A stretch of DNA of 64,000 nt. Origin: Acidobacteriota bacterium. GTDB lineage: Bacteria; Acidobacteriota; UBA890; WLXD01. The position numbers and the translations under genes were made by a program. The notes under the pieces are model-generated. The model was not told the DNA's origin. It saw nothing but the letters and a program-made list of their open reading frames with translations, and made no database searches. Location of the stretch: contig CBDFKD010000002.1 of the NCBI GenBank assembly GCA_965248695.1, positions 2,624,001-2,688,000 of the forward strand, in the 5' to 3' direction. Below are positions 1 through 64,000 of this stretch, in pieces (position 1 is the stretch's first letter; each line of letters begins with the position of its first letter).

Positions 1-51
1 TGCCGATCCCCGGAATCAATCAGTACCGCTCCGAGCTCTCGCAGGGTCCGG

Positions 52-270
52 TCATCGCATCGCAGACAAAATCTTGAGCCGATCGATTCGCTGTCGGTTG
101 TGGTCCTCGAGACAGTTGGCGTGAATGAGTGGCTGGATCGAACCGCCCTCGAACGGCGCTGCTTCGAACTCGCAATCCAGATCACGGAAGCTGCTCCACT
201 GTTCCTGGAGGGCGACGAGCTGATCGTGCGAACCGGCCAGGGAGCGATCGTACTCGCTCGCGTCAAGCAA
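52..270 (-). pseudogene. C-terminal half of an LprI/DUF1311 lysozyme-inhibitor-like protein, lacking signal peptide and N-terminal Cys region
   Basis: L..Q..W..FRDLDC.FEA...EGGSIQP.I.ANCL......RI..L pattern. An in-frame TAG lies about 14 codons upstream, so no N-terminal half can be added. Confidence 0.55.
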
Positions 271-303
271 GGTGATGATCTCGCTCCCGAGCCAAGGCGA
301 GCC

Positions 304-335
304 TGAAGCCTACCGCCGGATCGCAGGAGATCCAA
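304..335 (-). promoter_or_regulatory. sigma70-like promoter TTGGAT-N17-TAGGCT (copy 1 of a motif found three times)
   Basis: The minus strand reads TTGGAT, 17 nt, TAGGCTTCA. The same layout occurs at 9352-9380 and 48604-48632. Confidence 0.5.
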
Positions 336-454
336 ACGAAGGAGTTTGTTCGCCATCTCGTCGTTGCTACTGCTTTTCCGCATGACTACGCTCGGCCGTT
401 GACGGTTACACCGAAAGCACCGGCAAAGCCCAATACCCGCGTAGGAGATCCTCG

Positions 455-3400
455 ATGAAGAACGACAACTCCCGGAGACGGCTCGGACTTGCGCTGACCC
501 TAGCGGCGGCAACGCTACTGATAACCGGGATCGGCGGGGCGTCCGAAGGCCCTGCCACCGCGCCTCGACCGCCGGCGGTGGGCGGACTCGTCGGGGGCCA
601 TAGCCAGGCGGAGCCGGGTGCGCAAGAGTCGACGGCGTGGGACGTGACCGCGGCGCGCGGACGGACGCGAACCATCGACTTCGAGACTCGCGAGGGAACC
701 TGGATGTCGGTCGACATCTCACCCGACGGGCGCTGGATCGTCTTCGACCTGCTGGGGCACATCTACCGGGTATCGGCCGATGGCGGCGCCGCCGAATCCC
801 TGACTCAGAACAGCGGCGTGGCGGTCAACTACCAGCCCAGCTTCTCGCCCGATGGAGCGACGATTGCCTTCGTCTCGGACCGCACCAACCAGCCCAACCT
901 CTGGCTCATGGATAGCGACGGCGCCAACCCTCGCGCGGTTTTCCGCGACGACGCCGTGCGCGTGGCGAAGCCCGCGTGGACGCCGGACGGCCAGTTCATC
1001 CTGGTGCAGCGACGACCCGGCGGCATGTGGATGTACCACCGAGACGGCGGCGACGGGATCTCGATTCTGGATGACGAGTTCGCGTCGGCCGGCTGGCCGT
1101 CGGTCTCCCGGGACGCCCGCTACCTGTTCTTCGATCTGGCGAAGGACGTCGGCCTTGTCGGGGCGGTTGGCGGCGCCCGCCAGATCCGACGGGCCGAGCT
1201 GTCCAGCGGCGAGGTGATCAAGATCACTGCCGGGATCCCCGACACTCAGATCCGCCTCTCCAGCGGCGGCGGCTACGCTGCGGAGATCTCGCCGGACGGT
1301 CGATGGCTGGCGTTCGCCCGTCGCATTCCGAACGGGACCCTGAACTTCAAAGGACACCGATATGGGCCGCGCACCGCACTCTGGCTGCGGGACCTGCAGA
1401 CCGGGGCCGAGCGCCTCCTGATGGACCCGATCGAGAACGATCGCGTCGAGTCGCGCGGCTGGGACGTGTTGCCAGGCTACAGCTGGGACGCCGAGGGCCG
1501 CTCCATCGTCATCTCGCAGGGCGGCAAGATCCGTCGCCTCGATGTCGCCAGCAGCGAGGTGAGCACGGTGCCGTTCACTGCCAGAGTGCATCGCGTCATC
1601 TCCGAGCGCGCCTACGCGCCGTTCCGCATCGACGACGAGCCCTTCGACGCCAAGTTCCTGCGTTGGCACACGCTGTCTCCGGACGGCAGCAAGCTGGCGT
1701 TCGAGGCCGGCGGTCGTATCTGGGTGATGGATCGAGATCCGGAAAGTGGCACGCAGCGAGGCGAGGCGCGACGCCTTACCCCCGCGTCATTCGGGCCCTT
1801 CGAGCTCTCCCCTGCCTGGTCACCCGATGGTGAGTTCATCGCCTTCACCAGCGCCAACGAGGCGGCGCGCGGCCATGTCTGGAGGATATCCGTCGCCGGC
1901 GGCGCCCCCGAGCAGCTCACCGAGACCGAGGGCGAATACCTCCATCCAGTCTGGAGCCCGGGCGGTCGCGACATCGTCGCGGTGCGCGGATCGGGGGTCA
2001 CCAGCCACGGTCGCGGATGGATGTTCAACCCGTACTACGAGCTGGTGAACGTCAGCGCCTCAGGAGGATCCGGCCCCGGCGAGGTGATCACGATGGTCAA
2101 TCCGCCCTCCGAGGTGGGCGTCTACGGGGTCTCGCGGCGCTCGATCATGCAGCCCTCCTTCGGCCCCGGAGGGCGCGTCTACTTTGCCGAGGATCAGGAA
2201 AATGAAGACGGCAACGCGGTCGTGGCGCTGGTCTCGGTACGGCGCGATGGCAGCGGTGAGCGGGTGCACCTGACCTTCCCCTATGCCGACGAGATCGCCC
2301 CGTCGCCCGACGGCCGCTGGGTCGCCTTCCAGGAGGGCGACAACGTCTACGTCACGGCGTTTCCCGCCTTCGGTACCGGCGGAAACCCACCGCAGATCGA
2401 CAAACGCGACGGCGACCTTCCTGTACGCCAGGTCAGCTTCGAAGGCGGCATGTTTCTGCGCTGGCGCAGCGCCGACGAGCTCGAGTTCGGCAGCGGCAAC
2501 CGCCACCACCTCTATCGCGTCGACACGGGAGACGTGCAGAGCACCGAGGCGCGGCTGAAGCTGTCGCGGCGCATCCCCGACAGCTCGATCGCGCTCACCG
2601 GGGCGCGGATCGTCACGCTCGACGGCGATACCGTGATCGACAACGGCACGGTGGTGGTGCGTGGCAGCCGTATCGTCTGCGTCGGAGAGTGTGCCCTCGA
2701 CGTCGACAGGGTCGTGGACGCGACGGGCACCACGATCATCCCCGGCTTCATCGACATGCATGCCCACCACCATCGCGAGACCCGCGGGGTGATCGGCAAG
2801 AAGAGCTTCGAGGCGGCCGTCTACCTGGCCTACGGCGTCACCGCCGACCTCGACAACTCGATGTGGAGCCAGAACATCTTCACCACCGCCGAGCTGGTGC
2901 GCTCGGGCGCCCTGCTGGGACCGCGCACCTTCAGCACCGGTCCGCCGCTGTATCGCGGCGATGCCTTCCGCCAGAACGAGATCACCAGCTACGAGGTGGC
3001 GGAGCAGAACATCGCCCGCCTGCAGTCGTGGGGCGCAGTGTCGTTGAAGCAGTACATGCAGCCACGCCGCGACCAGCGCCAGTGGATCACCGACATTGCA
3101 CGCAAAGTGGGGCTGATGGTCACCTCCGAGGGCGGCGACCTGAACTACAACCTCGGCATGATCATGGACGGCCACACCGGCTGGGAGCACCCGCTCGGCT
3201 ACCTGCCCCTGTACAGCGACGTCACCACGTTCTTCGGGCGCGCCGAGGCCACCTATTCGGTCACCTTCGGGGTCGGCTCGGCGCCCTGGAACGAGAACTA
3301 CTGGTATGCCGAGAGCAACGTCTGGGAGGACGAGAAGCTGATGAGCTGGATGCCATGGCGGACCATCCTGCCGCACGCTCGCCGGCGACCACTGCGTCCG

Positions 3401-3847
3401 GCCACCGACTACAGCTTTCCGTATCTCGCACAGGCGGTGGAAGACATCATCGATGCCGGCGGCCACGGCGCCATCGGAGCGCACGGGCAGGGTCACGGGA
3501 TCGCGCCCCACTGGGAGGTGTGGATGGCCGCCTCGGCGATGGGTCCGCTCGGAGCCTTGAAGCTGGCCAGCCAGCAAGGCGCCTATTTTCTCGGCGTGCA
3601 GGAGGATCTCGGCTCGATCGAAGTCGGCAAGCTGGCGGATCTGCTCGTCCTCGACTCCAACCCGCTGGACGACATCCGCAACACCACCGACATCCGCTAC
3701 GTCATGCAGGGTGGCATCCTGTTCGAGGCCAACACGCTCGATGAGGTCTGGCCGGAGCAGCGACCCTATGGTGCTCGACCGTGGATGGAGGGTGACGCAA
3801 CCCGGGCCGACGACCGCCCGATCGACTACTGGGACCGAAGCCAGTAG
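455..3847 (+). CDS. secreted PD40/TolB-like beta-propeller plus amidohydrolase domain protein
   Basis: AGGAG RBS; signal peptide; many SPDG/WSPDG repeats; C-terminal PGFIDMHAH and GSIEVGKLADLLVLD.NPL.DI motifs. Confidence 0.9.
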   Translation: MKNDNSRRRLGLALTLAAATLLITGIGGASEGPATAPRPPAVGGLVGGHSQAEPGAQESTAWDVTAARGRTRTIDFETREGTWMSVDISPDGRWIVFDLLGHIYRVSADGGAAESLTQNSGVAVNYQPSFSPDGATIAFVSDRTNQPNLWLMDSDGANPRAVFRDDAVRVAKPAWTPDGQFILVQRRPGGMWMYHRDGGDGISILDDEFASAGWPSVSRDARYLFFDLAKDVGLVGAVGGARQIRRAELSSGEVIKITAGIPDTQIRLSSGGGYAAEISPDGRWLAFARRIPNGTLNFKGHRYGPRTALWLRDLQTGAERLLMDPIENDRVESRGWDVLPGYSWDAEGRSIVISQGGKIRRLDVASSEVSTVPFTARVHRVISERAYAPFRIDDEPFDAKFLRWHTLSPDGSKLAFEAGGRIWVMDRDPESGTQRGEARRLTPASFGPFELSPAWSPDGEFIAFTSANEAARGHVWRISVAGGAPEQLTETEGEYLHPVWSPGGRDIVAVRGSGVTSHGRGWMFNPYYELVNVSASGGSGPGEVITMVNPPSEVGVYGVSRRSIMQPSFGPGGRVYFAEDQENEDGNAVVALVSVRRDGSGERVHLTFPYADEIAPSPDGRWVAFQEGDNVYVTAFPAFGTGGNPPQIDKRDGDLPVRQVSFEGGMFLRWRSADELEFGSGNRHHLYRVDTGDVQSTEARLKLSRRIPDSSIALTGARIVTLDGDTVIDNGTVVVRGSRIVCVGECALDVDRVVDATGTTIIPGFIDMHAHHHRETRGVIGKKSFEAAVYLAYGVTADLDNSMWSQNIFTTAELVRSGALLGPRTFSTGPPLYRGDAFRQNEITSYEVAEQNIARLQSWGAVSLKQYMQPRRDQRQWITDIARKVGLMVTSEGGDLNYNLGMIMDGHTGWEHPLGYLPLYSDVTTFFGRAEATYSVTFGVGSAPWNENYWYAESNVWEDEKLMSWMPWRTILPHARRRPLRPATDYSFPYLAQAVEDIIDAGGHGAIGAHGQGHGIAPHWEVWMAASAMGPLGALKLASQQGAYFLGVQEDLGSIEVGKLADLLVLDSNPLDDIRNTTDIRYVMQGGILFEANTLDEVWPEQRPYGARPWMEGDATRADDRPIDYWDRSQ

Positions 3848-4201
3848 CGAGAAGCTCTGCGGCGACAGCGGGCGGCGATCGTGGGCTCGGTGGGCCCGTT
3901 CGCGGCCGTGGCCGAACAGTCGAGCTTGCCAATCGGACCGCCACCGAGGGCCGAGGCCGCGGTGACCGGCCGGTTCGCGAGCAGCGACACCCATCTTCTG
4001 ATGGGCTTTCGACAGACAAGGTAAGAACGAACCTACAAGCGTGCGCATCGCACGACAACGGTGTCCAATTGGCGTCGACAGCTAAGTGGTTCGCGTTGTA
4101 CGCTTCGCCATTCCATCATGCTGACACCGTACATATATGGGGAAACGTACACTCGCGGGATGGGCGAATAACCCGCGAAAATGAGCCCCGGAGGCTAGCG
4201 C

Positions 4202-4441
4202 ATGCCCATCAAGAAGAGCCGTTACGTTGCACCCGCCATCTTCAGTCTCGCGATCGCCGGTGTCTCCAGTTCGGCGAGCGCGTCGGCGGCCCCCAAGGTC
4301 GACATTTGTCATAAACCGGGTACTCCGGCGGCCAAGATCAAGAGCGTGCCTTCGCAGGCTGTCCCCGGCCATCTCGGCCACGGTGACTTCGTGATCGGCG
4401 GCAAAGGCAAGGGGGGCAAGGGCAAGGGCGGCTGCAACTAG
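4202..4441 (+). CDS. small secreted His/Cys peptide with Gly-Lys tail; candidate RiPP precursor
   Basis: GGAGG RBS at 4190-4194; Sec-type signal ending ASA; mature part KVDICHKPG...GHLGHGD...GKGKGGKGKGGCN; lies upstream of a PqqD/RRE gene. Confidence 0.75.
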   Translation: MPIKKSRYVAPAIFSLAIAGVSSSASASAAPKVDICHKPGTPAAKIKSVPSQAVPGHLGHGDFVIGGKGKGGKGKGGCN

Positions 4442-4520
4442 GGCGCTGTCACGGAGCCACCGGTCCCGAGTCGCTCCCCCTACTGCGATGCGGTTGAGCG
4501 CACGGTGAGCTGCGAATCGT

Positions 4521-4567
4521 TTCGACACTGCCCGATAGTCGAGCTAGCTATCGGGCGGTGGGTCGAA
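4521..4567 (+). terminator. long intergenic stem-loop (attenuator or mRNA stabiliser candidate)
   Basis: TTCGACACTGCCCGATAG...CTATCGGGCGGTGGGTCGAA gives about 18 bp of pairing with one G-U pair and a small bulge; no U-tract. Confidence 0.5.
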
Positions 4568-4662
4568 CCAGCCCGAAGACGGACCGACCGAGCCAGCCTG
4601 GTCGCCTCGATCGCCAGGGGTGCGGATACTCCGAAAGCCCGCGTTTCCGACGCGCACCGACG

Positions 4663-4956
4663 ATGAGCGAGACCCCGACCAATAGCGACAGGCCACTTGC
4701 GCGCCACGAGTTCTCCGCGGAAGAAATCGGCGACGAAATCGTGGTCATGAACACCGAGACTGCCTTGGCTCATCACCTCAACGCGACCGCAGGCGTGGTG
4801 TGGGACGCCGCGGACGGCTCGCGGACCGTGGATGAGCTCGCCGAACAACTGGTGGAACTATTCGATATCGATCTTGACACGGCTCGTCGAGATGTCGCGT
4901 CAGTACTTGCTCAACACCGTGATCTCGGCCTGATGACGCCATTGCCTTCGACGTGA
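4663..4956 (+). CDS. stand-alone PqqD-family protein (RiPP recognition element)
   Basis: 97 aa; EIGDEIVVMN....AHHLNATAGVVWDAADGSRTVDELAEQL...FDID...ARRDV...L......GL is the usual PqqD winged-helix pattern. Confidence 0.88.
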   Translation: MSETPTNSDRPLARHEFSAEEIGDEIVVMNTETALAHHLNATAGVVWDAADGSRTVDELAEQLVELFDIDLDTARRDVASVLAQHRDLGLMTPLPST

Positions 4957-4962
4957 TACCGG

Positions 4963-5595
4963 ATGAAACTGAAGGACCAACATCGCCACCTGCTCTTTCC
5001 GACACCGATATGGCAGTCGTGGTTCGAGGATTGCGGCGAGCTCAACGATCGGCTGCACCGGGACATCCTGGCATTCGACTGGGACGCGTACAAAAAAGAG
5101 AACAACCTGAGCTTTGGCGATGAGCTAACGTCGCGCAACGAAGACACGTTCATCCCGATCGATCGGGCCCCCGGCATCATGACCGTGCTGCGCGCAGCAC
5201 TCGACGGGGCTCGGGAAGCCGCGACGGACTACGGCTGGGACCTGGAATCGAAGGAACTGGAGGTCGTGCAGTTCTGGGCGAACGTCAACGGTCCACACGA
5301 GTACAACATGCAGCACAACCATGCGCCGAATCACATCAGTGGTGTGTACTACGTGTGGGTTCCAGAAGGATCCGGAGACATTCGCTTCCACGACGAGCGG
5401 ACCCTCCGGTCCGTGACCGAGCCGAACGCCGTCCGCGACAGTCCGCTCGCCTACACGAGCTATACGTTCCGACCCACCGAAGGCATGCTGCTGCTGTTCC
5501 CGAGTTGGCTGGACCACATCGTGGGTCAGAACCAATCGGACGACGTCCGCGTGTCCATCAGCTTCAATATCGACCTGGTAACCCCTAAGTCCTAG
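4963..5595 (+). CDS. TIGR02466-like 2OG-Fe(II) oxygenase
   Basis: LFPTPIW start; WANVN; HNH...ISGVYYV; P.EG.LLLFPSWL.H.V; RVSISFN (2OG-binding RxS). Confidence 0.88.
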   Translation: MKLKDQHRHLLFPTPIWQSWFEDCGELNDRLHRDILAFDWDAYKKENNLSFGDELTSRNEDTFIPIDRAPGIMTVLRAALDGAREAATDYGWDLESKELEVVQFWANVNGPHEYNMQHNHAPNHISGVYYVWVPEGSGDIRFHDERTLRSVTEPNAVRDSPLAYTSYTFRPTEGMLLLFPSWLDHIVGQNQSDDVRVSISFNIDLVTPKS

Positions 5596-6776
5596 TGGCC
5601 TGTAAGGAACCCCTGACCCGCCGAACGATGATGCAGTGGGGTCTCGCCGGCTTGCCGCTGACTGCCACGTCGCCGCTTGAGCCTATCCTCTCCGCAAGGC
5701 AGAACGGCAGCGCGGATCTCGAGCGGCTACGCGGCCTCGTGAGGCTCTCGGGCGACGGACCGTCGATGACGCCCCCCGAGTACGTCGATCTGTTGCAGCA
5801 GATCTCTCGCGACGACGGGATCGAGACCGACAACTACTCCCGGGGCGGCGTCGTGGCCGCACTCGAGGAGCGCATGGCGGCGCTGCTGGGCAAGGAGCGC
5901 GCGGTGTTCCTGGCCACCGGTACGCTGGCCAATCATCTGGCGGTGCGCATTCTCGCCGGCGATAACCGGCGTGTGGCGGTGCAACGCGACAGCCACCTTT
6001 ACGCCGACTCTGGCGACTGCGCCACGGTGCTGAGCGATCTGAACCTGGTGCCGCTGGCCCACGGCCGCGGCACCTTCACCGTGGAAGAGCTCGAAGAGCT
6101 CCTCGAACGAACCGGCTCCGGGCGGGTAACGACGGGACTCGGGGTCATCTCGATCGAATCGCCCATCCGCCGGCGCTTCGGCGAGACATTCGACGACGGC
6201 GAGATGAAGCGCGTCTGCGCCTGGGCGCGCGAGCGCGGCATTCGCACCCACCTGGACGGCGCGCGCCTGTTCATGGCCTCCCCCTACACCGGGATCTCGC
6301 CGCGCCAGTACGCCGACCGCTTCGACACCGTCTACGTATCGATGTGGAAGTACCTCAACGCCATCTCCGGCGCCATCCTCGCGGGGCCCGCAGCGCTGCT
6401 CGACGACCTATTCCACACCCGACGCATGTTCGGCGGCGCCATGCCCGGCGCCTGGCCGCTGGCGGCGGCGGCGTTGCGCTCGCTCGACGGCTTCGAGGAG
6501 CGCTTCGCCGCGGGCGTGCGGGCCGGCGAGGAGCTAATCCGGGCGCTCGACGCCACCCCAGGCTTCGAGGTGCAGCACATCACCGGCGGCAGCAACCGCT
6601 TCTGGCTGTCGGTCGACGGCGACCCGGCGAAGCTCGTCGAGCGGGCGGCCGCGGCTGACGTGCTGCTGCCCTCACCAGGACGAGACGGCCGTTTGCTGCT
6701 GACCGTCAACGAGACGCTGGCCCGCCGGCCGACCCGATACGTGATCGAAGCGATCACCGCAGCTGCGGCCGGCTGA
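5595..6776 (+). CDS. threonine-aldolase / beta-eliminating lyase family PLP enzyme with Tat-like signal
   Basis: GKERAVFLATGTLAN, HLDGARLF and YVSMWK (PLP lysine); N-terminal TRRTMMQWGLAGL; GTG start overlaps the upstream TAG. Confidence 0.82.
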   Translation: MACKEPLTRRTMMQWGLAGLPLTATSPLEPILSARQNGSADLERLRGLVRLSGDGPSMTPPEYVDLLQQISRDDGIETDNYSRGGVVAALEERMAALLGKERAVFLATGTLANHLAVRILAGDNRRVAVQRDSHLYADSGDCATVLSDLNLVPLAHGRGTFTVEELEELLERTGSGRVTTGLGVISIESPIRRRFGETFDDGEMKRVCAWARERGIRTHLDGARLFMASPYTGISPRQYADRFDTVYVSMWKYLNAISGAILAGPAALLDDLFHTRRMFGGAMPGAWPLAAAALRSLDGFEERFAAGVRAGEELIRALDATPGFEVQHITGGSNRFWLSVDGDPAKLVERAAAADVLLPSPGRDGRLLLTVNETLARRPTRYVIEAITAAAAG

Positions 6777-6911
6777 GCGAGCGAGGTCGTCGCTCGCCTC
6801 CGCCTTGTCCGTTGAGCTGTCCCAGGCTCAGGCGGCCGACCCGCGTGTCGTCAGTCATGAGCGACAACTCCGTTCGAACGCCGCATCCCGCGCCCAGCGC
6901 AATCGAGAAGA

Positions 6912-6995
6912 CTAGAACGGTAGCTCGCAGCGCTGTCCGGCCAACACCGAGAGGGACAAGGTCCCGTAGTGGCCTAGTTTGGTGCCGGGTTCCAT
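6912..6995 (-). pseudogene. decayed 5' remnant of a Ser/Thr kinase gene
   Basis: Reads [10 protein letters not shown], nearly identical to the starts at 9318 and 48570. A degenerate ILSPLGVGG-like stretch follows, then a stop. Confidence 0.6.
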
Positions 6996-7008
6996 GGCGC
7001 GAACCTAG

Positions 7009-9318
7009 TCAGGGAAGTCCGATCTCGTCAAAGAACGCCTCGATGCGGGGCTCGTCAGCGAAGCCGAAGGCATCGAAAGGAAACACTCTCATCCAGGGCA
7101 AGAATGAGTCGTGCACCTCGTGTGCTTTCCGGAGCCACTCGATGGCCGCGTCGATGTCTCCGGACACCCGTGCCGCCAAGTAGAAAACCACCTCCGAGAC
7201 CGGTTCGCGCTCGCTCCGCTCCCTCAGCTCCGAAAGAAGTTGTTCGCCTGTCGCCGCATCGCCAAAGTGAAGGTGATTGATCGCCACATACCCGGTATTG
7301 AGCGGGTCACCTCCCGATAACTCCACCGCTCGCTCGTACGCCGCCGTCGACTCCTCGATCCTGCCAAGCTCGCGCAGTACCCATCCCTCGACGTGATGCG
7401 GGTGGAAGTGACCTGGATCGAGCTTACGCGCCTCCTCGGTGAGCTGGAGGGCACGTTCCGGGTCGCCCATGGAGAGGGGAGCATAAGCCTGATGACTCCG
7501 GTAGAGACACGCCAACGGATCAAGCTCGCACGCAATCTCCGCCTGTGCCACTGCCTCCTCGGGCCGTTTCAGGATCGTCAGCAGGCACGCGTAAAAGAAA
7601 CGGGTGTCCGGTGATGCGGGGTCGAGTTCGATGGCGCGGACGAAGTGCATTTCCGACGCCTGCCAATCCAGATCGGCCATCAACGCTATGGTCCCCAGGA
7701 TCGCGTGTGCATCGGCGGTCGAATCATCGATCGCCAGGGCTTTGTGCGCCGCCTCACGTGCCTTCGGGTAAGCGTCGAGAGCCGGCATGCCGCCCCAGAC
7801 AGAGGCCACGGCGAAGGCCATTGCCATGCCTGCCCATGCTTGGCCGTAGTCCGGATCGATCTCCACCGCCTGCTGGAAGCAATCTATGGCAATGGTCAGC
7901 TCATCCGGCGTCCAACGTCCCCCGTGAAAGCGCCCCTTGAGATACAGGTTGTAGGCTTCAAGGCTCTGCGTGGCACGCTCGACGATCGGGGCGTCTGAAT
8001 CGCCGCCCAACTGCACTTGGAGCTGGCCAACGATGGCTCGGGCGATCTGATCCTGTATCTCGAAGACATCCTCCATCTCCCGGTCATAGCGCTCCGACCA
8101 CAGTTGGTAGCCTTCGGCGACATCGACAAGCTGCGCAGCGATACGCAGGCGGTTGCCGAACTTGCGCACGCTGCCCATCAACACGGTGCCAACGTGGAGC
8201 TTCTCGCCCACCTCGGCAATGTCGACAGCTGCGCCCCGGAACATGAATGCCGAGGTGCGCGCTGCGACGCGTAGATCCTTGACCGCACCGAGTGCACTCA
8301 TGACCTCCTCGGCCATGCCGTCGCAGAAGTACTGCTGCTCCGGATCGGGGCTCATGTTCTCGAACGGCAGCACCGCAATCGAGTGGGTGGTGGCGGGCAG
8401 ATGAGCCGCTTGCACCTTCGGGGCGGGAGCCTGTCGCGAGGCGGCACCATCCGGATGCTCACCGGAGTCGATCTCACGACGTAACCCCGCCAGTTCGCTG
8501 AGCACGTCGCGAGCCGATTGGGATCGCTGGTCCGGGTCCTTCTGAAGACACCGACTGATGATCCTGCCCAGATGGCGGGGAAGCTGGTGGTTGCGTTTGG
8601 TCACAGGCAGCGGCGTGTCGCGCAGGATCGCTGAGCTGGTTGCCGCCACGCTATTGCCCTGGAAGGGCTGCTCGCCGGTGGCCATCTCGTAGAGCACCAC
8701 ACCCAGCGAGAAGATGTCGGTGCGGTGATCGACCGCACGGCCTTCGAGCTGCTCGGGCGACATGTAGGGGACCGTGCCGAGCACCATCCCCTCACCGGTG
8801 AGGGCTCGGGTGGCCATCTCGGCCGCCTCGCCGACATCTTCGGCGGCGAGTAGCTTGGCCAGACCGAAGTCCAGCACCTTCACCCGTCCGCTGCCGTCGA
8901 GCATGACGTTTTCGGGCTTCAAGTCCCGATGTGTGATGCCGCGCTCATGAGCCGCGGCCAAGGCTTCAGCGAGCGCCTCAGCGATCGGAAAGAAGTCCTG
9001 TAGGGGTACTCCGTCGGCAGGGATCGCATCGTTCAGCAAGCGCCCTTCGACCAGCTCCATCGTCAGCAGTCGTCGCCCGCTCATCTGCTCGATGGAATAA
9101 ATCGTGACGATGTTCGGGTGGTTGATGGCGGCAACCGCCTTGGCTTCGACTTCGAAGCGGGCCAGCCAGTCAGCGTCACCGGCAAAATCCTCGGGCAGCA
9201 CTTTGATGGCGACATCGCGATCCAGGGACGTGTCGCGGGCGCGATACACCTCCCCCATACCGCCTGCGCCCAGCGGAGCGAGGATCTCGTAGTGACCTAG
9301 CTTGGTGCCGGGTTTCAT
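7009..9318 (-). CDS. Hanks-type Ser/Thr kinase with TolB-N-like and TPR domains
   Basis: [35 protein letters not shown]; [11 protein letters not shown]; C-terminal TPR helices. Confidence 0.93.
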
Positions 9319-9351
9319 GGCGGTTCCGAGATAGGGTGGATGAGCGCCTGA

Positions 9352-9380
9352 AGCCTATCGTCAGTGCGCATTCGAACCAA
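9352..9380 (-). promoter_or_regulatory. kinase promoter TTGGTT-N17-TAGGCT (copy 2)
   Basis: Hexamers with a 17-nt spacer ending about 33 nt before the kinase ATG; shared with the paralog at 48570. Confidence 0.55.
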
Positions 9381-9468
9381 CATCAGGGGTCAGGACTGGC
9401 CGAGTAGCGTTGGGGGCGGGGTCTAGGGTCCGGGCGTCGATCGATCTGCTTCTCCAGAAATCGACTCT

Positions 9469-9502
9469 TACGTAATCACGTACGTTAATATGTATAAATA
9501 CG
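9469..9502 (+). promoter_or_regulatory. AT-rich promoter/operator of the toxin-antitoxin pair
   Basis: TACGTAATCACGTACGTTAATATGTATAAATACG contains palindromes TACGTA and ACGTACGT; Phd/YefM antitoxins autorepress at short palindromes. Confidence 0.5.
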
Positions 9503-9542
9503 CTCCCGTAGACAGCCGCGTCACGTCCAATCAGGAGAGAAC

Positions 9543-9908
9543 TTGCCTCACGTTCGACTCGACCAGGACCTGCGATCGGTTACCGACTTCCGGGCCAATG
9601 CAGCCGCCGTCATAGACGGCGTACGCGATACCCGGCGGCCGGTGGTGTTGACGCAGCACGGGCGCGGGGTGGTGGTTGTCATGGACGTACGCGAGTACCA
9701 GAGAATGATCGACGCGTTGGAGGAGCCTGCGCGCAGGACGCGCACGCCCCCCGCGCACGATCCAGTAGAGGCGTACAAGGACGGCGTCGATCGGACACTG
9801 CTGCGAGCGAATCTTGCGCGCCCGGCCGCGGAACGAATCCGCTGCTTGGAAGAGATGGCGAGCTTCGCCAACCGGCTGCGTCAGGCGCCGCGCCGCCCGC
9901 CAGAGTGA
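9543..9908 (+). CDS. Phd/YefM-family antitoxin fused to a second helical antitoxin-like module
   Basis: AGGAG RBS then TTG; SVTDFRAN...PVVLTQHGR..VVVMDV.EY (Phd fold); C-terminal DPVEAYKDGVDRTLLRANL...ERIR module. Confidence 0.78.
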   Translation: MPHVRLDQDLRSVTDFRANAAAVIDGVRDTRRPVVLTQHGRGVVVVMDVREYQRMIDALEEPARRTRTPPAHDPVEAYKDGVDRTLLRANLARPAAERIRCLEEMASFANRLRQAPRRPPE

Positions 9909-10384
9909 CCGAGTTCGCGCGGCTGATCGAGACGCTGACGACAGGCGGAATCCGCTTCGTGGTCGTCGGTGGCGTCGCGGCAACCGTGCACGGTTCGGCT
10001 CGGCTGACCCAAGATCTCGACGTCGTGTATGCCCGCGACGAGGACAACGTCGTTCGCCTGGTTGCCGCCCTGGCACCACTGACGCCTTACCTTCGAGGAG
10101 CACCGCCAGGGCTGCCCTTCGCTTGGGATGCCGCCACCCTTCGTGCCGGGTTGAACTTCACACTCACCACGCAGCTCGGTGACCTGGACCTGCTTGGGGA
10201 GATCGCTGGCGGTGGCGGCTACGAGCGCCTGGTTGGCGACACGATAGTGGTCGAGCTGGACGACATCGAGTTTCTTTGCCTGGGGTTGGAGCGCCTCATC
10301 GACGTCAAACGTGCAGCCGGCCGTCCCAAAGACCTCGAGGTGATCGCCGAGCTCGAGATCATCCGCGACGAGATTCGCTGCTAA
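9905..10384 (+). CDS. small nucleotidyltransferase (AbiEii/MNT-like), putative toxin
   Basis: FVVVGGVAATVHGSARLTQDLD motif; C-terminal KRAAGRPKD; GTGA overlap with the antitoxin gene. Confidence 0.82.
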   Translation: MTEFARLIETLTTGGIRFVVVGGVAATVHGSARLTQDLDVVYARDEDNVVRLVAALAPLTPYLRGAPPGLPFAWDAATLRAGLNFTLTTQLGDLDLLGEIAGGGGYERLVGDTIVVELDDIEFLCLGLERLIDVKRAAGRPKDLEVIAELEIIRDEIRC

Positions 10385-10451
10385 GGTGCGGCCCTCAGCT
10401 CAGCCTGAGCACCGCCATGTAACAGCCCCCGATAGCCCTGGAGGAAAGCCC

Positions 10452-12014
10452 ATGAGACCAGGCGCACGCCGAACCCCGGGACGAGCTGGCCTCTGCCTAC
10501 TGATCGTCGCCGTCCTGGGGCTGGCGTCACCCATCCAAGCGCAGACCGGAGAACGTTTCGACATCGTGCTAGCCGGCGGCCGAGTGCTCGACCCGGAGAC
10601 CGGCCTCGACGCGTTGCGCAACGTCGGCATTCGCGGCGACAGGATCGATGCGATCTCGGAGGGACCGCTGACCGGTGCGGTGGTCATCGACGTCAGCGGG
10701 CTGGTGGTGGCGCCCGGGTTCGTCGACCTGCACGCCCACGGTCAGGGCAACGCAGCCAACGCCTACCAGGCGCGCGATGGGGTTACCACGGCGCTCGAGC
10801 TCGAAAGCGGCGCGGGCGATGTCGAGACCTTCATCAACGAGCGCCGCGGTGACTCGATCCTGAATTTCGGCGTATCGGTATCGCACAGCTTCAATCGCGT
10901 CTGGGCGATGCCCGGGCGAGCCACCGAGACGGCGCGACTCGACGAGATGTTCGCGTCCGGGTCGGCGAGCACTGCGAAGGTACGCGAGCTCATGAGAGCC
11001 ATGGGAGGCACCGGCTACGACCCCATTGATCGCCAGGCGATCGGCGGACTCCGCGATCGATTCGCCCGCGGGCTGCGCGCCGGCGGCCTCGGGTTCGGAG
11101 TGCCACACCAGTACTACCCCGGCGCCGACTACGACGAGATCTTCCGCGTCTTCGAGATGGCCGCCGATTGGGACGTGCCTATCTACACGCATGTTCGCGG
11201 CATGGACGTCGGCGCGTTCCAGGAGGTCATCGCCAACGCCGCCGTCACCGGCGCACCGCTGCACATCGTGCACGTCAACAGCTCGGCCCTCGGCGACATG
11301 GCGACGGTGCTCGACATTATCGGCGCCGCGCAGGCCCGTGGCCTGGACGTCACCACCGAGTCCTATCCCTACACTGCCGGAGCCGCCGACATCAGCTCGG
11401 CGCTCTACGACGAGGGCTGGGAAGAGCTCCTGGGCATCAGCTACGGCGACCTCCAGTGGGTGGCCACCGGCGAGCGCCTCACCGAGGAGACCTTCAACAA
11501 GTACCGCGCTGAGGGCGGCATCGTGATCGACCACCTGATGAAACCGGAGTGGATCGAGCTGGCCATGCGCACGCCGTTCGTCATGGTGGCCTCGGACGGC
11601 TTGCAGTACTCGCCCGAGGCTCACCCGCGCAGCGCCGGGACCTTCTCGCGCTTCCTCGGCTACTACGTACGCGAGCTCGAGCTCCTACCGTTGATCGAGG
11701 CCGTCGGCAAGATCTCGCTGATGCCGGCGCAGCGTCTGCAAGAAGTTGCCCCGATGATGGCGCGCAAGGGACGCATCCAGGTAGGCGCCGATGCCGACAT
11801 CACCGTATTCGCACCCGGCTCCATCATCGACACCGCCACCTTCGAGGACGACCTGTCGTTCTCCGAGGGCGTCGAGCACGTGCTGGTCAACGGCACCTTC
11901 GTGGTGCGCGACGGGGAGAACGTACGGGGGGCGCGGCCGGGACGCCCGGTGCTCGGAAAGATGTACGCCGGATCGGACGAAGAGCCTAGCTCGCTACAGC
12001 GCGAAATACCTTGA
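10452..12014 (+). CDS. secreted N-acyl-D-amino-acid deacylase family amidohydrolase
   Basis: GGAGG RBS; signal peptide; APGFVDLHAH, ASDG, HPRSAGTF and KGRIQVGADADI motifs. Confidence 0.87.
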   Translation: MRPGARRTPGRAGLCLLIVAVLGLASPIQAQTGERFDIVLAGGRVLDPETGLDALRNVGIRGDRIDAISEGPLTGAVVIDVSGLVVAPGFVDLHAHGQGNAANAYQARDGVTTALELESGAGDVETFINERRGDSILNFGVSVSHSFNRVWAMPGRATETARLDEMFASGSASTAKVRELMRAMGGTGYDPIDRQAIGGLRDRFARGLRAGGLGFGVPHQYYPGADYDEIFRVFEMAADWDVPIYTHVRGMDVGAFQEVIANAAVTGAPLHIVHVNSSALGDMATVLDIIGAAQARGLDVTTESYPYTAGAADISSALYDEGWEELLGISYGDLQWVATGERLTEETFNKYRAEGGIVIDHLMKPEWIELAMRTPFVMVASDGLQYSPEAHPRSAGTFSRFLGYYVRELELLPLIEAVGKISLMPAQRLQEVAPMMARKGRIQVGADADITVFAPGSIIDTATFEDDLSFSEGVEHVLVNGTFVVRDGENVRGARPGRPVLGKMYAGSDEEPSSLQREIP

Positions 12015-13321
12015 TGTCGACATCCGGGTGCAGCAGGAGGATGCTGCCGGTACTGTCTCTCGCGCTCGCGGCAGTCGCCGGGCTGGCGGCTCAATCGCCG
12101 ACCGAGGAAGCGAGTTGGCGGCAGTGGGGCGGGCCGCACCGGAACTTCATCTCCGACGCGACGAGCCTTGCCGACTCATGGCCCGAGGGAGGTCCGCGCG
12201 AAATCTGGAGCCGCCCGCTTGGCCAGGGCCATTCGACGATCGTCGTCGACGACGCTCACCTCTACACGATGTACCGGCCGAACCTCGAGGGGGCAGGCGA
12301 CCAGTGGGCCACCGAAGAGCTCGTCGTGGCCCTGGACGCCGCTACCGGGGAGACGATCTGGGAGTACGCCTACGGCTCTCAGCCCTTGAACTTCAGGTTC
12401 GGCGCAGGGCCGCACTCGACGCCGCTCATCGTCGGTGATCGGCTGTTCACCGCCGGCACGAACAAGCAGCTCCACGCCTTCGACAAGCGAACCGGCGAAG
12501 TTCTTTGGTCGCACAATCTCGTCGCCGAGTACGGTGCGCCGGCGACGTTGATCCGCCCGGCCGTTACCGCCGGGTACGCCGTCAGCCCGCTGGCGTACAA
12601 CAACACGGTGATCGCAACCGCCGGTGGCGACGGGCAGTCGGTGATGGCCTTCAACCAGAGCGACGGTTCGCTGGTCTGGAAGAACGGCGACTTTCTGATC
12701 GCGCCCTCTTCGCCGATCCTGATCGAGCTCGAGGGCGAGACCCAGCTCGTTGTCGTGGGGGGCCAGACGGTCAACGGGCTGAACCCGAACACCGGTGAGA
12801 TCCTCTGGAGCCATCCGCACGACACCAATGGCGACATGAACAACACGACGGCGGTATGGGGAGAGGACAATGTGTTGTTCGTCTCAGCCGCTTATAACTC
12901 GGGCAGCCGCGGCATGCGTTTGTCCAAGTCGGGTGACGGCACCGAGGTCGACGAGCTCTGGTTCAGTCGCGACATGCAGATCATGTTCGGTAGCACGATT
13001 CGGTTGGGCGACTTCATCTACGGAAGCAGCGGCGGCTTCGGCCCGGCGTTCATTACGGCGCTCGACCTGCGAACGGGGACCGCGGCATGGAAGGAACGCG
13101 GGTTCTCCCGGTCGCAGCTTCTCTACGCCGATGACAAAGCGATCATCCTCGACGAGGACGGCAACTTGGCGTTGACGGAGATTTCACCGGAGGGCCTGAC
13201 GGTCACGTCGACGGCTGAAGTGCTGACCGGTACGTCATGGACGGCGCCGACCCTCGTCGGCACGATCCTCTACCTGCGGGACCGGCAATCGATCAAGGCG
13301 CTGGATATCGGCGAACGCTGA
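12014..13321 (+). CDS. secreted PQQ-like (BamB-type) beta-propeller protein
   Basis: TGATG coupling (alternative start 12041); WRQWGGPHRN; repeated ALD..TGE..W blades. Confidence 0.85.
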   Translation: MSTSGCSRRMLPVLSLALAAVAGLAAQSPTEEASWRQWGGPHRNFISDATSLADSWPEGGPREIWSRPLGQGHSTIVVDDAHLYTMYRPNLEGAGDQWATEELVVALDAATGETIWEYAYGSQPLNFRFGAGPHSTPLIVGDRLFTAGTNKQLHAFDKRTGEVLWSHNLVAEYGAPATLIRPAVTAGYAVSPLAYNNTVIATAGGDGQSVMAFNQSDGSLVWKNGDFLIAPSSPILIELEGETQLVVVGGQTVNGLNPNTGEILWSHPHDTNGDMNNTTAVWGEDNVLFVSAAYNSGSRGMRLSKSGDGTEVDELWFSRDMQIMFGSTIRLGDFIYGSSGGFGPAFITALDLRTGTAAWKERGFSRSQLLYADDKAIILDEDGNLALTEISPEGLTVTSTAEVLTGTSWTAPTLVGTILYLRDRQSIKALDIGER

Positions 13322-13345
13322 GCAAGCCAGCCCGCCTAGCGACGG

Positions 13346-15772
13346 TCAGGCACGTAGGGCGCTGTTCGGATCGATGCGTGCCGCACGCGCCGCCGGCAGC
13401 AAGCAAGCAAGCAGGCCGGTCACGGCGAGCACCAGGGTGATCAACGCGTAGATCGACACGTCGCGTGGATCGACCTGGAACAGCACCAACTCGAGGCCGC
13501 CTGCGGCCAGCATCGCGAGTCCGAGCCCCAGCACCAGACCGAAAGCGATCTGCCAGAGCCCCTGTCGCAGGACGAGCCCCAGCACGTGCCCGCTGTTGGC
13601 GCCCAGCGCCATGCGGATGCCGACCTCGGCGGTACGGCGCCGAACCGCAAACGACATCACGCCGTACAGGCCGATCGAAGCAAGGAACAGTGCGACGAAA
13701 CCGAACACCATGAACAGCGATCCGAAGACCCGGAAGAACCAGGTATCGGCCTCGATCTGTGTCTGCAGCGTTTGCACCCAGTAGATCGGCAGGTCGGGAT
13801 CGAGCGCGCTCACCGCCTGGCGCACCGCGCCCGCCTGGCTCAATGGCTCGTCGGCGGTGAGCACCGCGAGGCTCGCGAAGTTGAGGTCGTTCTGCGCCAG
13901 CGCCAGATAGACGCCCTCGGGCCCACGATCACCGAGGTCCCCGACCCCGGGCATCTGCAGATCCGGCGCCACCCCGACTATGGTGAGCCAGGGGTCGTTG
14001 GTGTCGGGATCCGAGCCGAGTCGAAAACGACGCCCGAGAGCGTCTTGGCCGGCGTAGAAACGCTCCGCGAAGCTCGTGTTGACGATCGCAACGGGCAAGC
14101 TCTCGGCGGTGTCCAACTGGTTGAAGTCACGCCCCTGGAGGAGCCGCGCCTCGAAGGTGTCGAAGAGCCCCGGGCCGGTGATGACGGCGCTGGCGCGGGG
14201 GTAGTCTTCGCGGTTCGGGTACGACTCACCTTCGACCGCGAACCGACTCGACCCTGACTGTTGACTGCCCGGCAAGGCTTGGGTGACGACGGCGCCACGG
14301 GCGCCGGGCAGGCCGTCGAGACGACGCTGCAGATCGGCGAAGAACTGGCGGCGCTGCTCCACCTCCGGATAGTCGGCGGCGAAGAGGCCGACCCGGGCAG
14401 TGAGCACGTCGGTCCTGAATCCCAGATCGAGGTTGCTGAGCTGCGCCACGCTCTTGATCATCAAGCCGGCACCGACCAGCAGACCACACGAGAGCGCCAC
14501 CTCGGCCACCACCAGCACCCTGCTAAGGCGTCCCATGCGGAACCCGGAGGAGCCCCGGGATTCATCCTTGAGCACGTCGCTGAGATTCGATCCGGAAACC
14601 TGCAGCGCTGGAACCAGGCCGGCGACCAGACTGGCTATCACCACCACCGCGCTGGTGAACGCCAGCACCACCCAATCGATATCAACCTGGATCCGGTAGG
14701 GCTTCTGAACGCCCGCCAGCGCACTGTTGAACATCACCACGCCGACCTTGGCAACGATCAGTCCGAGGGCGCCCCCGATCGATGCCAGCACCAAGACCTC
14801 AGTCAGGAACTGTGAGATCACTCGCCAGCGGCCCGCCCCCAGCGCCGTACGCACGGCGACTTCCTTGGACCGATCGATGGCGCGTGCGAGCAACAGGTTG
14901 GCGACGTTGGCGCAGGCAATGAGCAGCACCATGAACACCGCTCCCTGCATGGTCCACAACATGACGACCACGGGCTCGTTGAGGTACCTGCGTGTGAACG
15001 GCCTGACGATCGCCCGCACGCCCTCGTTGGTGTCCGGATGGTCCGCCGCGATGCGCGACGCGATCCCATCCATCTCTTCCAGAGCAGCCTCGATGCTGAT
15101 GCCATCGCGAAGTCGTCCCACAGCAGCCAGACCGGTGCCGGTGCCGCGCCCGTCGAGCGCCGCCAGATCGATCGCAAGCGGCAACCACGCCTCCTCGGCC
15201 ATCGGGAAACCGAAGCCCGGCGGCATGACACCGACGATGGTGCCGGGGCGCCCGTTGATGCGCACCGCCGCGCCAACCACGGCCGGATCACTCTGGAACT
15301 GGTTTTCCCACACCTCGTGGCCAATCAGCAGCGCCGGGTCGGCTCCCGGCCGCGCATCTTCAGGCATGAGAGCACGGCCTAGCGCCGGAGCGGCACCGAT
15401 CAACGGGAAGATCGACGGCGTCATGAAGGCGCCATCGAAGCGCAACGGACGCTCACTGCCGCTGACGTTGATCGTGCCCTGATAGTAGGCACCGAACTGC
15501 TCGAAGCTCGTCTGTTGGGCGGCCCAGTCAACGTAGTCGTGCTGAGACACCGCCATCTGGTCGATGCCGAGCGAGGGATTGGTGCGGTCGAGCGCGACGA
15601 TCTCGTGGGCATCCTCGAACGGCAGCTCCGTCAAGGCCCCATGGACGATCGAGTACATCGTGGTGGTCAGGCCAATCCCGAGCGCCAGAGCGAGCACCGA
15701 GATGGCGGAGGTGGTCGGCTGCTTGATCAACATGCGCAACCCGAAGCGGACGTTCTGTACCAAGGTGGCCAT
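13346..15772 (-). CDS. ADOP-type duplicated ABC permease (MacB/FtsX domains, no ATPase)
   Basis: LALGIGLTT, LLIACANVANLLLAR, EVAVRTALGA, GLYGVMSF.V.RRT.EVGIRMALGA. Confidence 0.92.
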   Translation of the reverse strand: MATLVQNVRFGLRMLIKQPTTSAISVLALALGIGLTTTMYSIVHGALTELPFEDAHEIVALDRTNPSLGIDQMAVSQHDYVDWAAQQTSFEQFGAYYQGTINVSGSERPLRFDGAFMTPSIFPLIGAAPALGRALMPEDARPGADPALLIGHEVWENQFQSDPAVVGAAVRINGRPGTIVGVMPPGFGFPMAEEAWLPLAIDLAALDGRGTGTGLAAVGRLRDGISIEAALEEMDGIASRIAADHPDTNEGVRAIVRPFTRRYLNEPVVVMLWTMQGAVFMVLLIACANVANLLLARAIDRSKEVAVRTALGAGRWRVISQFLTEVLVLASIGGALGLIVAKVGVVMFNSALAGVQKPYRIQVDIDWVVLAFTSAVVVIASLVAGLVPALQVSGSNLSDVLKDESRGSSGFRMGRLSRVLVVAEVALSCGLLVGAGLMIKSVAQLSNLDLGFRTDVLTARVGLFAADYPEVEQRRQFFADLQRRLDGLPGARGAVVTQALPGSQQSGSSRFAVEGESYPNREDYPRASAVITGPGLFDTFEARLLQGRDFNQLDTAESLPVAIVNTSFAERFYAGQDALGRRFRLGSDPDTNDPWLTIVGVAPDLQMPGVGDLGDRGPEGVYLALAQNDLNFASLAVLTADEPLSQAGAVRQAVSALDPDLPIYWVQTLQTQIEADTWFFRVFGSLFMVFGFVALFLASIGLYGVMSFAVRRRTAEVGIRMALGANSGHVLGLVLRQGLWQIAFGLVLGLGLAMLAAGGLELVLFQVDPRDVSIYALITLVLAVTGLLACLLPAARAARIDPNSALRA

Positions 15773-15939
15773 GGGCGCTGGATCTCCGGAGCCGGTCGCC
15801 GCCGCGGATCAGCCACGGGCGGGCGCGTGGTTGTCGTCTGCTTGGTTACGACGCGGAAGAGGTCCGATCGGTTTCATAAACCGCGCTCCTGTCATCGCCC
15901 AGCTTGTGGCGCGCCCTGCGCAGTTGCTTGGGCTCGAGG

Positions 15940-16111
15940 AATCCGCCAGGATACGGGCCACAGTGCGGGTGGCGGCAACCACGTCTCTGTGCGCGTCGAT
16001 GTTCACGATGTTGAGGCAATGCAAGCGGCCTTGGAGTCACCAGAGATCGAGGAGGCGAAGCAAGCTCATGGCGTGCTCGAACCGATCTCGGCCTTCATCG
16101 AGAACAGCTGA
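15940..16111 (+). pseudogene. orphan C-terminal fragment of a small alpha/beta (cyclase/ABM-like) protein
   Basis: Protein-like NHVSVRVDVHDVEAMQAALESPEIEEAKQAHGVLEPISAFIE with no credible start or RBS. Confidence 0.35.
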
Positions 16112-16151
16112 AGCTTCGCCAAAGACTGCCCGGGAGCCGTAGGCGGAGTCG

Positions 16152-16817
16152 ATGACCCTCACACGAGCTCTGCGGGCCGGCATCGACCGCTGGCTGCATC
16201 GTCACCCGTTCGAGGGTCGCTACGCGGAGCGTTACAGACTCCATCAACGCCGTGCTTTCGGGGATCTCGACGAGCGACTGCTCCGAGACCTGCATGCGCC
16301 ACTCACGACAGCCCGAACCGTTCTCGATCTCGGCTCGGGGCCCGGCGATTTCGGTCGACGAGTTGCGTGCGCGCACCCGCATTTGCGGCTGCTGGCCGTG
16401 GATCCGAGCGAGACCTATGCGCCTCAGCTCGTCCGCGGAGCCTTGAATCTGGACCAGCTGCGGGCAACCGGGGAGTATCTACCGCTTGCCGACGAGAGCG
16501 TCGATCTGGCGGTGTGTCTAAGCTCCCTACGTCACTTTCGCAACCGCGTTCAAGGGTTGCGAGAACTGCGTCGCGTTGTAAGGCCTTGCGGTTGCGCGGT
16601 GGTCGTAGAGCTCGATCCGCACGCGTCGGCGCCGCGGCGGCAGCGCCACCTCCGACGGCTGCGATCCCGCTGGGGGCGACTCGTCTTCACGCCCTTCGTT
16701 CTGCGGCCCGCTCCGAGCGCCGATGAAATGGTCCAGTTCGCGAGAGATGCGGGCTGGGGTGAGGTCTCATCGGAGGTCGATGCGCAGCAGCCGGTCTACC
16801 GGCTGACGCTAACCTGA
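16152..16817 (+). CDS. class I SAM-dependent methyltransferase
   Basis: VLDLGSGPG, LAVDPS, LPLADESVDL and LRELRRVVRP motifs; GGAG RBS. Confidence 0.85.
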   Translation: MTLTRALRAGIDRWLHRHPFEGRYAERYRLHQRRAFGDLDERLLRDLHAPLTTARTVLDLGSGPGDFGRRVACAHPHLRLLAVDPSETYAPQLVRGALNLDQLRATGEYLPLADESVDLAVCLSSLRHFRNRVQGLRELRRVVRPCGCAVVVELDPHASAPRRQRHLRRLRSRWGRLVFTPFVLRPAPSADEMVQFARDAGWGEVSSEVDAQQPVYRLTLT

Positions 16818-17027
16818 GCCCGGGGCATCCTCGTCGTTCGGATCGGCTTGATCGGCCTGCTCGGCGCTCGGCTTCCTGCTGCGCTGACCCGTAGCCAGGG
16901 CCGCACCGATGGCGATCCCGGTACCCATGTTGTCCATCGCTGCTCCCAGCCCCACACCAACCGCGATACCGATGCCCATGCCTGAGGCGCCATTCGAGCG
17001 GTCGTCAGGTTTCTCTGGAGTCTGCAT
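16809..17027 (-). CDS. small glycine-zipper membrane protein
   Basis: GGAGG RBS; GMGIGIAVGVGLGAAMDNMGTGIAIGAAL. Confidence 0.65.
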   Translation of the reverse strand: MQTPEKPDDRSNGASGMGIGIAVGVGLGAAMDNMGTGIAIGAALATGQRSRKPSAEQADQADPNDEDAPGSG

Positions 17028-17079
17028 CAAGTCCTCCGGGCACCTGGACCGCGACATCACGGACCAGAGCCCTCGCCCG

Positions 17080-17559
17080 TCATCGTGCGGAGGGCCGCAC
17101 CTCGGCAACCACATCTAGCACGCCGTCATTCTCCTCGAGGATGTCGTCGTTGACCATCAGGAAGAGCATTCCGGCACGTGCGACGGTGCGCTCGACGCGC
17201 GTGCCGACCAGGAAGTGCTCACCGGATTCGCCGATCTTGGCGATCAGCGCCAGGCCGGTGAGATCGTTCGCCGGCCAGGTGCCGAGGTGCGGATCGGCGT
17301 CGGCAATGCCCTCCGGACCCGTCTGGTGACCGGCCGAATGAAACGTGTAGCGGCCGGTCGCGCTGAGCGCCAGCACGTCGCCGACGCGCACCTCCAGCCC
17401 GGACGCCTGCCACGAAAGGTCCGACTGCACGGCGATCGTCGAACGCCCGGCCGACCCCACTGCGACGTCGCCTCCACCGTCAGCACGTCCCGTCCACCAG
17501 AGGCCTGCCGTCACGGCCAGAGCTGCGATGACAAAAACGACCGCAATTGTTCGTCGCAT
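17080..17559 (-). CDS. membrane-anchored or secreted LecA/PA-IL-like beta-sandwich protein
   Basis: N-terminal hydrophobic helix; WQASGL.V..GD.L.LSATG, ALIAKIG....FLVG and LFLMVND....NDG patterns. Confidence 0.65.
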   Translation of the reverse strand: MRRTIAVVFVIAALAVTAGLWWTGRADGGGDVAVGSAGRSTIAVQSDLSWQASGLEVRVGDVLALSATGRYTFHSAGHQTGPEGIADADPHLGTWPANDLTGLALIAKIGESGEHFLVGTRVERTVARAGMLFLMVNDDILEENDGVLDVVAEVRPSAR

Positions 17560-17673
17560 TACCACGCTCCGGAAACCCGTTCTCGCGCTTGCCAACCGCA
17601 CGAATAAGGACCGGGCCACCGTAGCGCGTGGCCCGGGCCTTATCTCAGCAACCGCTGTAGGGCAGCTCGGCGA

Positions 17674-18009
17674 TCAGGCAGCCGGCATGATCCTGGCCTT
17701 GAGCTGCATCAGCACGAACCCGACAGCCATACCCTGGACGCCGGTGGCGACGCCATCGAGCGCCGAGTTGACCCAGGAACCGACGACTGGGATGACATCC
17801 AGACTGTCGGAAAAGACGGGGAGTGCCACGGCGACGACATAGATCACCGTGCGTTCGCCAACATCAGCGCTGTCGCCACCCATGACGCCGGCGACCAGAC
17901 CCAGGACTACGAGGGCGAGCCCCATGTAGGGCACGGCTCCTGCAACGGCCGGGACGGTTCCCAGGACCGCGATGACTACGATCAGGGCTATGAGGAGACG
18001 TTCGGACAT
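17674..18009 (-). CDS. hypothetical small multi-pass membrane protein
   Basis: TAAGGAGG RBS; three to four hydrophobic segments. Confidence 0.75.
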   Translation of the reverse strand: MSERLLIALIVVIAVLGTVPAVAGAVPYMGLALVVLGLVAGVMGGDSADVGERTVIYVVAVALPVFSDSLDVIPVVGSWVNSALDGVATGVQGMAVGFVLMQLKARIMPAA

Positions 18010-18206
18010 CAGATCCTCCTTATCACCCGCGCCACCACGAACAACGCGAAAACGCGGACTTCGAAAGCCACCGGCGTGCTAGGGGGAGCCGGTGACCATG
18101 GGGGCACTGAAGCCGAAGCGGAAGAATTTTGCAACCGTAGCGGGTTTGATCATGGGGCCGCCCATCGCTGACGTCGGCCTCTCGTTCCGACGCTCGTATC
18201 CCGCGA

Positions 18207-20207
18207 TCAGGTCCGTTCGGCCCACGGGTACTGGAACTCCGGCCGAATGACGTCGGTCAGCAGCTCTCCGACAGCGCGGTGCGCCTGATCGAAGGCCGCT
18301 TGTGTCAGGCAGACCGCGGCTGCGTCGGAGTTGGCAACGGTGATGCGCCCGAACCGCTGGCGCCCCTTCACCCACGGCGCTTGATCGTACGACCACTCCG
18401 GATCGTAGAGATCGTTCGCTCCCCCGGCATAGCCATGCGGCCAGCGGTTGACGGTGATGGCGGCGATGTCCCGCGCCGAGTCGAAGCCCCCGTCCTCCAG
18501 CACTCGGCTCAACAGCTCTCTGATGTTGCGCTCGTATGTTTCGAACGGGGTCGTCTGCAGCTCCTCCCGGCCCGCCCGGAATTGATCCCGGGCCGTAAGC
18601 CCCGGTGCTATGGGTGAACGGATCAGGCGCAGGAACATCGGCTCGTCCGGCGTTCGGGCGCACTGGTAGTCCCCCAGGCTGACGCCCCAGTCCAGGTCGA
18701 TCGATTCGTAGTAGCTGCCGGGGCAGTGAACGCCCGACACACCGAGCTTGTGGAAAGCCTTCCAGTCGCGCACCACGACATTGCTGTAGACAAAGGGTCG
18801 CCTCACCGCCATGTGCAGTGCTTCTTTCTGCTCGTCAGGCAGCTCCGGGCAGAGATAAGGGATCATCGAGTTGTAACAGGCAAGCACGCAGGTCCCACCG
18901 CGCACACGGTAGGCCTTGTTGTCGCGAACATAGGTCACCTCTACTTCGCTTGCTCTTCGCTTGTCGCCTACGTGCCGCGCGCCCACGACGGCGCTGCTGA
19001 GGCGAATGCGTACATCACTTCCGGACTCGTCCAGCGCCGCGTAGCGAACCGGGGTGGCGACCGAGTCCTCCATGGTGTGCCCCGGCAACGCTTTCGGAAT
19101 CAGCCAGCGGACGATGAGTCGCGCAACGCCGGCGTTACCGTCGGGGAAGTGGATGCCCTCCAACGAGTTCTCCTCGTCACCCAGCCAGTTTCTGTCAGGC
19201 CGCTCGATCCCGAGACCGCCGAGTCCGGGAAACAAGCCGGAGCGCAGCGCTCCCCAGGCGCTGTAGGAATCGATACCGGCTGCACCGTTCGGGTCGCCGC
19301 GCCGGAGGAAATAGGGAATAACACCCGGGTCTACCTCCGCGACCTCGAGGAGATAGTCCTGGTAGCTGATCTCGCGCAGCCGCTCGATCTTCTCTTCCTT
19401 GGTCAACCCCGGAAGATAGTCGTGTGCGTCCTCGTGCAGCCTGACGATATCCTGTTGTACCCCTTCCGAAAGAGGGGTCTTGGCGAGGAACTCCGTCCAC
19501 GGCTGCATGCTGGCGTCAGCGCCGATGTAGCTGATCTCGCTGCTCGGCTCACCGACGGCGAGTCGATCGACGCCGAACGTCTCCTCGTCGAAGAAGACGC
19601 CCCGTTGCAGGCCCATCCTGCCGTAGAGGCCGCGATCGAAGTCCGGCAGCTGGCGGAAACGCTCGACGCTCAGCCCGATGTCGTCGAGCAACGCCTTGCC
19701 CTCTGGCGGGTAGGCCCCGGTGATATAGACCGCGCCGCCGTGACCGATCACCTGCCGGTCGCCGACCCTGAACTCGTTTCGCTTGGCGTGTCCCCCGAAG
19801 TCGTCGTGGTTGTCCAGAACCAGGACCTTCGACTCCGGCAAGGCCTTGCGAAAGTAGTACGCCGCCGCCAGCCCGCTGAGCCCGCCACCGACGACGATCA
19901 GATCGTAGAGCTCGCCGGTCTCCTCGGGTCGGTCCCAGGTCTTGCCGGTCCGCATCTCATGGGCGACCTCGTAGGAGCCCTCGTGGCTGCCACGCAGCCC
20001 GGTCAACCCCGGCGGGTAGTAGTCGGGCGAGCTCTGTGGCAGCGGCGCCGCCTGGGATCGGCTCTCGTCGACGGCCGCAGAAGCCGTTGCAGCGATTGGA
20101 GTAGCTTCGGACAACAACCCGCCGCCGATCGCCACGCTGGCACCGTTCAAGAAATCGCGCCGTGTAATGTCGCGATCCATCCCCAGCGCTCGATCCGTCT
20201 TCTTCAT
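18207..20207 (-). CDS. Tat-exported FAD-dependent oxidoreductase, spermidine-dehydrogenase-like
   Basis: ITRRDFLNG Tat motif; YYPP.LTGLRGSH; GGGLSG; LDNHDDFGGHAKRNEF; ITVNRWPHGY; ANSD. Confidence 0.87.
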   Translation of the reverse strand: MKKTDRALGMDRDITRRDFLNGASVAIGGGLLSEATPIAATASAAVDESRSQAAPLPQSSPDYYPPGLTGLRGSHEGSYEVAHEMRTGKTWDRPEETGELYDLIVVGGGLSGLAAAYYFRKALPESKVLVLDNHDDFGGHAKRNEFRVGDRQVIGHGGAVYITGAYPPEGKALLDDIGLSVERFRQLPDFDRGLYGRMGLQRGVFFDEETFGVDRLAVGEPSSEISYIGADASMQPWTEFLAKTPLSEGVQQDIVRLHEDAHDYLPGLTKEEKIERLREISYQDYLLEVAEVDPGVIPYFLRRGDPNGAAGIDSYSAWGALRSGLFPGLGGLGIERPDRNWLGDEENSLEGIHFPDGNAGVARLIVRWLIPKALPGHTMEDSVATPVRYAALDESGSDVRIRLSSAVVGARHVGDKRRASEVEVTYVRDNKAYRVRGGTCVLACYNSMIPYLCPELPDEQKEALHMAVRRPFVYSNVVVRDWKAFHKLGVSGVHCPGSYYESIDLDWGVSLGDYQCARTPDEPMFLRLIRSPIAPGLTARDQFRAGREELQTTPFETYERNIRELLSRVLEDGGFDSARDIAAITVNRWPHGYAGGANDLYDPEWSYDQAPWVKGRQRFGRITVANSDAAAVCLTQAAFDQAHRAVGELLTDVIRPEFQYPWAERT

Positions 20208-20219
20208 CGTGCCCCTCCC

Positions 20220-20861
20220 TCAGGAAACGGGTCGGCTGCTCGACTCACCGACTGCCGCTCGGCGGCTGTATTCGAGCGCACGTAGCACATAAGCAGGGTA
20301 GATCCCGGTGCCCATCGAGCCGGAGATCACGTAGCTGTTGCGACCGGAACCCTGCGCCACGAAGGCGATCTCGACTCGGCCGGTAACACTACTGAAGCCC
20401 TTCCCCTCGGCGTGAGCACCGAATGTCATGTATGTCCAGACGAGCCCGCTGCCGGCGCGGATGATGCGCTCGGCATCCGGCAACCCGAGCGTCAGCGCAA
20501 TGCGACCGCGGTCGGACCTCCAGCCGCGGAACCGCGTGTCCCGGTACCTTTTGTTGGCGTGGGCAACGCGTGCGTAGAAAGCGTCCCTAAACGGGTTCCC
20601 CGCAACCCGGAGATCGGCGTCACGCCGGTCCCAGAAACGGGTGATGAAGGCGGCGCGCTGGTCGGTGCTCCCGAGCTCCTTCCACTCATCGTTTTCCTCG
20701 TCGAGGATCAGATACTCCACCGGTCCATCCAGCCAGCTGTCGGGGTCGCCCTCGTATTGCTTCATCGCCTCGGCGGCGTCCGTTGGAAGCTGGCCGAGCG
20801 TCGCCGCCGGCGCCACCGTAGATAGCGCCAGGGTCAGCACGGTCGCGAATAGAACTCTCAT
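20220..20861 (-). CDS. secreted GWxTD-domain protein
   Basis: Signal peptide; FITRFWDRRD, R..HAN..Y and GWRSDRGRI...LG.PD. Confidence 0.85.
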   Translation of the reverse strand: MRVLFATVLTLALSTVAPAATLGQLPTDAAEAMKQYEGDPDSWLDGPVEYLILDEENDEWKELGSTDQRAAFITRFWDRRDADLRVAGNPFRDAFYARVAHANKRYRDTRFRGWRSDRGRIALTLGLPDAERIIRAGSGLVWTYMTFGAHAEGKGFSSVTGRVEIAFVAQGSGRNSYVISGSMGTGIYPAYVLRALEYSRRAAVGESSSRPVS

Positions 20862-21107
20862 GTCATCCTCCTGTCGTTGCGCCCGACAAATCGCAAGTGA
20901 ATGATAGGCGATCGGGACTGGGCCGAGGCAAGTGCGCGCCTCCAATACCCGTTCGGTCTGGATCGGCTACGCCATTCAGCTCGCCGGACGGCGTGTGTGG
21001 ACGGTGGTACCCTCGTGCCCCGCCAGTGGGCACGACCAGCCGTCGGAATGCGTGACGATTGGCGCGGCGATGAGACTCGGTGAAGCTGTGCTGCGGGAGG
21101 AGTAGAA

Positions 21108-23237
21108 ATGCGACCCACACCCAGTCGCCGAGTGACGTTCTCGGCAGGCCTGATGGCGGCCTTCGCCCTCCTTCCGCTTACGACAACATCCAGTGCCGCG
21201 CCGCCGGCGACCGGTGCCATCGCCCAGAGCTCGATCTCGCAGCCCACCTACGAGATGGCACTGCGGGAGACGTGGATCCCGATGCCTGACGGTGTGCGGC
21301 TGTCGGCCGACATTTCCATGCCCACCGGAGGCGAGGTCGGCGAGAGATTCCCGGTACTGCTGGAGTACCTCCCGTATCGCAAGAACGAGAGACGCGATCG
21401 GAACCACGCTCTGTACTCCTACTTCGTTCAACGCGGCTACGTCGTGGCCAGGGTCGACATTCGCGGCACCGGCAACAGCGAGGGCCGGACGATCCCCTAC
21501 GAGTACAGCGAGATCGAGCAGGAAGACGGCGACGTGGTGATCGACTGGCTCTCGAAACAGCCTTGTTCGAACGGCAACGTCGGGATGTTCGGCATCTCGT
21601 GGGGCGGCTTCAACGCCATCCATATGGCGATGCGCAACCCGCCGGCGCTCAAGGCAATCGTCAGCGTCGCCGCCACCGACGATCTGTACCAGGACGATGT
21701 GCACTACATCGACGGCATTCCGCGACTTGCCGAGTCGTGGCAGATGAGCCACGACCTCCAACAGGCTCGGCCAGGAGGGCCCGAGTACACCATCGACGAG
21801 GCCTACTTCCGCGACCGCTTCGACGTTGCTCCCTCAATGATGACGTACATCCACCACCAACGGCAGGACGCGTTCTGGGACCGCTCGACATTGTTCGGTC
21901 AGTACGACCGCATCCGTATACCGACGTTCGTGATCGGCGGCTGGTACGACGGTTATCGCGACACCGTGCCGCGCATGCTCGAAAACCTCGAGGCTCCGGT
22001 AAAGGGGATCATCGGACCTTGGTCACACTACTATCCGCACGTCGCGTACCCGTTGCCGCAGATCGAGTGGCGCCGAGAGGCGGTGCGCTGGTTCGACCAT
22101 TGGCTGCGCGACCGTGACACCGGGATCATGGACGAGCCCGCCTTCGCGGTGTACGTGCGCGACTGGCACCCGCCGGGTCCGGTGCTCGTCGAGGCGCCCG
22201 GCAAGTGGCGGTGGGAAGAGGGTTGGCCGATCGAGCGTTCCCGCGACTGGGTCCTGCATGCGCAGCCGAACCATACGTTGGACGAGTCGGTACCGACCGG
22301 CGCGGTGCACCAGATGCGTTACGCACCGAGCGCCGGAATCGAGGCGGGCGGACCGACGATGTACTGGAGCGATGTGGCGCCCGATCAGAAGCCGACCGAT
22401 GCCCACAGCCTGGTGTACGACACGGCACCGTTGGACGAAGACATCGAGATCCTCGGGCTGCCACACGCCTTCCTGAGCGTCTCCGCGTCGGCACGACGAG
22501 CCAATTGGTTCGCGCGCCTCAACGACGTGGCGCCTGACGGCACCGTGACGCTAGTGGCGGGGGCCGGATTCAACGGCACGCATCGGAACTCGTCGCGAGA
22601 TCCGCAGGACGTAGTTCCCGGGGAGGTGTTTCCGCTCGACATCGAGATGCACTTCACTTCGTGGGTGTTTCCCAAAGGGCACCGGATCCGGCTGTCGGTG
22701 AGCAACTCGCAGTGGCCGATGGCCTGGCCAAGCCGCGACACCATGACCACAACGCTCGCAATCGGCGGCGATAGCCCGGCTCGGGTCGTGCTTCCGCTGA
22801 TTCCGTACGAGAACCGGCCGGTGCCACCGTTCGTAGCTCCGGAGCCGGACCCCGTGTACCCGGGCTTCCGCAAGCTCGACACCGGCAACGCGTCCGGCTA
22901 CGGCGAGATCGGTCGCATCGTGTACGACACGGCGACTCACACCACTCGCGTCGAGGCCAGGAACTCCGGCGGCACCGAGTACCCGTGGGGCACCTATCGG
23001 TATCTGGAACAGATCGCCCACGAGGTCAGCGACGACAGCCCCGAGGTGAGCTCGATGACCGGCGATCACACGATCGAGCTCGAGATCGGCGACAACACCT
23101 TGATCTGGGAAGCTGAGCTTTCGTTCCGCAGTGACTACGACAACTTCTACTACAACTACACACGAAGACTGCTGCGTGACGGCGTGCTCATCCGCCAGCG
23201 CAGCTGGGAAGACACCGTCGAGCGGGACTACCAGTAG
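21108..23237 (+). CDS. secreted CocE/NonD family hydrolase
   Basis: MPDGVRL, YLPYRK, DIRGTGNSEG, GISWGG nucleophile elbow, GPWSH. Confidence 0.92.
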   Translation: MRPTPSRRVTFSAGLMAAFALLPLTTTSSAAPPATGAIAQSSISQPTYEMALRETWIPMPDGVRLSADISMPTGGEVGERFPVLLEYLPYRKNERRDRNHALYSYFVQRGYVVARVDIRGTGNSEGRTIPYEYSEIEQEDGDVVIDWLSKQPCSNGNVGMFGISWGGFNAIHMAMRNPPALKAIVSVAATDDLYQDDVHYIDGIPRLAESWQMSHDLQQARPGGPEYTIDEAYFRDRFDVAPSMMTYIHHQRQDAFWDRSTLFGQYDRIRIPTFVIGGWYDGYRDTVPRMLENLEAPVKGIIGPWSHYYPHVAYPLPQIEWRREAVRWFDHWLRDRDTGIMDEPAFAVYVRDWHPPGPVLVEAPGKWRWEEGWPIERSRDWVLHAQPNHTLDESVPTGAVHQMRYAPSAGIEAGGPTMYWSDVAPDQKPTDAHSLVYDTAPLDEDIEILGLPHAFLSVSASARRANWFARLNDVAPDGTVTLVAGAGFNGTHRNSSRDPQDVVPGEVFPLDIEMHFTSWVFPKGHRIRLSVSNSQWPMAWPSRDTMTTTLAIGGDSPARVVLPLIPYENRPVPPFVAPEPDPVYPGFRKLDTGNASGYGEIGRIVYDTATHTTRVEARNSGGTEYPWGTYRYLEQIAHEVSDDSPEVSSMTGDHTIELEIGDNTLIWEAELSFRSDYDNFYYNYTRRLLRDGVLIRQRSWEDTVERDYQ

Positions 23238-23318
23238 GGGACTTGGCGCAGCAGTCGCCGCTGCGTCGAGCCCGACAACCAGTGGGCTGTAACAGATGAA
23301 CAGCGTGAGAGACCCGAG

Positions 23319-25751
23319 ATGAAGGACACCGCTCAGGTCGTCGTGATCGGCGGGGGCGTGGTCGGATGCAGCGTGCTGTATCACCTCACCAAGGCGGGGT
23401 GGACCGATGTCGTCCTGCTGGAACGGCGGGAGCTGACCTCTGGGTCGACCTGGCACGCTGCTGGCGCGTTCCACACTCTGAACGGCGACCCCAACGTCGC
23501 CCGCCTGCAGAAGTACACCATCGAGCTGTATCGCGAGATCGAGGAGGCATCGGGCCAGGACTGCGGTCTGCATCTCACCGGTGGGGTGATGCTGGCCGAC
23601 AACCAGGAGCGACTCGACTGGTTGAAGATGGTCCTCGGGCGCGGCCGATACCTGGGAATGGAGGCCGAGTTCATCTCGATGGCCGAGGCCGAGAGCTTGT
23701 TCCCCATGATGGACCCGTCGCACTTCGTCGGCGCGGTCTACGATCCGCTCGAAGGCCACATCGACACCGTGGGCGTGCCCAAGGCCTACGCGGGGGCCGC
23801 GAAGAAGGCCGGGGCCGAAGTCCATCTCCATACGATGGTCACCGAGCTGGTGCAGCGCCCGGACTCGACCTGGGACGTCGTCACCGAGGCCGGAAACATC
23901 CATGCCGAACACGTCGTCAACGCCGCCGGTCTGTGGGCGCGCGAGCTCGGACGCATGGTGGATCTCGAGCTGCCGGTGCTGGCCATGGAGCATCAATACC
24001 TGGTGACCGATGCTCTGCCCGAGGTGGTGGAGTACAACGCCGCCAACGACGGCCGCGAGCTTGTCGGAGCGCTCGACTTCGGCGGCGAGCTGTACCTGCG
24101 CCAGGAAGGCGAGGGCATGCTGATCGGCACCTACGAGCGCGGCGGCAAGCCCTGGGCGCCGCACGATACGCCCTGGGACTTCGATACCGAGTTGTTGCCG
24201 CCCGATCTGAATCGGATCACCGACTCGCTCAACGTCGGTTTCGCGCACTTTCCGGCCTTCAAGGACGCGCCGATCAAGCAGATCGTCAACGGCCCGTTCA
24301 CCTTCACGCCCGACGGCAACCCACTCGTCGGACCGGTGCGCGATCTGCCCAACTACTGGTTGGCGTGCGGGGTGATGGCCGGATTCAGCCAGGGCGGCGG
24401 CGTCGGCCTGACGCTGGCCAGCTGGATGATCGAAGGCGACCCCGGCACCGACGTCTGGGGTATGGATGCGGCCCGTTTTGGCAGCTGGGCCACAGCCGGC
24501 TACACCGACGCCAAGGTGCGCGAGTTCTACTCGCGCCGATTCAAGATCGCATTCCCCAACGAGGAGCTGCCGGCCGGCCGGCCGCTGCAGACCACGGCCA
24601 TCTACGACGAGCAGACCGCGGCAAATGCCGTTTGGGGTGCGTCCTTCGGGCTCGAGTACCCGCTCTGGTTCCAGCGTCCTGGCCAAGACCCGGTGGAAGA
24701 GATCACCTTCAAACGCTCGAACGCCTTCGACGTCGTCGGCGAGGAGAGTCGAGCGGTTCGCGAGCAGGTGGGCCTTACCGAGATTTCCAACTTCGCCAAG
24801 TACGAGGTCGCCGGCCCCGGCGCGGCAGATTGGCTGTCAGGCCTGCTCACCAATCGAATCCCCGCGCCCGGTCGCCTGGTGCTCAGCCCGATGCTGAACG
24901 AGCGAGGAAAGCTGATCGGCGACTTCACCCTCGCAGCCCTCGATGACGACACCTACTACGTGTTCGGGTCGGGGGTCGCCGAGCAGTACCACATGCGGTG
25001 GTTCGGCCAGCACCTGCCCGACGACGGCAGCGTCCAGCTCCGAGCCGAGGGGCTCGGGCTCGTCGGGCTATCGATCGCCGGCCCGGCATCGCGGGCCGTG
25101 TTGCAGGCCGTCACGTCGACCGACGTGTCGGCCGAGGCCTTCGCGTTCCTCGACTTCCGGCGCATGGAAGTCGCCATGATCCCGGCCATGGTCGGCCGCA
25201 TCACCTACAGCGGCGACCTGGGCTACGAGATCTGGGTCGGGCCGGAGTACCTGCGCCGGCTGTTCCACACTCTCCGGCAGGCCGGTCAGCCGCACGGTCT
25301 ACGGCTGTTCGGCCTTCGTGCCCTGGATTCGTTGCGCCTCGACAAGGGGTTCGGCTCCTGGGGCCGGGAGTTCCGCCCGATCTACGGACCCGACGAGGCC
25401 GGCCTGGGGCTGTTCGTGAAACCCGAGAAGGGAGACTTCGTCGGACGCGACGCGGCGGTCGCCGAGCGCGACGCCGGCCCGGCACGTCGGCTGGTCACCT
25501 TCACGGTCGACGCCGTCGACGCCGACGTGCTCGGTGACGAACCGATCTGGCACGACGACGAGCTCGTCGGCTGGGTCACCTCCGGCGGCTACGCTCACTG
25601 GTCGCAGCAATCAGTCGCCCTTGGCTACGTACCGTCCGGGCTGGCCGAGGCCGGCAACAGCTTCGAGGTCGAGATCCTCGGCGTTCGCCGGAACGCCAAG
25701 CTCCTCGAGGAGCCTCTATTCGACCCGGCCGGCGCCCGCATGCGGGACTGA
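23319..25751 (+). CDS. GcvT-family flavoprotein (dimethylglycine/sarcosine dehydrogenase-like)
   Basis: GGGVVG; LTSGSTWHAAG (covalent FAD His); FTPDGNP; GDLGYE; SLRLDKG; C-terminal GcvT domain. Confidence 0.92.
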   Translation: MKDTAQVVVIGGGVVGCSVLYHLTKAGWTDVVLLERRELTSGSTWHAAGAFHTLNGDPNVARLQKYTIELYREIEEASGQDCGLHLTGGVMLADNQERLDWLKMVLGRGRYLGMEAEFISMAEAESLFPMMDPSHFVGAVYDPLEGHIDTVGVPKAYAGAAKKAGAEVHLHTMVTELVQRPDSTWDVVTEAGNIHAEHVVNAAGLWARELGRMVDLELPVLAMEHQYLVTDALPEVVEYNAANDGRELVGALDFGGELYLRQEGEGMLIGTYERGGKPWAPHDTPWDFDTELLPPDLNRITDSLNVGFAHFPAFKDAPIKQIVNGPFTFTPDGNPLVGPVRDLPNYWLACGVMAGFSQGGGVGLTLASWMIEGDPGTDVWGMDAARFGSWATAGYTDAKVREFYSRRFKIAFPNEELPAGRPLQTTAIYDEQTAANAVWGASFGLEYPLWFQRPGQDPVEEITFKRSNAFDVVGEESRAVREQVGLTEISNFAKYEVAGPGAADWLSGLLTNRIPAPGRLVLSPMLNERGKLIGDFTLAALDDDTYYVFGSGVAEQYHMRWFGQHLPDDGSVQLRAEGLGLVGLSIAGPASRAVLQAVTSTDVSAEAFAFLDFRRMEVAMIPAMVGRITYSGDLGYEIWVGPEYLRRLFHTLRQAGQPHGLRLFGLRALDSLRLDKGFGSWGREFRPIYGPDEAGLGLFVKPEKGDFVGRDAAVAERDAGPARRLVTFTVDAVDADVLGDEPIWHDDELVGWVTSGGYAHWSQQSVALGYVPSGLAEAGNSFEVEILGVRRNAKLLEEPLFDPAGARMRD

Positions 25752-25813
25752 GCTCCGATCCCCGACCGGTATCTCAAGACGCAATCTGGCGCGGACGGAC
25801 CGCTCTCGGGCCG

Positions 25814-26941
25814 CTACTGCAGGAGAAGTGGCTGGCCGACGAGCTTGCTCGGATCGGCGCCCGGCTTGGGCACGAACTTGGCCACCGACTCGCCGTCGAA
25901 GTTGGCGACGTAGACGTTGCCCTCCTGGTCCACGTCCATCTGGTGCGGACGCATCAAGCCACCGGGAAAGCCGCCCGACGTACCTCCGTACGTGCCCCAG
26001 TGATACAGGAGATGGCCGTCCCGGTCGTACTTGATGATCCGGTTGAGGACACGTTCGACCACCCAGACGCTGTTGTTCTCATCGATGAAGACGCCGGCCG
26101 GGCTGACGATGTCCGGCCACTCCTCGATGAACTCGCCGTCCTCCGTGAAGACCTGGAGGCGACTGTTGGCCCGGTCGACGACGTAGACGCGGCGATCCTT
26201 GTCGATCGCCAGGCCGTGGACGGTGTTGAACTGACCAGGACCGGTGCCGTTCTCCCCCCATTCCATGAGGTACTCGCCCCGTTCGTTGTACCGGACGACG
26301 CGGGAGTTCCAGTAGCCGTCCCCGAGCAGGAAGTCGCCGTTGGGGAAAAAGGCCAGCACCGCCGGCTGCCCGTAGTTGTAGGGACCGGGGTTCTTGTTCG
26401 CCCGCGCCTCTTCCTGGGTCTGGGGGATCGGTGAGTCGCCGATCCGCAGCACCAGCTCCTTCCCGTCGTTGGTGAACTTGAGGACCTGCATGAAGGGTCC
26501 CCCACCGCCGCGCTCGACGACCCAGACGTGGCGCTCCGGATCGTAGGGATTCACGTAGATCTGGTGCGGCCAGTTGAGGATCTCGTCCCACTGCGTCCAG
26601 ACCTCGGTGATGTGGCCGTTACGATCGGCGACCACGATGGCGTTCGAGCGCGGCAGCCTCACCTCCCCGGCGTCGTTCATGTCTCCCCACGTCACCGCGA
26701 AGATCCGGTCCGGGTTGTCGGCCGCGACTCCCGACACCTGCCCCCAGTGCCAGGTGTCGTCATGGTTTGGCGCCGGCTTCCACCAATCCGCGACGCCTTC
26801 GTACTCTCCGCTCCGGTCGTCGCCACCCTTCGCCAATGTTGGTCCCGCCGGCGCAGCCTGCTCCTGATCGGCGCAGGCTGGCAGCACCGCCAACCCAGCG
26901 GCGAGGACTAGGGCGATTCCGAAGCGCTCAGATCTCATCAT
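25814..26941 (-). CDS. NHL-repeat lipoprotein (peptidyl-alpha-hydroxyglycine lyase-like propeller)
   Basis: Lipobox LPAC; DGYWNSRVV; G.GPGQFNTVHGLAID...VYVVDRANSRLQVF. The start may be 26983. Confidence 0.83.
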   Translation of the reverse strand: MMRSERFGIALVLAAGLAVLPACADQEQAAPAGPTLAKGGDDRSGEYEGVADWWKPAPNHDDTWHWGQVSGVAADNPDRIFAVTWGDMNDAGEVRLPRSNAIVVADRNGHITEVWTQWDEILNWPHQIYVNPYDPERHVWVVERGGGGPFMQVLKFTNDGKELVLRIGDSPIPQTQEEARANKNPGPYNYGQPAVLAFFPNGDFLLGDGYWNSRVVRYNERGEYLMEWGENGTGPGQFNTVHGLAIDKDRRVYVVDRANSRLQVFTEDGEFIEEWPDIVSPAGVFIDENNSVWVVERVLNRIIKYDRDGHLLYHWGTYGGTSGGFPGGLMRPHQMDVDQEGNVYVANFDGESVAKFVPKPGADPSKLVGQPLLLQ

Positions 26942-26992
26942 TATCTTCCCTCCCGAAAAGGCTTCCATCGCGACGCTCTTCATACGCACTCC

Positions 26993-29900
26993 TTATCTGG
27001 CGCTCGCCTGCTCGGCCGTCATCAGGTAGGCCACCAGATCGCTCACCTCGCGATCCGTGAAGGGATCGAGCAAGCCCTCCGGCATCATGGAACGGGGAAA
27101 TACGTCACGCGACTGGATGTCGGACTGGCTGATGACCACGGCACCCTCGCCGACCACACGCAAGGTGAGCGCTCGTTCGCTCTCGGCGGCCACAGTCCCG
27201 GAATACGTACGGCCGTCTCTCGTCGTCACCATGACGGTCTTGTAGTCGTCCTGAATATCGCCGCTGGGGTCGATGATGTTGGTGAGCAGATAGTCGAGCT
27301 CGGTGCGGTTCGAGCCGGTGAGCTCCGGGCCGATGAGGCCTCCCTCACCGTACATCTGGTGGCAGGCTGCGCACAGGGTCTCGAACGTCGCCCTCCCCCG
27401 GCTGGCGTCGGCGGCGGCGACGGCCTCGTCGTCGAGAAGCGTCGCGTACCTGGCCATGGCCGCAGTCTTCTCGCTGGACGCCCGAGTGATCGGGCCCCAG
27501 ACCTCGAGAAAGCCGCTGCCGACAACGCGGTGAAGCTGCCGGGCAGCGTACGCCGGGACATCGCGCTTCGGGATGGTCTCGTTTTCAAGCGCGTCCATGA
27601 GCCGCCGGCCGTAGCTACTACGCGATGACAGCGTCTGCACGGCAGCGAGCTTCTCGGCGGCGTCGAAGGTGTCGTAGCGCTTCATCAGCACGCTACCCAG
27701 ATTCCGATCGTCGAAGGCGGCAACCGCTCTGATCGCGGCGATGCGCAGCTCCGGCTCGTCCAGCAGGCGAGGAATCTCGGCGACAAGCTCTTGTCGTCGC
27801 TGTCCGGCGAGGCCGTTGAGCGCGGCTCGCCGGGCATCGGCCCCGGCGTCGTTGTCTTTCAGAGTCGTCATGAACCGCTGAGCCGCTTCGATACCGCCGA
27901 ACTGCTGCGACACATCCAGCGCGAGGTCGGCTGCCTCGCGATCCTCCCGGAGCGCCGCGTAGACCGCTTCCCAGTTGGCCGGCGCGGCGACGTCGAACTG
28001 GCCTTCGAGGCCCGCTCGCATCCCCTTCAGCAGGCCCGGCCGTGCATCCGATCGGTTCTCCAGAGACGTCACGAGCGTCTCCAGCTCGCCTGCATCTACG
28101 GCCCGGCGGGCGATGTTCTCAACCAGCATGGGGATCTCGCTGCGCTTTGCGAGCTCGAGCGCCCGAGCGGGATTCGAGGCCACCAGCGGCTCGATGGCGA
28201 ACCAGATCATCTTCGGAATGTTGTGATCGTCGGCGTCTTCGCCATGCGCCATCAAGGGCGCGGCGATCTGCCACCGGTCGGTCTGCTCCAGCCGTTGCAG
28301 AGCTGCAGCCAGATACAGCCGCACGACCGGCGAGTCATCGCGCTCTGCCATGCGAGCGAACGTTGCGACCGCAGCGGCCGGCGGCGAGTAGTCCTCGCTG
28401 AGCATCTGGATTGCCCAGGCGCGAATGTGTGGATCCGCATCGCCGAGCGCGCTCGTTAGCTCGTCAGCCGTGGACCCGCCGGTGATGTGAAGCGCCCACA
28501 TGGCTCGTAGGCGCAGATCCGGGTCCGGATTCGACGCGAAGATCGCCCCCAGTCGATCGTGCACTGACGCGTCCAGCTCACCTTTCGCGGCGCGGCCCTG
28601 CAGGATGACGCGCGCCCGGCGCGCATGCCAGGCGCTCTTGGAGAGTTGAAGCTCCACCAGCTCCGAGCTGGCCATGGTCTTGAGGTCGCTGTAGCGGCCC
28701 GGCCAATCCTCCGCGAGCGAATTGGTCGGCGTCACCCGGAAGATCCGCCCGGTGTCCTTGTGGAGCACGGAGTTTCCGCAGATATCGCCGTCGTGCCAAT
28801 CCAGCACGTATACATCGCCGGCCGGTCCGATCTCCATGCTGAAACCGATCCACTGAGCGTTGTTGGCGAGCAGAAACTCGTCGCCGTGTTGGGCCACGAA
28901 GCTCGAGCCTCTGGGCTCGAGCAAGTCGGTGAGCACCGCATGCTCGTGGATGTTCGCCATGAAGAGGCGGCCGTGATGTTCCTCCGGGAAGGCATCGGAG
29001 AGATAGACCCGAGCTCCCCCATGTGCGGACCGATGCCGATGGTCGACGATGGTGCGGATATCACCGTAGACATATGGGTTGAAGTGCTGGCCGCCCTGGC
29101 GGTGATAGATGCCGCCGGGAACCACGTGAAAAGCATGCGGGATGACGCAGGCGCTGATGAACAGCTGACCCTTGGCGTCGTAGTCGATCCCCCACGGGTT
29201 GCTGAACCCGTGCCCCACGACCTCGAAACGCCGCTTGGTCGGGTGGTACCTCCACACGCCGCCGTTGATGTCGACGCCGTCGGCCTCCAGCAGATCCTCG
29301 GGAAACGGCTCCTTGTGACCGTAGAGACGCCCGTCCCCGTTCGGCTTTCTGATCTTCGAGGGAGTCGCGAAGCCCTCGAGGCCGTAGAGCCAGCCATCCG
29401 GCCCCCAGTGAAAGCTGTTGATCGTCTCGTGGCGATCGCGAATGCCCCAACCCGTGAGCAGGACCTCCAGGTCGTCCATCTCGGCACGATCGTCGCCGTC
29501 ACGGTCCGGCAGGAACAGCAGGTTCGGGGGAGCACCGACGAAGACTCCGTCGAACCCCACAGCCAGAGCCGACGGGAAGGCGATGCCTTCCGCAAAGACC
29601 TTCCTGCTGTCGGCCGTACCGTCGCGGTCGGTGTCCTCCAGAATCAGGATGCGGCTATCGCCCGAATTCGAAAAGCCGGTGGCACGGGTTTCGTAGTCGC
29701 GGTTCTCGGCGATCCACATGCGACCGCGATCGTCCCAGGCGAAGGCCATCGGCTGGGTGATCATGGGCTCCGAAGCCCAGGCATTGACCTGGAATCCATC
29801 CAGCAACGTCATGCTCTCCGCGGCTTCGGTGGCCGTCAGGAACTTCTCCTTCAGCCCTTCCTCCTGCGCCAGGTCCCACAACGCCGCCGTGTAGTAGGAG

Positions 29901-30889
29901 CCGGAGTACTCCTGCCACTCTTCGGTCAGCTCGAGATCGTTGAGCTCACCGGTGTAGACGATCAGTCGATGGCGGATCGACTCGCTCGACCCCTCGGCGA
30001 TGTGCCAATCGCCCTCGCGGGCGCGGACAGGGCCGACACCGAGCTGCCCGTCGACTCGAAAGGCCTGTGGAAAGCCCGCGTTCGTCGGATGGTCGAAGAT
30101 GGCGACGTGCGCCAGGTCGTCGCGCCCTTCGATCTGCATCCCGACATCCACCCACATCGCTCGCTGGCCCTCGGCCTGCGCGTTGCGTTGGCGCGCTGCG
30201 TTGACGGCGTCGCCGCGAATGCCCTCATGCCACGGCATGCGCAAGAACATGCCGCCATAATCGAACTCATTGATGGTGATGTCGGTGAGCGCCTCACCCA
30301 CCCAATCGAGATCGAGGACGTAGCGGTCTCCCGAGACACTCATCGTCCAGTTCTGGGTCTCGGTCATGATGGCGGCGCCGGCTGCGTCCAACATGTCGTA
30401 GACCGTCTGCCATTTGACTTCCTCTCCGGAAGCGACAACGACGGAGGCCGACTTCAGCCGCCAGTAGTCGGCTCCCGGATTGTGGAAGAAGTCACGCCCG
30501 ATGGCGGCCGCGATGTCTTCCGGCTTGTCGGGGTCGTAGAACCACTGCGTCAGCGTCTCCTCGGGAACGGACTCACCGTTCACCCTGGTGAACCCCCAGT
30601 ACAGACCCGTCTGGTGCGGGTGGTGCCCGGGGCTGTACTCGGTGACGTTGCCGTTCCCATCGGGGGCGACGATCGGATGCAAGAACGGTCGATGAGCCGG
30701 CCCGGCGTTCTGCGTCAGAATCGGGTCGTCACCATCGCCACGGAAGATGGCGATGGTTCCGGCCGCATCGTCCTGAGCGGCTCGCAGGAGCGTGACGTCC
30801 GTCGAGCCTTGCGAATCAGAATCCTCAGCGGCACAGCCGAACCCGACCACGACGAGAATTGATAGCGTGGCTGCAGCCGGAACTCTCAT
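26993..30889 (-). CDS. lipoprotein fusion of a DUF6807/PmoA-like domain, a PVC-type dehydrogenase propeller, HEAT repeats and a CxxCH cytochrome c
   Basis: Lipobox FGC; RPFLHP...HHPHQTGLYWG, YGGMFLR, FDHP.N; ASEP....P.A.AWD.RGR.W; WGPDGWLY; CAACH with GPELT. Confidence 0.87.
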   Translation of the reverse strand: MRVPAAATLSILVVVGFGCAAEDSDSQGSTDVTLLRAAQDDAAGTIAIFRGDGDDPILTQNAGPAHRPFLHPIVAPDGNGNVTEYSPGHHPHQTGLYWGFTRVNGESVPEETLTQWFYDPDKPEDIAAAIGRDFFHNPGADYWRLKSASVVVASGEEVKWQTVYDMLDAAGAAIMTETQNWTMSVSGDRYVLDLDWVGEALTDITINEFDYGGMFLRMPWHEGIRGDAVNAARQRNAQAEGQRAMWVDVGMQIEGRDDLAHVAIFDHPTNAGFPQAFRVDGQLGVGPVRAREGDWHIAEGSSESIRHRLIVYTGELNDLELTEEWQEYSGSYYTAALWDLAQEEGLKEKFLTATEAAESMTLLDGFQVNAWASEPMITQPMAFAWDDRGRMWIAENRDYETRATGFSNSGDSRILILEDTDRDGTADSRKVFAEGIAFPSALAVGFDGVFVGAPPNLLFLPDRDGDDRAEMDDLEVLLTGWGIRDRHETINSFHWGPDGWLYGLEGFATPSKIRKPNGDGRLYGHKEPFPEDLLEADGVDINGGVWRYHPTKRRFEVVGHGFSNPWGIDYDAKGQLFISACVIPHAFHVVPGGIYHRQGGQHFNPYVYGDIRTIVDHRHRSAHGGARVYLSDAFPEEHHGRLFMANIHEHAVLTDLLEPRGSSFVAQHGDEFLLANNAQWIGFSMEIGPAGDVYVLDWHDGDICGNSVLHKDTGRIFRVTPTNSLAEDWPGRYSDLKTMASSELVELQLSKSAWHARRARVILQGRAAKGELDASVHDRLGAIFASNPDPDLRLRAMWALHITGGSTADELTSALGDADPHIRAWAIQMLSEDYSPPAAAVATFARMAERDDSPVVRLYLAAALQRLEQTDRWQIAAPLMAHGEDADDHNIPKMIWFAIEPLVASNPARALELAKRSEIPMLVENIARRAVDAGELETLVTSLENRSDARPGLLKGMRAGLEGQFDVAAPANWEAVYAALREDREAADLALDVSQQFGGIEAAQRFMTTLKDNDAGADARRAALNGLAGQRRQELVAEIPRLLDEPELRIAAIRAVAAFDDRNLGSVLMKRYDTFDAAEKLAAVQTLSSRSSYGRRLMDALENETIPKRDVPAYAARQLHRVVGSGFLEVWGPITRASSEKTAAMARYATLLDDEAVAAADASRGRATFETLCAACHQMYGEGGLIGPELTGSNRTELDYLLTNIIDPSGDIQDDYKTVMVTTRDGRTYSGTVAAESERALTLRVVGEGAVVISQSDIQSRDVFPRSMMPEGLLDPFTDREVSDLVAYLMTAEQASAR

Positions 30890-30940
30890 GATTCGCGTGT
30901 CCCTGAGGTCTTGACGGCCCGGGTCGGGCCTATTTGATCG

Positions 30941-32425
30941 TCACGGCCCGGTCGGGCCGATCTTCCCCTCGGCTGCCCGGATGAGCATCTCCACGTCGTA
31001 GAGCTGTCCGGCCTTCATCACCAAATGACCGTTCCGGGTGGCGAGGATGTCGTCCAGGGGATTGCCACGCAGAACATAAAGGTCGGCGATCTTGCCCGCC
31101 TCGATCGTTCCGAGCCCATCACTGACACCCAGGGCGCTGGCCCCGTTTATCGTCGCGGCCTTCAGCACGGCATGCAGCGGGAGACCGACATACGCGAGGG
31201 CAAACAACTCGTTGTGGATGCTGAAGCCGCTCCAGCTGTCCGTCCCCGTGGTGATGAGATGCCCCCCACCCAACTCATACAGCCTCAGCAATGCCGGAGC
31301 CTTGTTGTGGAAGACGGTCGTGTACCCAGCGGTGCCGTTGATCCGGTCCCACTCCCGCTCTTGCTCGGTGAGCTGGGAGTCGGCGCCATCCCGGGACCCC
31401 CTGCCTGATCGCAGGCTCCGCACATAGGGCGTCAGGAATCGGTCCGTATCGACTTCGGCCGCCTCGCCGGAGTCGACTTCGGCTTCGATTACAGCCTGGC
31501 CGTACAGCCAGTTCGTACCGTCGAAGTAGACATTGTGATCGACGAAGAGACGTAGCCGTTCCTCGAACTCCGATGTCCCGGGCGCCATTTGCCCGGCCAG
31601 AATCGGCTGCTGGTTGAAGAATGAGTGCTCGACGCGATCGATGCCCATGAGAATCGCGTCACGCACACTGACGTCGGTGCCGCGACCGGCGTAGTTGTGC
31701 AGGTGTGCGGTCACGGTAATCCCATGCCGGTGGGCCTGATCGATGATGACGCGAAGCTCGCGCGGGCTCGCCTGTTTGGCCTTGATACCCCTGATCCCAC
31801 GTAGCGCCCATTCGTCGACACGATCACGGATCTGCTGGTCCGTCATGTCAGCGGGCCAGTGCGCACAGCTGTCTTCTTGGGTTCGAATCTCTGGGCACTG
31901 ATTGCGGGCGTTGCCGAAATACGGTCCCGAGTTGAAGATCCGGGCCCCGATCTGCTCGCCGGATTCGATCCGGCGGCGAGCCTCCATCATGCCTTCAGGA
32001 TCGAGCTCGCCAGCGGGGAACGTTGATGTCACGCCGTTCGCCAAATGCAGCATGGGAACCCATCTGGTTTCCTCCAGGTCGCCCGTGCCGAATCCGACCC
32101 GGTGGTGGGCATGAAGATCGAACATGCCCGGCATGATCGTCTCGTCATCGTCCAGATCAATGACGAGCGCGCCCTGGACCTCGTAGCTGTCGAGGCCACC
32201 GTCGACGTCGAGGAACTTCCCGCCCCGGATGAGGATCCCCTGGTTCTGCACGCGGGTGTCAGCGACGCCGTCGAACAACCACCCGCCACGAATCACCACC
32301 CCCTGACCCGGCCGTGTCAGAAGCCCCGTGTCGGCAGCGGCTTGTCCCCGAAGCTCGCCCCCGCCCAGGATCACCGGAAGTCCGATGAGTACGAGTGCGA
32401 ACGATGTGATCGTCGGAGCTCGCAT
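30941..32425 (-). CDS. secreted amidohydrolase
   Basis: MPGMFDLHAH, NGVTS, VTAH, IDRVEH, GTD, GTIEAGKIADL.VL.GNPL. Confidence 0.87.
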   Translation of the reverse strand: MRAPTITSFALVLIGLPVILGGGELRGQAAADTGLLTRPGQGVVIRGGWLFDGVADTRVQNQGILIRGGKFLDVDGGLDSYEVQGALVIDLDDDETIMPGMFDLHAHHRVGFGTGDLEETRWVPMLHLANGVTSTFPAGELDPEGMMEARRRIESGEQIGARIFNSGPYFGNARNQCPEIRTQEDSCAHWPADMTDQQIRDRVDEWALRGIRGIKAKQASPRELRVIIDQAHRHGITVTAHLHNYAGRGTDVSVRDAILMGIDRVEHSFFNQQPILAGQMAPGTSEFEERLRLFVDHNVYFDGTNWLYGQAVIEAEVDSGEAAEVDTDRFLTPYVRSLRSGRGSRDGADSQLTEQEREWDRINGTAGYTTVFHNKAPALLRLYELGGGHLITTGTDSWSGFSIHNELFALAYVGLPLHAVLKAATINGASALGVSDGLGTIEAGKIADLYVLRGNPLDDILATRNGHLVMKAGQLYDVEMLIRAAEGKIGPTGP

Positions 32426-32426
32426 C

Positions 32427-34439
32427 TCAGCGCCCCTCGACGCCCGCAGGCGCGATTGGCAACACGACATGGGATGGATGCTCGGCCGAGTGGTGAATGC
32501 GATTCAGCGCCACTATTCCCTCCGATTCGTCGTAGTTGTTGCCCCCGGTGTTCAGGTTGCGCTCGAAGTGCGGGAAGTTGCTGCTGGAGATCTCGAGTCG
32601 GATCCGGTGTCCGGCGGCAAACCGGTTGCTGGTGGCCAGCGGTCCGACGTGCAGCTCGTAGACCTCACCTTCGGTCATCAGGACCGTCTGGTCATAGCCT
32701 TCGCGGTAGCGCGCTCGCTGGATACTGTCGACCAGGTTGTACGCCGTGCCGTCGGGGTAGACATCGATGAGCTTGGCAGTGAAGTCAGTGTCGCGCGCAT
32801 CCGACGACACGTAGAGCACCACGTCTACGAAACCGGTCACCTCGACGCTCTCCTCGAGCGGCGGCGTCGTGTAGACCAGGACGTCGTTGCGAGTCTCGAG
32901 CGCCCGTTGGTCGAACGCCCCCGGCTGGAGCAGTTCGCCGGTACAGCAGACGGAGCCGCCGACCGATGGCGTGGGGTTGGCGGGATCGTAGAGGTACTCG
33001 TCGACGGGCTCCTCGCCGGTCGGCCGATCGATCGACAACCGGCCGTCCTCGAAGCCGCGGCTCGCCTCCCCGTCGCTGTGCAAGTAGTAGGTCTGCCGAT
33101 GCGTGCCGGCACGGGGAAACTCGTCGCTCGACACCCACTCGTCGCCGCCCATCACGTAGGCCTGTACGCGCGGGCGCTCGGTGACACTGTTGTCGACACC
33201 CTTCAGCCAGTAATCGAACCAGTCAACGAAGAGGGAGTCATAGTCGAAGCTCGCGTCGCCGACGTCGCGCTCGCCGACGATCGTGTGCTCGGTCTCGCGG
33301 CCGAAGGCACAGTGCTCCACCGGGCTGATGAGCATGTACTGGTTCTCGCCCGCCGCGTCGGTCCAGCCGTTGTCGCGCGCGTGGTTGTAGAGCGCGATGT
33401 TCGGAGCAACCCCGACGTCGTACCAGGAGAACATCCAGAGCATCGGTGTGCCGAAGCGGTCTCCATCGCCGCCGAAGTCGGTCTCCTTCCAGCGCGGATC
33501 GCCGGGGGTGCGCTGGACGAAGTCGTCGAAGTCGGTGACGGGCGCGTCGACGCGACGGAGAATGTCCTTGATGGGAAGCCACGACAACAGCTCGCCGATG
33601 TCCGCCGGGGGCGGCAATCGCGAATCCAGTGGAAAGGCCCGGGCAAGGCGGGTTCGTTCGGCCTGTGAAATATCGGCGGGGAACTCCGGGCGCAGCTTCT
33701 GACCGTTGGTCCAGTACCACATCGGCCATAACAGCTGAACGGCACCGCCGCGGTAGAAGTGTCCCTGCTCGTGGTAGGGGCCGGCGACCCCGATTCCTGC
33801 GCCCGGCGCCTGCGCGATCGCGGCGGCAAACGCAGGGTGGTTCATCGCTGACAGACCCAGCTGATGCTCGGCGCTCGACGAGCAGCCGATGGCCCCGACC
33901 TTGCCGTTGGACCAGGGCTGGCTCGAGATCCAGTCGACGGTGTCGTAGCCGTCGTGGCGTGCACCGGCCAGGAACTTCTGCGTGCCCTCCGACCAGAACG
34001 TGCCACGCTCATTCTGGAAGATGACGGCGTAACCACGCTCGAGAAACGGGCGCAGTAGCCGGGCGGTCGATTCTGATGTTTGTCGCCAGGCGATGCTGTA
34101 GGGCGTGCGCCAGAGGATCGTCGGCAGCTCGCTGGCCCGTTTCTTAGGGAACAGGGTCGTCGTGTCGAGCCCGACGCCGTCGCGCATGCGCACCAGTCGG
34201 TTGGCATCGACCCGCTCCAGCACGTCGGCGAACAAGGGCCAGTCCTCGACCTGCACGGCGCCGTGTAGGGCTCCGGGTGGCACGAGGCCAGGTCGGCCGG
34301 AGATCGACGTCGCGGATACAGCTGGCGACGGCGATCCGAGGGTCGAAAGGGCGCCCATGCCGACGATCCCTACGATACAGATTCCCCGACGCCGCCAACC
34401 GACGCGTGCGGCCGACTCCAAGGGGTCTCGACGCTTCAT
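32427..34439 (-). CDS. secreted CocE/NonD family hydrolase
   Basis: MRDGVGL, RTPY, DGYDTVDWI..QPWSNGKVG..GCSS, YDPANPTP, DTDFTAKL, SSSNFP. Confidence 0.92.
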   Translation of the reverse strand: MKRRDPLESAARVGWRRRGICIVGIVGMGALSTLGSPSPAVSATSISGRPGLVPPGALHGAVQVEDWPLFADVLERVDANRLVRMRDGVGLDTTTLFPKKRASELPTILWRTPYSIAWRQTSESTARLLRPFLERGYAVIFQNERGTFWSEGTQKFLAGARHDGYDTVDWISSQPWSNGKVGAIGCSSSAEHQLGLSAMNHPAFAAAIAQAPGAGIGVAGPYHEQGHFYRGGAVQLLWPMWYWTNGQKLRPEFPADISQAERTRLARAFPLDSRLPPPADIGELLSWLPIKDILRRVDAPVTDFDDFVQRTPGDPRWKETDFGGDGDRFGTPMLWMFSWYDVGVAPNIALYNHARDNGWTDAAGENQYMLISPVEHCAFGRETEHTIVGERDVGDASFDYDSLFVDWFDYWLKGVDNSVTERPRVQAYVMGGDEWVSSDEFPRAGTHRQTYYLHSDGEASRGFEDGRLSIDRPTGEEPVDEYLYDPANPTPSVGGSVCCTGELLQPGAFDQRALETRNDVLVYTTPPLEESVEVTGFVDVVLYVSSDARDTDFTAKLIDVYPDGTAYNLVDSIQRARYREGYDQTVLMTEGEVYELHVGPLATSNRFAAGHRIRLEISSSNFPHFERNLNTGGNNYDESEGIVALNRIHHSAEHPSHVVLPIAPAGVEGR

Positions 34440-34521
34440 CGGATGCTCCCTTCCATCGCGCTACCAAAGAGGGGTGGGTTAGCGCGGGAAGGGTATCGTC
34501 AGATGGGGATAGATCCAACGA

Positions 34522-37275
34522 CTACCAGTTGAACGAGTGTGTCACCTTCAGCGTCAACGAACGGTCGTGGCGCCCGAAGTGTAGGCCGTCGTAGTCACCC
34601 GCCTGACGGTAGACGAGATAAATGTCGTCGCCGACGCGATAGATGTAGCGCAGCCGCGCGAAGATCGATAGCGAGTCCGACTGACTGTTGTACTGAACCA
34701 AAGCGTCGGTGAGCAACCGGTCAGAAAAGCTGTAGTTGGCGTTGGCGTTGAGCACGTTGGTCGTGAAGCTGCCCCCGGGCAGCTCGATCCGGTTGTAGCT
34801 GAAGCTCGGTGAGATGCGGAACCGCTCGTTGAGCCTGAACGATACGCGCGGCTCGATGGTGACGACGTCGCCGTCGTAGAGCTCGCCGATGCGTGCACTG
34901 AGGCTGGCGCTGATCGGGCGGCCGCCATACGTGGACAGGAATAAGAACACGTAGCGGAAGTCGTAATCCCCGGGCGGGATGGTCACGTCTGGATGGATCT
35001 GGAAGGGCAGGTCCAGTCGATCGAAGTTATCGACGAAGAAGGCACCGAGGCTGTCCCCAGACTCGAGGTTGATGACCGACGCCACCCACCGTCGCGCGCT
35101 GATCAACGTGCCGGATGTGTCGTGGAAGGTCGTGTCGGCAACGTTGAAGTTCACCGACCGGAGCCATGGAACGCTCGGTCGAGGGGTCCACGAGCCCCGG
35201 TAGGCTCGACGAATGATGTCCTCCCGAAGAACGAATCCCAGATCGCTTCGGAAGCCGGGGTCGATGCGCATGACGTCGAAGCTGGCGTTCCACAGGTCGC
35301 TTTGCCACGCGACCCTGATCTGGCCCGCGAGCTTACCTTCGTCGAGCTCGTCGTCCGTGGCACGCGCGCCGAACGCCGAGATGTTGAGGTTGTCGAAGAA
35401 GGTGAAGCTGGCGTCGGCTCCGACGACCGTGTTGATGGCGCCGTCGGGCCTCTGGACATTGGTCACCAAGGCTCCGACGCTGGAACGGGCCAGCACGTCC
35501 TGTCGCCAGCGGAACGCGCTGTAGCTCTGTCCGCCGCCGACCGTCGGGTCGCCGGTCTGCACGTGCAACAAGCCCAGGTTGCCGGCGCCGACCTTGCCGG
35601 TCACCCGACCGCCGAAGTCGATCGGAATCGGCGCGCCGTCATCCGATAGCCCGATGTTGCGCGAGTGGAAGAGACGGATGATGGGCGGGTCGGAACTGTC
35701 GAAGCGGTCGCGCTGAAGCTGGCCGAAGCTGAAATTGTTGGCCCCCTCGAGGAAGAAGTCGCGCTTTTCCGGAAAGAACAGCGAGAAGCGTGTCAGGTTG
35801 ACGCGCTGCTGGTCGAGCTCGACCTGGGCGAAATCGGTCTTGTAGGTGAGATCGGCCGTGAGGTTCGAGGTCAATTTCACCTTCAGCACGTCGATGCCGA
35901 GCTGGTTGGTGACGTCGGATTGCCGTCCGGGGTCCTCGAACACCGACGTGGCGCCGCCCAGGAAATACGGCTTGAGGCGGAAGCGCTGCGTGACCGAGAG
36001 GTCCTCGAATCCGCGCAGGTCACCGGCCTGCGAAACGGCGATGAACTCATAGTCGCGTCGGTAATTGCTCCATATCACCTGTTCGTTCTTGCGCCGGATC
36101 TGGCGTTCGAAATCGACTCCCCAGTCGGCAACGCCGGAGGAGAACCTCAGGATCGATAGCGGGATCACGAGCTCGGCCTCCCAGCCGCGCGCGGTGATCT
36201 GTCCAGCCGCCTGCCACGCCTCGTCCCAGTCGTTGTTGAGCTCGCTCTCGTTCCGGATCAGCGCGTCGTGCCGGGTGCCCAGAGCGTTGACCGTGAACTG
36301 AAAGGCGCTGCGGCCGTCGTGGAAGGTGTCGAACAGGACAGTGAAGGTGTCGTCGGACCCTCCTCTCCCCCCGCCGCTGCGCCCACCGAGAGCGTCGCGT
36401 CGCAACTCGGCCGCGAGGATGGAGCTCGGAGCGCTGTCGTAGGCGATGACGCCGACGTAGACGTTCTCGTCGTCGTAGAGAATGCGCACCTCGGTGCGCT
36501 CGGATGCTGGCTGTCCCTCGTTGGGCTCGCGCTGAAGAAAGTCGCTGGCAACGTCGGCGCCGACCCAGATGGCCTCGTTCACCAGCCCGTCGAGCACCGG
36601 TACTTCCGACGCGCGCCCGACCACCATGCTCGGCGCGACGCCCGGGGCTCGTATGGTGCGCGGCGCTGCCGGCGCCCCGGTCGTAGGGGCGGCACCAAGC
36701 GTTCCTGGCGGCGGGCTGGCGGTTCCAAACCTCTCCGGCGGCGCCACCAAGGAGGGCTGGCCGGAGGCCGGCGGAGCGGTGATCAGCGGGCCGCTCAGGT
36801 CGTCTCTAAAGGCGGCACCCGCAGCGCCAACGCCGGCAACGCTGCCAGCGTCGGTCGGCGTGACCGGCACGACGATGATCTGAACACGCCCCGGGGAACC
36901 AGGTCTCGAAGGTGTCACCATGCGCACGGGGATGACACGCCGCGCCGGCGGCGAGGGCATCGGCAGCCTCTGCTGCAACGGTGGAAGTTCGCTCGGCGCT
37001 TGATCGTTGACGGGCATGTTCGTATCAGGCCGGTCGCTCACCATGCGCACCGGGATGGAGCGGCGCGAGCGCGGTGGCCGGTCGGTGCGTCGTTCCTGCT
37101 CCCGCGTTCCCTGGCTCTGGCTCGCGGACTCAGTAGGGACGCTGCCCGTGGGTGTAGGCTCCGCCGCTGAGGGTGGGGCGATCGCCAGCACGAGCGACGC
37201 GCACACGAGCAGTGGACGGGCGCACGCGCGCACGGCGAGGCCGTTGTCCGAGACTGGAGAGACCAGTGACAGCAT
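34522..37275 (-). CDS. outer-membrane CBM9-like / DUF5916 protein with Pro-rich N-terminal extension
   Basis: PVLDG...E..W, FDTFHD, DFAQVE.D...VNLTRFSLFFPEKRDFFLEG; beta-barrel-like C-terminus ending FNW. Confidence 0.85.
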   Translation of the reverse strand: MLSLVSPVSDNGLAVRACARPLLVCASLVLAIAPPSAAEPTPTGSVPTESASQSQGTREQERRTDRPPRSRRSIPVRMVSDRPDTNMPVNDQAPSELPPLQQRLPMPSPPARRVIPVRMVTPSRPGSPGRVQIIVVPVTPTDAGSVAGVGAAGAAFRDDLSGPLITAPPASGQPSLVAPPERFGTASPPPGTLGAAPTTGAPAAPRTIRAPGVAPSMVVGRASEVPVLDGLVNEAIWVGADVASDFLQREPNEGQPASERTEVRILYDDENVYVGVIAYDSAPSSILAAELRRDALGGRSGGGRGGSDDTFTVLFDTFHDGRSAFQFTVNALGTRHDALIRNESELNNDWDEAWQAAGQITARGWEAELVIPLSILRFSSGVADWGVDFERQIRRKNEQVIWSNYRRDYEFIAVSQAGDLRGFEDLSVTQRFRLKPYFLGGATSVFEDPGRQSDVTNQLGIDVLKVKLTSNLTADLTYKTDFAQVELDQQRVNLTRFSLFFPEKRDFFLEGANNFSFGQLQRDRFDSSDPPIIRLFHSRNIGLSDDGAPIPIDFGGRVTGKVGAGNLGLLHVQTGDPTVGGGQSYSAFRWRQDVLARSSVGALVTNVQRPDGAINTVVGADASFTFFDNLNISAFGARATDDELDEGKLAGQIRVAWQSDLWNASFDVMRIDPGFRSDLGFVLREDIIRRAYRGSWTPRPSVPWLRSVNFNVADTTFHDTSGTLISARRWVASVINLESGDSLGAFFVDNFDRLDLPFQIHPDVTIPPGDYDFRYVFLFLSTYGGRPISASLSARIGELYDGDVVTIEPRVSFRLNERFRISPSFSYNRIELPGGSFTTNVLNANANYSFSDRLLTDALVQYNSQSDSLSIFARLRYIYRVGDDIYLVYRQAGDYDGLHFGRHDRSLTLKVTHSFNW

Positions 37276-37431
37276 TGCTCCTTACGTTACTGCTTGGGGG
37301 CTCGCGAACTCGACCGCTGGTTTCGAGCCGGAGAGCACTACGGGTCGCGCGTGGCCGGAGCTCGGCAACGGCGTCCTGACGTGCTGGGGGATGACCGGGG
37401 CGGGGCCCCGGTCTGCGTCACCCGGTCGCCG

Positions 37432-39644
37432 TCAGCCGCTCTCTGTCACCCGGAGGGGTAACAAGCGGACCGCCTGTTGTTGCGCTGCCACATCGACGAT
37501 CTTCAGCTCGACCAGGTACTGACCCGGGTCCAGCCGCGGCAACGGCAGAGTGCCCCCGTGGACTCCCGGATATACGGGCGGCAGGGCGGTTGGCGAACCT
37601 TCTAGGATGGGCGCGTCGGTCCCCTCGCGACGAACCGTGAGCACGAGCTGCGGGCTCGCCGCGCCACTGACCTGCACGCTCGTGGCGAGCTGCAGGCCGG
37701 CACGGGCCGCCGAGGTCAGCAGGGGCCGGAGCATCCTGGTCTCGGGATCCACGGCGACGAGCATGGGATCGGCCATGAGCCAGCCATCCTGGCTCGACGG
37801 CACCTCGACCTGCAGCCTCGCGGTGCCGATGCGATCCCCCCCTTCCTCGCTGACGAGCATGCGCACGTCATAGACGCCCGGGTCCACCTGTATTTCCTTC
37901 ACGTAGTTGGAGAATCGTGCGGGGTTCGCTGTGGACTGCGTTCCCCCCGCGACCTCAGGCGACACCGTCGTATGGAACTCGCCGCCCAGCCCTCCGGCGC
38001 TACTGAAGGCGACGGCGTGCACCTGGAAGCGCGAGATACCGAGTCGCTGAATCGCCTGTTCGTCCATCCCCGCTTGGGCGTTGACAGCCCCGAAGGCGGG
38101 CGCCCAGCTGCCGAGAACCGTTTCCTCCTGTCCCGGCAACCCGATGACCAGGTAGATGCTCGAAGAGCCGTCTGGGGTGAATCGATGCAGCGCCTGTGCC
38201 GGCAGAGGTCGTCCCGCCACGAGCCCCGGGAACGACAGTGCGGCCGTGACCTCGCGCTTGATCCGTACCGCAGCAGGCAGCTCCCGGTATCCCGGGCGCG
38301 CACGCACTTCGGCGCCAGGAACGTCGACCCGGACCTGGATCTCGTGCAGCTCGCCTTCCTCGCGAGGCGCTGACGGCTCGTAGGAGATCATGTAGAACTG
38401 CGCCGAGTCGACGTACTGCTCTTGGAAAGCGCGGTCGAGATCGGACCAGCCGATAAACGATCGGCCTCCCGTTCTCGCCGCCACCTCCGCCAGTGGACCC
38501 GTCAGCTCGGCGTACGCCGGGCGCACGTTTCGACGCAGCGCCCTGGCCAGCTGGTTGTCTCCGACCGCTGCCCGGGTGCCCAGCGAGCCGAGCGACCCGG
38601 TCGGTCGGGGGTCGACGATGTAGATGCTGACGTTGCCGCTGTTGGCGGCCTCGATCAGGTTGGTCATCACATCGATAACCCTCTGGTCGGGCGCTGACCA
38701 GGTGAGGTTCGAGCCACCCATATCCGCGGCCACGGCCTCTCGCACTGCCTCGGCGAAAGCGCCGAAGGGTCCGCTTTCGGTCACCATGGCGCCCGACGAG
38801 ATCCACACCAGGGCTGTCCGGCCCTCCATGAGCGCAAGAGCATGGGTGAGCTCGGTGAGCTGACGCAACGTGTACCCGACGCGCTGTCGCACTAGCTCGC
38901 CATCAGCCCTCGCCTTTGTTTCCACATTCCGAACGTAGTCGCGAATTTTGTTCGCCGAGCCCCCGGCGCCATTCAGTACATCGAGGGCGCCCTTCATCGC
39001 GGGGGCATACTCGCGGACCATGCGATCGAAGATCGAGTCGCTCGACGGCCCGGCGTCGATCACCAGGCGAAAAGCGTCCCGCAGTGCTTCTCGATTCGTA
39101 GTCAACGGTGCCAGCTGGCGCAGCGCGCCCCCGTCGCCGAGCATGAACACGCTGTGCGGAATTGCCAGATCGCCCTCCCCGTCGAACCGAGCGCTGAGCG
39201 CCTCCGATAGCTGTGGGTGATCCGACTGATCGAGGCTCGGCTGATCGACGAAGTAGACGATCGCCCCGAGGGTGGCGGCGCTGCGCATCTCGGCAGCCGG
39301 CACACTCGAGCCACGGGAGCCGACACTCGTGACCTGTCCACTCTCCAAGTTGACCAGCTGAACTGCGGCAATCTCCTGCACGACACCGTCTTCCTGCAGG
39401 CGGAAATCCTCCCCGCTGTGAGGTTGTCGATGAAGTTCCCGTCGCCGTCGACGACCAAAGTGTCGACGCGGACTCGGTTGACGGCGGAGCGGAACGTCGG
39501 GGCTTGCCCCGACTGCGTCGGCTCCCGCAGCAGCGGCTGCCGGGCCTCAGCGTGCGCGCCAACGACGGCGACGCTCGACAGGCCGAGGCACGCCGCCGTC
39601 AGCGCGAGCACTTTGCAACGCGTAGAAATCGAGTCTCTATCCAT
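37432..39644 (-). pseudogene. acidobacterial VWA-domain protein, frameshifted at about 39412 (or a sequencing error)
   Basis: PTFRSAVNRVRVDTLVVDGDGNFIDNLTA continues as EDFRLQEDGVVQEI in another frame across a G4 run; later GRTALVWISSG, TGGR and ARPGY. Confidence 0.8.
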
Positions 39645-39689
39645 GACCGAAGAGTACTCTGCGAGCGACTCATGACACAGTGCTCCGCG

Positions 39690-41168
39690 TCAGGAGCGAA
39701 CGCCACGAGCAAACGGGTTGAGAATCCCGAGCCGGTCACGCAATGGCACGACGTTGCCGTCTGCATCGCGTAGCGGCCATGGCGGATCGACACCCTGGGT
39801 GAGCGGGGTTGCTATCAGCACACCCAAAGCACTTGCCAACAAACCGAATAGATCCGCCGGCAGGGTTGGGAACAACCTCCCGCTAATGAGCCAGGTCATG
39901 ACTCCGGCGATCATGCCGGTAAGGGCGCCACAACGATTTGCCTTCGACCACCAGATCCCGGCAATGAACGGCGCCGCCATACACACCAGGGTGATCGAAA
40001 CGGCATCGAGCATCAGCGAGTAGATCGTCTGCACATAGAGCGCAATCACGAGGGCCGTGGAACCGAGTACAGGAACCGCGAGACGCGCCGTCATCAAACG
40101 TGTCCGATCGCTGACCGCGGGAAAGAAGAAGGGCACGATGTCCGAAGCGACGATGCTCGCCGGCGACAGCAATGCGCTGTCGGCGCTGCTCATGATCGCG
40201 GCCAGCAGTGCCCCGACGAAAATCGCCATCGCGACCGGGTGCAGAAGACGCATCGCCAACTCGGGGACAACGAGCTCCGGGTCGACCAACCCCGGCAACG
40301 CGATGGCGCCGGCCATGCCCAAGAAGACCGGGATCATGCCGATGGTCAGATATCCGATTGCGGCCAGATAGGCGGCGTTCTGGGCAACCGACTCGTCACG
40401 ACTCGACAATGTTCGTTGCAGAACGTTCTGGCTCGGCAAGCTACCAAGACCGACGATCGCCCAGGCTCGCAGATAGTTGAGCCAGGACCCAAGATCGTGC
40501 TGTCGCGGAACCATGCGGAAGCTGCCCTCGGGCAACGCCGCCATCACGGCATTGACCCCGCCGAGCTCGCTGATGACGAGTGGCAGCAAAAGCACCAAGC
40601 CCGCTGTCAAGATCAAGACCTGAGCGAAATCGGTCAGCGCCACCGCCCACATCCCGCCCGCCGCTGTGTAGACCAGGACGATCACCGTCGCGATCAGGAC
40701 TCCGGTAGTGGTCGAGATCCCCACAATCGCATGCAGGATGTAGCCGAAGGCAACCAGTTGCGCCCCGGCCCAGCCAACGTTGGTGGTACAAATCGCCACC
40801 GCCGCCAGCATGCCTGCGGTATCACCGTATCGGCTCTTGAAGAAGCCGACTACCGTCAGCAACCGCAGCCGGCGCAGCATCCGAGCAAAGAACAGACCGA
40901 TCAGAACGAGCACCAGCGCCGCAGCAAAGGGAACTGCGATGACGCCCAGAAAGCCGTCTGTATACGCGGCGCCCGCGGCACCCATCACGGTGCCAGCGGA
41001 CATCCAGGTGGCCACCAGCGTCGACGTACAGAGCCACAGGGGAAGACGGCGACCGGCGACGACGAACTCGTCGGCGCTCCCGACGCGGCGCGCAGCGACG
41101 ACGCCGATCACCAGCATGCCGAGAAGATAGAGACCGACACCGGTGAGAACGATCTGTTGATCGCTCAC
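39690..41168 (-). CDS. sodium:solute symporter (choline-transporter-like SLC5 subgroup)
   Basis: FVVAGRRL, ATW, YT..GGMWAVALTD..Q, Q...QR, AAIMSSADS; about 13 hydrophobic segments. Confidence 0.92.
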   Translation of the reverse strand: MSDQQIVLTGVGLYLLGMLVIGVVAARRVGSADEFVVAGRRLPLWLCTSTLVATWMSAGTVMGAAGAAYTDGFLGVIAVPFAAALVLVLIGLFFARMLRRLRLLTVVGFFKSRYGDTAGMLAAVAICTTNVGWAGAQLVAFGYILHAIVGISTTTGVLIATVIVLVYTAAGGMWAVALTDFAQVLILTAGLVLLLPLVISELGGVNAVMAALPEGSFRMVPRQHDLGSWLNYLRAWAIVGLGSLPSQNVLQRTLSSRDESVAQNAAYLAAIGYLTIGMIPVFLGMAGAIALPGLVDPELVVPELAMRLLHPVAMAIFVGALLAAIMSSADSALLSPASIVASDIVPFFFPAVSDRTRLMTARLAVPVLGSTALVIALYVQTIYSLMLDAVSITLVCMAAPFIAGIWWSKANRCGALTGMIAGVMTWLISGRLFPTLPADLFGLLASALGVLIATPLTQGVDPPWPLRDADGNVVPLRDRLGILNPFARGVRS

Positions 41169-41242
41169 GGCACCTGGTTCTTGGCCATAGTCTTCGTCAG
41201 GTCAGAACCTTCAATCATCCACCCCACAGAGGAGCCCGCGCC

Positions 41243-41689
41243 ATGAGCGAAAGTGAAGTCAAGCCGCAGGTCGTGAGAGAAGGCGACGTGAAGATGGTTG
41301 GGCCCGGCCATGACGCCAGCCATTACATCTCCGTTCCCATCAAGCAATTCTTCCGGCTGAAGAACGTGGGCAACGTCGGTGTCTGTCACATGGAACCGGG
41401 TGATGAGACGTGCGTATTCGCAATCGAGGAAGACGACGATGGGACGGCACCGCACCACTATGGCGCCTGCGACGAGTTCTACTACATCCTGTATGGCGAG
41501 TTTACGGTTTGGTGGGGAAAAGACGCCGCCAATCTGGACCAGTCCTACGCGCTCGAAGAAGGCGACTGCGCGTATTATCCGACGGGCTGGAAGTACAAAG
41601 TGAAGAACACCGGGAGCTCACCCGGCAAGTTCTTCTACTACATGTCATCGCCGCGCAGCGGGATTCAGCGGCTCGACAAGGTGACCTAG
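41243..41689 (+). CDS. cupin-domain protein with atypical ligand set
   Basis: GAGGAG RBS; HHYGACDEFYYILYGE and LEEGDCAYYPTGWKYKVKNTG. Confidence 0.8.
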   Translation: MSESEVKPQVVREGDVKMVGPGHDASHYISVPIKQFFRLKNVGNVGVCHMEPGDETCVFAIEEDDDGTAPHHYGACDEFYYILYGEFTVWWGKDAANLDQSYALEEGDCAYYPTGWKYKVKNTGSSPGKFFYYMSSPRSGIQRLDKVT

Positions 41690-41736
41690 TGGCCGGTAAC
41701 ACTTCCACCACGGCCTGCTCGAGAGTGAGTTAGAGG

Positions 41737-43374
41737 ATGCAAGCGGACCTTGTCCTGTTGAACGGCAAGATCGTCACGATGGACGCTGCGGGCTCTGCCG
41801 TCCAAGCGCTGGCGGTCCGAGGCGATCGTTTGATTGCAGTCGGCACGAATGCCGATGTCGAACCCCTGCGCGGCAAGAACACTCGAACGATCGATCTAAA
41901 AGGCCGCATCGTACTTCCGGGGTTCATCGATGCCCACGTCCACGTGGACTGTGCGGCCGTCAACACGAAGCTCGCTACCAGCTGTCACATCCCACCGGTC
42001 GACTACGTCGAAGTTCTCGATACCACCGGGTCCAAGGAAGCCATCCTGAGTTTCGTCAAGCAGGCTGCGCTGGAGACCCACGCCGGGGAGTGGATCATCG
42101 GCCAGGGACGCTTCACGCTCGAAGTCGACGGCAACTCACCCAGCAAGGAGCAACTCGACGCAGTCGCTCCGCGCCACCCCGTCATGATCCGCTACAGCGC
42201 GCATTCACAGCTGCTCAACAGCAAGGCGCTCGAGCTCGTGGGCATCACCCGAGATCGTCCGACGCAAGACGAGCTAGACGAAGTCGCTCCTGGGGCTCGA
42301 GTACGCCGAGATCCTGCAACCGGTGAGCCAACCGGCGTGGTGAACGAGTGCATCGACTGGGTCTTTCCTCGCAGTAGCCCGTGGAAATACGACGAGTTGC
42401 GTCGCGCCATTCGTCAAACCTGCGAGGAAGCAAGTCGTTTCGGCGTCACGGGTATCCACGAGTTCGTGTGCTGGCCCGATAGCGCGCGCGTCTATCAGGA
42501 GCTCTACAGAGATGGAGACTTGCCGCTGCGCGTGCAGCTCTGCCCCTGCGTTTGGGGCCTGATGCAAACGCTGACAATGGACTCCCTGGTGAACCTCGGC
42601 CTACAGACCGGCTTCGGCAACGACTGGATCAAGTTCGGAAGCGCAAAGATCTTTGTCGATGGCGAAGGGCGCGACGCGAACGGAGTCGGTGAAATGTGGC
42701 CTCGAATCGAGCAGGACCGGCTCGATGCCCTCGTTGCCGGCGCCCACCGTGCCGGCATTCGCGTGATGATGCACGCGACATCACGCCAGGGTCAGGACAT
42801 GGCGATCCGCGCCATCGAGGCCGCGCTCAGGGATTTTCCGAAATCGGATCATCGACACCGCATCGAGCATTTCGCGGGCGACTACTGGCCCGAGGGCCTA
42901 GCGCGTTTGAAGCAGTCGGGGATTATTCCCGTTCCGACTCCGTACAGCTCCTGGGGATGGTACGGCGATGCCTGGCTCGACTCTGCCCGGCCGGGCCAAA
43001 AGGCCGTCCCCTATCGATCGCTGTTGGATGAGGGCTTCATGCCACCGGGCAACTCCGATTGCATGGGAACGGAGCCCGAGGCGTTGAATCCGTGGTGGAG
43101 CATCTGGTGTGTCGTGGCGCGCAAGACCCGAAGTGGTCGTTCGATCTGCCCCGAGGAAGGCCTCGACGTGTCGGAGGCGATTCGTCTCTACACGACCTAC
43201 TCTGCCTACGCGGGTTTCGAGGAAGCCAGCAAGGGATCGCTCGAGCCCGGCAAGCTGGCGGATTTGATCGTTCTCTCGGAAGATCCCTTCGAGATTCCCG
43301 TGGATGCGCTGAAAGACGTGCGGGTGAACACCACGGTCGTAGGGGGTCGCGTCGTGCACGAGGGAACGGGCTGA
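41737..43374 (+). CDS. YtcJ/amidohydrolase_3 family metal-dependent hydrolase
   Basis: PGFIDAHVH, GEPTG, K.FVDG, RHRIEH, NSD, KGSLEPGKLADL; no signal peptide. Confidence 0.92.
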   Translation: MQADLVLLNGKIVTMDAAGSAVQALAVRGDRLIAVGTNADVEPLRGKNTRTIDLKGRIVLPGFIDAHVHVDCAAVNTKLATSCHIPPVDYVEVLDTTGSKEAILSFVKQAALETHAGEWIIGQGRFTLEVDGNSPSKEQLDAVAPRHPVMIRYSAHSQLLNSKALELVGITRDRPTQDELDEVAPGARVRRDPATGEPTGVVNECIDWVFPRSSPWKYDELRRAIRQTCEEASRFGVTGIHEFVCWPDSARVYQELYRDGDLPLRVQLCPCVWGLMQTLTMDSLVNLGLQTGFGNDWIKFGSAKIFVDGEGRDANGVGEMWPRIEQDRLDALVAGAHRAGIRVMMHATSRQGQDMAIRAIEAALRDFPKSDHRHRIEHFAGDYWPEGLARLKQSGIIPVPTPYSSWGWYGDAWLDSARPGQKAVPYRSLLDEGFMPPGNSDCMGTEPEALNPWWSIWCVVARKTRSGRSICPEEGLDVSEAIRLYTTYSAYAGFEEASKGSLEPGKLADLIVLSEDPFEIPVDALKDVRVNTTVVGGRVVHEGTG

Positions 43375-43406
43375 GATCAGCGCCGCGCCCCTCTGGCGAG
43401 ACGCGT

Positions 43407-44822
43407 TTAACCCTTCGTCTCGAGCCTTCGGACCACCCAATCCGAGGTCCAGTAGACCACGAAGCACAGCACCAACAAGATCACCGGGAAACCGGGCGAC
43501 AGCATTTCCGTGTCCGTACCTCCCGAGACAATGTTGCGGATGATCTCATAAAGCCACAGCCCGATACCGACAGCCAGCGTCAGCGTACCGGGGATCTTGC
43601 GTGCGTCTTTGTGGTACAGCGCCGCCCACAGCACGATGAATGACGGAAGCGTGGCGGCGTAACTGCCCTGTATGAGCTCGAAGGCGCGGGTGCCCGACAG
43701 CGCCAGCCAGGCGCTGGTCACTGCAATGACCACGACGGAGATTCGGGTCAGGGTGATGAGGCTGATGCGGTCCTTGAGAAACGGGCCGACGATGTTTCGC
43801 GCGATCACGCTGGCCGGTGCCAGAAGCCCGCTGTCTACGCTGGAAGTAACCGCGGCGGTGAGGGTCAGCGCGAAGATGACCGACAGGGTCGGCGAGAACA
43901 GCTGCTCCGCCAGCGCCGGGATGACGCCCTGAACGACGGACTCATCGAGTAGCAAGTTGCCGGCAAGCCCGAGGAGAACCGGGAACGCGCCGAAGAAGAT
44001 GTACAGAATCCCGGCTGCGACGGTGGAGCGTGCAGCGGTTCTCGAGGAACGCGCCGCGAACATCCGTTGTGCGAGATCCTGCGTCGCGACGTTGGCGAAC
44101 ACGCCAATGAAGATCAGACCGACCCAGGTTTGCATCTCCTCGAACGAACCCGTGGGAACCCAGACGAGCAGCTCGGCGTCCAGCTGATCGAACAACGCGA
44201 CAGCACCTGAGAACGGACCGCCACCGAGCTCTGCAAGAACACGGAACGTGAGGATGACAATCCCGACCAACAGCAGGCCCAACTGAACGATGTCGGTCAT
44301 CGCGACCGACCACATGCCACCGATCAGCGTGTACAGGGTGAGCACCGTCGTGATCAGGATGACGCCGGTCGAGATCGGCAGGTCGAAATAGACGTTGAGC
44401 ACGCCGGCAAGCCCCAACAGCTGGACCGCGACCCAACCGATGTAGCTGATCGATACGAACGCCTGCAGCTTCTCCGCGATCGTTCCGAACCGCTCGCCGA
44501 TGACATCAGCGAGCGTCAGGAGCTTGGTTTCCCAAAGGGGCCGGGCAAAGAGCCACCCGGACAGGATCAGACAGAACCCGATGCCGATGGGCTCCAGGAC
44601 CGTGATCTGGAGGCCGTCGGTTCGCACCGTATCCGCGGTGACGAGAATGGTCTCCGCGGCGTACCAGGTGGCCATGATCGTGGCCGTCGTCATGAGGCCC
44701 GACAGGCTACGACCAGCGACGATGTAGTCCTCGCCCGTGTGGATTCGCTTGCTGGCCCACACCGAGATCCCCACCATGACGGTGAAGAACACGACGAGGC
44801 CGATCCCTAGTGCCAGTTGCAT
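43407..44822 (-). CDS. sodium:solute symporter (paralog of 39690-41168)
   Basis: DYIVAGRSL, ATW, YTLIGGMWSVAMTD..Q, QDLAQR, SSVDS. Confidence 0.92.
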   Translation of the reverse strand: MQLALGIGLVVFFTVMVGISVWASKRIHTGEDYIVAGRSLSGLMTTATIMATWYAAETILVTADTVRTDGLQITVLEPIGIGFCLILSGWLFARPLWETKLLTLADVIGERFGTIAEKLQAFVSISYIGWVAVQLLGLAGVLNVYFDLPISTGVILITTVLTLYTLIGGMWSVAMTDIVQLGLLLVGIVILTFRVLAELGGGPFSGAVALFDQLDAELLVWVPTGSFEEMQTWVGLIFIGVFANVATQDLAQRMFAARSSRTAARSTVAAGILYIFFGAFPVLLGLAGNLLLDESVVQGVIPALAEQLFSPTLSVIFALTLTAAVTSSVDSGLLAPASVIARNIVGPFLKDRISLITLTRISVVVIAVTSAWLALSGTRAFELIQGSYAATLPSFIVLWAALYHKDARKIPGTLTLAVGIGLWLYEIIRNIVSGGTDTEMLSPGFPVILLVLCFVVYWTSDWVVRRLETKG

Positions 44823-44909
44823 CGCGACTCGGTTCTTTCCTTCTCAGATCTGCGACATAGGCGTCAGGCGGCGCCGCGGTTCGTTGTCTCCGTTTCGGAG
44901 ATGGCCGAG

Positions 44910-45749
44910 CTACGGTCGATGACCCTCGATCCCCTCCACCTCGGCGATGAAAGTCAAGGTGTGTTCCGTCACCTCATCGGTGACCGACATGTGGCCACGG
45001 TTTTCGTAGCGGACGAAGCGGTGGTGAACACCGGCTGCTTCGAGTGCGGCGGCCATGTCAATGGCCTGCTGGATCGGCACCGCGCGGTCGTCCTCGGAGT
45101 GCAGGAAGAGGATCGGCCTGGTCGCGGGACCGATGTTGTGGATCGGCGAGGCGACCTTGCGGACCTCGTGGTCGTCGCCCTCCATCGGCATCCAGCGGTT
45201 CCCCCATGACAGCGTGTTCAGCTCGTAGGGGCCGGACGCACTGACCACCGCACGCACGTCTCTCCTGGCCTCCTCCCAGCCACCAACCCGCTCGTAGGGA
45301 CCCTCGCCCAGCGTCGCCACCAGGGCTACGAGGTGACCCCCTGAGGAGTTGCCGATCAAGTAGATGCGATCCGGATCGATGTTGTACTCATCGACGTACG
45401 CGTGCACCCACCGGATCGCCGTCTGCACGTCCTGATAGGGAGCCGGCGCCGGCGAGGCACCGACGAGGCGGTAGTCGATCGTCATGGCGAAGAAGCCCCG
45501 GCCGGCCCACTCGACCACTTGGAGCCCGCCGTCGTTGACCCGCTGGCCAGCGCGCCACCCACCTCCGTGCACGTACATGATGACGGGCAGATCCTCGCCG
45601 GCGACCGGGTAGGCGATATCGGCAAGGACGGCGGAGCCTAGTGTGCGGCTGTAGACAACGTCCCGCTCGACGGTCACCGGCACTTGCGCCGGCGCAACCG
45701 TCGGCGCCAGTAGCGTCAGAGCCATGAGGGTAGTGAGAACTCTCGACAT
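44910..45749 (-). CDS. secreted alpha/beta hydrolase (HSL/BD-FAE-like esterase)
   Basis: HGGGW, GNSSGG, D..VP and catalytic H in RGH; signal peptide from MSRVLTT. Confidence 0.88.
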   Translation of the reverse strand: MSRVLTTLMALTLLAPTVAPAQVPVTVERDVVYSRTLGSAVLADIAYPVAGEDLPVIMYVHGGGWRAGQRVNDGGLQVVEWAGRGFFAMTIDYRLVGASPAPAPYQDVQTAIRWVHAYVDEYNIDPDRIYLIGNSSGGHLVALVATLGEGPYERVGGWEEARRDVRAVVSASGPYELNTLSWGNRWMPMEGDDHEVRKVASPIHNIGPATRPILFLHSEDDRAVPIQQAIDMAAALEAAGVHHRFVRYENRGHMSVTDEVTEHTLTFIAEVEGIEGHRP

Positions 45750-45889
45750 TCCGATCTCCCGATCGATGGCGTATCTCGAATGCTGGCTGATCTTTTGTTG
45801 GAAGAGGCTCACCCCAAGGTACACCGGAGATCGCCGTTCCGATCGCCACCTACAGCGGCCTCCACGCGCCCGGCGCATGGCTAGCGCTG

Positions 45890-48570
45890 CTACGGATCCG
45901 TCGGCACGAGCCGCTTCAGCTCCTCAAACCAGTTGAGGACAACGACGATATCCGCAGCTTCCTGGCGGCTCTCCCGAACCATCGCGAACTTCAGACCGTC
46001 TGGCGCGATGTCGAAGTTTCGCCGGATTTCGGCCAGCACGACGTAGTCGCCGCCCAACAATGATCGCGCGGTGCCGGGGCGAAGCTCGGCATCGAAGGAG
46101 ACCGGTACGGTCATCAACCGGTTGGCGCTCGGGCTCCAGAACATGAGCTCAGTTCCGTCGGGTCCCCAAAGCGGCGAGTGCCCACCGTCGCTCGAGATTC
46201 GAATCCGCCTGCCTTCGCCGGAAAACGGAACTACGTACACTTCACTGCCGCCGGACTCATAGGACGTGTAGGCGACCCACTGCCCGTCAGGCGAAAAGTC
46301 CGCGTCTGCGTCGATGAACTCCGTCTGTACAAGCGGGCGTGTCTTGTCCGGCTCCGCCACCGGCCGCACCCAGACGTCCCAGTCGGTGGTGAGACCCTGT
46401 TCCGAGTACAGCAGGAAGCGCCCATCGGCAGAGAACGTAGACGCGTACTGCATGTTGGCGCTGGTTGTCAGAAGTTCGGCCGCAGCACGCCCCGCCGTTG
46501 GCCTTCGGAAGAGGTCCGAATACCCGACCCGATGGGAGCTGAACACCAGACTCTCTCCGTCTGCTGCCCATACCGGGCTGTTGTCGTTGGCAGGATGGGT
46601 GGTGAACCGGTCGGAGGTTTTCCGAGTCAGGTCGTAGACCCAGACGTCATCGTCGATTCCGTAGGCGATCTGTCGACCATCAGGCGAGAAGCGAGGCGCA
46701 ACGAAAGGTCCGGGCTCTAGTTGCAGAGGCTGTTCTTGACCGCGCCGATCAACCAGCACCAAACTGCGATCGTTCGGACGAGTCGGGGTGTAAGCGAGTG
46801 TTCCAACAGCAGAGATATCGAAGAACGCTGAACCGGGCCCGATGCCGGTAACGAATACGTCTTCCACCACAACAACGGCAGAGCCCGTTACCTCGAGTCG
46901 CTGCAGGTCGAAAGGCACCGCTACCAACGAATCCCGCCGCCCCATGATCAGATGCCCGGAGGGAGAGTAGTAGGGGTCCGCTCCTACTACCGGCAGCACG
47001 GTGATCTCCCCGTTCGCCAAAGACAGCAGCGCGACCTCTGACTCGTCGAATCGCTGGCTGACGAGGATGTTGAACACCACTGTCTTGCCGTCCGGCAAAA
47101 CGTGTGGCCAGCGATGAGAGTCCAGGGCGGAATCCACCGTGGTGATAGCCCTGTGCTTTCCCCCTCCCGCAGACACTTGCGTGAGACCGGACGCAAGACC
47201 CGCTGCCAGAATGATCGTGTCGTCCGGAGCCCAGCTCGCGCCGCGCAGGAACTCGACGTCGCCGAGCAACAGCGGTGATCCGCCGGCGACCGAGACCTTT
47301 CAGTAGCTTGTTACCGGCGGCGAACCCGATCCACCGGCCGTCCGGCGAGAAGAAGGGATTGTAGCCACCTTCGGTGCCCGCCAAGGGCGTCGCCGACAGT
47401 TCGCCCAATCGCCTCATGTAGAGCCTGTTCACGCCCGCCTCGAGCGCTGCGTATACGAGGTTCCTACCGTCCGGTGAGATCACTACGGATGAAGGGAATC
47501 CGGCCGACTGCAGCTGCACATACGAGGGCACCTCGACGGTCAACTTGGTGGTCAAAGGTGGCGCCGGCGGCCCGGAGGAGCCTGACGCCGCCATCCAAAC
47601 GGCGATGGCTGTCGCTCCGACCACTGCCGCCGCACTCCGCGTCGGAACAACACCTCGCCATGAGAGCTTCACGGCCTGGTCCGACCCGGCGGGTAGGTCG
47701 AGACGGCCGGCGGGATCCGCGAGCGCGGCGACGATGCCGATGCGTGCGTCGGCGATATCGTGCAGGCGTCCATCGGCGTTCTTGGTCAAGCACTGGCGTA
47801 GCAGAAGCCGGATGAGCGGCGAAGTGTCGGACGGTAGGAAATTCCAGTCAGGTTCCCTTTCGAGAATCGCTACCAAGACATCGCTGACCGTGTCGCCATC
47901 GAAGGCGCGCTTGCCGGTCAGCATTTCGTACAGCACACACCCGAAGGACCAGACGTCGGTGCGCTTGTCCATGGGTCTGCCCCGCGCCTGCTCGGGACTC
48001 TTGTAGCAAGCGGTGCCCATGATCACGCCGGTACCGGTTGCTGCCATGATGGTGGGCGAGTGGCTCCTGTCGGCCGACGTCTCGCCGCCATCGACCGCGT
48101 CGGCCTTGGCGAGCCCGAAGTCGAGCACCTTGACCGTCCCGTCGGCCGTCACCTGCACGTTGGCGGGCTTTAGATCGCGATGAACCACACCGGCCTTGAG
48201 CAGCCTCGAACGCCAGTGCAATCCGGCGGGCGATCTCAATAGCCTCACCGACCTCGATGCGACCGGACGCTGCGATCCGCTCGTCGAGGCTCTGCCCCTC
48301 GACCAGCTCCATGGCGATGAAACGCACGCCGGCGGTCTCATCGAACCCGTGGATGGTGGCGATGTTCGGATGATTCAGCGAGGCGAGCAGCTTGGCCTCG
48401 CGCTCGAAGCGTGCCAGCCGGTCGGCGTCGGCAGCGAAGTCCTCGGGTAGCACCTTGATGGCGACATCACGATCCAGCGTCGTATCGCGCGCTCGGTACA
48501 CCTGCCCCATGCCGCCAGCGCCAAGCTGACCGAGAATCTCGTAGTGGCCGAGTTGCGTACCAGGTTCCAT
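45890..48570 (-). pseudogene. Ser/Thr kinase with TM helix and PD40 propeller, broken by two frameshifts
   Basis: Three ORF pieces join at about 48197 (EAA/KAGVVHRDLKPAN) and about 47299 (NKLLK/VSVAGG); YKSPEQ replaces YMSPEQ; the end VVVLNWFEELKRLVP is typical of this family. Confidence 0.85.
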
Positions 48571-48603
48571 GGCGCTTCCGGAACAGTGTCGGGAGGCGCG
48601 TGA

Positions 48604-48632
48604 AGCCTACAGCCACCGGAGACGAGATCCAA
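48604..48632 (-). promoter_or_regulatory. kinase promoter TTGGAT-N17-TAGGCT (copy 3)
   Basis: Same hexamers, spacer and distance to ATG (33 nt) as 9352-9380. Confidence 0.55.
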
Positions 48633-48742
48633 CGTAGACAGCCCCGTATGCTCGCCATCCCGGATTCCGAGCCAGCCCACGGCCCGAGTGCACCCAGAGT
48701 GCACGCAAACGAGCGTCTAGGCACGCTCACCTATCTCCCGAC

Positions 48743-51466
48743 TTACTCCGACCGCATCGCCACCAGCGGATCGACCCTCGTTGCGCGCCGTGCCGGCAGG
48801 TAGCTGGCCAACAATCCCGTCGCCGTCAGGATGACAACGATGCCGCCGAACACGACCGGATCGGCCGGCTGCACCTGGAACAAGACGAACGACAGGAGTC
48901 GCCCCAGCCCCACCGCCAGCACCAGTCCCAGGACCGTCCCCACCGCCAGCTGCTGCATTCCCTGCCGCATCACCAGCCGCAGCACGTCGCCGGGGGCAGC
49001 ACCGAGGGCGACACGCAGCCCGACCTCGTGGGTGCGCTGGCTGACCGAGAACGCCAGCACGCCGTAGAGGCCGACGGTCGCGAGGAACAAAGCCGCGGCA
49101 CCGAAGACGGTGAACATGGTGCCGAAGATACGCAGGAACTGCTGCGTGTTTTCGACGGCCGCAGTGAGTGTTGAAACACCGGAAACCGGCAGGTCGGCGT
49201 CGACGGAAGTGACGGCTCTGCGGACGCCATCCGCCAGCTCTAGCGGGTCGCCGCTGGACCGCACAATCAGGCTCGCGGCCGACGACGGCCGTTGAGCGAA
49301 CGGCGTATAGATCGCTTCGTCGTTGAGGATGAAGATCTGCGCGTCGAGGTATAGGTCGGGCACGACGCCGACGATCGTGTACCAGATGTCATCGTTCCGC
49401 TCCGTCTGACCCGATGTGCGCACCCCACGTATCGCCACCCGCCGCCCGACAACCGACGAGGTTGTTGAATGGGTAGCAACGAACGCTTGATTCACGATGG
49501 CCACCGGCATCCCATCGGCATTGTCGGCCAGTGTGAACGCCCGGCCTTCCAGAATCGGGGCCTTCAGACTGGTGAAGTAGTCTGGATCGATAGCGCCTAT
49601 GCGGGCGCTGGGGTAGTCACGATCCGCCTGATAGGTCTGTCCCTCCACCGCATAGCGTCCGTTGTCGGCGCCGACGACGGGGAGATCCGTGCCAATCGAT
49701 GCAGTGGTGGCACCGGGGAGCGCACGCAATCTGATGCCGAGCTCGTCGAAGAACTGGCGTTGGCTTATGCCATCGGGGTAGTCGGCCGGCGGTAGTGCCA
49801 CCTGCGCCGTGAGCAGCCCGTCGACCTCGAATGCGTAGTCGACGTTGGCCAGATTAGTGACGCTGCGCACCATCAGTCCGGCAGCTACGAGCAAGGCGCA
49901 CGAGAAGGCGACCTCCACTACAACCAGGGTGCGGCTGAGCTTGCCAATGCGGAGACTCGAACCGCCGCGTGAGACGTCTTTGAGAACGTCGCTCATGTCG
50001 GTGCCCGACGCCTGCGCGGCGGGCAAGAGCCCGGAAAGGAGACTGGCTGCGAGCGTCAGACCGAACAAGAACAACAGCACGTCGGGGTCGATGCCGATGT
50101 CGACCCAGAACGGCGGCCCGCCAGGGAGTGCCGCGAGCGTCTGGTTGAACCAATCGATTCCGAGCTTGGCCAGCCCAATGCCGACAGCCGCCCCGAGGCT
50201 GGCGATCATCGCCGCCTCGATCAGCAGCTGGCCGAACAACCGCGCCCGACTGGCGCCGAGTGCGCTGCAAACCGCGACCTCCTTGCTGCGCAAGCTGGCG
50301 CGCGCCAGCAACAGGTTGGCGACGTTGGCGCAGGCGATTACGAGCACCAGCGACACAGCTCCGAGCATGGTGAACAGAAACGGTGTGAGCTGATAGCCGA
50401 TGATCTCGCGCACGAACAGGCCCATGATCATCGTCATGCCCTCGTTCGTGTCAGGGTGCTCCTCGCCGAGACGACGCATGATGCGATCGACGTCGCCTTG
50501 CGCCTGCGCCATCGTGACGCCGTCCGCCAGGCGGCCGACCATGGACATGTTCGGACCTTCACTGCGTCGGAGCGCGTCGATATCGACCTGCAACGGTAGC
50601 CACAGCTGCTGGTTGAACGGGAACTCGAAGCCCTCGGGCATCACCCCGATCACCGTCATCGGGGCACCGTTCACCCGCAACGTGCTGCCAACGGCAGCGC
50701 GTTCACCACCCAGGCGGTCCTGCCAGAACCGATACCCCACCACCACCACCGGCGGTCCACCGGCGGCTTCGTCGGCAGCCGTGAAAGTGCGGCCGCGAGC
50801 GGGTGTCACGCGCAGCAGCGGGAACATGTTGGCGGTTACCGATGCGGCAGTGAGAAACTCCGGCTCCTGTCCCGGCGGGCTCACGTTGGCGGGGACGATC
50901 TCCATGCCGGCGAGGGCTTCGAAGGTCGTCTGGCTCTCGACCAGATCGCGATAGTCATGGATGTGACCGATCAGGCGACTGGGCCCCTCGAGCAAGTTCA
51001 CCCGATTGAGCGCCACGAGCTCGTGCGGCTCGTCGAACGGCAGGCCCTTGAGCAGGACGCCGTTGACGATGCTGAACATCGCCGTGGTCAGACCGATTCC
51101 CAGCCCTACAGCCAGGACCGCAATGGCGGCGAGCCCAGGTTTGTGCACCAGTCGGCGGAAGGCGGTTCTCAGATCGGCGAACAGGTTGCTCATCACAGGA
51201 GTTTCCTCGGACTGGGAGGGAATTCGTTGTCGCGTGTATGGCCCATACGTCAGCCAGGCACGGGGTAACGCAAACGCCGAATCACGTAGCAACTCCGCCG
51301 CGAGCCGGCCGGGGCGACGGCCAGCGCGGTACAGCTCGTCGCGACGGGCCGTCATTGCCTCGAGCACGTCCTCGCCGTACCGGCGTCGGAAGCGACGCGG
51401 GTACAGCGCCAGCAGGAGGCGGAGAAGGAGCGGTGGCCGCGTCGCGGCATCAGGCTGCCGGGGCAC
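48743..51466 (-). CDS. ADOP-type duplicated ABC permease with N-terminal prefix domain
   Basis: LLLALYPRRFRRRYGED prefix; LGIGLTT; IACANVANLLLAR; RTHEVGLRVALGA; start overlaps the PadR stop. Confidence 0.92.
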   Translation of the reverse strand: MPRQPDAATRPPLLLRLLLALYPRRFRRRYGEDVLEAMTARRDELYRAGRRPGRLAAELLRDSAFALPRAWLTYGPYTRQRIPSQSEETPVMSNLFADLRTAFRRLVHKPGLAAIAVLAVGLGIGLTTAMFSIVNGVLLKGLPFDEPHELVALNRVNLLEGPSRLIGHIHDYRDLVESQTTFEALAGMEIVPANVSPPGQEPEFLTAASVTANMFPLLRVTPARGRTFTAADEAAGGPPVVVVGYRFWQDRLGGERAAVGSTLRVNGAPMTVIGVMPEGFEFPFNQQLWLPLQVDIDALRRSEGPNMSMVGRLADGVTMAQAQGDVDRIMRRLGEEHPDTNEGMTMIMGLFVREIIGYQLTPFLFTMLGAVSLVLVIACANVANLLLARASLRSKEVAVCSALGASRARLFGQLLIEAAMIASLGAAVGIGLAKLGIDWFNQTLAALPGGPPFWVDIGIDPDVLLFLFGLTLAASLLSGLLPAAQASGTDMSDVLKDVSRGGSSLRIGKLSRTLVVVEVAFSCALLVAAGLMVRSVTNLANVDYAFEVDGLLTAQVALPPADYPDGISQRQFFDELGIRLRALPGATTASIGTDLPVVGADNGRYAVEGQTYQADRDYPSARIGAIDPDYFTSLKAPILEGRAFTLADNADGMPVAIVNQAFVATHSTTSSVVGRRVAIRGVRTSGQTERNDDIWYTIVGVVPDLYLDAQIFILNDEAIYTPFAQRPSSAASLIVRSSGDPLELADGVRRAVTSVDADLPVSGVSTLTAAVENTQQFLRIFGTMFTVFGAAALFLATVGLYGVLAFSVSQRTHEVGLRVALGAAPGDVLRLVMRQGMQQLAVGTVLGLVLAVGLGRLLSFVLFQVQPADPVVFGGIVVILTATGLLASYLPARRATRVDPLVAMRSE

Positions 51467-51804
51467 TACAGAACCCGCTTGGCCCGGGCGAAGCTCAGGA
51501 CCTTGGACAGGGTCTCGGCCTCACGCTCGAGCGTCGAGCGGCCGAGATCGGTGAGTCGGTAGTAGCGCCGGCGGCCATGCGCACCGTCGTCGGGACCGCT
51601 CGACTCCTCGATCAGCCCGGAGTCGGCAAGCCGACCCAGCGACCAGTAGAGCGATCCGGGGCCGAGATCGATGCTGCCGTCGGAGCGCTCGGCAACTTCC
51701 TTGGCCATGGAATAGCCATGCCGCTCGCCGTCCACCAGGGTCAACAGCAGGAAGAAGAACGCCGGGGTGATGCGGATCGATGGATCGGAGCCGGTGGAAG
51801 GCAT
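51466..51804 (-). CDS. PadR-family transcriptional regulator
   Basis: LLTLVDGERHGY, GPGSLY..L.RL...GLI, RRRYYRLT..G. Confidence 0.92.
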   Translation of the reverse strand: MPSTGSDPSIRITPAFFFLLLTLVDGERHGYSMAKEVAERSDGSIDLGPGSLYWSLGRLADSGLIEESSGPDDGAHGRRRYYRLTDLGRSTLEREAETLSKVLSFARAKRVL

Positions 51805-51863
51805 AGGGGTGTTCCTCTTGATGCTGTGTTGCTCTGATGCGGTGCTCGCGCGGAAGTGTTCTC

Positions 51864-51892
51864 ATACAGAAACTGTTGTATCGGGTTCTGTA
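51864..51892. promoter_or_regulatory. putative PadR operator
   Basis: ATACA-N8-TGTAT (51864-51881) overlapping TACAGAA-N14-TTCTGTA (51865-51892), about 60 bp upstream of the PadR gene. Confidence 0.55.
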
Positions 51893-52088
51893 GTAACAAC
51901 GGAGCGGCCGCCGAGAAGTTCCAGAATTTCTCAGTGGACGGGGAGGGTCTGATGAACGTCAGCCCGGCATACCGGCCGAGCCGCGCTCGACCGGCGGTCA
52001 CGCCATGCGCCATGGGGCCACTCCGCGGCCGGCGTCGTAGACTCGATGCGCAACGGAGGCCGCGCAACCCGACGCCGGAGAGAGATAC

Positions 52089-52562
52089 ATGGGAGACGTC
52101 GTCTATCGATCGGAGATCGCGCTGACGCGCAACCGCGGTCCGCTGCGCACGGCAACCATGCCCGGAGGTGAGTCGGTGGACTTCGGCGTGCACGGGGCCA
52201 TCGCGGCGCACTATGGCGTCTCGATGGATGACTTCGACCCCGTGAGCACGACGCTCGATTACATCGTTGCCGCCGCCGCCGGCTGAATGACCGGTACCTT
52301 CGGCGGTGCGCTGGAGAAGCGAGGCATAGCGGCAAGTGACGGGAAGCTGCGATCGACCACTGTCGGCGAGATCGAGTCAGAGGGCGGCACCCTGGTGATT
52401 CGTAGAATCCACGTCGGGTATCACCTCGCCGTCGAGGCGGATGCGGATCGCACCGTCGTTGATCGCGTGCTCGACGTCCACGCCGGCGCCTGCCCGGTGT
52501 ATCGCAGCCTGCACCCGCAGATCGAGATCACGGCGTCGCTCGAGCTCGACCCCGCGGGCTGA
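52089..52562 (+). CDS. OsmC-family protein with in-frame UGA (probable selenocysteine)
   Basis: ORFs 52089-52286 and 52287-52562 share one frame. DYIVAAAAG-TGA-MTGTFGGAL puts TGA at the first OsmC cysteine; the second Cys is in ACPVYRSL. Confidence 0.82.
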
Positions 52563-52577
52563 GTCGCGCCGCGGTCT

Positions 52578-53561
52578 TCAGAGCCAGTCCGCCTGGCGGT
52601 ACCACTCGGCGGTGTCAGCGAACCCGCGGGCGGCATCGATGCGCGCCACGTGCCCGATGGCGCGAGCAATCTTGGTAGCGTCGCAGACCAGTCCCGGAGC
52701 GCTGAGCTCGCAGAGGCGATCTCGGTTCAGCAGCGCTGGCCGGCCGGTGACGCGACCGCTGAATTCGCCGATCTCGGCGATCGCCCAGAGCAGCCACCGG
52801 GGCACGGGGAGCGTGCGCACGCGTCGTTTGTACGTCTCGGAGAGCAAGCGGGCAAAATCGAGTTGCCGGACGGGGTCGGCGTGGCCGACGAAGAACGTTT
52901 CGCCGATCACTGCATCGACGCCGGCAAGCCCGGTGTCGCCCACCGCCCGCAGCCCGGCCACCAGATCAGCTACGTGGATGAACGTGTAGGCGGTCTCGGG
53001 ATCGCCGAGCAGCGGACAGAAACCGCGCTTGCCGCCGCGGAAAAGCGCCAGAAAGTCGCGGTCGCGAGGCCCATAGACTCCTGGCGGGCGAACGATCGAG
53101 TACCTAAGCCCCTCGATCTCCATCACCGCCTTTTCGCCGGCCAGCTTGCTCTTTCCGTACAGGCTCAAGGGCGCCGGCTCGTCGTTTTCCGTGCGTGGTC
53201 GCTGCGGCGTGCCGGCGCCCGCCGCCGCCTGGCTCGATACAAGCAGAAAGAACGCACCGCCACGCTGCGCCGCCAGTGCCGCCTGCCGCGCACCCTCGAC
53301 GTTGACCCGGGTGAACGCTTCGTGGTCGGGGGCGCGGGTCAACCCTGCCAGGTGATAGACGATCGCTGCGTCCTCGCAGGCGGACCCCATATCGTCGGCC
53401 TCGAGCTCGCACTCGACGCGTTGAACGCCGTCCGGCAGGGGGTTGGAGCTCGAGGCGCGCACAACGGCTCGCACTCCCCAGTCGGAGTCGCGCAGGCTCT
53501 CGCACAGATTCCAGCCGATGAACCCGGTGCCACCGGTGACAACGGCAATTCTGGCAGTCAT
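52578..53561 (-). CDS. extended SDR / NAD-dependent epimerase-dehydratase, candidate oxo-ceramide or ketosphinganine reductase
   Basis: VTGGTGFIG, HLAG, SS.AA, YGKSK, VYGPRD; last gene of the spt operon. Confidence 0.8.
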   Translation of the reverse strand: MTARIAVVTGGTGFIGWNLCESLRDSDWGVRAVVRASSSNPLPDGVQRVECELEADDMGSACEDAAIVYHLAGLTRAPDHEAFTRVNVEGARQAALAAQRGGAFFLLVSSQAAAGAGTPQRPRTENDEPAPLSLYGKSKLAGEKAVMEIEGLRYSIVRPPGVYGPRDRDFLALFRGGKRGFCPLLGDPETAYTFIHVADLVAGLRAVGDTGLAGVDAVIGETFFVGHADPVRQLDFARLLSETYKRRVRTLPVPRWLLWAIAEIGEFSGRVTGRPALLNRDRLCELSAPGLVCDATKIARAIGHVARIDAARGFADTAEWYRQADWL

Positions 53562-53568
53562 CGTGGCT

Positions 53569-54708
53569 CTACAGCGGCTTTTGGTAGATCCGGTAGGTCT
53601 TGGAGCGCTCGCAGCCGACAAGCTGTATCGCCTTGTTGATGCCGTCGTTGTCTTCCAGCGTCCAGCCGCACTCGCCGCCGCGCCAGCCGAGTCCTTCGAC
53701 GACGCGAATCGAGTGCGCAATCAGAAGCAACTCGAGGCCTTTCTGGCGATGTTCGGCCACTACTCCCAGCAGCATGAGGCGGCATTGGTCGATGATGCTT
53801 TTCTTGCGCAGCAGGTGCAAGAAACCGAACGGCAGCAGGCGCCCGCGCATGCGCTTGAACACCTGGTTGAAGTCGGGAACGGTGAGGCAAAACGCGATCG
53901 GCTTGCCCTCGATCTCCATGATGAGCGCCAGGTCGAAGTTGAGGATCATCTTCATGTCCTTGGCGGTGTGCAGGAACTCCTCCTCGGTCGGCGGCACGAA
54001 GCCCCAGTTGTTCGCCCACGCCTCGGAGAAGATGCGCAAGATTGTCAGCGCGTCCTGCTCGAAGTTCTTCTTGCTCAGCTGGCGGATCGTCGGCCGCGGA
54101 ACCAGCCGCGCTTCGATGCGCTTCAAGATGCGCTCGGAGCGCCGATTGACGCTGGTGTCGATCTCGAACCACCAGGTCCATAGATCCTTCGCCTTGCTAT
54201 AGCCGGCCGACTCCACCCACCCGGGATAGGTCGGTGGGTTGTAGGGTGTCTGAATCAACGGATCGCGATCGAACCGCTCTACGAGCAAGCCCGCCGGATG
54301 GTTGAGCGATGGGTTTGCCGGGCCTCTCAAGGCGTCGCGGCCGCGGCCTGTCGCCCAGCGCTCCGCTGCCTCCAGCAACTTCGCGGCCACCTCGCCGTCC
54401 TCGGCTTCCAGGAAGCCGAAGAACGCCACGTTGTCGCCGTGGATCTCGTTGTGCCGTTCGTCGTCGATGGCGGCAATTCGGCCCACGGCCTCGCCGTCGC
54501 GCAGCGCCAGGTAGAGCTCCATCTCGGCATGACGAAAGAACGGGTTCTTGGCGGTGTTCAGCAGATCCCGTTCGGCGAGGATCAGCGGCGGCACCCAGTG
54601 CGGATCGCCGGCATACAGCCGGAACGGCAGCTTGATGAACGCGTCGCGCTCGCGCTTGGTCGCCACCCGACGGATCGCCACCGCCGGTGAGCCCGTGGCC
54701 TCCGTCAT
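53569..54708 (-). CDS. YghO-like double-GNAT acyltransferase, candidate bacterial ceramide synthase
   Basis: FIKLP..LY.GDPHWVPPL, NPFF.HAE, GRIAAI, FFGF.E, PYNP, NWGFVP, W.LEDN; adjacent to spt. Confidence 0.8.
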   Translation of the reverse strand: MTEATGSPAVAIRRVATKRERDAFIKLPFRLYAGDPHWVPPLILAERDLLNTAKNPFFRHAEMELYLALRDGEAVGRIAAIDDERHNEIHGDNVAFFGFLEAEDGEVAAKLLEAAERWATGRGRDALRGPANPSLNHPAGLLVERFDRDPLIQTPYNPPTYPGWVESAGYSKAKDLWTWWFEIDTSVNRRSERILKRIEARLVPRPTIRQLSKKNFEQDALTILRIFSEAWANNWGFVPPTEEEFLHTAKDMKMILNFDLALIMEIEGKPIAFCLTVPDFNQVFKRMRGRLLPFGFLHLLRKKSIIDQCRLMLLGVVAEHRQKGLELLLIAHSIRVVEGLGWRGGECGWTLEDNDGINKAIQLVGCERSKTYRIYQKPL

Positions 54709-54732
54709 ACGTGTGTAGCGCCTCCGCGGACC

Positions 54733-55965
54733 TTACGCGGCACTGGTGATCACGCCGCGACGACGGCCGGCATCGGCGAATGCGCTCAGCACCGTTTCGA
54801 TCTCCTCGCGTGTATGGCTGGCGTTGACCGCCATGCGGATGAGTGCCTCACCCTCGGGGACCGCTGGCGGCAGCGCCGGCAGGGCGAAGATGCCCGCGTC
54901 CCAGACGTCCTTCCACACCACCATGGCCAAATCGGCGTCGCCGATTGACACCGGCACGATCGGACCCTCCGAGCCGAGCGTGTTGAACCCCAGCCCGCGC
55001 AAACCCTTGCGGAACATCACCACGCGCTTCCACAGCCGCTCTCGATGCTCAGGCTCGCTGGCCAGGATCTCGAGCGCCTTGTGGGTGGTCGCCACCTGGG
55101 CCGGCGGCAACGCGGCGGTGAACACGAACGGGCGCGCCAGACACTTGATGTAGTCGACGATCTCGGCGTTGCCGCCGACGAACCCGCCGACCGATGCGAA
55201 CGCCTTGGAAAACGTACCGATCACCAGGTCGACCTCGTCCTCGAGGCCGAAGTGATCCGGTGTGCCGCGGCCGTTGGGACCGAGAACACCGGTGGAGTGG
55301 GCGTCGTCCACCAGCACTCGCGCGCCGTACCGTCGCGCCAGCTCGACGATCCCCGGCAAATCGGCGATCTCACCGCTCATCGAGAAGACGCCGTCGGTGA
55401 CGATCATCTTGCCCGCGTTGCGTCCGGCGTCGCGCTTCAGCAACGACTCGAGGTGATCCATGTCGCCGTGGCGGTACTTGCGCAGCTGGCCGTACGACAG
55501 CCGCGCCCCGTCATAAAGACTGGCGTGGTTCTCGCGGTCGAAGTACATGATGTCGCGACGACCAACGACAGCGGCCAGCACCCCGAGCGAGCCGAGGAAG
55601 CCGGTGCTGAACGTCAACGCCGCCTCGCGCTTCAGAAAATCCGCCAGGTCTCGCTCGAAGGCCTCGTGGATTCCCAGCGTGCCGTTCAGGAAACGTGAGC
55701 CGGTGCAGCTTGTTCCGAACTCACGCAGCGCCGGCAGGCCGGCGTTCTGTACGCGCTCGTCCTGGCTCAGGCCGAGGTAGTCGTTGGAGCAAGCCATGAC
55801 CATACGGTTGCCATCGACGGTGACCTCGTTGCCTTTCTGCGCTCGAAGCGCCTTGAAGTACGGAAAGAGCCCGATGTCGCGCAGCTCGTTGGCGCGCTGG
55901 TAGTACTTGGAGTCCGACTTGTCGAAGATATCCACCTTCATGGTGGGGATTTCGGCTTGTGCCAT
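54733..55965 (-). CDS. spt: serine palmitoyltransferase-like alpha-oxoamine synthase
   Basis: LFPYF, SNDYLGL, GTSCTGSRFLNGT, NHAS, DGVFSM, DDAH, GTFSK (PLP lysine); neighbours fit sphingolipid rather than biotin synthesis. Confidence 0.8.
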   Translation of the reverse strand: MAQAEIPTMKVDIFDKSDSKYYQRANELRDIGLFPYFKALRAQKGNEVTVDGNRMVMACSNDYLGLSQDERVQNAGLPALREFGTSCTGSRFLNGTLGIHEAFERDLADFLKREAALTFSTGFLGSLGVLAAVVGRRDIMYFDRENHASLYDGARLSYGQLRKYRHGDMDHLESLLKRDAGRNAGKMIVTDGVFSMSGEIADLPGIVELARRYGARVLVDDAHSTGVLGPNGRGTPDHFGLEDEVDLVIGTFSKAFASVGGFVGGNAEIVDYIKCLARPFVFTAALPPAQVATTHKALEILASEPEHRERLWKRVVMFRKGLRGLGFNTLGSEGPIVPVSIGDADLAMVVWKDVWDAGIFALPALPPAVPEGEALIRMAVNASHTREEIETVLSAFADAGRRRGVITSAA

Positions 55966-56081
55966 TTCGGTTCGCTCGCTCGAGGAGAGCGGCGGTAGCC
56001 CGGCACAGCACACACTTCGTGCCGGGCACACCCGTCAGACCCTGGCCTGTTTGACGACGTCTGAGAGCCGCGGAGGCGGAA

Positions 56082-56696
56082 TCAGGAGTCCGTGCGGTAC
56101 TCGTCGATCCGGTCCTGCAGCCGCTGAATGACGTCGTCTACGGTTTCGGTCTTCAGCAGGCGGATAAAGCGGCGGTTCCAACTACGAGCCGTGTCCACGT
56201 CGTCAACGACGTAATTGACGATCAGCCACCGATCCTCGCGTAGCGTGAGCTCGTAGTCGAGGGCAATGTCATCGCCCTCGAAGTAGGCCAGGGTATTGAC
56301 CACCGCTTGCTCGCCGTCGATCTCCTCGTTCAGGTAGTCGAAGCGGTCCGCTCGATAGCGGCCCACCCCCTTTATGGAACGAATGCGTAGCAAATCACCG
56401 AAGACGGCCTTCCACTCACCGCACTTCTCACCGTCGAGCTCGTTGTCCACACAGATCGGATCAATCGCGCCAGTCGACATCGATTCGAAGTCGGTGACGC
56501 CATTCATGACCTCGTAGACACGAGCCTCCCCCGCAGCATCGAGGGGGTCATGCTCGGCGAGAATGGCGGAAATCGCCTCGTTGGACGTACGGACGGTCTC
56601 CATCGGGGTGGTGATTCTTGCCGCGGCCTGGCCAACCGCTATCACGCCCAGAAGGAGCACCGACGCCACGAGACTAGTCGAGGACGACTTGGCCAT
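56082..56696 (-). CDS. MlaC/Ttg2D/HpnM-like periplasmic lipid-binding protein
   Basis: Signal peptide; DF..M; Y..E.IDG..A.V.T; LDY.L......W.I....VDDV.....W...F..LL; start overlaps the TolC 3' end. Confidence 0.8.
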   Translation of the reverse strand: MAKSSSTSLVASVLLLGVIAVGQAAARITTPMETVRTSNEAISAILAEHDPLDAAGEARVYEVMNGVTDFESMSTGAIDPICVDNELDGEKCGEWKAVFGDLLRIRSIKGVGRYRADRFDYLNEEIDGEQAVVNTLAYFEGDDIALDYELTLREDRWLIVNYVVDDVDTARSWNRRFIRLLKTETVDDVIQRLQDRIDEYRTDS

Positions 56697-58098
56697 CAGC
56701 AATCCACTGTAGGTATGAAGAAAGGTCTCCGATAACAAAGGCCAACTCGGCCAAGGAGACCATCAACTCATATTCTCTCTTAACGACCTCGTGCTGTAAA
56801 CGATAGTCGGCGCGGTAGGCCTTGATGAGCGGCTGTGCTTCGCCGATTCCGAGGTCGAAATCATCGCCGGCAGAACGTAGCCAGCGGCGCGTCTCGCGGC
56901 GCGTCTGGCGCGCCGAGGCCAGCAACTCGACGTTCTTGAGCACCCCCTCGAGGGCGCCCACTACCTCGATCTCGACGCTCATCTGCAACGCTAACCTGCG
57001 CGCGTCGGTGGCGTCGCGCTCGATCCGGCGCCTGGCGATATCGAGGTTGTGGCGCGCGAAGTTGAGGTCCCAGCGCATGTTCACCGCGGCGCCGGCACGG
57101 GTGAAATTGAACTCGTCGTAGGCGAACGGGTTCTTCTGGTCGTCGCGCGCCGCGGAGCGCGCAAAGCCGAAGCCACCGCCGATCAGGATCAGCGGCCAGC
57201 GGTTGCTGCGGCTGAGATCCATGGCCTCGTCGAGCGCACCGCTGGCCGCCGCCAGGGCGCGGAGCTGAGGATTGCGCTCGGCGGCGTCTGCCTGCAGAGC
57301 CCGAAGGTCGGCGCGGGTCAGTGCCACCTCAGGCATTCTATCGGCGCGCAGCTCGTAGGCGCTGGAGCTATCGAACCCCATCAGCTTGGCGAGCGCCTCG
57401 AGCAACAAGCGGTGCTTCTGGCGCGTTTCGAGGTAGACCGCGTCCACGTCGTAGCGGCCCGAGCGGATCTCCCAAGCGTCGTTGGGATCGATGTCCCCTT
57501 CATCGAGCTTCTGGTCCGCCTGCTCGATGAGCTCGTCGAAGGCGTCGCGCATGCCCTCGGCGATATCGAACGCGCGGCCCGCCGACAAGGCCCCCCAGTA
57601 GGTGCGTATGACCTCGCGAGACAGCTCGTCGCGGGCACGTTGCTGCTCGGATTCCTTGACGTCGACCACTCCGCGCGCCGCCGCGGTGCCATGGCGTAGC
57701 CGCCCGAATCCGTACACCGGGATGGCAAATCCGATCTGGCCCTTGAAGAACGGGCCCAGATCGTTCAGGTCGCTGGACGTATCGGGGGAGTTGAAGATGT
57801 CACCCCGGGCGCCGGGAACGACACCTGTGTAGCTGTCCAGCTGCACCTCGGGTAACGACCAGAAGCTCTGCCACTGCTTCAGATCGACCTCGGCCCGATC
57901 GACGTCGAGTCGGTGGGCCCGCATCAGCGGGTTCGAGTCGACCGCACGCGCCAGGACGGCGGCTAGCCCGAGACGCGGCGGTGTTCCGGCGGCCGGTTGC
58001 AGCTCCTGGGCGCTGGTGCTCGTGGCCGCCAGCAGCGCGGTCACGGCAACCAGGCTCGCGATGGCGGGTAGCTGGCGCCCGCTCGACTCGGCGCGCAT
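56674..58098 (-). CDS. TolC-family outer membrane factor
   Basis: AGGAG RBS; signal peptide; L...LA.A...NP, two helical repeats, AAERNPQL, RWP. Confidence 0.83.
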   Translation of the reverse strand: MRAESSGRQLPAIASLVAVTALLAATSTSAQELQPAAGTPPRLGLAAVLARAVDSNPLMRAHRLDVDRAEVDLKQWQSFWSLPEVQLDSYTGVVPGARGDIFNSPDTSSDLNDLGPFFKGQIGFAIPVYGFGRLRHGTAAARGVVDVKESEQQRARDELSREVIRTYWGALSAGRAFDIAEGMRDAFDELIEQADQKLDEGDIDPNDAWEIRSGRYDVDAVYLETRQKHRLLLEALAKLMGFDSSSAYELRADRMPEVALTRADLRALQADAAERNPQLRALAAASGALDEAMDLSRSNRWPLILIGGGFGFARSAARDDQKNPFAYDEFNFTRAGAAVNMRWDLNFARHNLDIARRRIERDATDARRLALQMSVEIEVVGALEGVLKNVELLASARQTRRETRRWLRSAGDDFDLGIGEAQPLIKAYRADYRLQHEVVKREYELMVSLAELAFVIGDLSSYLQWIADGQVVLD

Positions 58099-58380
58099 GG
58101 CGTCTCCTGCGGATATGGCTCAGGGGGAGCAATAGGTGTCGGGGGCGGCGACACTAAGCCTAGCATCGCGCCGTCGCCTCGCGGCGCTCGACGCCTAGGC
58201 ACCGCAAGCGCAGGAAAAGCACTCGGGCTTGACGCGTAGGAGCCCTTCCTAGAGCCTTGAGAGGGTGAGCTGCGTGGTCCCAGCGCGACCGACTCCCGTC
58301 ACGACCGCTAGTGGGCTTGGCCTGTCTGCAACCCGCGCCGCCGGTTGGTCGTGCGACCTGCCCGCCCAAGTAATCGGACC

Positions 58381-60813
58381 GTGAGCGACAAGCACCAAAT
58401 CCCGGCTCGTACTGTCCGCGAGCGCACGCTCTTTTACCGTGAGATCCGCGCCGTCTGCCGCTGGTCTCATCGCTACGCGTTTCTCTGGGTGGCGCTGACC
58501 CTGGCGGTCACGGTCCCGGCGTTCATGCGCGCGCAAACGCTCGGTCTCGACTCCGACCTCACCCGGTTGCTTCCGCAGGACAGCCCAGCGGTGCAGTGGA
58601 GTCGAGACCTGGAGCCGCTGGTAGGTGACGGGGGGTATTTCAGCCTGGTCTTCGAGCGGGGTGATCCCCAATCGTTACAGCAAGCGGTTGACGGCACAGC
58701 CAGGCGATTGCAGGGCCTCGACGGGATCACCGATGTCAACTACCGCTACCCGACGGATTTCGTCCAGCGGTACCGCTACGGCCTGATGCCCTCGGACCAG
58801 CTCGAGACCGCCATCGAAACGATCGAGGACTGGGAGGCCGAGGTAAACCCGTTCCTCGACGATCTCGACGATTCGGCGAGCGAGGAGGAGTCCGACCTCG
58901 AGCGCATCGTGGGGCTGTACAGCGAGCTGCCCGAGTACCACCGCGACGCTGACGACACGATGTACGGGATGATCCTCAAGACAAGCGAGGGCCTGACCGA
59001 CCTCTCTGGCCTGCGGGAGCTGTACCTGGAGATCGACCGCGTTGCCGGCGAGGAGTCAGACGCGGCCGGCGTGACGGTGTCCATCGGCGGCTCGCTGCGC
59101 ACGCGGGTGGAAGAGTTCGACGTCATCGTCTCGGATGTTACCCGCACAGGTGCGGTGGCAGCGGCGGCCATCCTGTTGACGCTGGCGATCAGCTTCAGGT
59201 CGGTTCGCGTGCTGCCGGTGCTGCTGTACCCAATCGGCGCCGGCCTGACTTGGGCGTTTGCGCTAGTGCCCGATCTGGTCGGCGACCTGAACACGATCAC
59301 CTCATTCCTGCTGATGGTGTTATTCGGTATGGGGGTCGATTACTCCATTCACCTGGTGAAGCGCTTCCGGCACGAGATCCTGACCAATCCTCCGGACGTC
59401 GCGCTGGCCGAAACGTTCACATCGACCGGACGTTCGGTGATGACATCGGGGCTGACAACCTCGTTCGGACTCTTCATCCTGGCGGTATCCGACTTTCGCG
59501 GCTTCTCGGACTTCGGACTCATCGGCGGCACCGCCATCCTGGTGGTGACGGCGTGCATGCTGCTCGTGATGCCGGCCACGCTGAGCGCCGGCTACCGCCT
59601 CGGCCTGGTTACGCCGAGCGCGCCGCGCTACCCGAGCGCGCGACTTGCGATTCCACCGAGTTGGTCGGCAGCTCTGCTGAGCACGCTGGTGATCATCTCG
59701 GCGTACGCCGCTGCGTTCCTGCTCGAGTTCGACTACGACTTCGCGAACTTCAGCGCCAACCTCGAGGAACTGGACGCCATCCGCGCCAAGCAGGATGAGG
59801 TTTACCCGATCTTTTTCGGTCCGTCGGCCATCTATGTGGCGCGCGACCTCGAGGCGCTCGACCAGATGCTGGCGCTAATCTCCGCCGCCAGGGCAGAGCC
59901 CGAATCGGTGATCGGGCGGGTGGCCAGCGTGCGCGATTTCGCGCCCGACGACCACGAAGTGCAACTGCGACGCGACGCCATCGACCAGATCCAGGAGATG
60001 CTCCGGCGCAGGTGGGTCAACCGCATCGAGGACCCGGAGCGGGTCCGTATCATCGAGGACGTGCGCGACTTCGATATGCCGGACACCTTACCGGCCGTCG
60101 ACGATCTGCCGATTTCGGTGCTGCAGGACATGATCACGCGCGACGGATCTGGCGCCTACATCCTCGGGCTCCACGCTACCGGCCCCGGCAAGGACGGCGT
60201 GACGACCATGATGTTCGCGCGCGAGCTCTACGACCTGGAGCTCCCGGACGGGATCCTCGGACCAACGGGCGACAAACCGGTGCTTGCCGAGATTCTCTGG
60301 CTGGTCACCCGGGAAGGGCCGCTGCTCGTCGTTTTGACGTTCCTAGGCGTGTTCATTCTGGTGGTCATCGACCGGCGCGACGTGAACCAGGCAGCCTGGG
60401 TGCTCGTCCCTCTCGTGGCGAGCCTGTTGCTGACGTTCGGAGCGGTGATCGCACTCGGATGGCGCGTGAACTTCTTCAACATGGTGGTACTGCCCACCCT
60501 GCTCGGTCTCGGCGTCGACCATGGGGTGCACTACTACCGGCGCTGGCGCGAGTTGGAGGGGGATACGGCCGCCACTCAGCTGGAGCTGTTTGAGCCCATC
60601 ACCGTGGCCACCTTGACCACCATAATGGGGTACGCTGGGATGGCGTTCGCGCATCATCCCGGGCTGCGCTCGATCGGACTGCTGGCGGTGGTCGGCCTGC
60701 TGTGCACCTGGCTGACGGCGATGGTGTTGCTTCCCGGTCTGCTGGTCTGGCATCGCGACCTCAGCGAGGACGATCCGGAGCTTCCAGACACCGACGACGC
60801 GCTAGACGTGTAG
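58381..60813 (+). CDS. MMPL/RND-family (HpnN-like) lipid exporter
   Basis: LDSDL..LLP.DSP; duplicated GMGVDYSIHL and GLGVDHGVH motifs; two sets of TM helices. Confidence 0.9.
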   Translation: MSDKHQIPARTVRERTLFYREIRAVCRWSHRYAFLWVALTLAVTVPAFMRAQTLGLDSDLTRLLPQDSPAVQWSRDLEPLVGDGGYFSLVFERGDPQSLQQAVDGTARRLQGLDGITDVNYRYPTDFVQRYRYGLMPSDQLETAIETIEDWEAEVNPFLDDLDDSASEEESDLERIVGLYSELPEYHRDADDTMYGMILKTSEGLTDLSGLRELYLEIDRVAGEESDAAGVTVSIGGSLRTRVEEFDVIVSDVTRTGAVAAAAILLTLAISFRSVRVLPVLLYPIGAGLTWAFALVPDLVGDLNTITSFLLMVLFGMGVDYSIHLVKRFRHEILTNPPDVALAETFTSTGRSVMTSGLTTSFGLFILAVSDFRGFSDFGLIGGTAILVVTACMLLVMPATLSAGYRLGLVTPSAPRYPSARLAIPPSWSAALLSTLVIISAYAAAFLLEFDYDFANFSANLEELDAIRAKQDEVYPIFFGPSAIYVARDLEALDQMLALISAARAEPESVIGRVASVRDFAPDDHEVQLRRDAIDQIQEMLRRRWVNRIEDPERVRIIEDVRDFDMPDTLPAVDDLPISVLQDMITRDGSGAYILGLHATGPGKDGVTTMMFARELYDLELPDGILGPTGDKPVLAEILWLVTREGPLLVVLTFLGVFILVVIDRRDVNQAAWVLVPLVASLLLTFGAVIALGWRVNFFNMVVLPTLLGLGVDHGVHYYRRWRELEGDTAATQLELFEPITVATLTTIMGYAGMAFAHHPGLRSIGLLAVVGLLCTWLTAMVLLPGLLVWHRDLSEDDPELPDTDDALDV

Positions 60814-60854
60814 CAGGCCGTGGGGGCCCGCCACACTTCCACCACGGCCTGCTA
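60811..60854. terminator. perfect 13-bp inverted repeat after the MMPL stop
   Basis: TAGCAGGCCGTGG...CCACGGCCTGCTA. Confidence 0.55.
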
Positions 60855-60891
60855 GAGCAGGCTCGAGCACCGCGAAATGCCGGATGCGCGA

Positions 60892-60920
60892 TTGCGAGCG
60901 GTACCTCCGCCGCTTACCAT
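60892..60920 (+). promoter_or_regulatory. tRNA promoter TTGCGA-N17-TACCAT
   Basis: sigma70-like hexamers with a 17-nt spacer, ending 12 nt before the tRNA. Confidence 0.55.
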
Positions 60921-60932
60921 CACCGTCCAGGT

Positions 60933-61007
60933 TGGGGCGTCGTCCAATTGGCAAGACATGCGGCTCTGGACCGTAGAATCGGGGTTCGAGTCCCTGCGCC
61001 CCAACCA
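60933..61007 (+). tRNA. tRNA-Gln (anticodon CTG)
   Basis: Acceptor stem TGGGGCG/CGCCCCA, anticodon arm TGCGG-CTCTGGA-CCGTA, GGTTCGAGTCC T-arm, encoded CCA. Confidence 0.96.
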
Positions 61008-61156
61008 TTCAGCCGCAGTCGACGCCGGCCAACCGAGTAGCGTGCCGGGGCCGCACGGGCGCGCGTAACCGTATCCTCATCGGGAGCCCGAGCCACCCGA
61101 GATTCGCCCGCCGAGCTCGCGACGGGCTCTGCGCCCCCTCCCAGGTGGAGTACGAC

Positions 61157-64000
61157 ATGATTCGAAGCCGCTGGCAGCCACGACTCGCGATCCTCACCCT
61201 GATCGTCGCCGCCACGGCGCCGGTGGTGGCACAGGACGAGCAGGCGCTAGACGCCGCCTACACCGACGAGATTCACACCCATACGACAGATGCGAAGTTC
61301 CTCACGCCGATCGTCGAGATGCTGCCTGCCTCGAGCACCGTCCCCACACCGCTCGACTTCCACGGCTATATCGCCGGCGCCGAGGGGCACCTGACCTACG
61401 CCGCCGATGTGCACGCTTACATGCGGGCAGTTGCCGACGCCGCACCTCGGGTGCAGGTCTTCTCCATGGGTCAGACCGAGGAAGGCCGCGAGCGCCTTCT
61501 GGTGGTCGCCGGCAGCGACGCGTCGATGGCCAACCTCGACCGCTACCGCGAGATCACCGCGCGCCTTGCGGACCCTCGCGATCTGACCGACGAGGAGGCC
61601 GCCGAGCTCATCGGCCGCGGCAAGGCGATCTACTGGGCAACCGGCGGATTGCACTCGCCGGAAACCGGCTCACCGGAGATGCTCATGGAGCTCATCTACC
61701 GTTTCGCGGCCGATGAGCGACCGATCTTCAACGAGATCCGCGACAACCTGATCTTCATGGCCACCCCGGTGGTCGAGGTGGACGGGCGCGAGCGCATCAT
61801 CGACATCATGCGCTATCGCGCCGCCAACCCCGGAGCGGCGGCGCCGAACCTAGTGTACTGGGGCAAGTACATCGCCCATGACAACAACCGCGACGGCATC
61901 GGGCTGGCGCTCACGCTCTCTAGGCAGTCGATCGACACGTACCTGCAATGGCACCCGCAGGTCATGCACGACCTTCACGAGTCGGTGCCGTTCCTGTACA
62001 TCATGAGCGGCCACGGCCCGTTCAACTCCTGGCTCGACCCGATCACCACCGAGGAGTGGGTGGAGATGGCGTGGAACGAGGTGCGGCAGATGAACGAGTG
62101 GAACGTACCCGGTGTGTGGACGTTCAACTTCTTCGACGGTTGGGCCGCCAACTACATGATCTACGCCGCCATGGGCCGTAACTCGGTGGGTCGCTTCTAC
62201 GAGACCTTCGGCAACAGCGCGCCGGAGACCCAGATGCGCGAGATCGGCAACCAGTCGCAGCGCGCCTGGTACCGCATGAACCCACCCACGCCGAAGGTGC
62301 TGTGGTCGCTGCGCAACAACACCAACCTGATGCAGAGCGCGCTGGTCGTCGGGCTGCACAACGTGGCGACCAACAAGGATCGCTTCCTCGAGACGTTCTA
62401 CCGGAAGGGCAGGCGCGCGGTCGACAAGCCACGTCTCGAAGGCCCCGCTGCGTGGGTCATCCCCTCCGACGGGCCGCGGCCGCTATTGACGCGGCGGCTG
62501 ATCAACCTCCTGCGGGCGCAGACCATCGAGCTTCACGTTGCCACGGAGACGTTCGAGGTCGAGGCATCGCGGCGGCCCGAGGAGAGCGCAGCCACGGAGT
62601 TTTACGCCGGCGACGTGATCGTACGCATGGACCAGCCGTACAGCCGACTGGCGGACATGCTGCTCGACTATCAGTACTACAACCCCAGCGACCCACGTCC
62701 GTACGACGACACCGGCTGGTCGCTCGGACCGCTGTTCAACGTCGATACCTACCGGGTGAAAGATCTGGCCGTGCTCGATGTCGGTATGGCCGCGCTGAAT
62801 GCTACAGGCGCCAGTGGCAGCGTCACCGGCACTGGGTCCACCCTCGTGCTTGCAGCCACCGGCGAGCCCGAGGTCGCGACCTTCCGCTTCCGTCTGGCAG
62901 ACGTGCCGATGCGCTCTGCCGAAGCCGAGCTCACCGTCGACGAGACCACCTTTGCCGCCGGCAGCGTGCTGATCGATGCCAGCGATACCTCGATCCGCCA
63001 GCGGGTAACCGATGTGGCCATCGAGCTAGGGCTGAGCCTCACCGCAATCTCGTCGTCGCCGGACGCGCCCACCCACGACATGCCCCTGCCGCGCATCGCC
63101 CTGGCCCACACCTGGATCAACACCCAGAGCGAGGGCTGGTGGAGATACGCGCTCGACGACGCAAGCGTGCCGTACGACTACATCTCGACGGACACCATCG
63201 GCGAAGTCGACGACCTGCGAGAGCGCTGGGACGTTGTCATCATTGCGCCCGGGTGGGGCAACGTCAGCCGCATCGTGCAGGGTGCTCGCAGCAATCAGCC
63301 GATCCCTTGGCAGACCACCGATCTCACCCCCAACCTCGGGCACATCGACTCCACCGACGACATGACGGCCGGCATCGGCTTCGAGGGTGTGGCCAAGATC
63401 CAACGCTTCGTCGAGGAGGGCGGCGTGTTGATCGCCGCCACCAACTCGATCGGCTTCCTGACACAGACCGGCATCGCTCCCTACGTGCGGGTGGATTCGA
63501 CGCCCTCCGACATGCAGGCACGTGGCGCCTTGTTCAATGCCGAGATCACCGACGCGCTCAGCCCCATCGCCTACGGTTACGACGAGGACACGGCGGTGTA
63601 CTTCAGCAACGCCCCGTTGTTGCGCGTCGACGCTGCCCCTCCGTCCCGCGGATTCGGCGGTGGCGGCGACAGTGGGCGCGCCTCGGGCCGCCGCGGCGAC
63701 GATGTGGTTCCCGGGCACCCGCCCTACGTCGACCCGGATGCCGAAACGGACGACCCGACGGACGGCGAAACAGCGGACGGCGAAACGGCGGACGGCGAAA
63801 CAGCGGATGACGCCGAGGATGACCCCCCCTATTTCGACGACGGACAGGATCTCGACGATCGCACCCGGCTGCTGGCCGGACATCTGGTTCCCTCAGCGGA
63901 CCGGGTCCCCCGCGTGGTGATGCGCTTCCACGACAGCAGCAGCGAGTTATTGCTCTCCGGCATGCTCGGCAACGGTCGTGCCCTGGCGTCGCGACCGGCG
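61157..64000 (+). CDS. secreted M14 zinc carboxypeptidase family protein (runs off the window; absent from the ORF track)
   Basis: GGAG RBS; MIRSRWQPRLAILTLIVAATAPVVAQ signal; GQTEEGR, GGLHSPE (HxxE), HDNNRD, HDLHE, PYDDTGW. Confidence 0.88.
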   Translation, partial: MIRSRWQPRLAILTLIVAATAPVVAQDEQALDAAYTDEIHTHTTDAKFLTPIVEMLPASSTVPTPLDFHGYIAGAEGHLTYAADVHAYMRAVADAAPRVQVFSMGQTEEGRERLLVVAGSDASMANLDRYREITARLADPRDLTDEEAAELIGRGKAIYWATGGLHSPETGSPEMLMELIYRFAADERPIFNEIRDNLIFMATPVVEVDGRERIIDIMRYRAANPGAAAPNLVYWGKYIAHDNNRDGIGLALTLSRQSIDTYLQWHPQVMHDLHESVPFLYIMSGHGPFNSWLDPITTEEWVEMAWNEVRQMNEWNVPGVWTFNFFDGWAANYMIYAAMGRNSVGRFYETFGNSAPETQMREIGNQSQRAWYRMNPPTPKVLWSLRNNTNLMQSALVVGLHNVATNKDRFLETFYRKGRRAVDKPRLEGPAAWVIPSDGPRPLLTRRLINLLRAQTIELHVATETFEVEASRRPEESAATEFYAGDVIVRMDQPYSRLADMLLDYQYYNPSDPRPYDDTGWSLGPLFNVDTYRVKDLAVLDVGMAALNATGASGSVTGTGSTLVLAATGEPEVATFRFRLADVPMRSAEAELTVDETTFAAGSVLIDASDTSIRQRVTDVAIELGLSLTAISSSPDAPTHDMPLPRIALAHTWINTQSEGWWRYALDDASVPYDYISTDTIGEVDDLRERWDVVIIAPGWGNVSRIVQGARSNQPIPWQTTDLTPNLGHIDSTDDMTAGIGFEGVAKIQRFVEEGGVLIAATNSIGFLTQTGIAPYVRVDSTPSDMQARGALFNAEITDALSPIAYGYDEDTAVYFSNAPLLRVDAAPPSRGFGGGGDSGRASGRRGDDVVPGHPPYVDPDAETDDPTDGETADGETADGETADDAEDDPPYFDDGQDLDDRTRLLAGHLVPSADRVPRVVMRFHDSSSELLLSGMLGNGRALASRPA
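63761..63805 (+). repeat. three 15-bp tandem units encoding DGETA inside the M14 gene
   Basis: GACGGCGAAACAGCG GACGGCGAAACGGCG GACGGCGAAACAGCG. Confidence 0.9.

Follow-up and report, generated by a model that had tools for sequence, protein, structure and literature searches.

A ceramide-synthesis locus of an acidobacterium adjoins MMPL, MlaC-like and TolC genes that may form its route to the outer membrane

How sphingolipids cross the envelope of bacteria is largely an open question, and the one characterised route that we found is LptF2G2 of Caulobacter. A six-gene locus of an Acidobacteriota bacterium, lying in a 64,000-nucleotide stretch of DNA (the window) that is part of a 5.76-Mb contig, raises the question of whether ceramide-synthesis enzymes can be encoded together with transport genes of another kind. 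All six ORFs are present, uninterrupted and intact. A minus-strand run, for which likely starts were assigned, is headed by tolC (58098-56674) and mlaC (56696-56082; 204 aa) and continues into spt (55965-54733), a GNAT gene (54708-53569) and an SDR gene (53561-52578); the mlaC ORF overlaps the tolC stop, sharing 23 nt, and the gaps that follow are 116, 24 and 7 nt. An MMPL-type RND gene diverges from this run on the plus strand (58345, or 58381, to 60813), and the intergenic region (58099..58344, no strand) is presumed from the layout to be a shared promoter region; a promoter and terminator scan, which did no better than chance, found no sigma-70 site within it. These coordinates bear out the arrangement described in the original prediction, with its overlaps, short gaps and divergent MMPL gene. 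Its statement that hopanoid genes and a membrane-fusion adaptor are absent also holds for the window ORFs scanned: a Pfam-type family scan of the 33 main ORFs found neither, nor did it find MlaFED(B) or MlaA, the canonical Mla partners.

The three enzyme genes resemble a bacterial ceramide pathway. The product of 54733..55965 matches the Aminotran_1_2 family (Pfam) and falls in the Spt clade with support of 100/99, in a small reference tree of 13 rows without HemA or CapA; a prophage region retrieved for bioF was left out of the comparison. AU tests rejected its grouping with BioF (p 2e-5) or Kbl (p 1e-4), and together with the tree they rule out the two identities that could have overturned its prediction as Spt. 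The best PDB matches are the SPT entries 8guh and 3a2b (365 bits, versus 288 for AONS/KBL), and the columns aligned with known-type Spt rows keep the His, Asp-x-x-His and Lys of the PLP site and the substrate-binding Arg. The NCBIfam Spt models are taxon-limited, and no curated cut-off among them was reached (434.7 bits versus 640 for the best, the Bacteroidetes-type (CFB) model; 380 versus 500; 312 versus 670), nor were those for BioF and Kbl. The nearest relative found is a Rubrobacter plasmid enzyme (62% identity), and on this sequence evidence we identify 54733..55965 as a serine palmitoyltransferase (Spt).

We similarly assign 53569..54708 to the bacterial ceramide synthases (bCerS; tandem-GNAT, YghO family). 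The protein has no Pfam match at 1e-3 and none in a PDB sequence search, but a weak N-terminal GNAT match (E 0.006) and the two GNAT matches in its relatives make its earlier description as a double GNAT reasonable. Lying 24 nt from spt, it is homologous over its full length to YghO, encoded in the spt locus of E. coli BL21 (33% identity, 383 columns, E 2e-71). We take YghO, partly from its place in that locus, to be the bCerS orthologue. The window protein is also 49% identical to the product of the gene that follows spt in Rubrobacter. The SDR encoded at 52578..53561 matches the Epimerase family (Pfam) and is 29% identical to the spt-locus SDR of BL21 and 32% identical to the product of gene three in the Rubrobacter trio; it also has weak matches to HpnA and further SDR models. 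Because the SDR family is broad, its assignment as a CerR-like extended SDR, putatively an NAD(P)-dependent reductase, is less secure than the other two. On two monoderm plasmids the three enzyme genes occur together and the annotation shows no TolC, MlaC or MMPL close by; plasmid searches returned no TolC relative and one weak MMPL match.

The transport genes belong to recognisable families. The MMPL protein (58345..60813) has two MMPL matches (Pfam, E 3e-30) and both GxGxD motifs intact, at residues 328 and 721; the Asp pair of these motifs acts in the proton relay. We class it as an HAE3/MMPL-family RND protein of a ~800-aa type. It scores far under the cut-offs for HpnN (215 versus 752 bits) and BstA (121 bits), and its place in a tree is outside the hopanoid (HpnN-type) clade of ~920-aa proteins, to which all 7 loci with squalene-hopene cyclase belong. 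The MlaC-like protein (56082..56696) has a signal peptide, as read from its sequence, and a PF05494 match above cut-off (E 2e-12). Its model (pLDDT 87.5) resembles five MlaC/Ttg2D structures with Z of 18.8-12.7 (the best with rmsd 2.7 over 168 aligned positions), while the next unrelated fold reaches Z 8.8; we read it as a predicted MlaC/Ttg2D-fold periplasmic shuttle with lipid as its presumed cargo. The HpnM model remains under its cut-off (31 versus 160 bits), and a hopanoid exporter of HpnN/HpnM type is ruled out by these sub-cut-off scores and by the position of the MMPL protein in the tree. The TolC protein (56674..58098) matches OEP (Pfam, E 5e-33) and has an N-terminal signal peptide without a lipobox Cys; its AlphaFold model (pLDDT 84) aligns with TolC, CusC and OprM at TM of about 0.7 and 13-17% identity, an outer-membrane factor fold.

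Taken as a whole, the best explanation of the locus, which we rate slightly above even, is that its enzymes make (dihydro)ceramide and that it also encodes a path by which this lipid reaches the outer membrane. By well-supported homology, Spt would join serine and an acyl donor, bCerS would N-acylate the product and the SDR would reduce the 3-keto group. The proton-driven MMPL protein may then lift the lipid out of the inner membrane, by analogy with HpnN, BstA and MmpL, and the MlaC-fold protein would ferry it over the periplasm. Finally, as gene context suggests, a specialised, adaptor-free TolC trimer would take the lipid and let it into the outer membrane, performing the job of MlaA or HpnS. 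For the transport set we infer the cargo, the direction and the MlaC-TolC contact; a complex prediction with two TolC copies (44-456) and MlaC (30-203) scored 0.24/0.22 against a mark of 0.32, with unfolded controls, and is uninformative on binding. The TolC-MlaC pair itself would be a general module, coupled in other lineages to MlaFED or hopanoid-type RNDs, with the ~800-aa MMPL branch going with ceramide or phospho-headgroup genes.

This generality is evident in a survey of 80 GTDB loci of the window's TolC subfamily, in which counts are limited to the fetched flanks and MlaC and DUF3047 proteins were separated by profiles before counting. MlaC lies within 2.5 kb of TolC in 70 of the 80 loci and within 300 nt in 46; six of the ten loci without MlaC have less than 2.5 kb of downstream sequence, and the other four (L008, L013, L015 and L020), with ample downstream sequence, count against the association. 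The subfamily, found in at least nine named phyla, is by sequence a distinct, MlaC-associated one. Four long TolC representatives considered as TolC-MlaC fusions proved to be LPG-synthase TM or PEPCK read-throughs or to have no domain, and the long TolC ORFs in the loci were start-codon artefacts. Immediately upstream of TolC, mlaF-mlaD occurs in 26 loci, while MMPL lies within 3 kb in 28, and no locus has both at those distances; neither ABC nor MMPL falls inside the cut-offs in 21 of the 70 MlaC loci, which counts against the scheme. The MlaC tree has three groups, sorted by inner-membrane partner (support 83/99/99). All MlaD matches are 146-152 aa long (n = 27), a length that we infer to be too short for spanning the periplasm, so that a shuttle and an outer-membrane partner would be needed. 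MlaA had zero matches among the 96 + 125 neighbour proteins scanned, and the TolC-MlaC module is most likely its substitute.

Lipid-headgroup enzymes lie near TolC in 41 of the 80 loci. Neighbours with homologues in an alphaproteobacterial spt locus, one that carries LptF/G instead, are a CDP-alcohol transferase in 31 loci, DUF2141 in 3 and DAGK in 2. CDP-alcohol transferases act on glycerolipids too, and so are no proof of a sphingolipid cargo. With MlaFED, MMPL, hopanoid and headgroup partners across the 80 loci, the TolC-MlaC pair is, on gene context, a general lipid-traffic module. The biosynthetic assignment of the original prediction stands, but its "dedicated" sphingolipid export path is too narrow for the module as a whole: spt or bCerS is inside the fetched flank in 2 of the 80 loci, versus MlaFED in 26, headgroup enzymes in 41 and squalene-hopene cyclase in 7. 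The same counts favour the strongest rival, which we regard as unlikely: that the trio exports envelope lipids generally (inositol or other phospholipids, or hopanoid), with the ceramide genes adjacent by co-regulation and ceramide leaving by Lpt or another route. Hopanoid cargo would suit the 7 loci that are hopanoid clusters and a phylum whose members often produce hopanoids, as the available part of one study states (PMC12324291). Caulobacter, moreover, uses LptF2/G2 with LptB for its sphingolipid, and the accessible sections of a preprint allow that, where a genome has a single lptFG, both lipids may travel by canonical Lpt (bioRxiv 10.64898/2026.04.12.717747). In all three trees, for TolC, MlaC and MMPL, the window groups with one set of four loci (L002-L005), an agreement that speaks for a joint module. 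None of these closest loci has spt, however; inositol/CDP headgroup genes or a flippase stand there instead, which counts against a ceramide cargo.

Against a general exporter, however, tolC and mlaC lead the same-strand run into spt-bCerS-cerR, the MMPL protein is outside the hopanoid clade, and the linkage recurs. Among the best 34 bCerS relatives, 11 share a contig with a TolC or MlaC relative, as judged by equal longest-contig size (a proxy for synteny), including contigs of 3.9-10.5 kb; the named close homologues are Acidobacteriota, and the linkage in these relatives is not chance. Loci with a short MMPL (n = 22) all have MlaC, 20 have nucleotidyl- or CDP-alcohol transferases, none has hopanoid genes and two carry spt-acp-acs-bCerS-DAGK. 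In the Gemmatimonadota loci L040 and L064, spt is linked to a TolC from another part of the TolC tree. Gene linkage indicates that the module is coupled to ceramide synthesis here, in related Acidobacteriota and in two Gemmatimonadota, and probably in Myxococcus xanthus as well. This sphingolipid producer has a putative TolC (MXAN_3744), an oxidoreductase (MXAN_3746) and an HAE3 RND (MXAN_3749); spt is presumably MXAN_3748, and from gene order we guess that MXAN_3745 is MlaC and MXAN_3747 bCerS. The preprint, in its available sections, places an MmpL next to spt in M. xanthus (bioRxiv 10.64898/2026.04.12.717747). The nearest enzyme relatives found are from Rubrobacter and the nearest transport relatives from Aminicenantes and Kapabacteria; since these lineages differ, the two sets may have been joined recently.

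TolC proteins often work with adaptors encoded elsewhere. The window TolC could accordingly be an ordinary exit duct, its adaptor and pump unlinked, that expels sphingoid intermediates or detergent-like lipids while MMPL and MlaC use another outer-membrane acceptor, a reading that we find improbable. Its normal fold agrees with this, as does the Gly at the second helical tip, kept in 85% of 220 rows, and L028 has an AcrB gene immediately upstream of its mlaEFD and, in the stretch fetched, no further TolC; V. parvula, in addition, has tolC after mlaEFD without MlaC, bridged by a long MlaD, according to the accessible part of that report (PMC10665443). Adaptors, however, are present in 2 of the 80 loci, each adjoining a separate AcrB and an ordinary TolC, and none is linked to the subfamily TolC itself (an unlinked one would escape this count), whereas MlaC is linked in 70. 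Conserved motifs of the subfamily sit in the barrel and the two loops belonging to it, and conservation is concentrated there rather than in the adaptor-contacting helices: 25 of 89 positions in barrel and loops are conserved at ≥70%, whereas the periplasmic helices have 14 such positions out of 217. Least probable is an inward module, in which lipid of the outer membrane or medium would enter through TolC, travel back with MlaC and be taken in by MMPL, to be salvaged or to restore asymmetry; the known direction with MlaFED (26 of the 80 loci) is inward, but characterised HAE2/HAE3 relatives export lipids and the adjoining genes are biosynthetic.

Preferring an outward ceramide route for this locus, we put forward tentatively a wider possibility: that the TolC subfamily left tripartite efflux and became an adaptor-free lipid port docked by an MlaC-type shuttle, in place of MlaA. 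With MlaFED it would serve lipid asymmetry in Geobacter-like and Nitrospira-like bacteria, and with ~800-aa MMPLs it would give a non-Lpt sphingolipid route in Myxococcus, Acidobacteriota and Gemmatimonadota. If true, this would give a textbook channel a new role, with a diffusible lipid shuttle in place of the adaptor, and would account for the way in which systems with a short MlaD and MlaC but no linked MlaA gain access to the outer membrane. The locus names a complete alternative to the Lpt route, and its likely counterpart in the tractable M. xanthus (MXAN_3744-3749) makes the question testable. A literature search found no publication on a TolC-MlaC pairing, and the TolC-MlaC(-MMPL) trio is widespread and apparently undescribed.

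Compared with the Spt-bCerS-CerR pathway of Caulobacter and the E. coli B locus, all three homologues are here too, adjacent and co-oriented, but acp/acs and lptF2/G2 do not accompany them and Spt is nearest to the Rubrobacter plasmid enzyme. Like Caulobacter LptF2G2(C2)-LptB, as described in the available sections of the preprint, the transport genes are embedded in a sphingolipid locus; Caulobacter uses ATP-driven Lpt paralogues, whereas the window would use a proton-driven RND, a soluble shuttle and TolC, as read from its genes (bioRxiv 10.64898/2026.04.12.717747). An Lpt-type route is thereby shown for Caulobacter. Those sections already propose, as a hypothesis, that the MmpL beside M. 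xanthus spt transports sphingolipids; they also report LptF2G2 absent from myxobacteria and Bacteroidetes, and contain no occurrence of Mla, RND or TolC (bioRxiv 10.64898/2026.04.12.717747).

An RND, a periplasmic shuttle and an outer-membrane acceptor likewise make up BstA-BstB-BstC sterol export, although the window MMPL is below both the BstA and HpnN cut-offs. Hopanoid export by HpnN-HpnM-HpnS has the same three parts with an MlaC-like HpnM, but its acceptor is the MlaA-like lipoprotein HpnS, whereas ours is proposed to be TolC, a word with no occurrence in the available part of that paper (PMC12324291). AcrAB-TolC shares the TolC fold; unlike it, our loci have no linked adaptor, and the pump is HAE3, not HAE1. 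A small periplasmic domain, YbjP, docks on TolC between the equatorial domain and the membrane, according to the accessible part of its report (PMC13082787), but it is a lipoprotein of another family whose Z of 7.0 to the MlaC-like model is in the range of chance arrangement. The Mla system (MlaFEDB-MlaC-MlaA) shares the MlaC-fold shuttle and differs in its MlaA. Finally, the 26 TolC relatives in mlaE-mlaF-mlaD-tolC(-mlaC) runs recall mlaEFD-tolC-tamB of V. parvula, which, in the part of the report available, has a long MlaD and no MlaC, whereas the ABC loci of this TolC subfamily combine a short MlaD with MlaC (PMC10665443).

ORF and profile analysis showed that the six genes of the locus are all intact and arranged as the original prediction described. 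tolC (58098-56674), an mlaC-like gene (56696-56082), spt (55965-54733), a GNAT gene (bCerS; 54708-53569) and a CerR-like SDR gene (53561-52578) form a minus-strand series in which the first two overlap by 23 nt and the later junctions leave gaps of 116, 24 and 7 nt, while an MMPL gene (58345-60813, plus strand) diverges from tolC about 250 nt away and is followed by a tRNA-Gln gene. The window is part of a 5.76-Mb contig, and close homologues with names are from Acidobacteriota. Flanking genes (OsmC-like, PadR, M14 peptidase) are unrelated, and the profile scan of the window's 33 main ORFs found no hopanoid gene or adaptor, again as described there. The tRNA-Gln(CTG) gene (60933-61007, plus strand) starts 120 nt past the MMPL stop; no integrase was found among the window ORFs scanned, and GC is flat. 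The OsmC-like gene (52089-52562, plus strand) has an in-frame TGA as codon 66, which the OsmC match bridges, and improves, when read through (E 4e-11 versus 2e-6); it probably encodes a selenoprotein, and a hairpin 3' of the TGA was not significant (z -0.3). The PadR gene (51466-51804, minus strand) precedes a MacB-like ABC permease gene without ATPase (48743-51466, minus strand), a pattern typical of Acidobacteriota, and a second such permease gene lies at 13346-15772 (minus strand). A Ser/Thr kinase-PD40 propeller gene (45890-48570, minus strand) is spread over three reading frames, reflecting either a pseudogene or sequence errors.

The window's alpha-oxoamine synthase matched the Bacteroidetes-type Spt profile best, yet under every curated cut-off, and among solved structures those of SPT scored highest. 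The phylogeny proposed earlier (13 proteins) placed it inside the Spt clade (support 100/99), and forced grouping with BioF (p 2e-5) or Kbl (p 1e-4) was rejected. Aligned over its whole length, the GNAT shares 33% identity with YghO from the spt locus of E. coli BL21, and the SDR is 29% identical to the reductase encoded there. Together with the co-location of spt, GNAT and SDR, which has served as a criterion elsewhere (PMC11334938, excerpt), clade placement and these identities leave ceramide synthesis as a predicted function well supported by homology. The closest annotated trio, in identical order, lies on a plasmid of Rubrobacter radiotolerans (L084:11908-17500; 62/49/32% identity for Spt/GNAT/SDR), with an LTA-synthase-family gene next and no annotated TolC, MlaC or MMPL gene closer than 12 kb; a Streptomyces plasmid carries the same trio (L088:5995-10521), followed by a condensation-domain gene. 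Both hosts are monoderm Actinomycetota.

The predicted structure of the MlaC-like protein matches five MlaC/Ttg2D structures (Z 12.7-18.8), and the MMPL retains both membrane Asp motifs and scores far under the HpnN and BstA cut-offs. The TolC, with a normal outer-membrane-factor fold in its predicted model, belongs to a subfamily with motifs of its own, which sit in barrel strands and in two inter-strand loops that are presumably extracellular by TolC topology. Across 220 rows, conservation of at least 70% was found at 25 of 89 barrel and loop positions, 7 of them inflated by the choice of 80 rows through a 7-residue motif in this region, versus only 14 of 217 positions in the periplasmic helices; the loop-2 residues R318, N323, P324, D328 and N331 are kept in 121-128 of the 140 unselected rows. 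The simplest reading would be a pump-shuttle-port plan, in which the MMPL would be the pump, the MlaC-like protein the shuttle and TolC the port, the three presumably in contact and lipid leaving outward from the barrel.

A GTDB scan with a 37-sequence TolC subset sharing that 7-residue motif gave at least 550 confirmed relatives among at least 593 matches, of which the best 80 loci were kept (39 with flanks longer than 9 kb at both ends); the sample leaves out the clade nearest the window itself, which has a different motif. The expected co-occurrence held among these best 80 loci for the transport genes, with MlaC within 2.5 kb of TolC in 70 (within 300 nt in 46; six of the ten loci missing it are truncated) and MMPL within 3 kb in 28 (anywhere in the locus in 34), but not for the enzymes, spt/bCerS being found in two, both close to the flank edge, versus squalene-hopene cyclase in seven. 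Locus titles name 11 NCBI phyla, nine with MlaC (no phylum is assigned to 16 loci, and three 'Myxococcota' labels derive from 'Deltaproteobacteria' titles grouping with Geobacter). Nucleotidyl- or CDP-alcohol transferases occur in 41 loci. DUF3047, found in 36, adjoins TolC there, carries a fused MlaC-like domain in several of them (L051:8616-9893 and others), and is possibly a fourth periplasmic component. Among the 70 MlaC loci, 49 have an ABC system or a near MMPL and 21 neither. In 13 TolC-DUF3047-MlaC loci that also encode CDP transferases, a flippase, a phosphodiesterase and radical SAM proteins (L032, L033, L039, L041, L044, L048, L049, L052, L053, L056, L061, L067, L073), no MMPL or Mla ABC gene was found within the flank.

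The window joins the relatives L002-L005 in each of the MMPL, TolC and MlaC trees (support 99-100; a quick tree for MMPL, FastTree for the others, with long branches meeting and deep order open). We modestly favour ceramide made by the adjacent enzymes as the cargo. That another lipid is carried is unlikely, though the best of the alternatives. All seven squalene-hopene cyclase loci have the ~920-aa MMPL (7 of 12 loci with that type), and hopanoid genes occur in none of the 22 loci with the short, ~800-aa MMPL of the window's type (two truncated loci were placed by hand in this count). Headgroup transferases accompany 20 of the 22, and a full spt-acp-acs-bCerS-DAGK cluster two. Homologues of these headgroup genes are found in a Roseomonas spt locus, which has LptF/G; available excerpts describe such enzyme types as making sphingolipid headgroups in Caulobacter (PMC12275187) and as proposed to make inositol lipids in Bacteroidetes (PMC9246714), and near the short MMPL they could equally act on glycerolipids. 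Among close relatives, eleven of the best 34 bCerS matches have a longest contig equal in length to that of a TolC or MlaC match, a proxy for synteny, several of these contigs being under 11 kb. A Gemmatimonadota cluster (L064:1-18514; L040) holds spt, acp, acs, bCerS, DAGK and oxidoreductase genes together with DUF3047, TolC, MlaC and MMPL, as well as CDP-alcohol transferases and a flippase. In M. xanthus, we take spt to be MXAN_3748. On that assumption, and from annotations only, the gene order matches the window's tolC, mlaC, ..., MMPL with the enzymes reversed: in the excerpts available, MXAN_3744 is given as TolC (PMC10196010), MXAN_3746 is an oxidoreductase with a sporulation defect (bioRxiv 10.64898/2026.08.28.747804), MXAN_3749 is an HAE3 RND (PMC3924187, supplement row) and an MmpL adjoins spt (bioRxiv 10.64898/2026.04.12.717747).

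It is distinctly improbable that the window's TolC is a plain exit duct for efflux whose adaptor is encoded elsewhere. An adaptor occurs in two of the best 80 loci, both with their own AcrB and an ordinary TolC. At one relative's locus (L028) AcrB lies upstream of mlaE with no second TolC in view. Inward transport is the least probable alternative. mlaF-mlaD lies directly upstream of TolC in 26 of the best 80 loci, and the ABC-linked TolCs form one group (one change). Those mlaE-mlaF-mlaD-tolC(-mlaC) operons (L030, L026, L057 and others), from Geobacter-like, Nitrospira/Nitrospina-like and Methylomirabilis genomes, have a short MlaD (146-152 aa in 27 of 27 matches) and no linked MlaA, and hopanoid genes precede some.

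The window's ceramide enzymes are of already known types. As for outward ceramide transport, one preprint describes an Lpt-type sphingolipid transporter and also proposes the M. xanthus MmpL as one (bioRxiv 10.64898/2026.04.12.717747). No description of a TolC-MlaC pairing or TolC-MlaC-MMPL module was found in the literature searched, mostly outside subscription journals and represented by listings, abstract openings and excerpts, including PMC5561183, bioRxiv 10.1101/064360, PMC8277102, PMC9386255 and PMC13082787; a 2025 multiple-mlaC survey may mention one. A tolC after mlaEFD has been noted for Negativicutes (PMC10665443, excerpt), which are without MlaC, unlike most of the TolC relatives here. 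MlaA was absent from 96 family representatives and 125 further neighbour proteins of the best 80 loci (114 of 145 plus 11 extras, the other 31 belonging to families already scanned). The TolC subfamily occurs at loci that lack MlaA, which fits with the lipase-linked MlaZ type of MlaA homologue in G. sulfurreducens versus the true MlaA of the D. vulgaris mla operon (PMC10374164, excerpt). The TolC-MlaC-MMPL module appears to be a so far undescribed variation on the RND-shuttle-acceptor plan of lipid transport: just as members of the MlaA family work, or have been proposed to work, with MlaFEDB (inward) as well as with HpnN-HpnM (outward, in the form of HpnS) (PMC12324291, excerpt), this TolC subfamily partners both ABC and RND systems.
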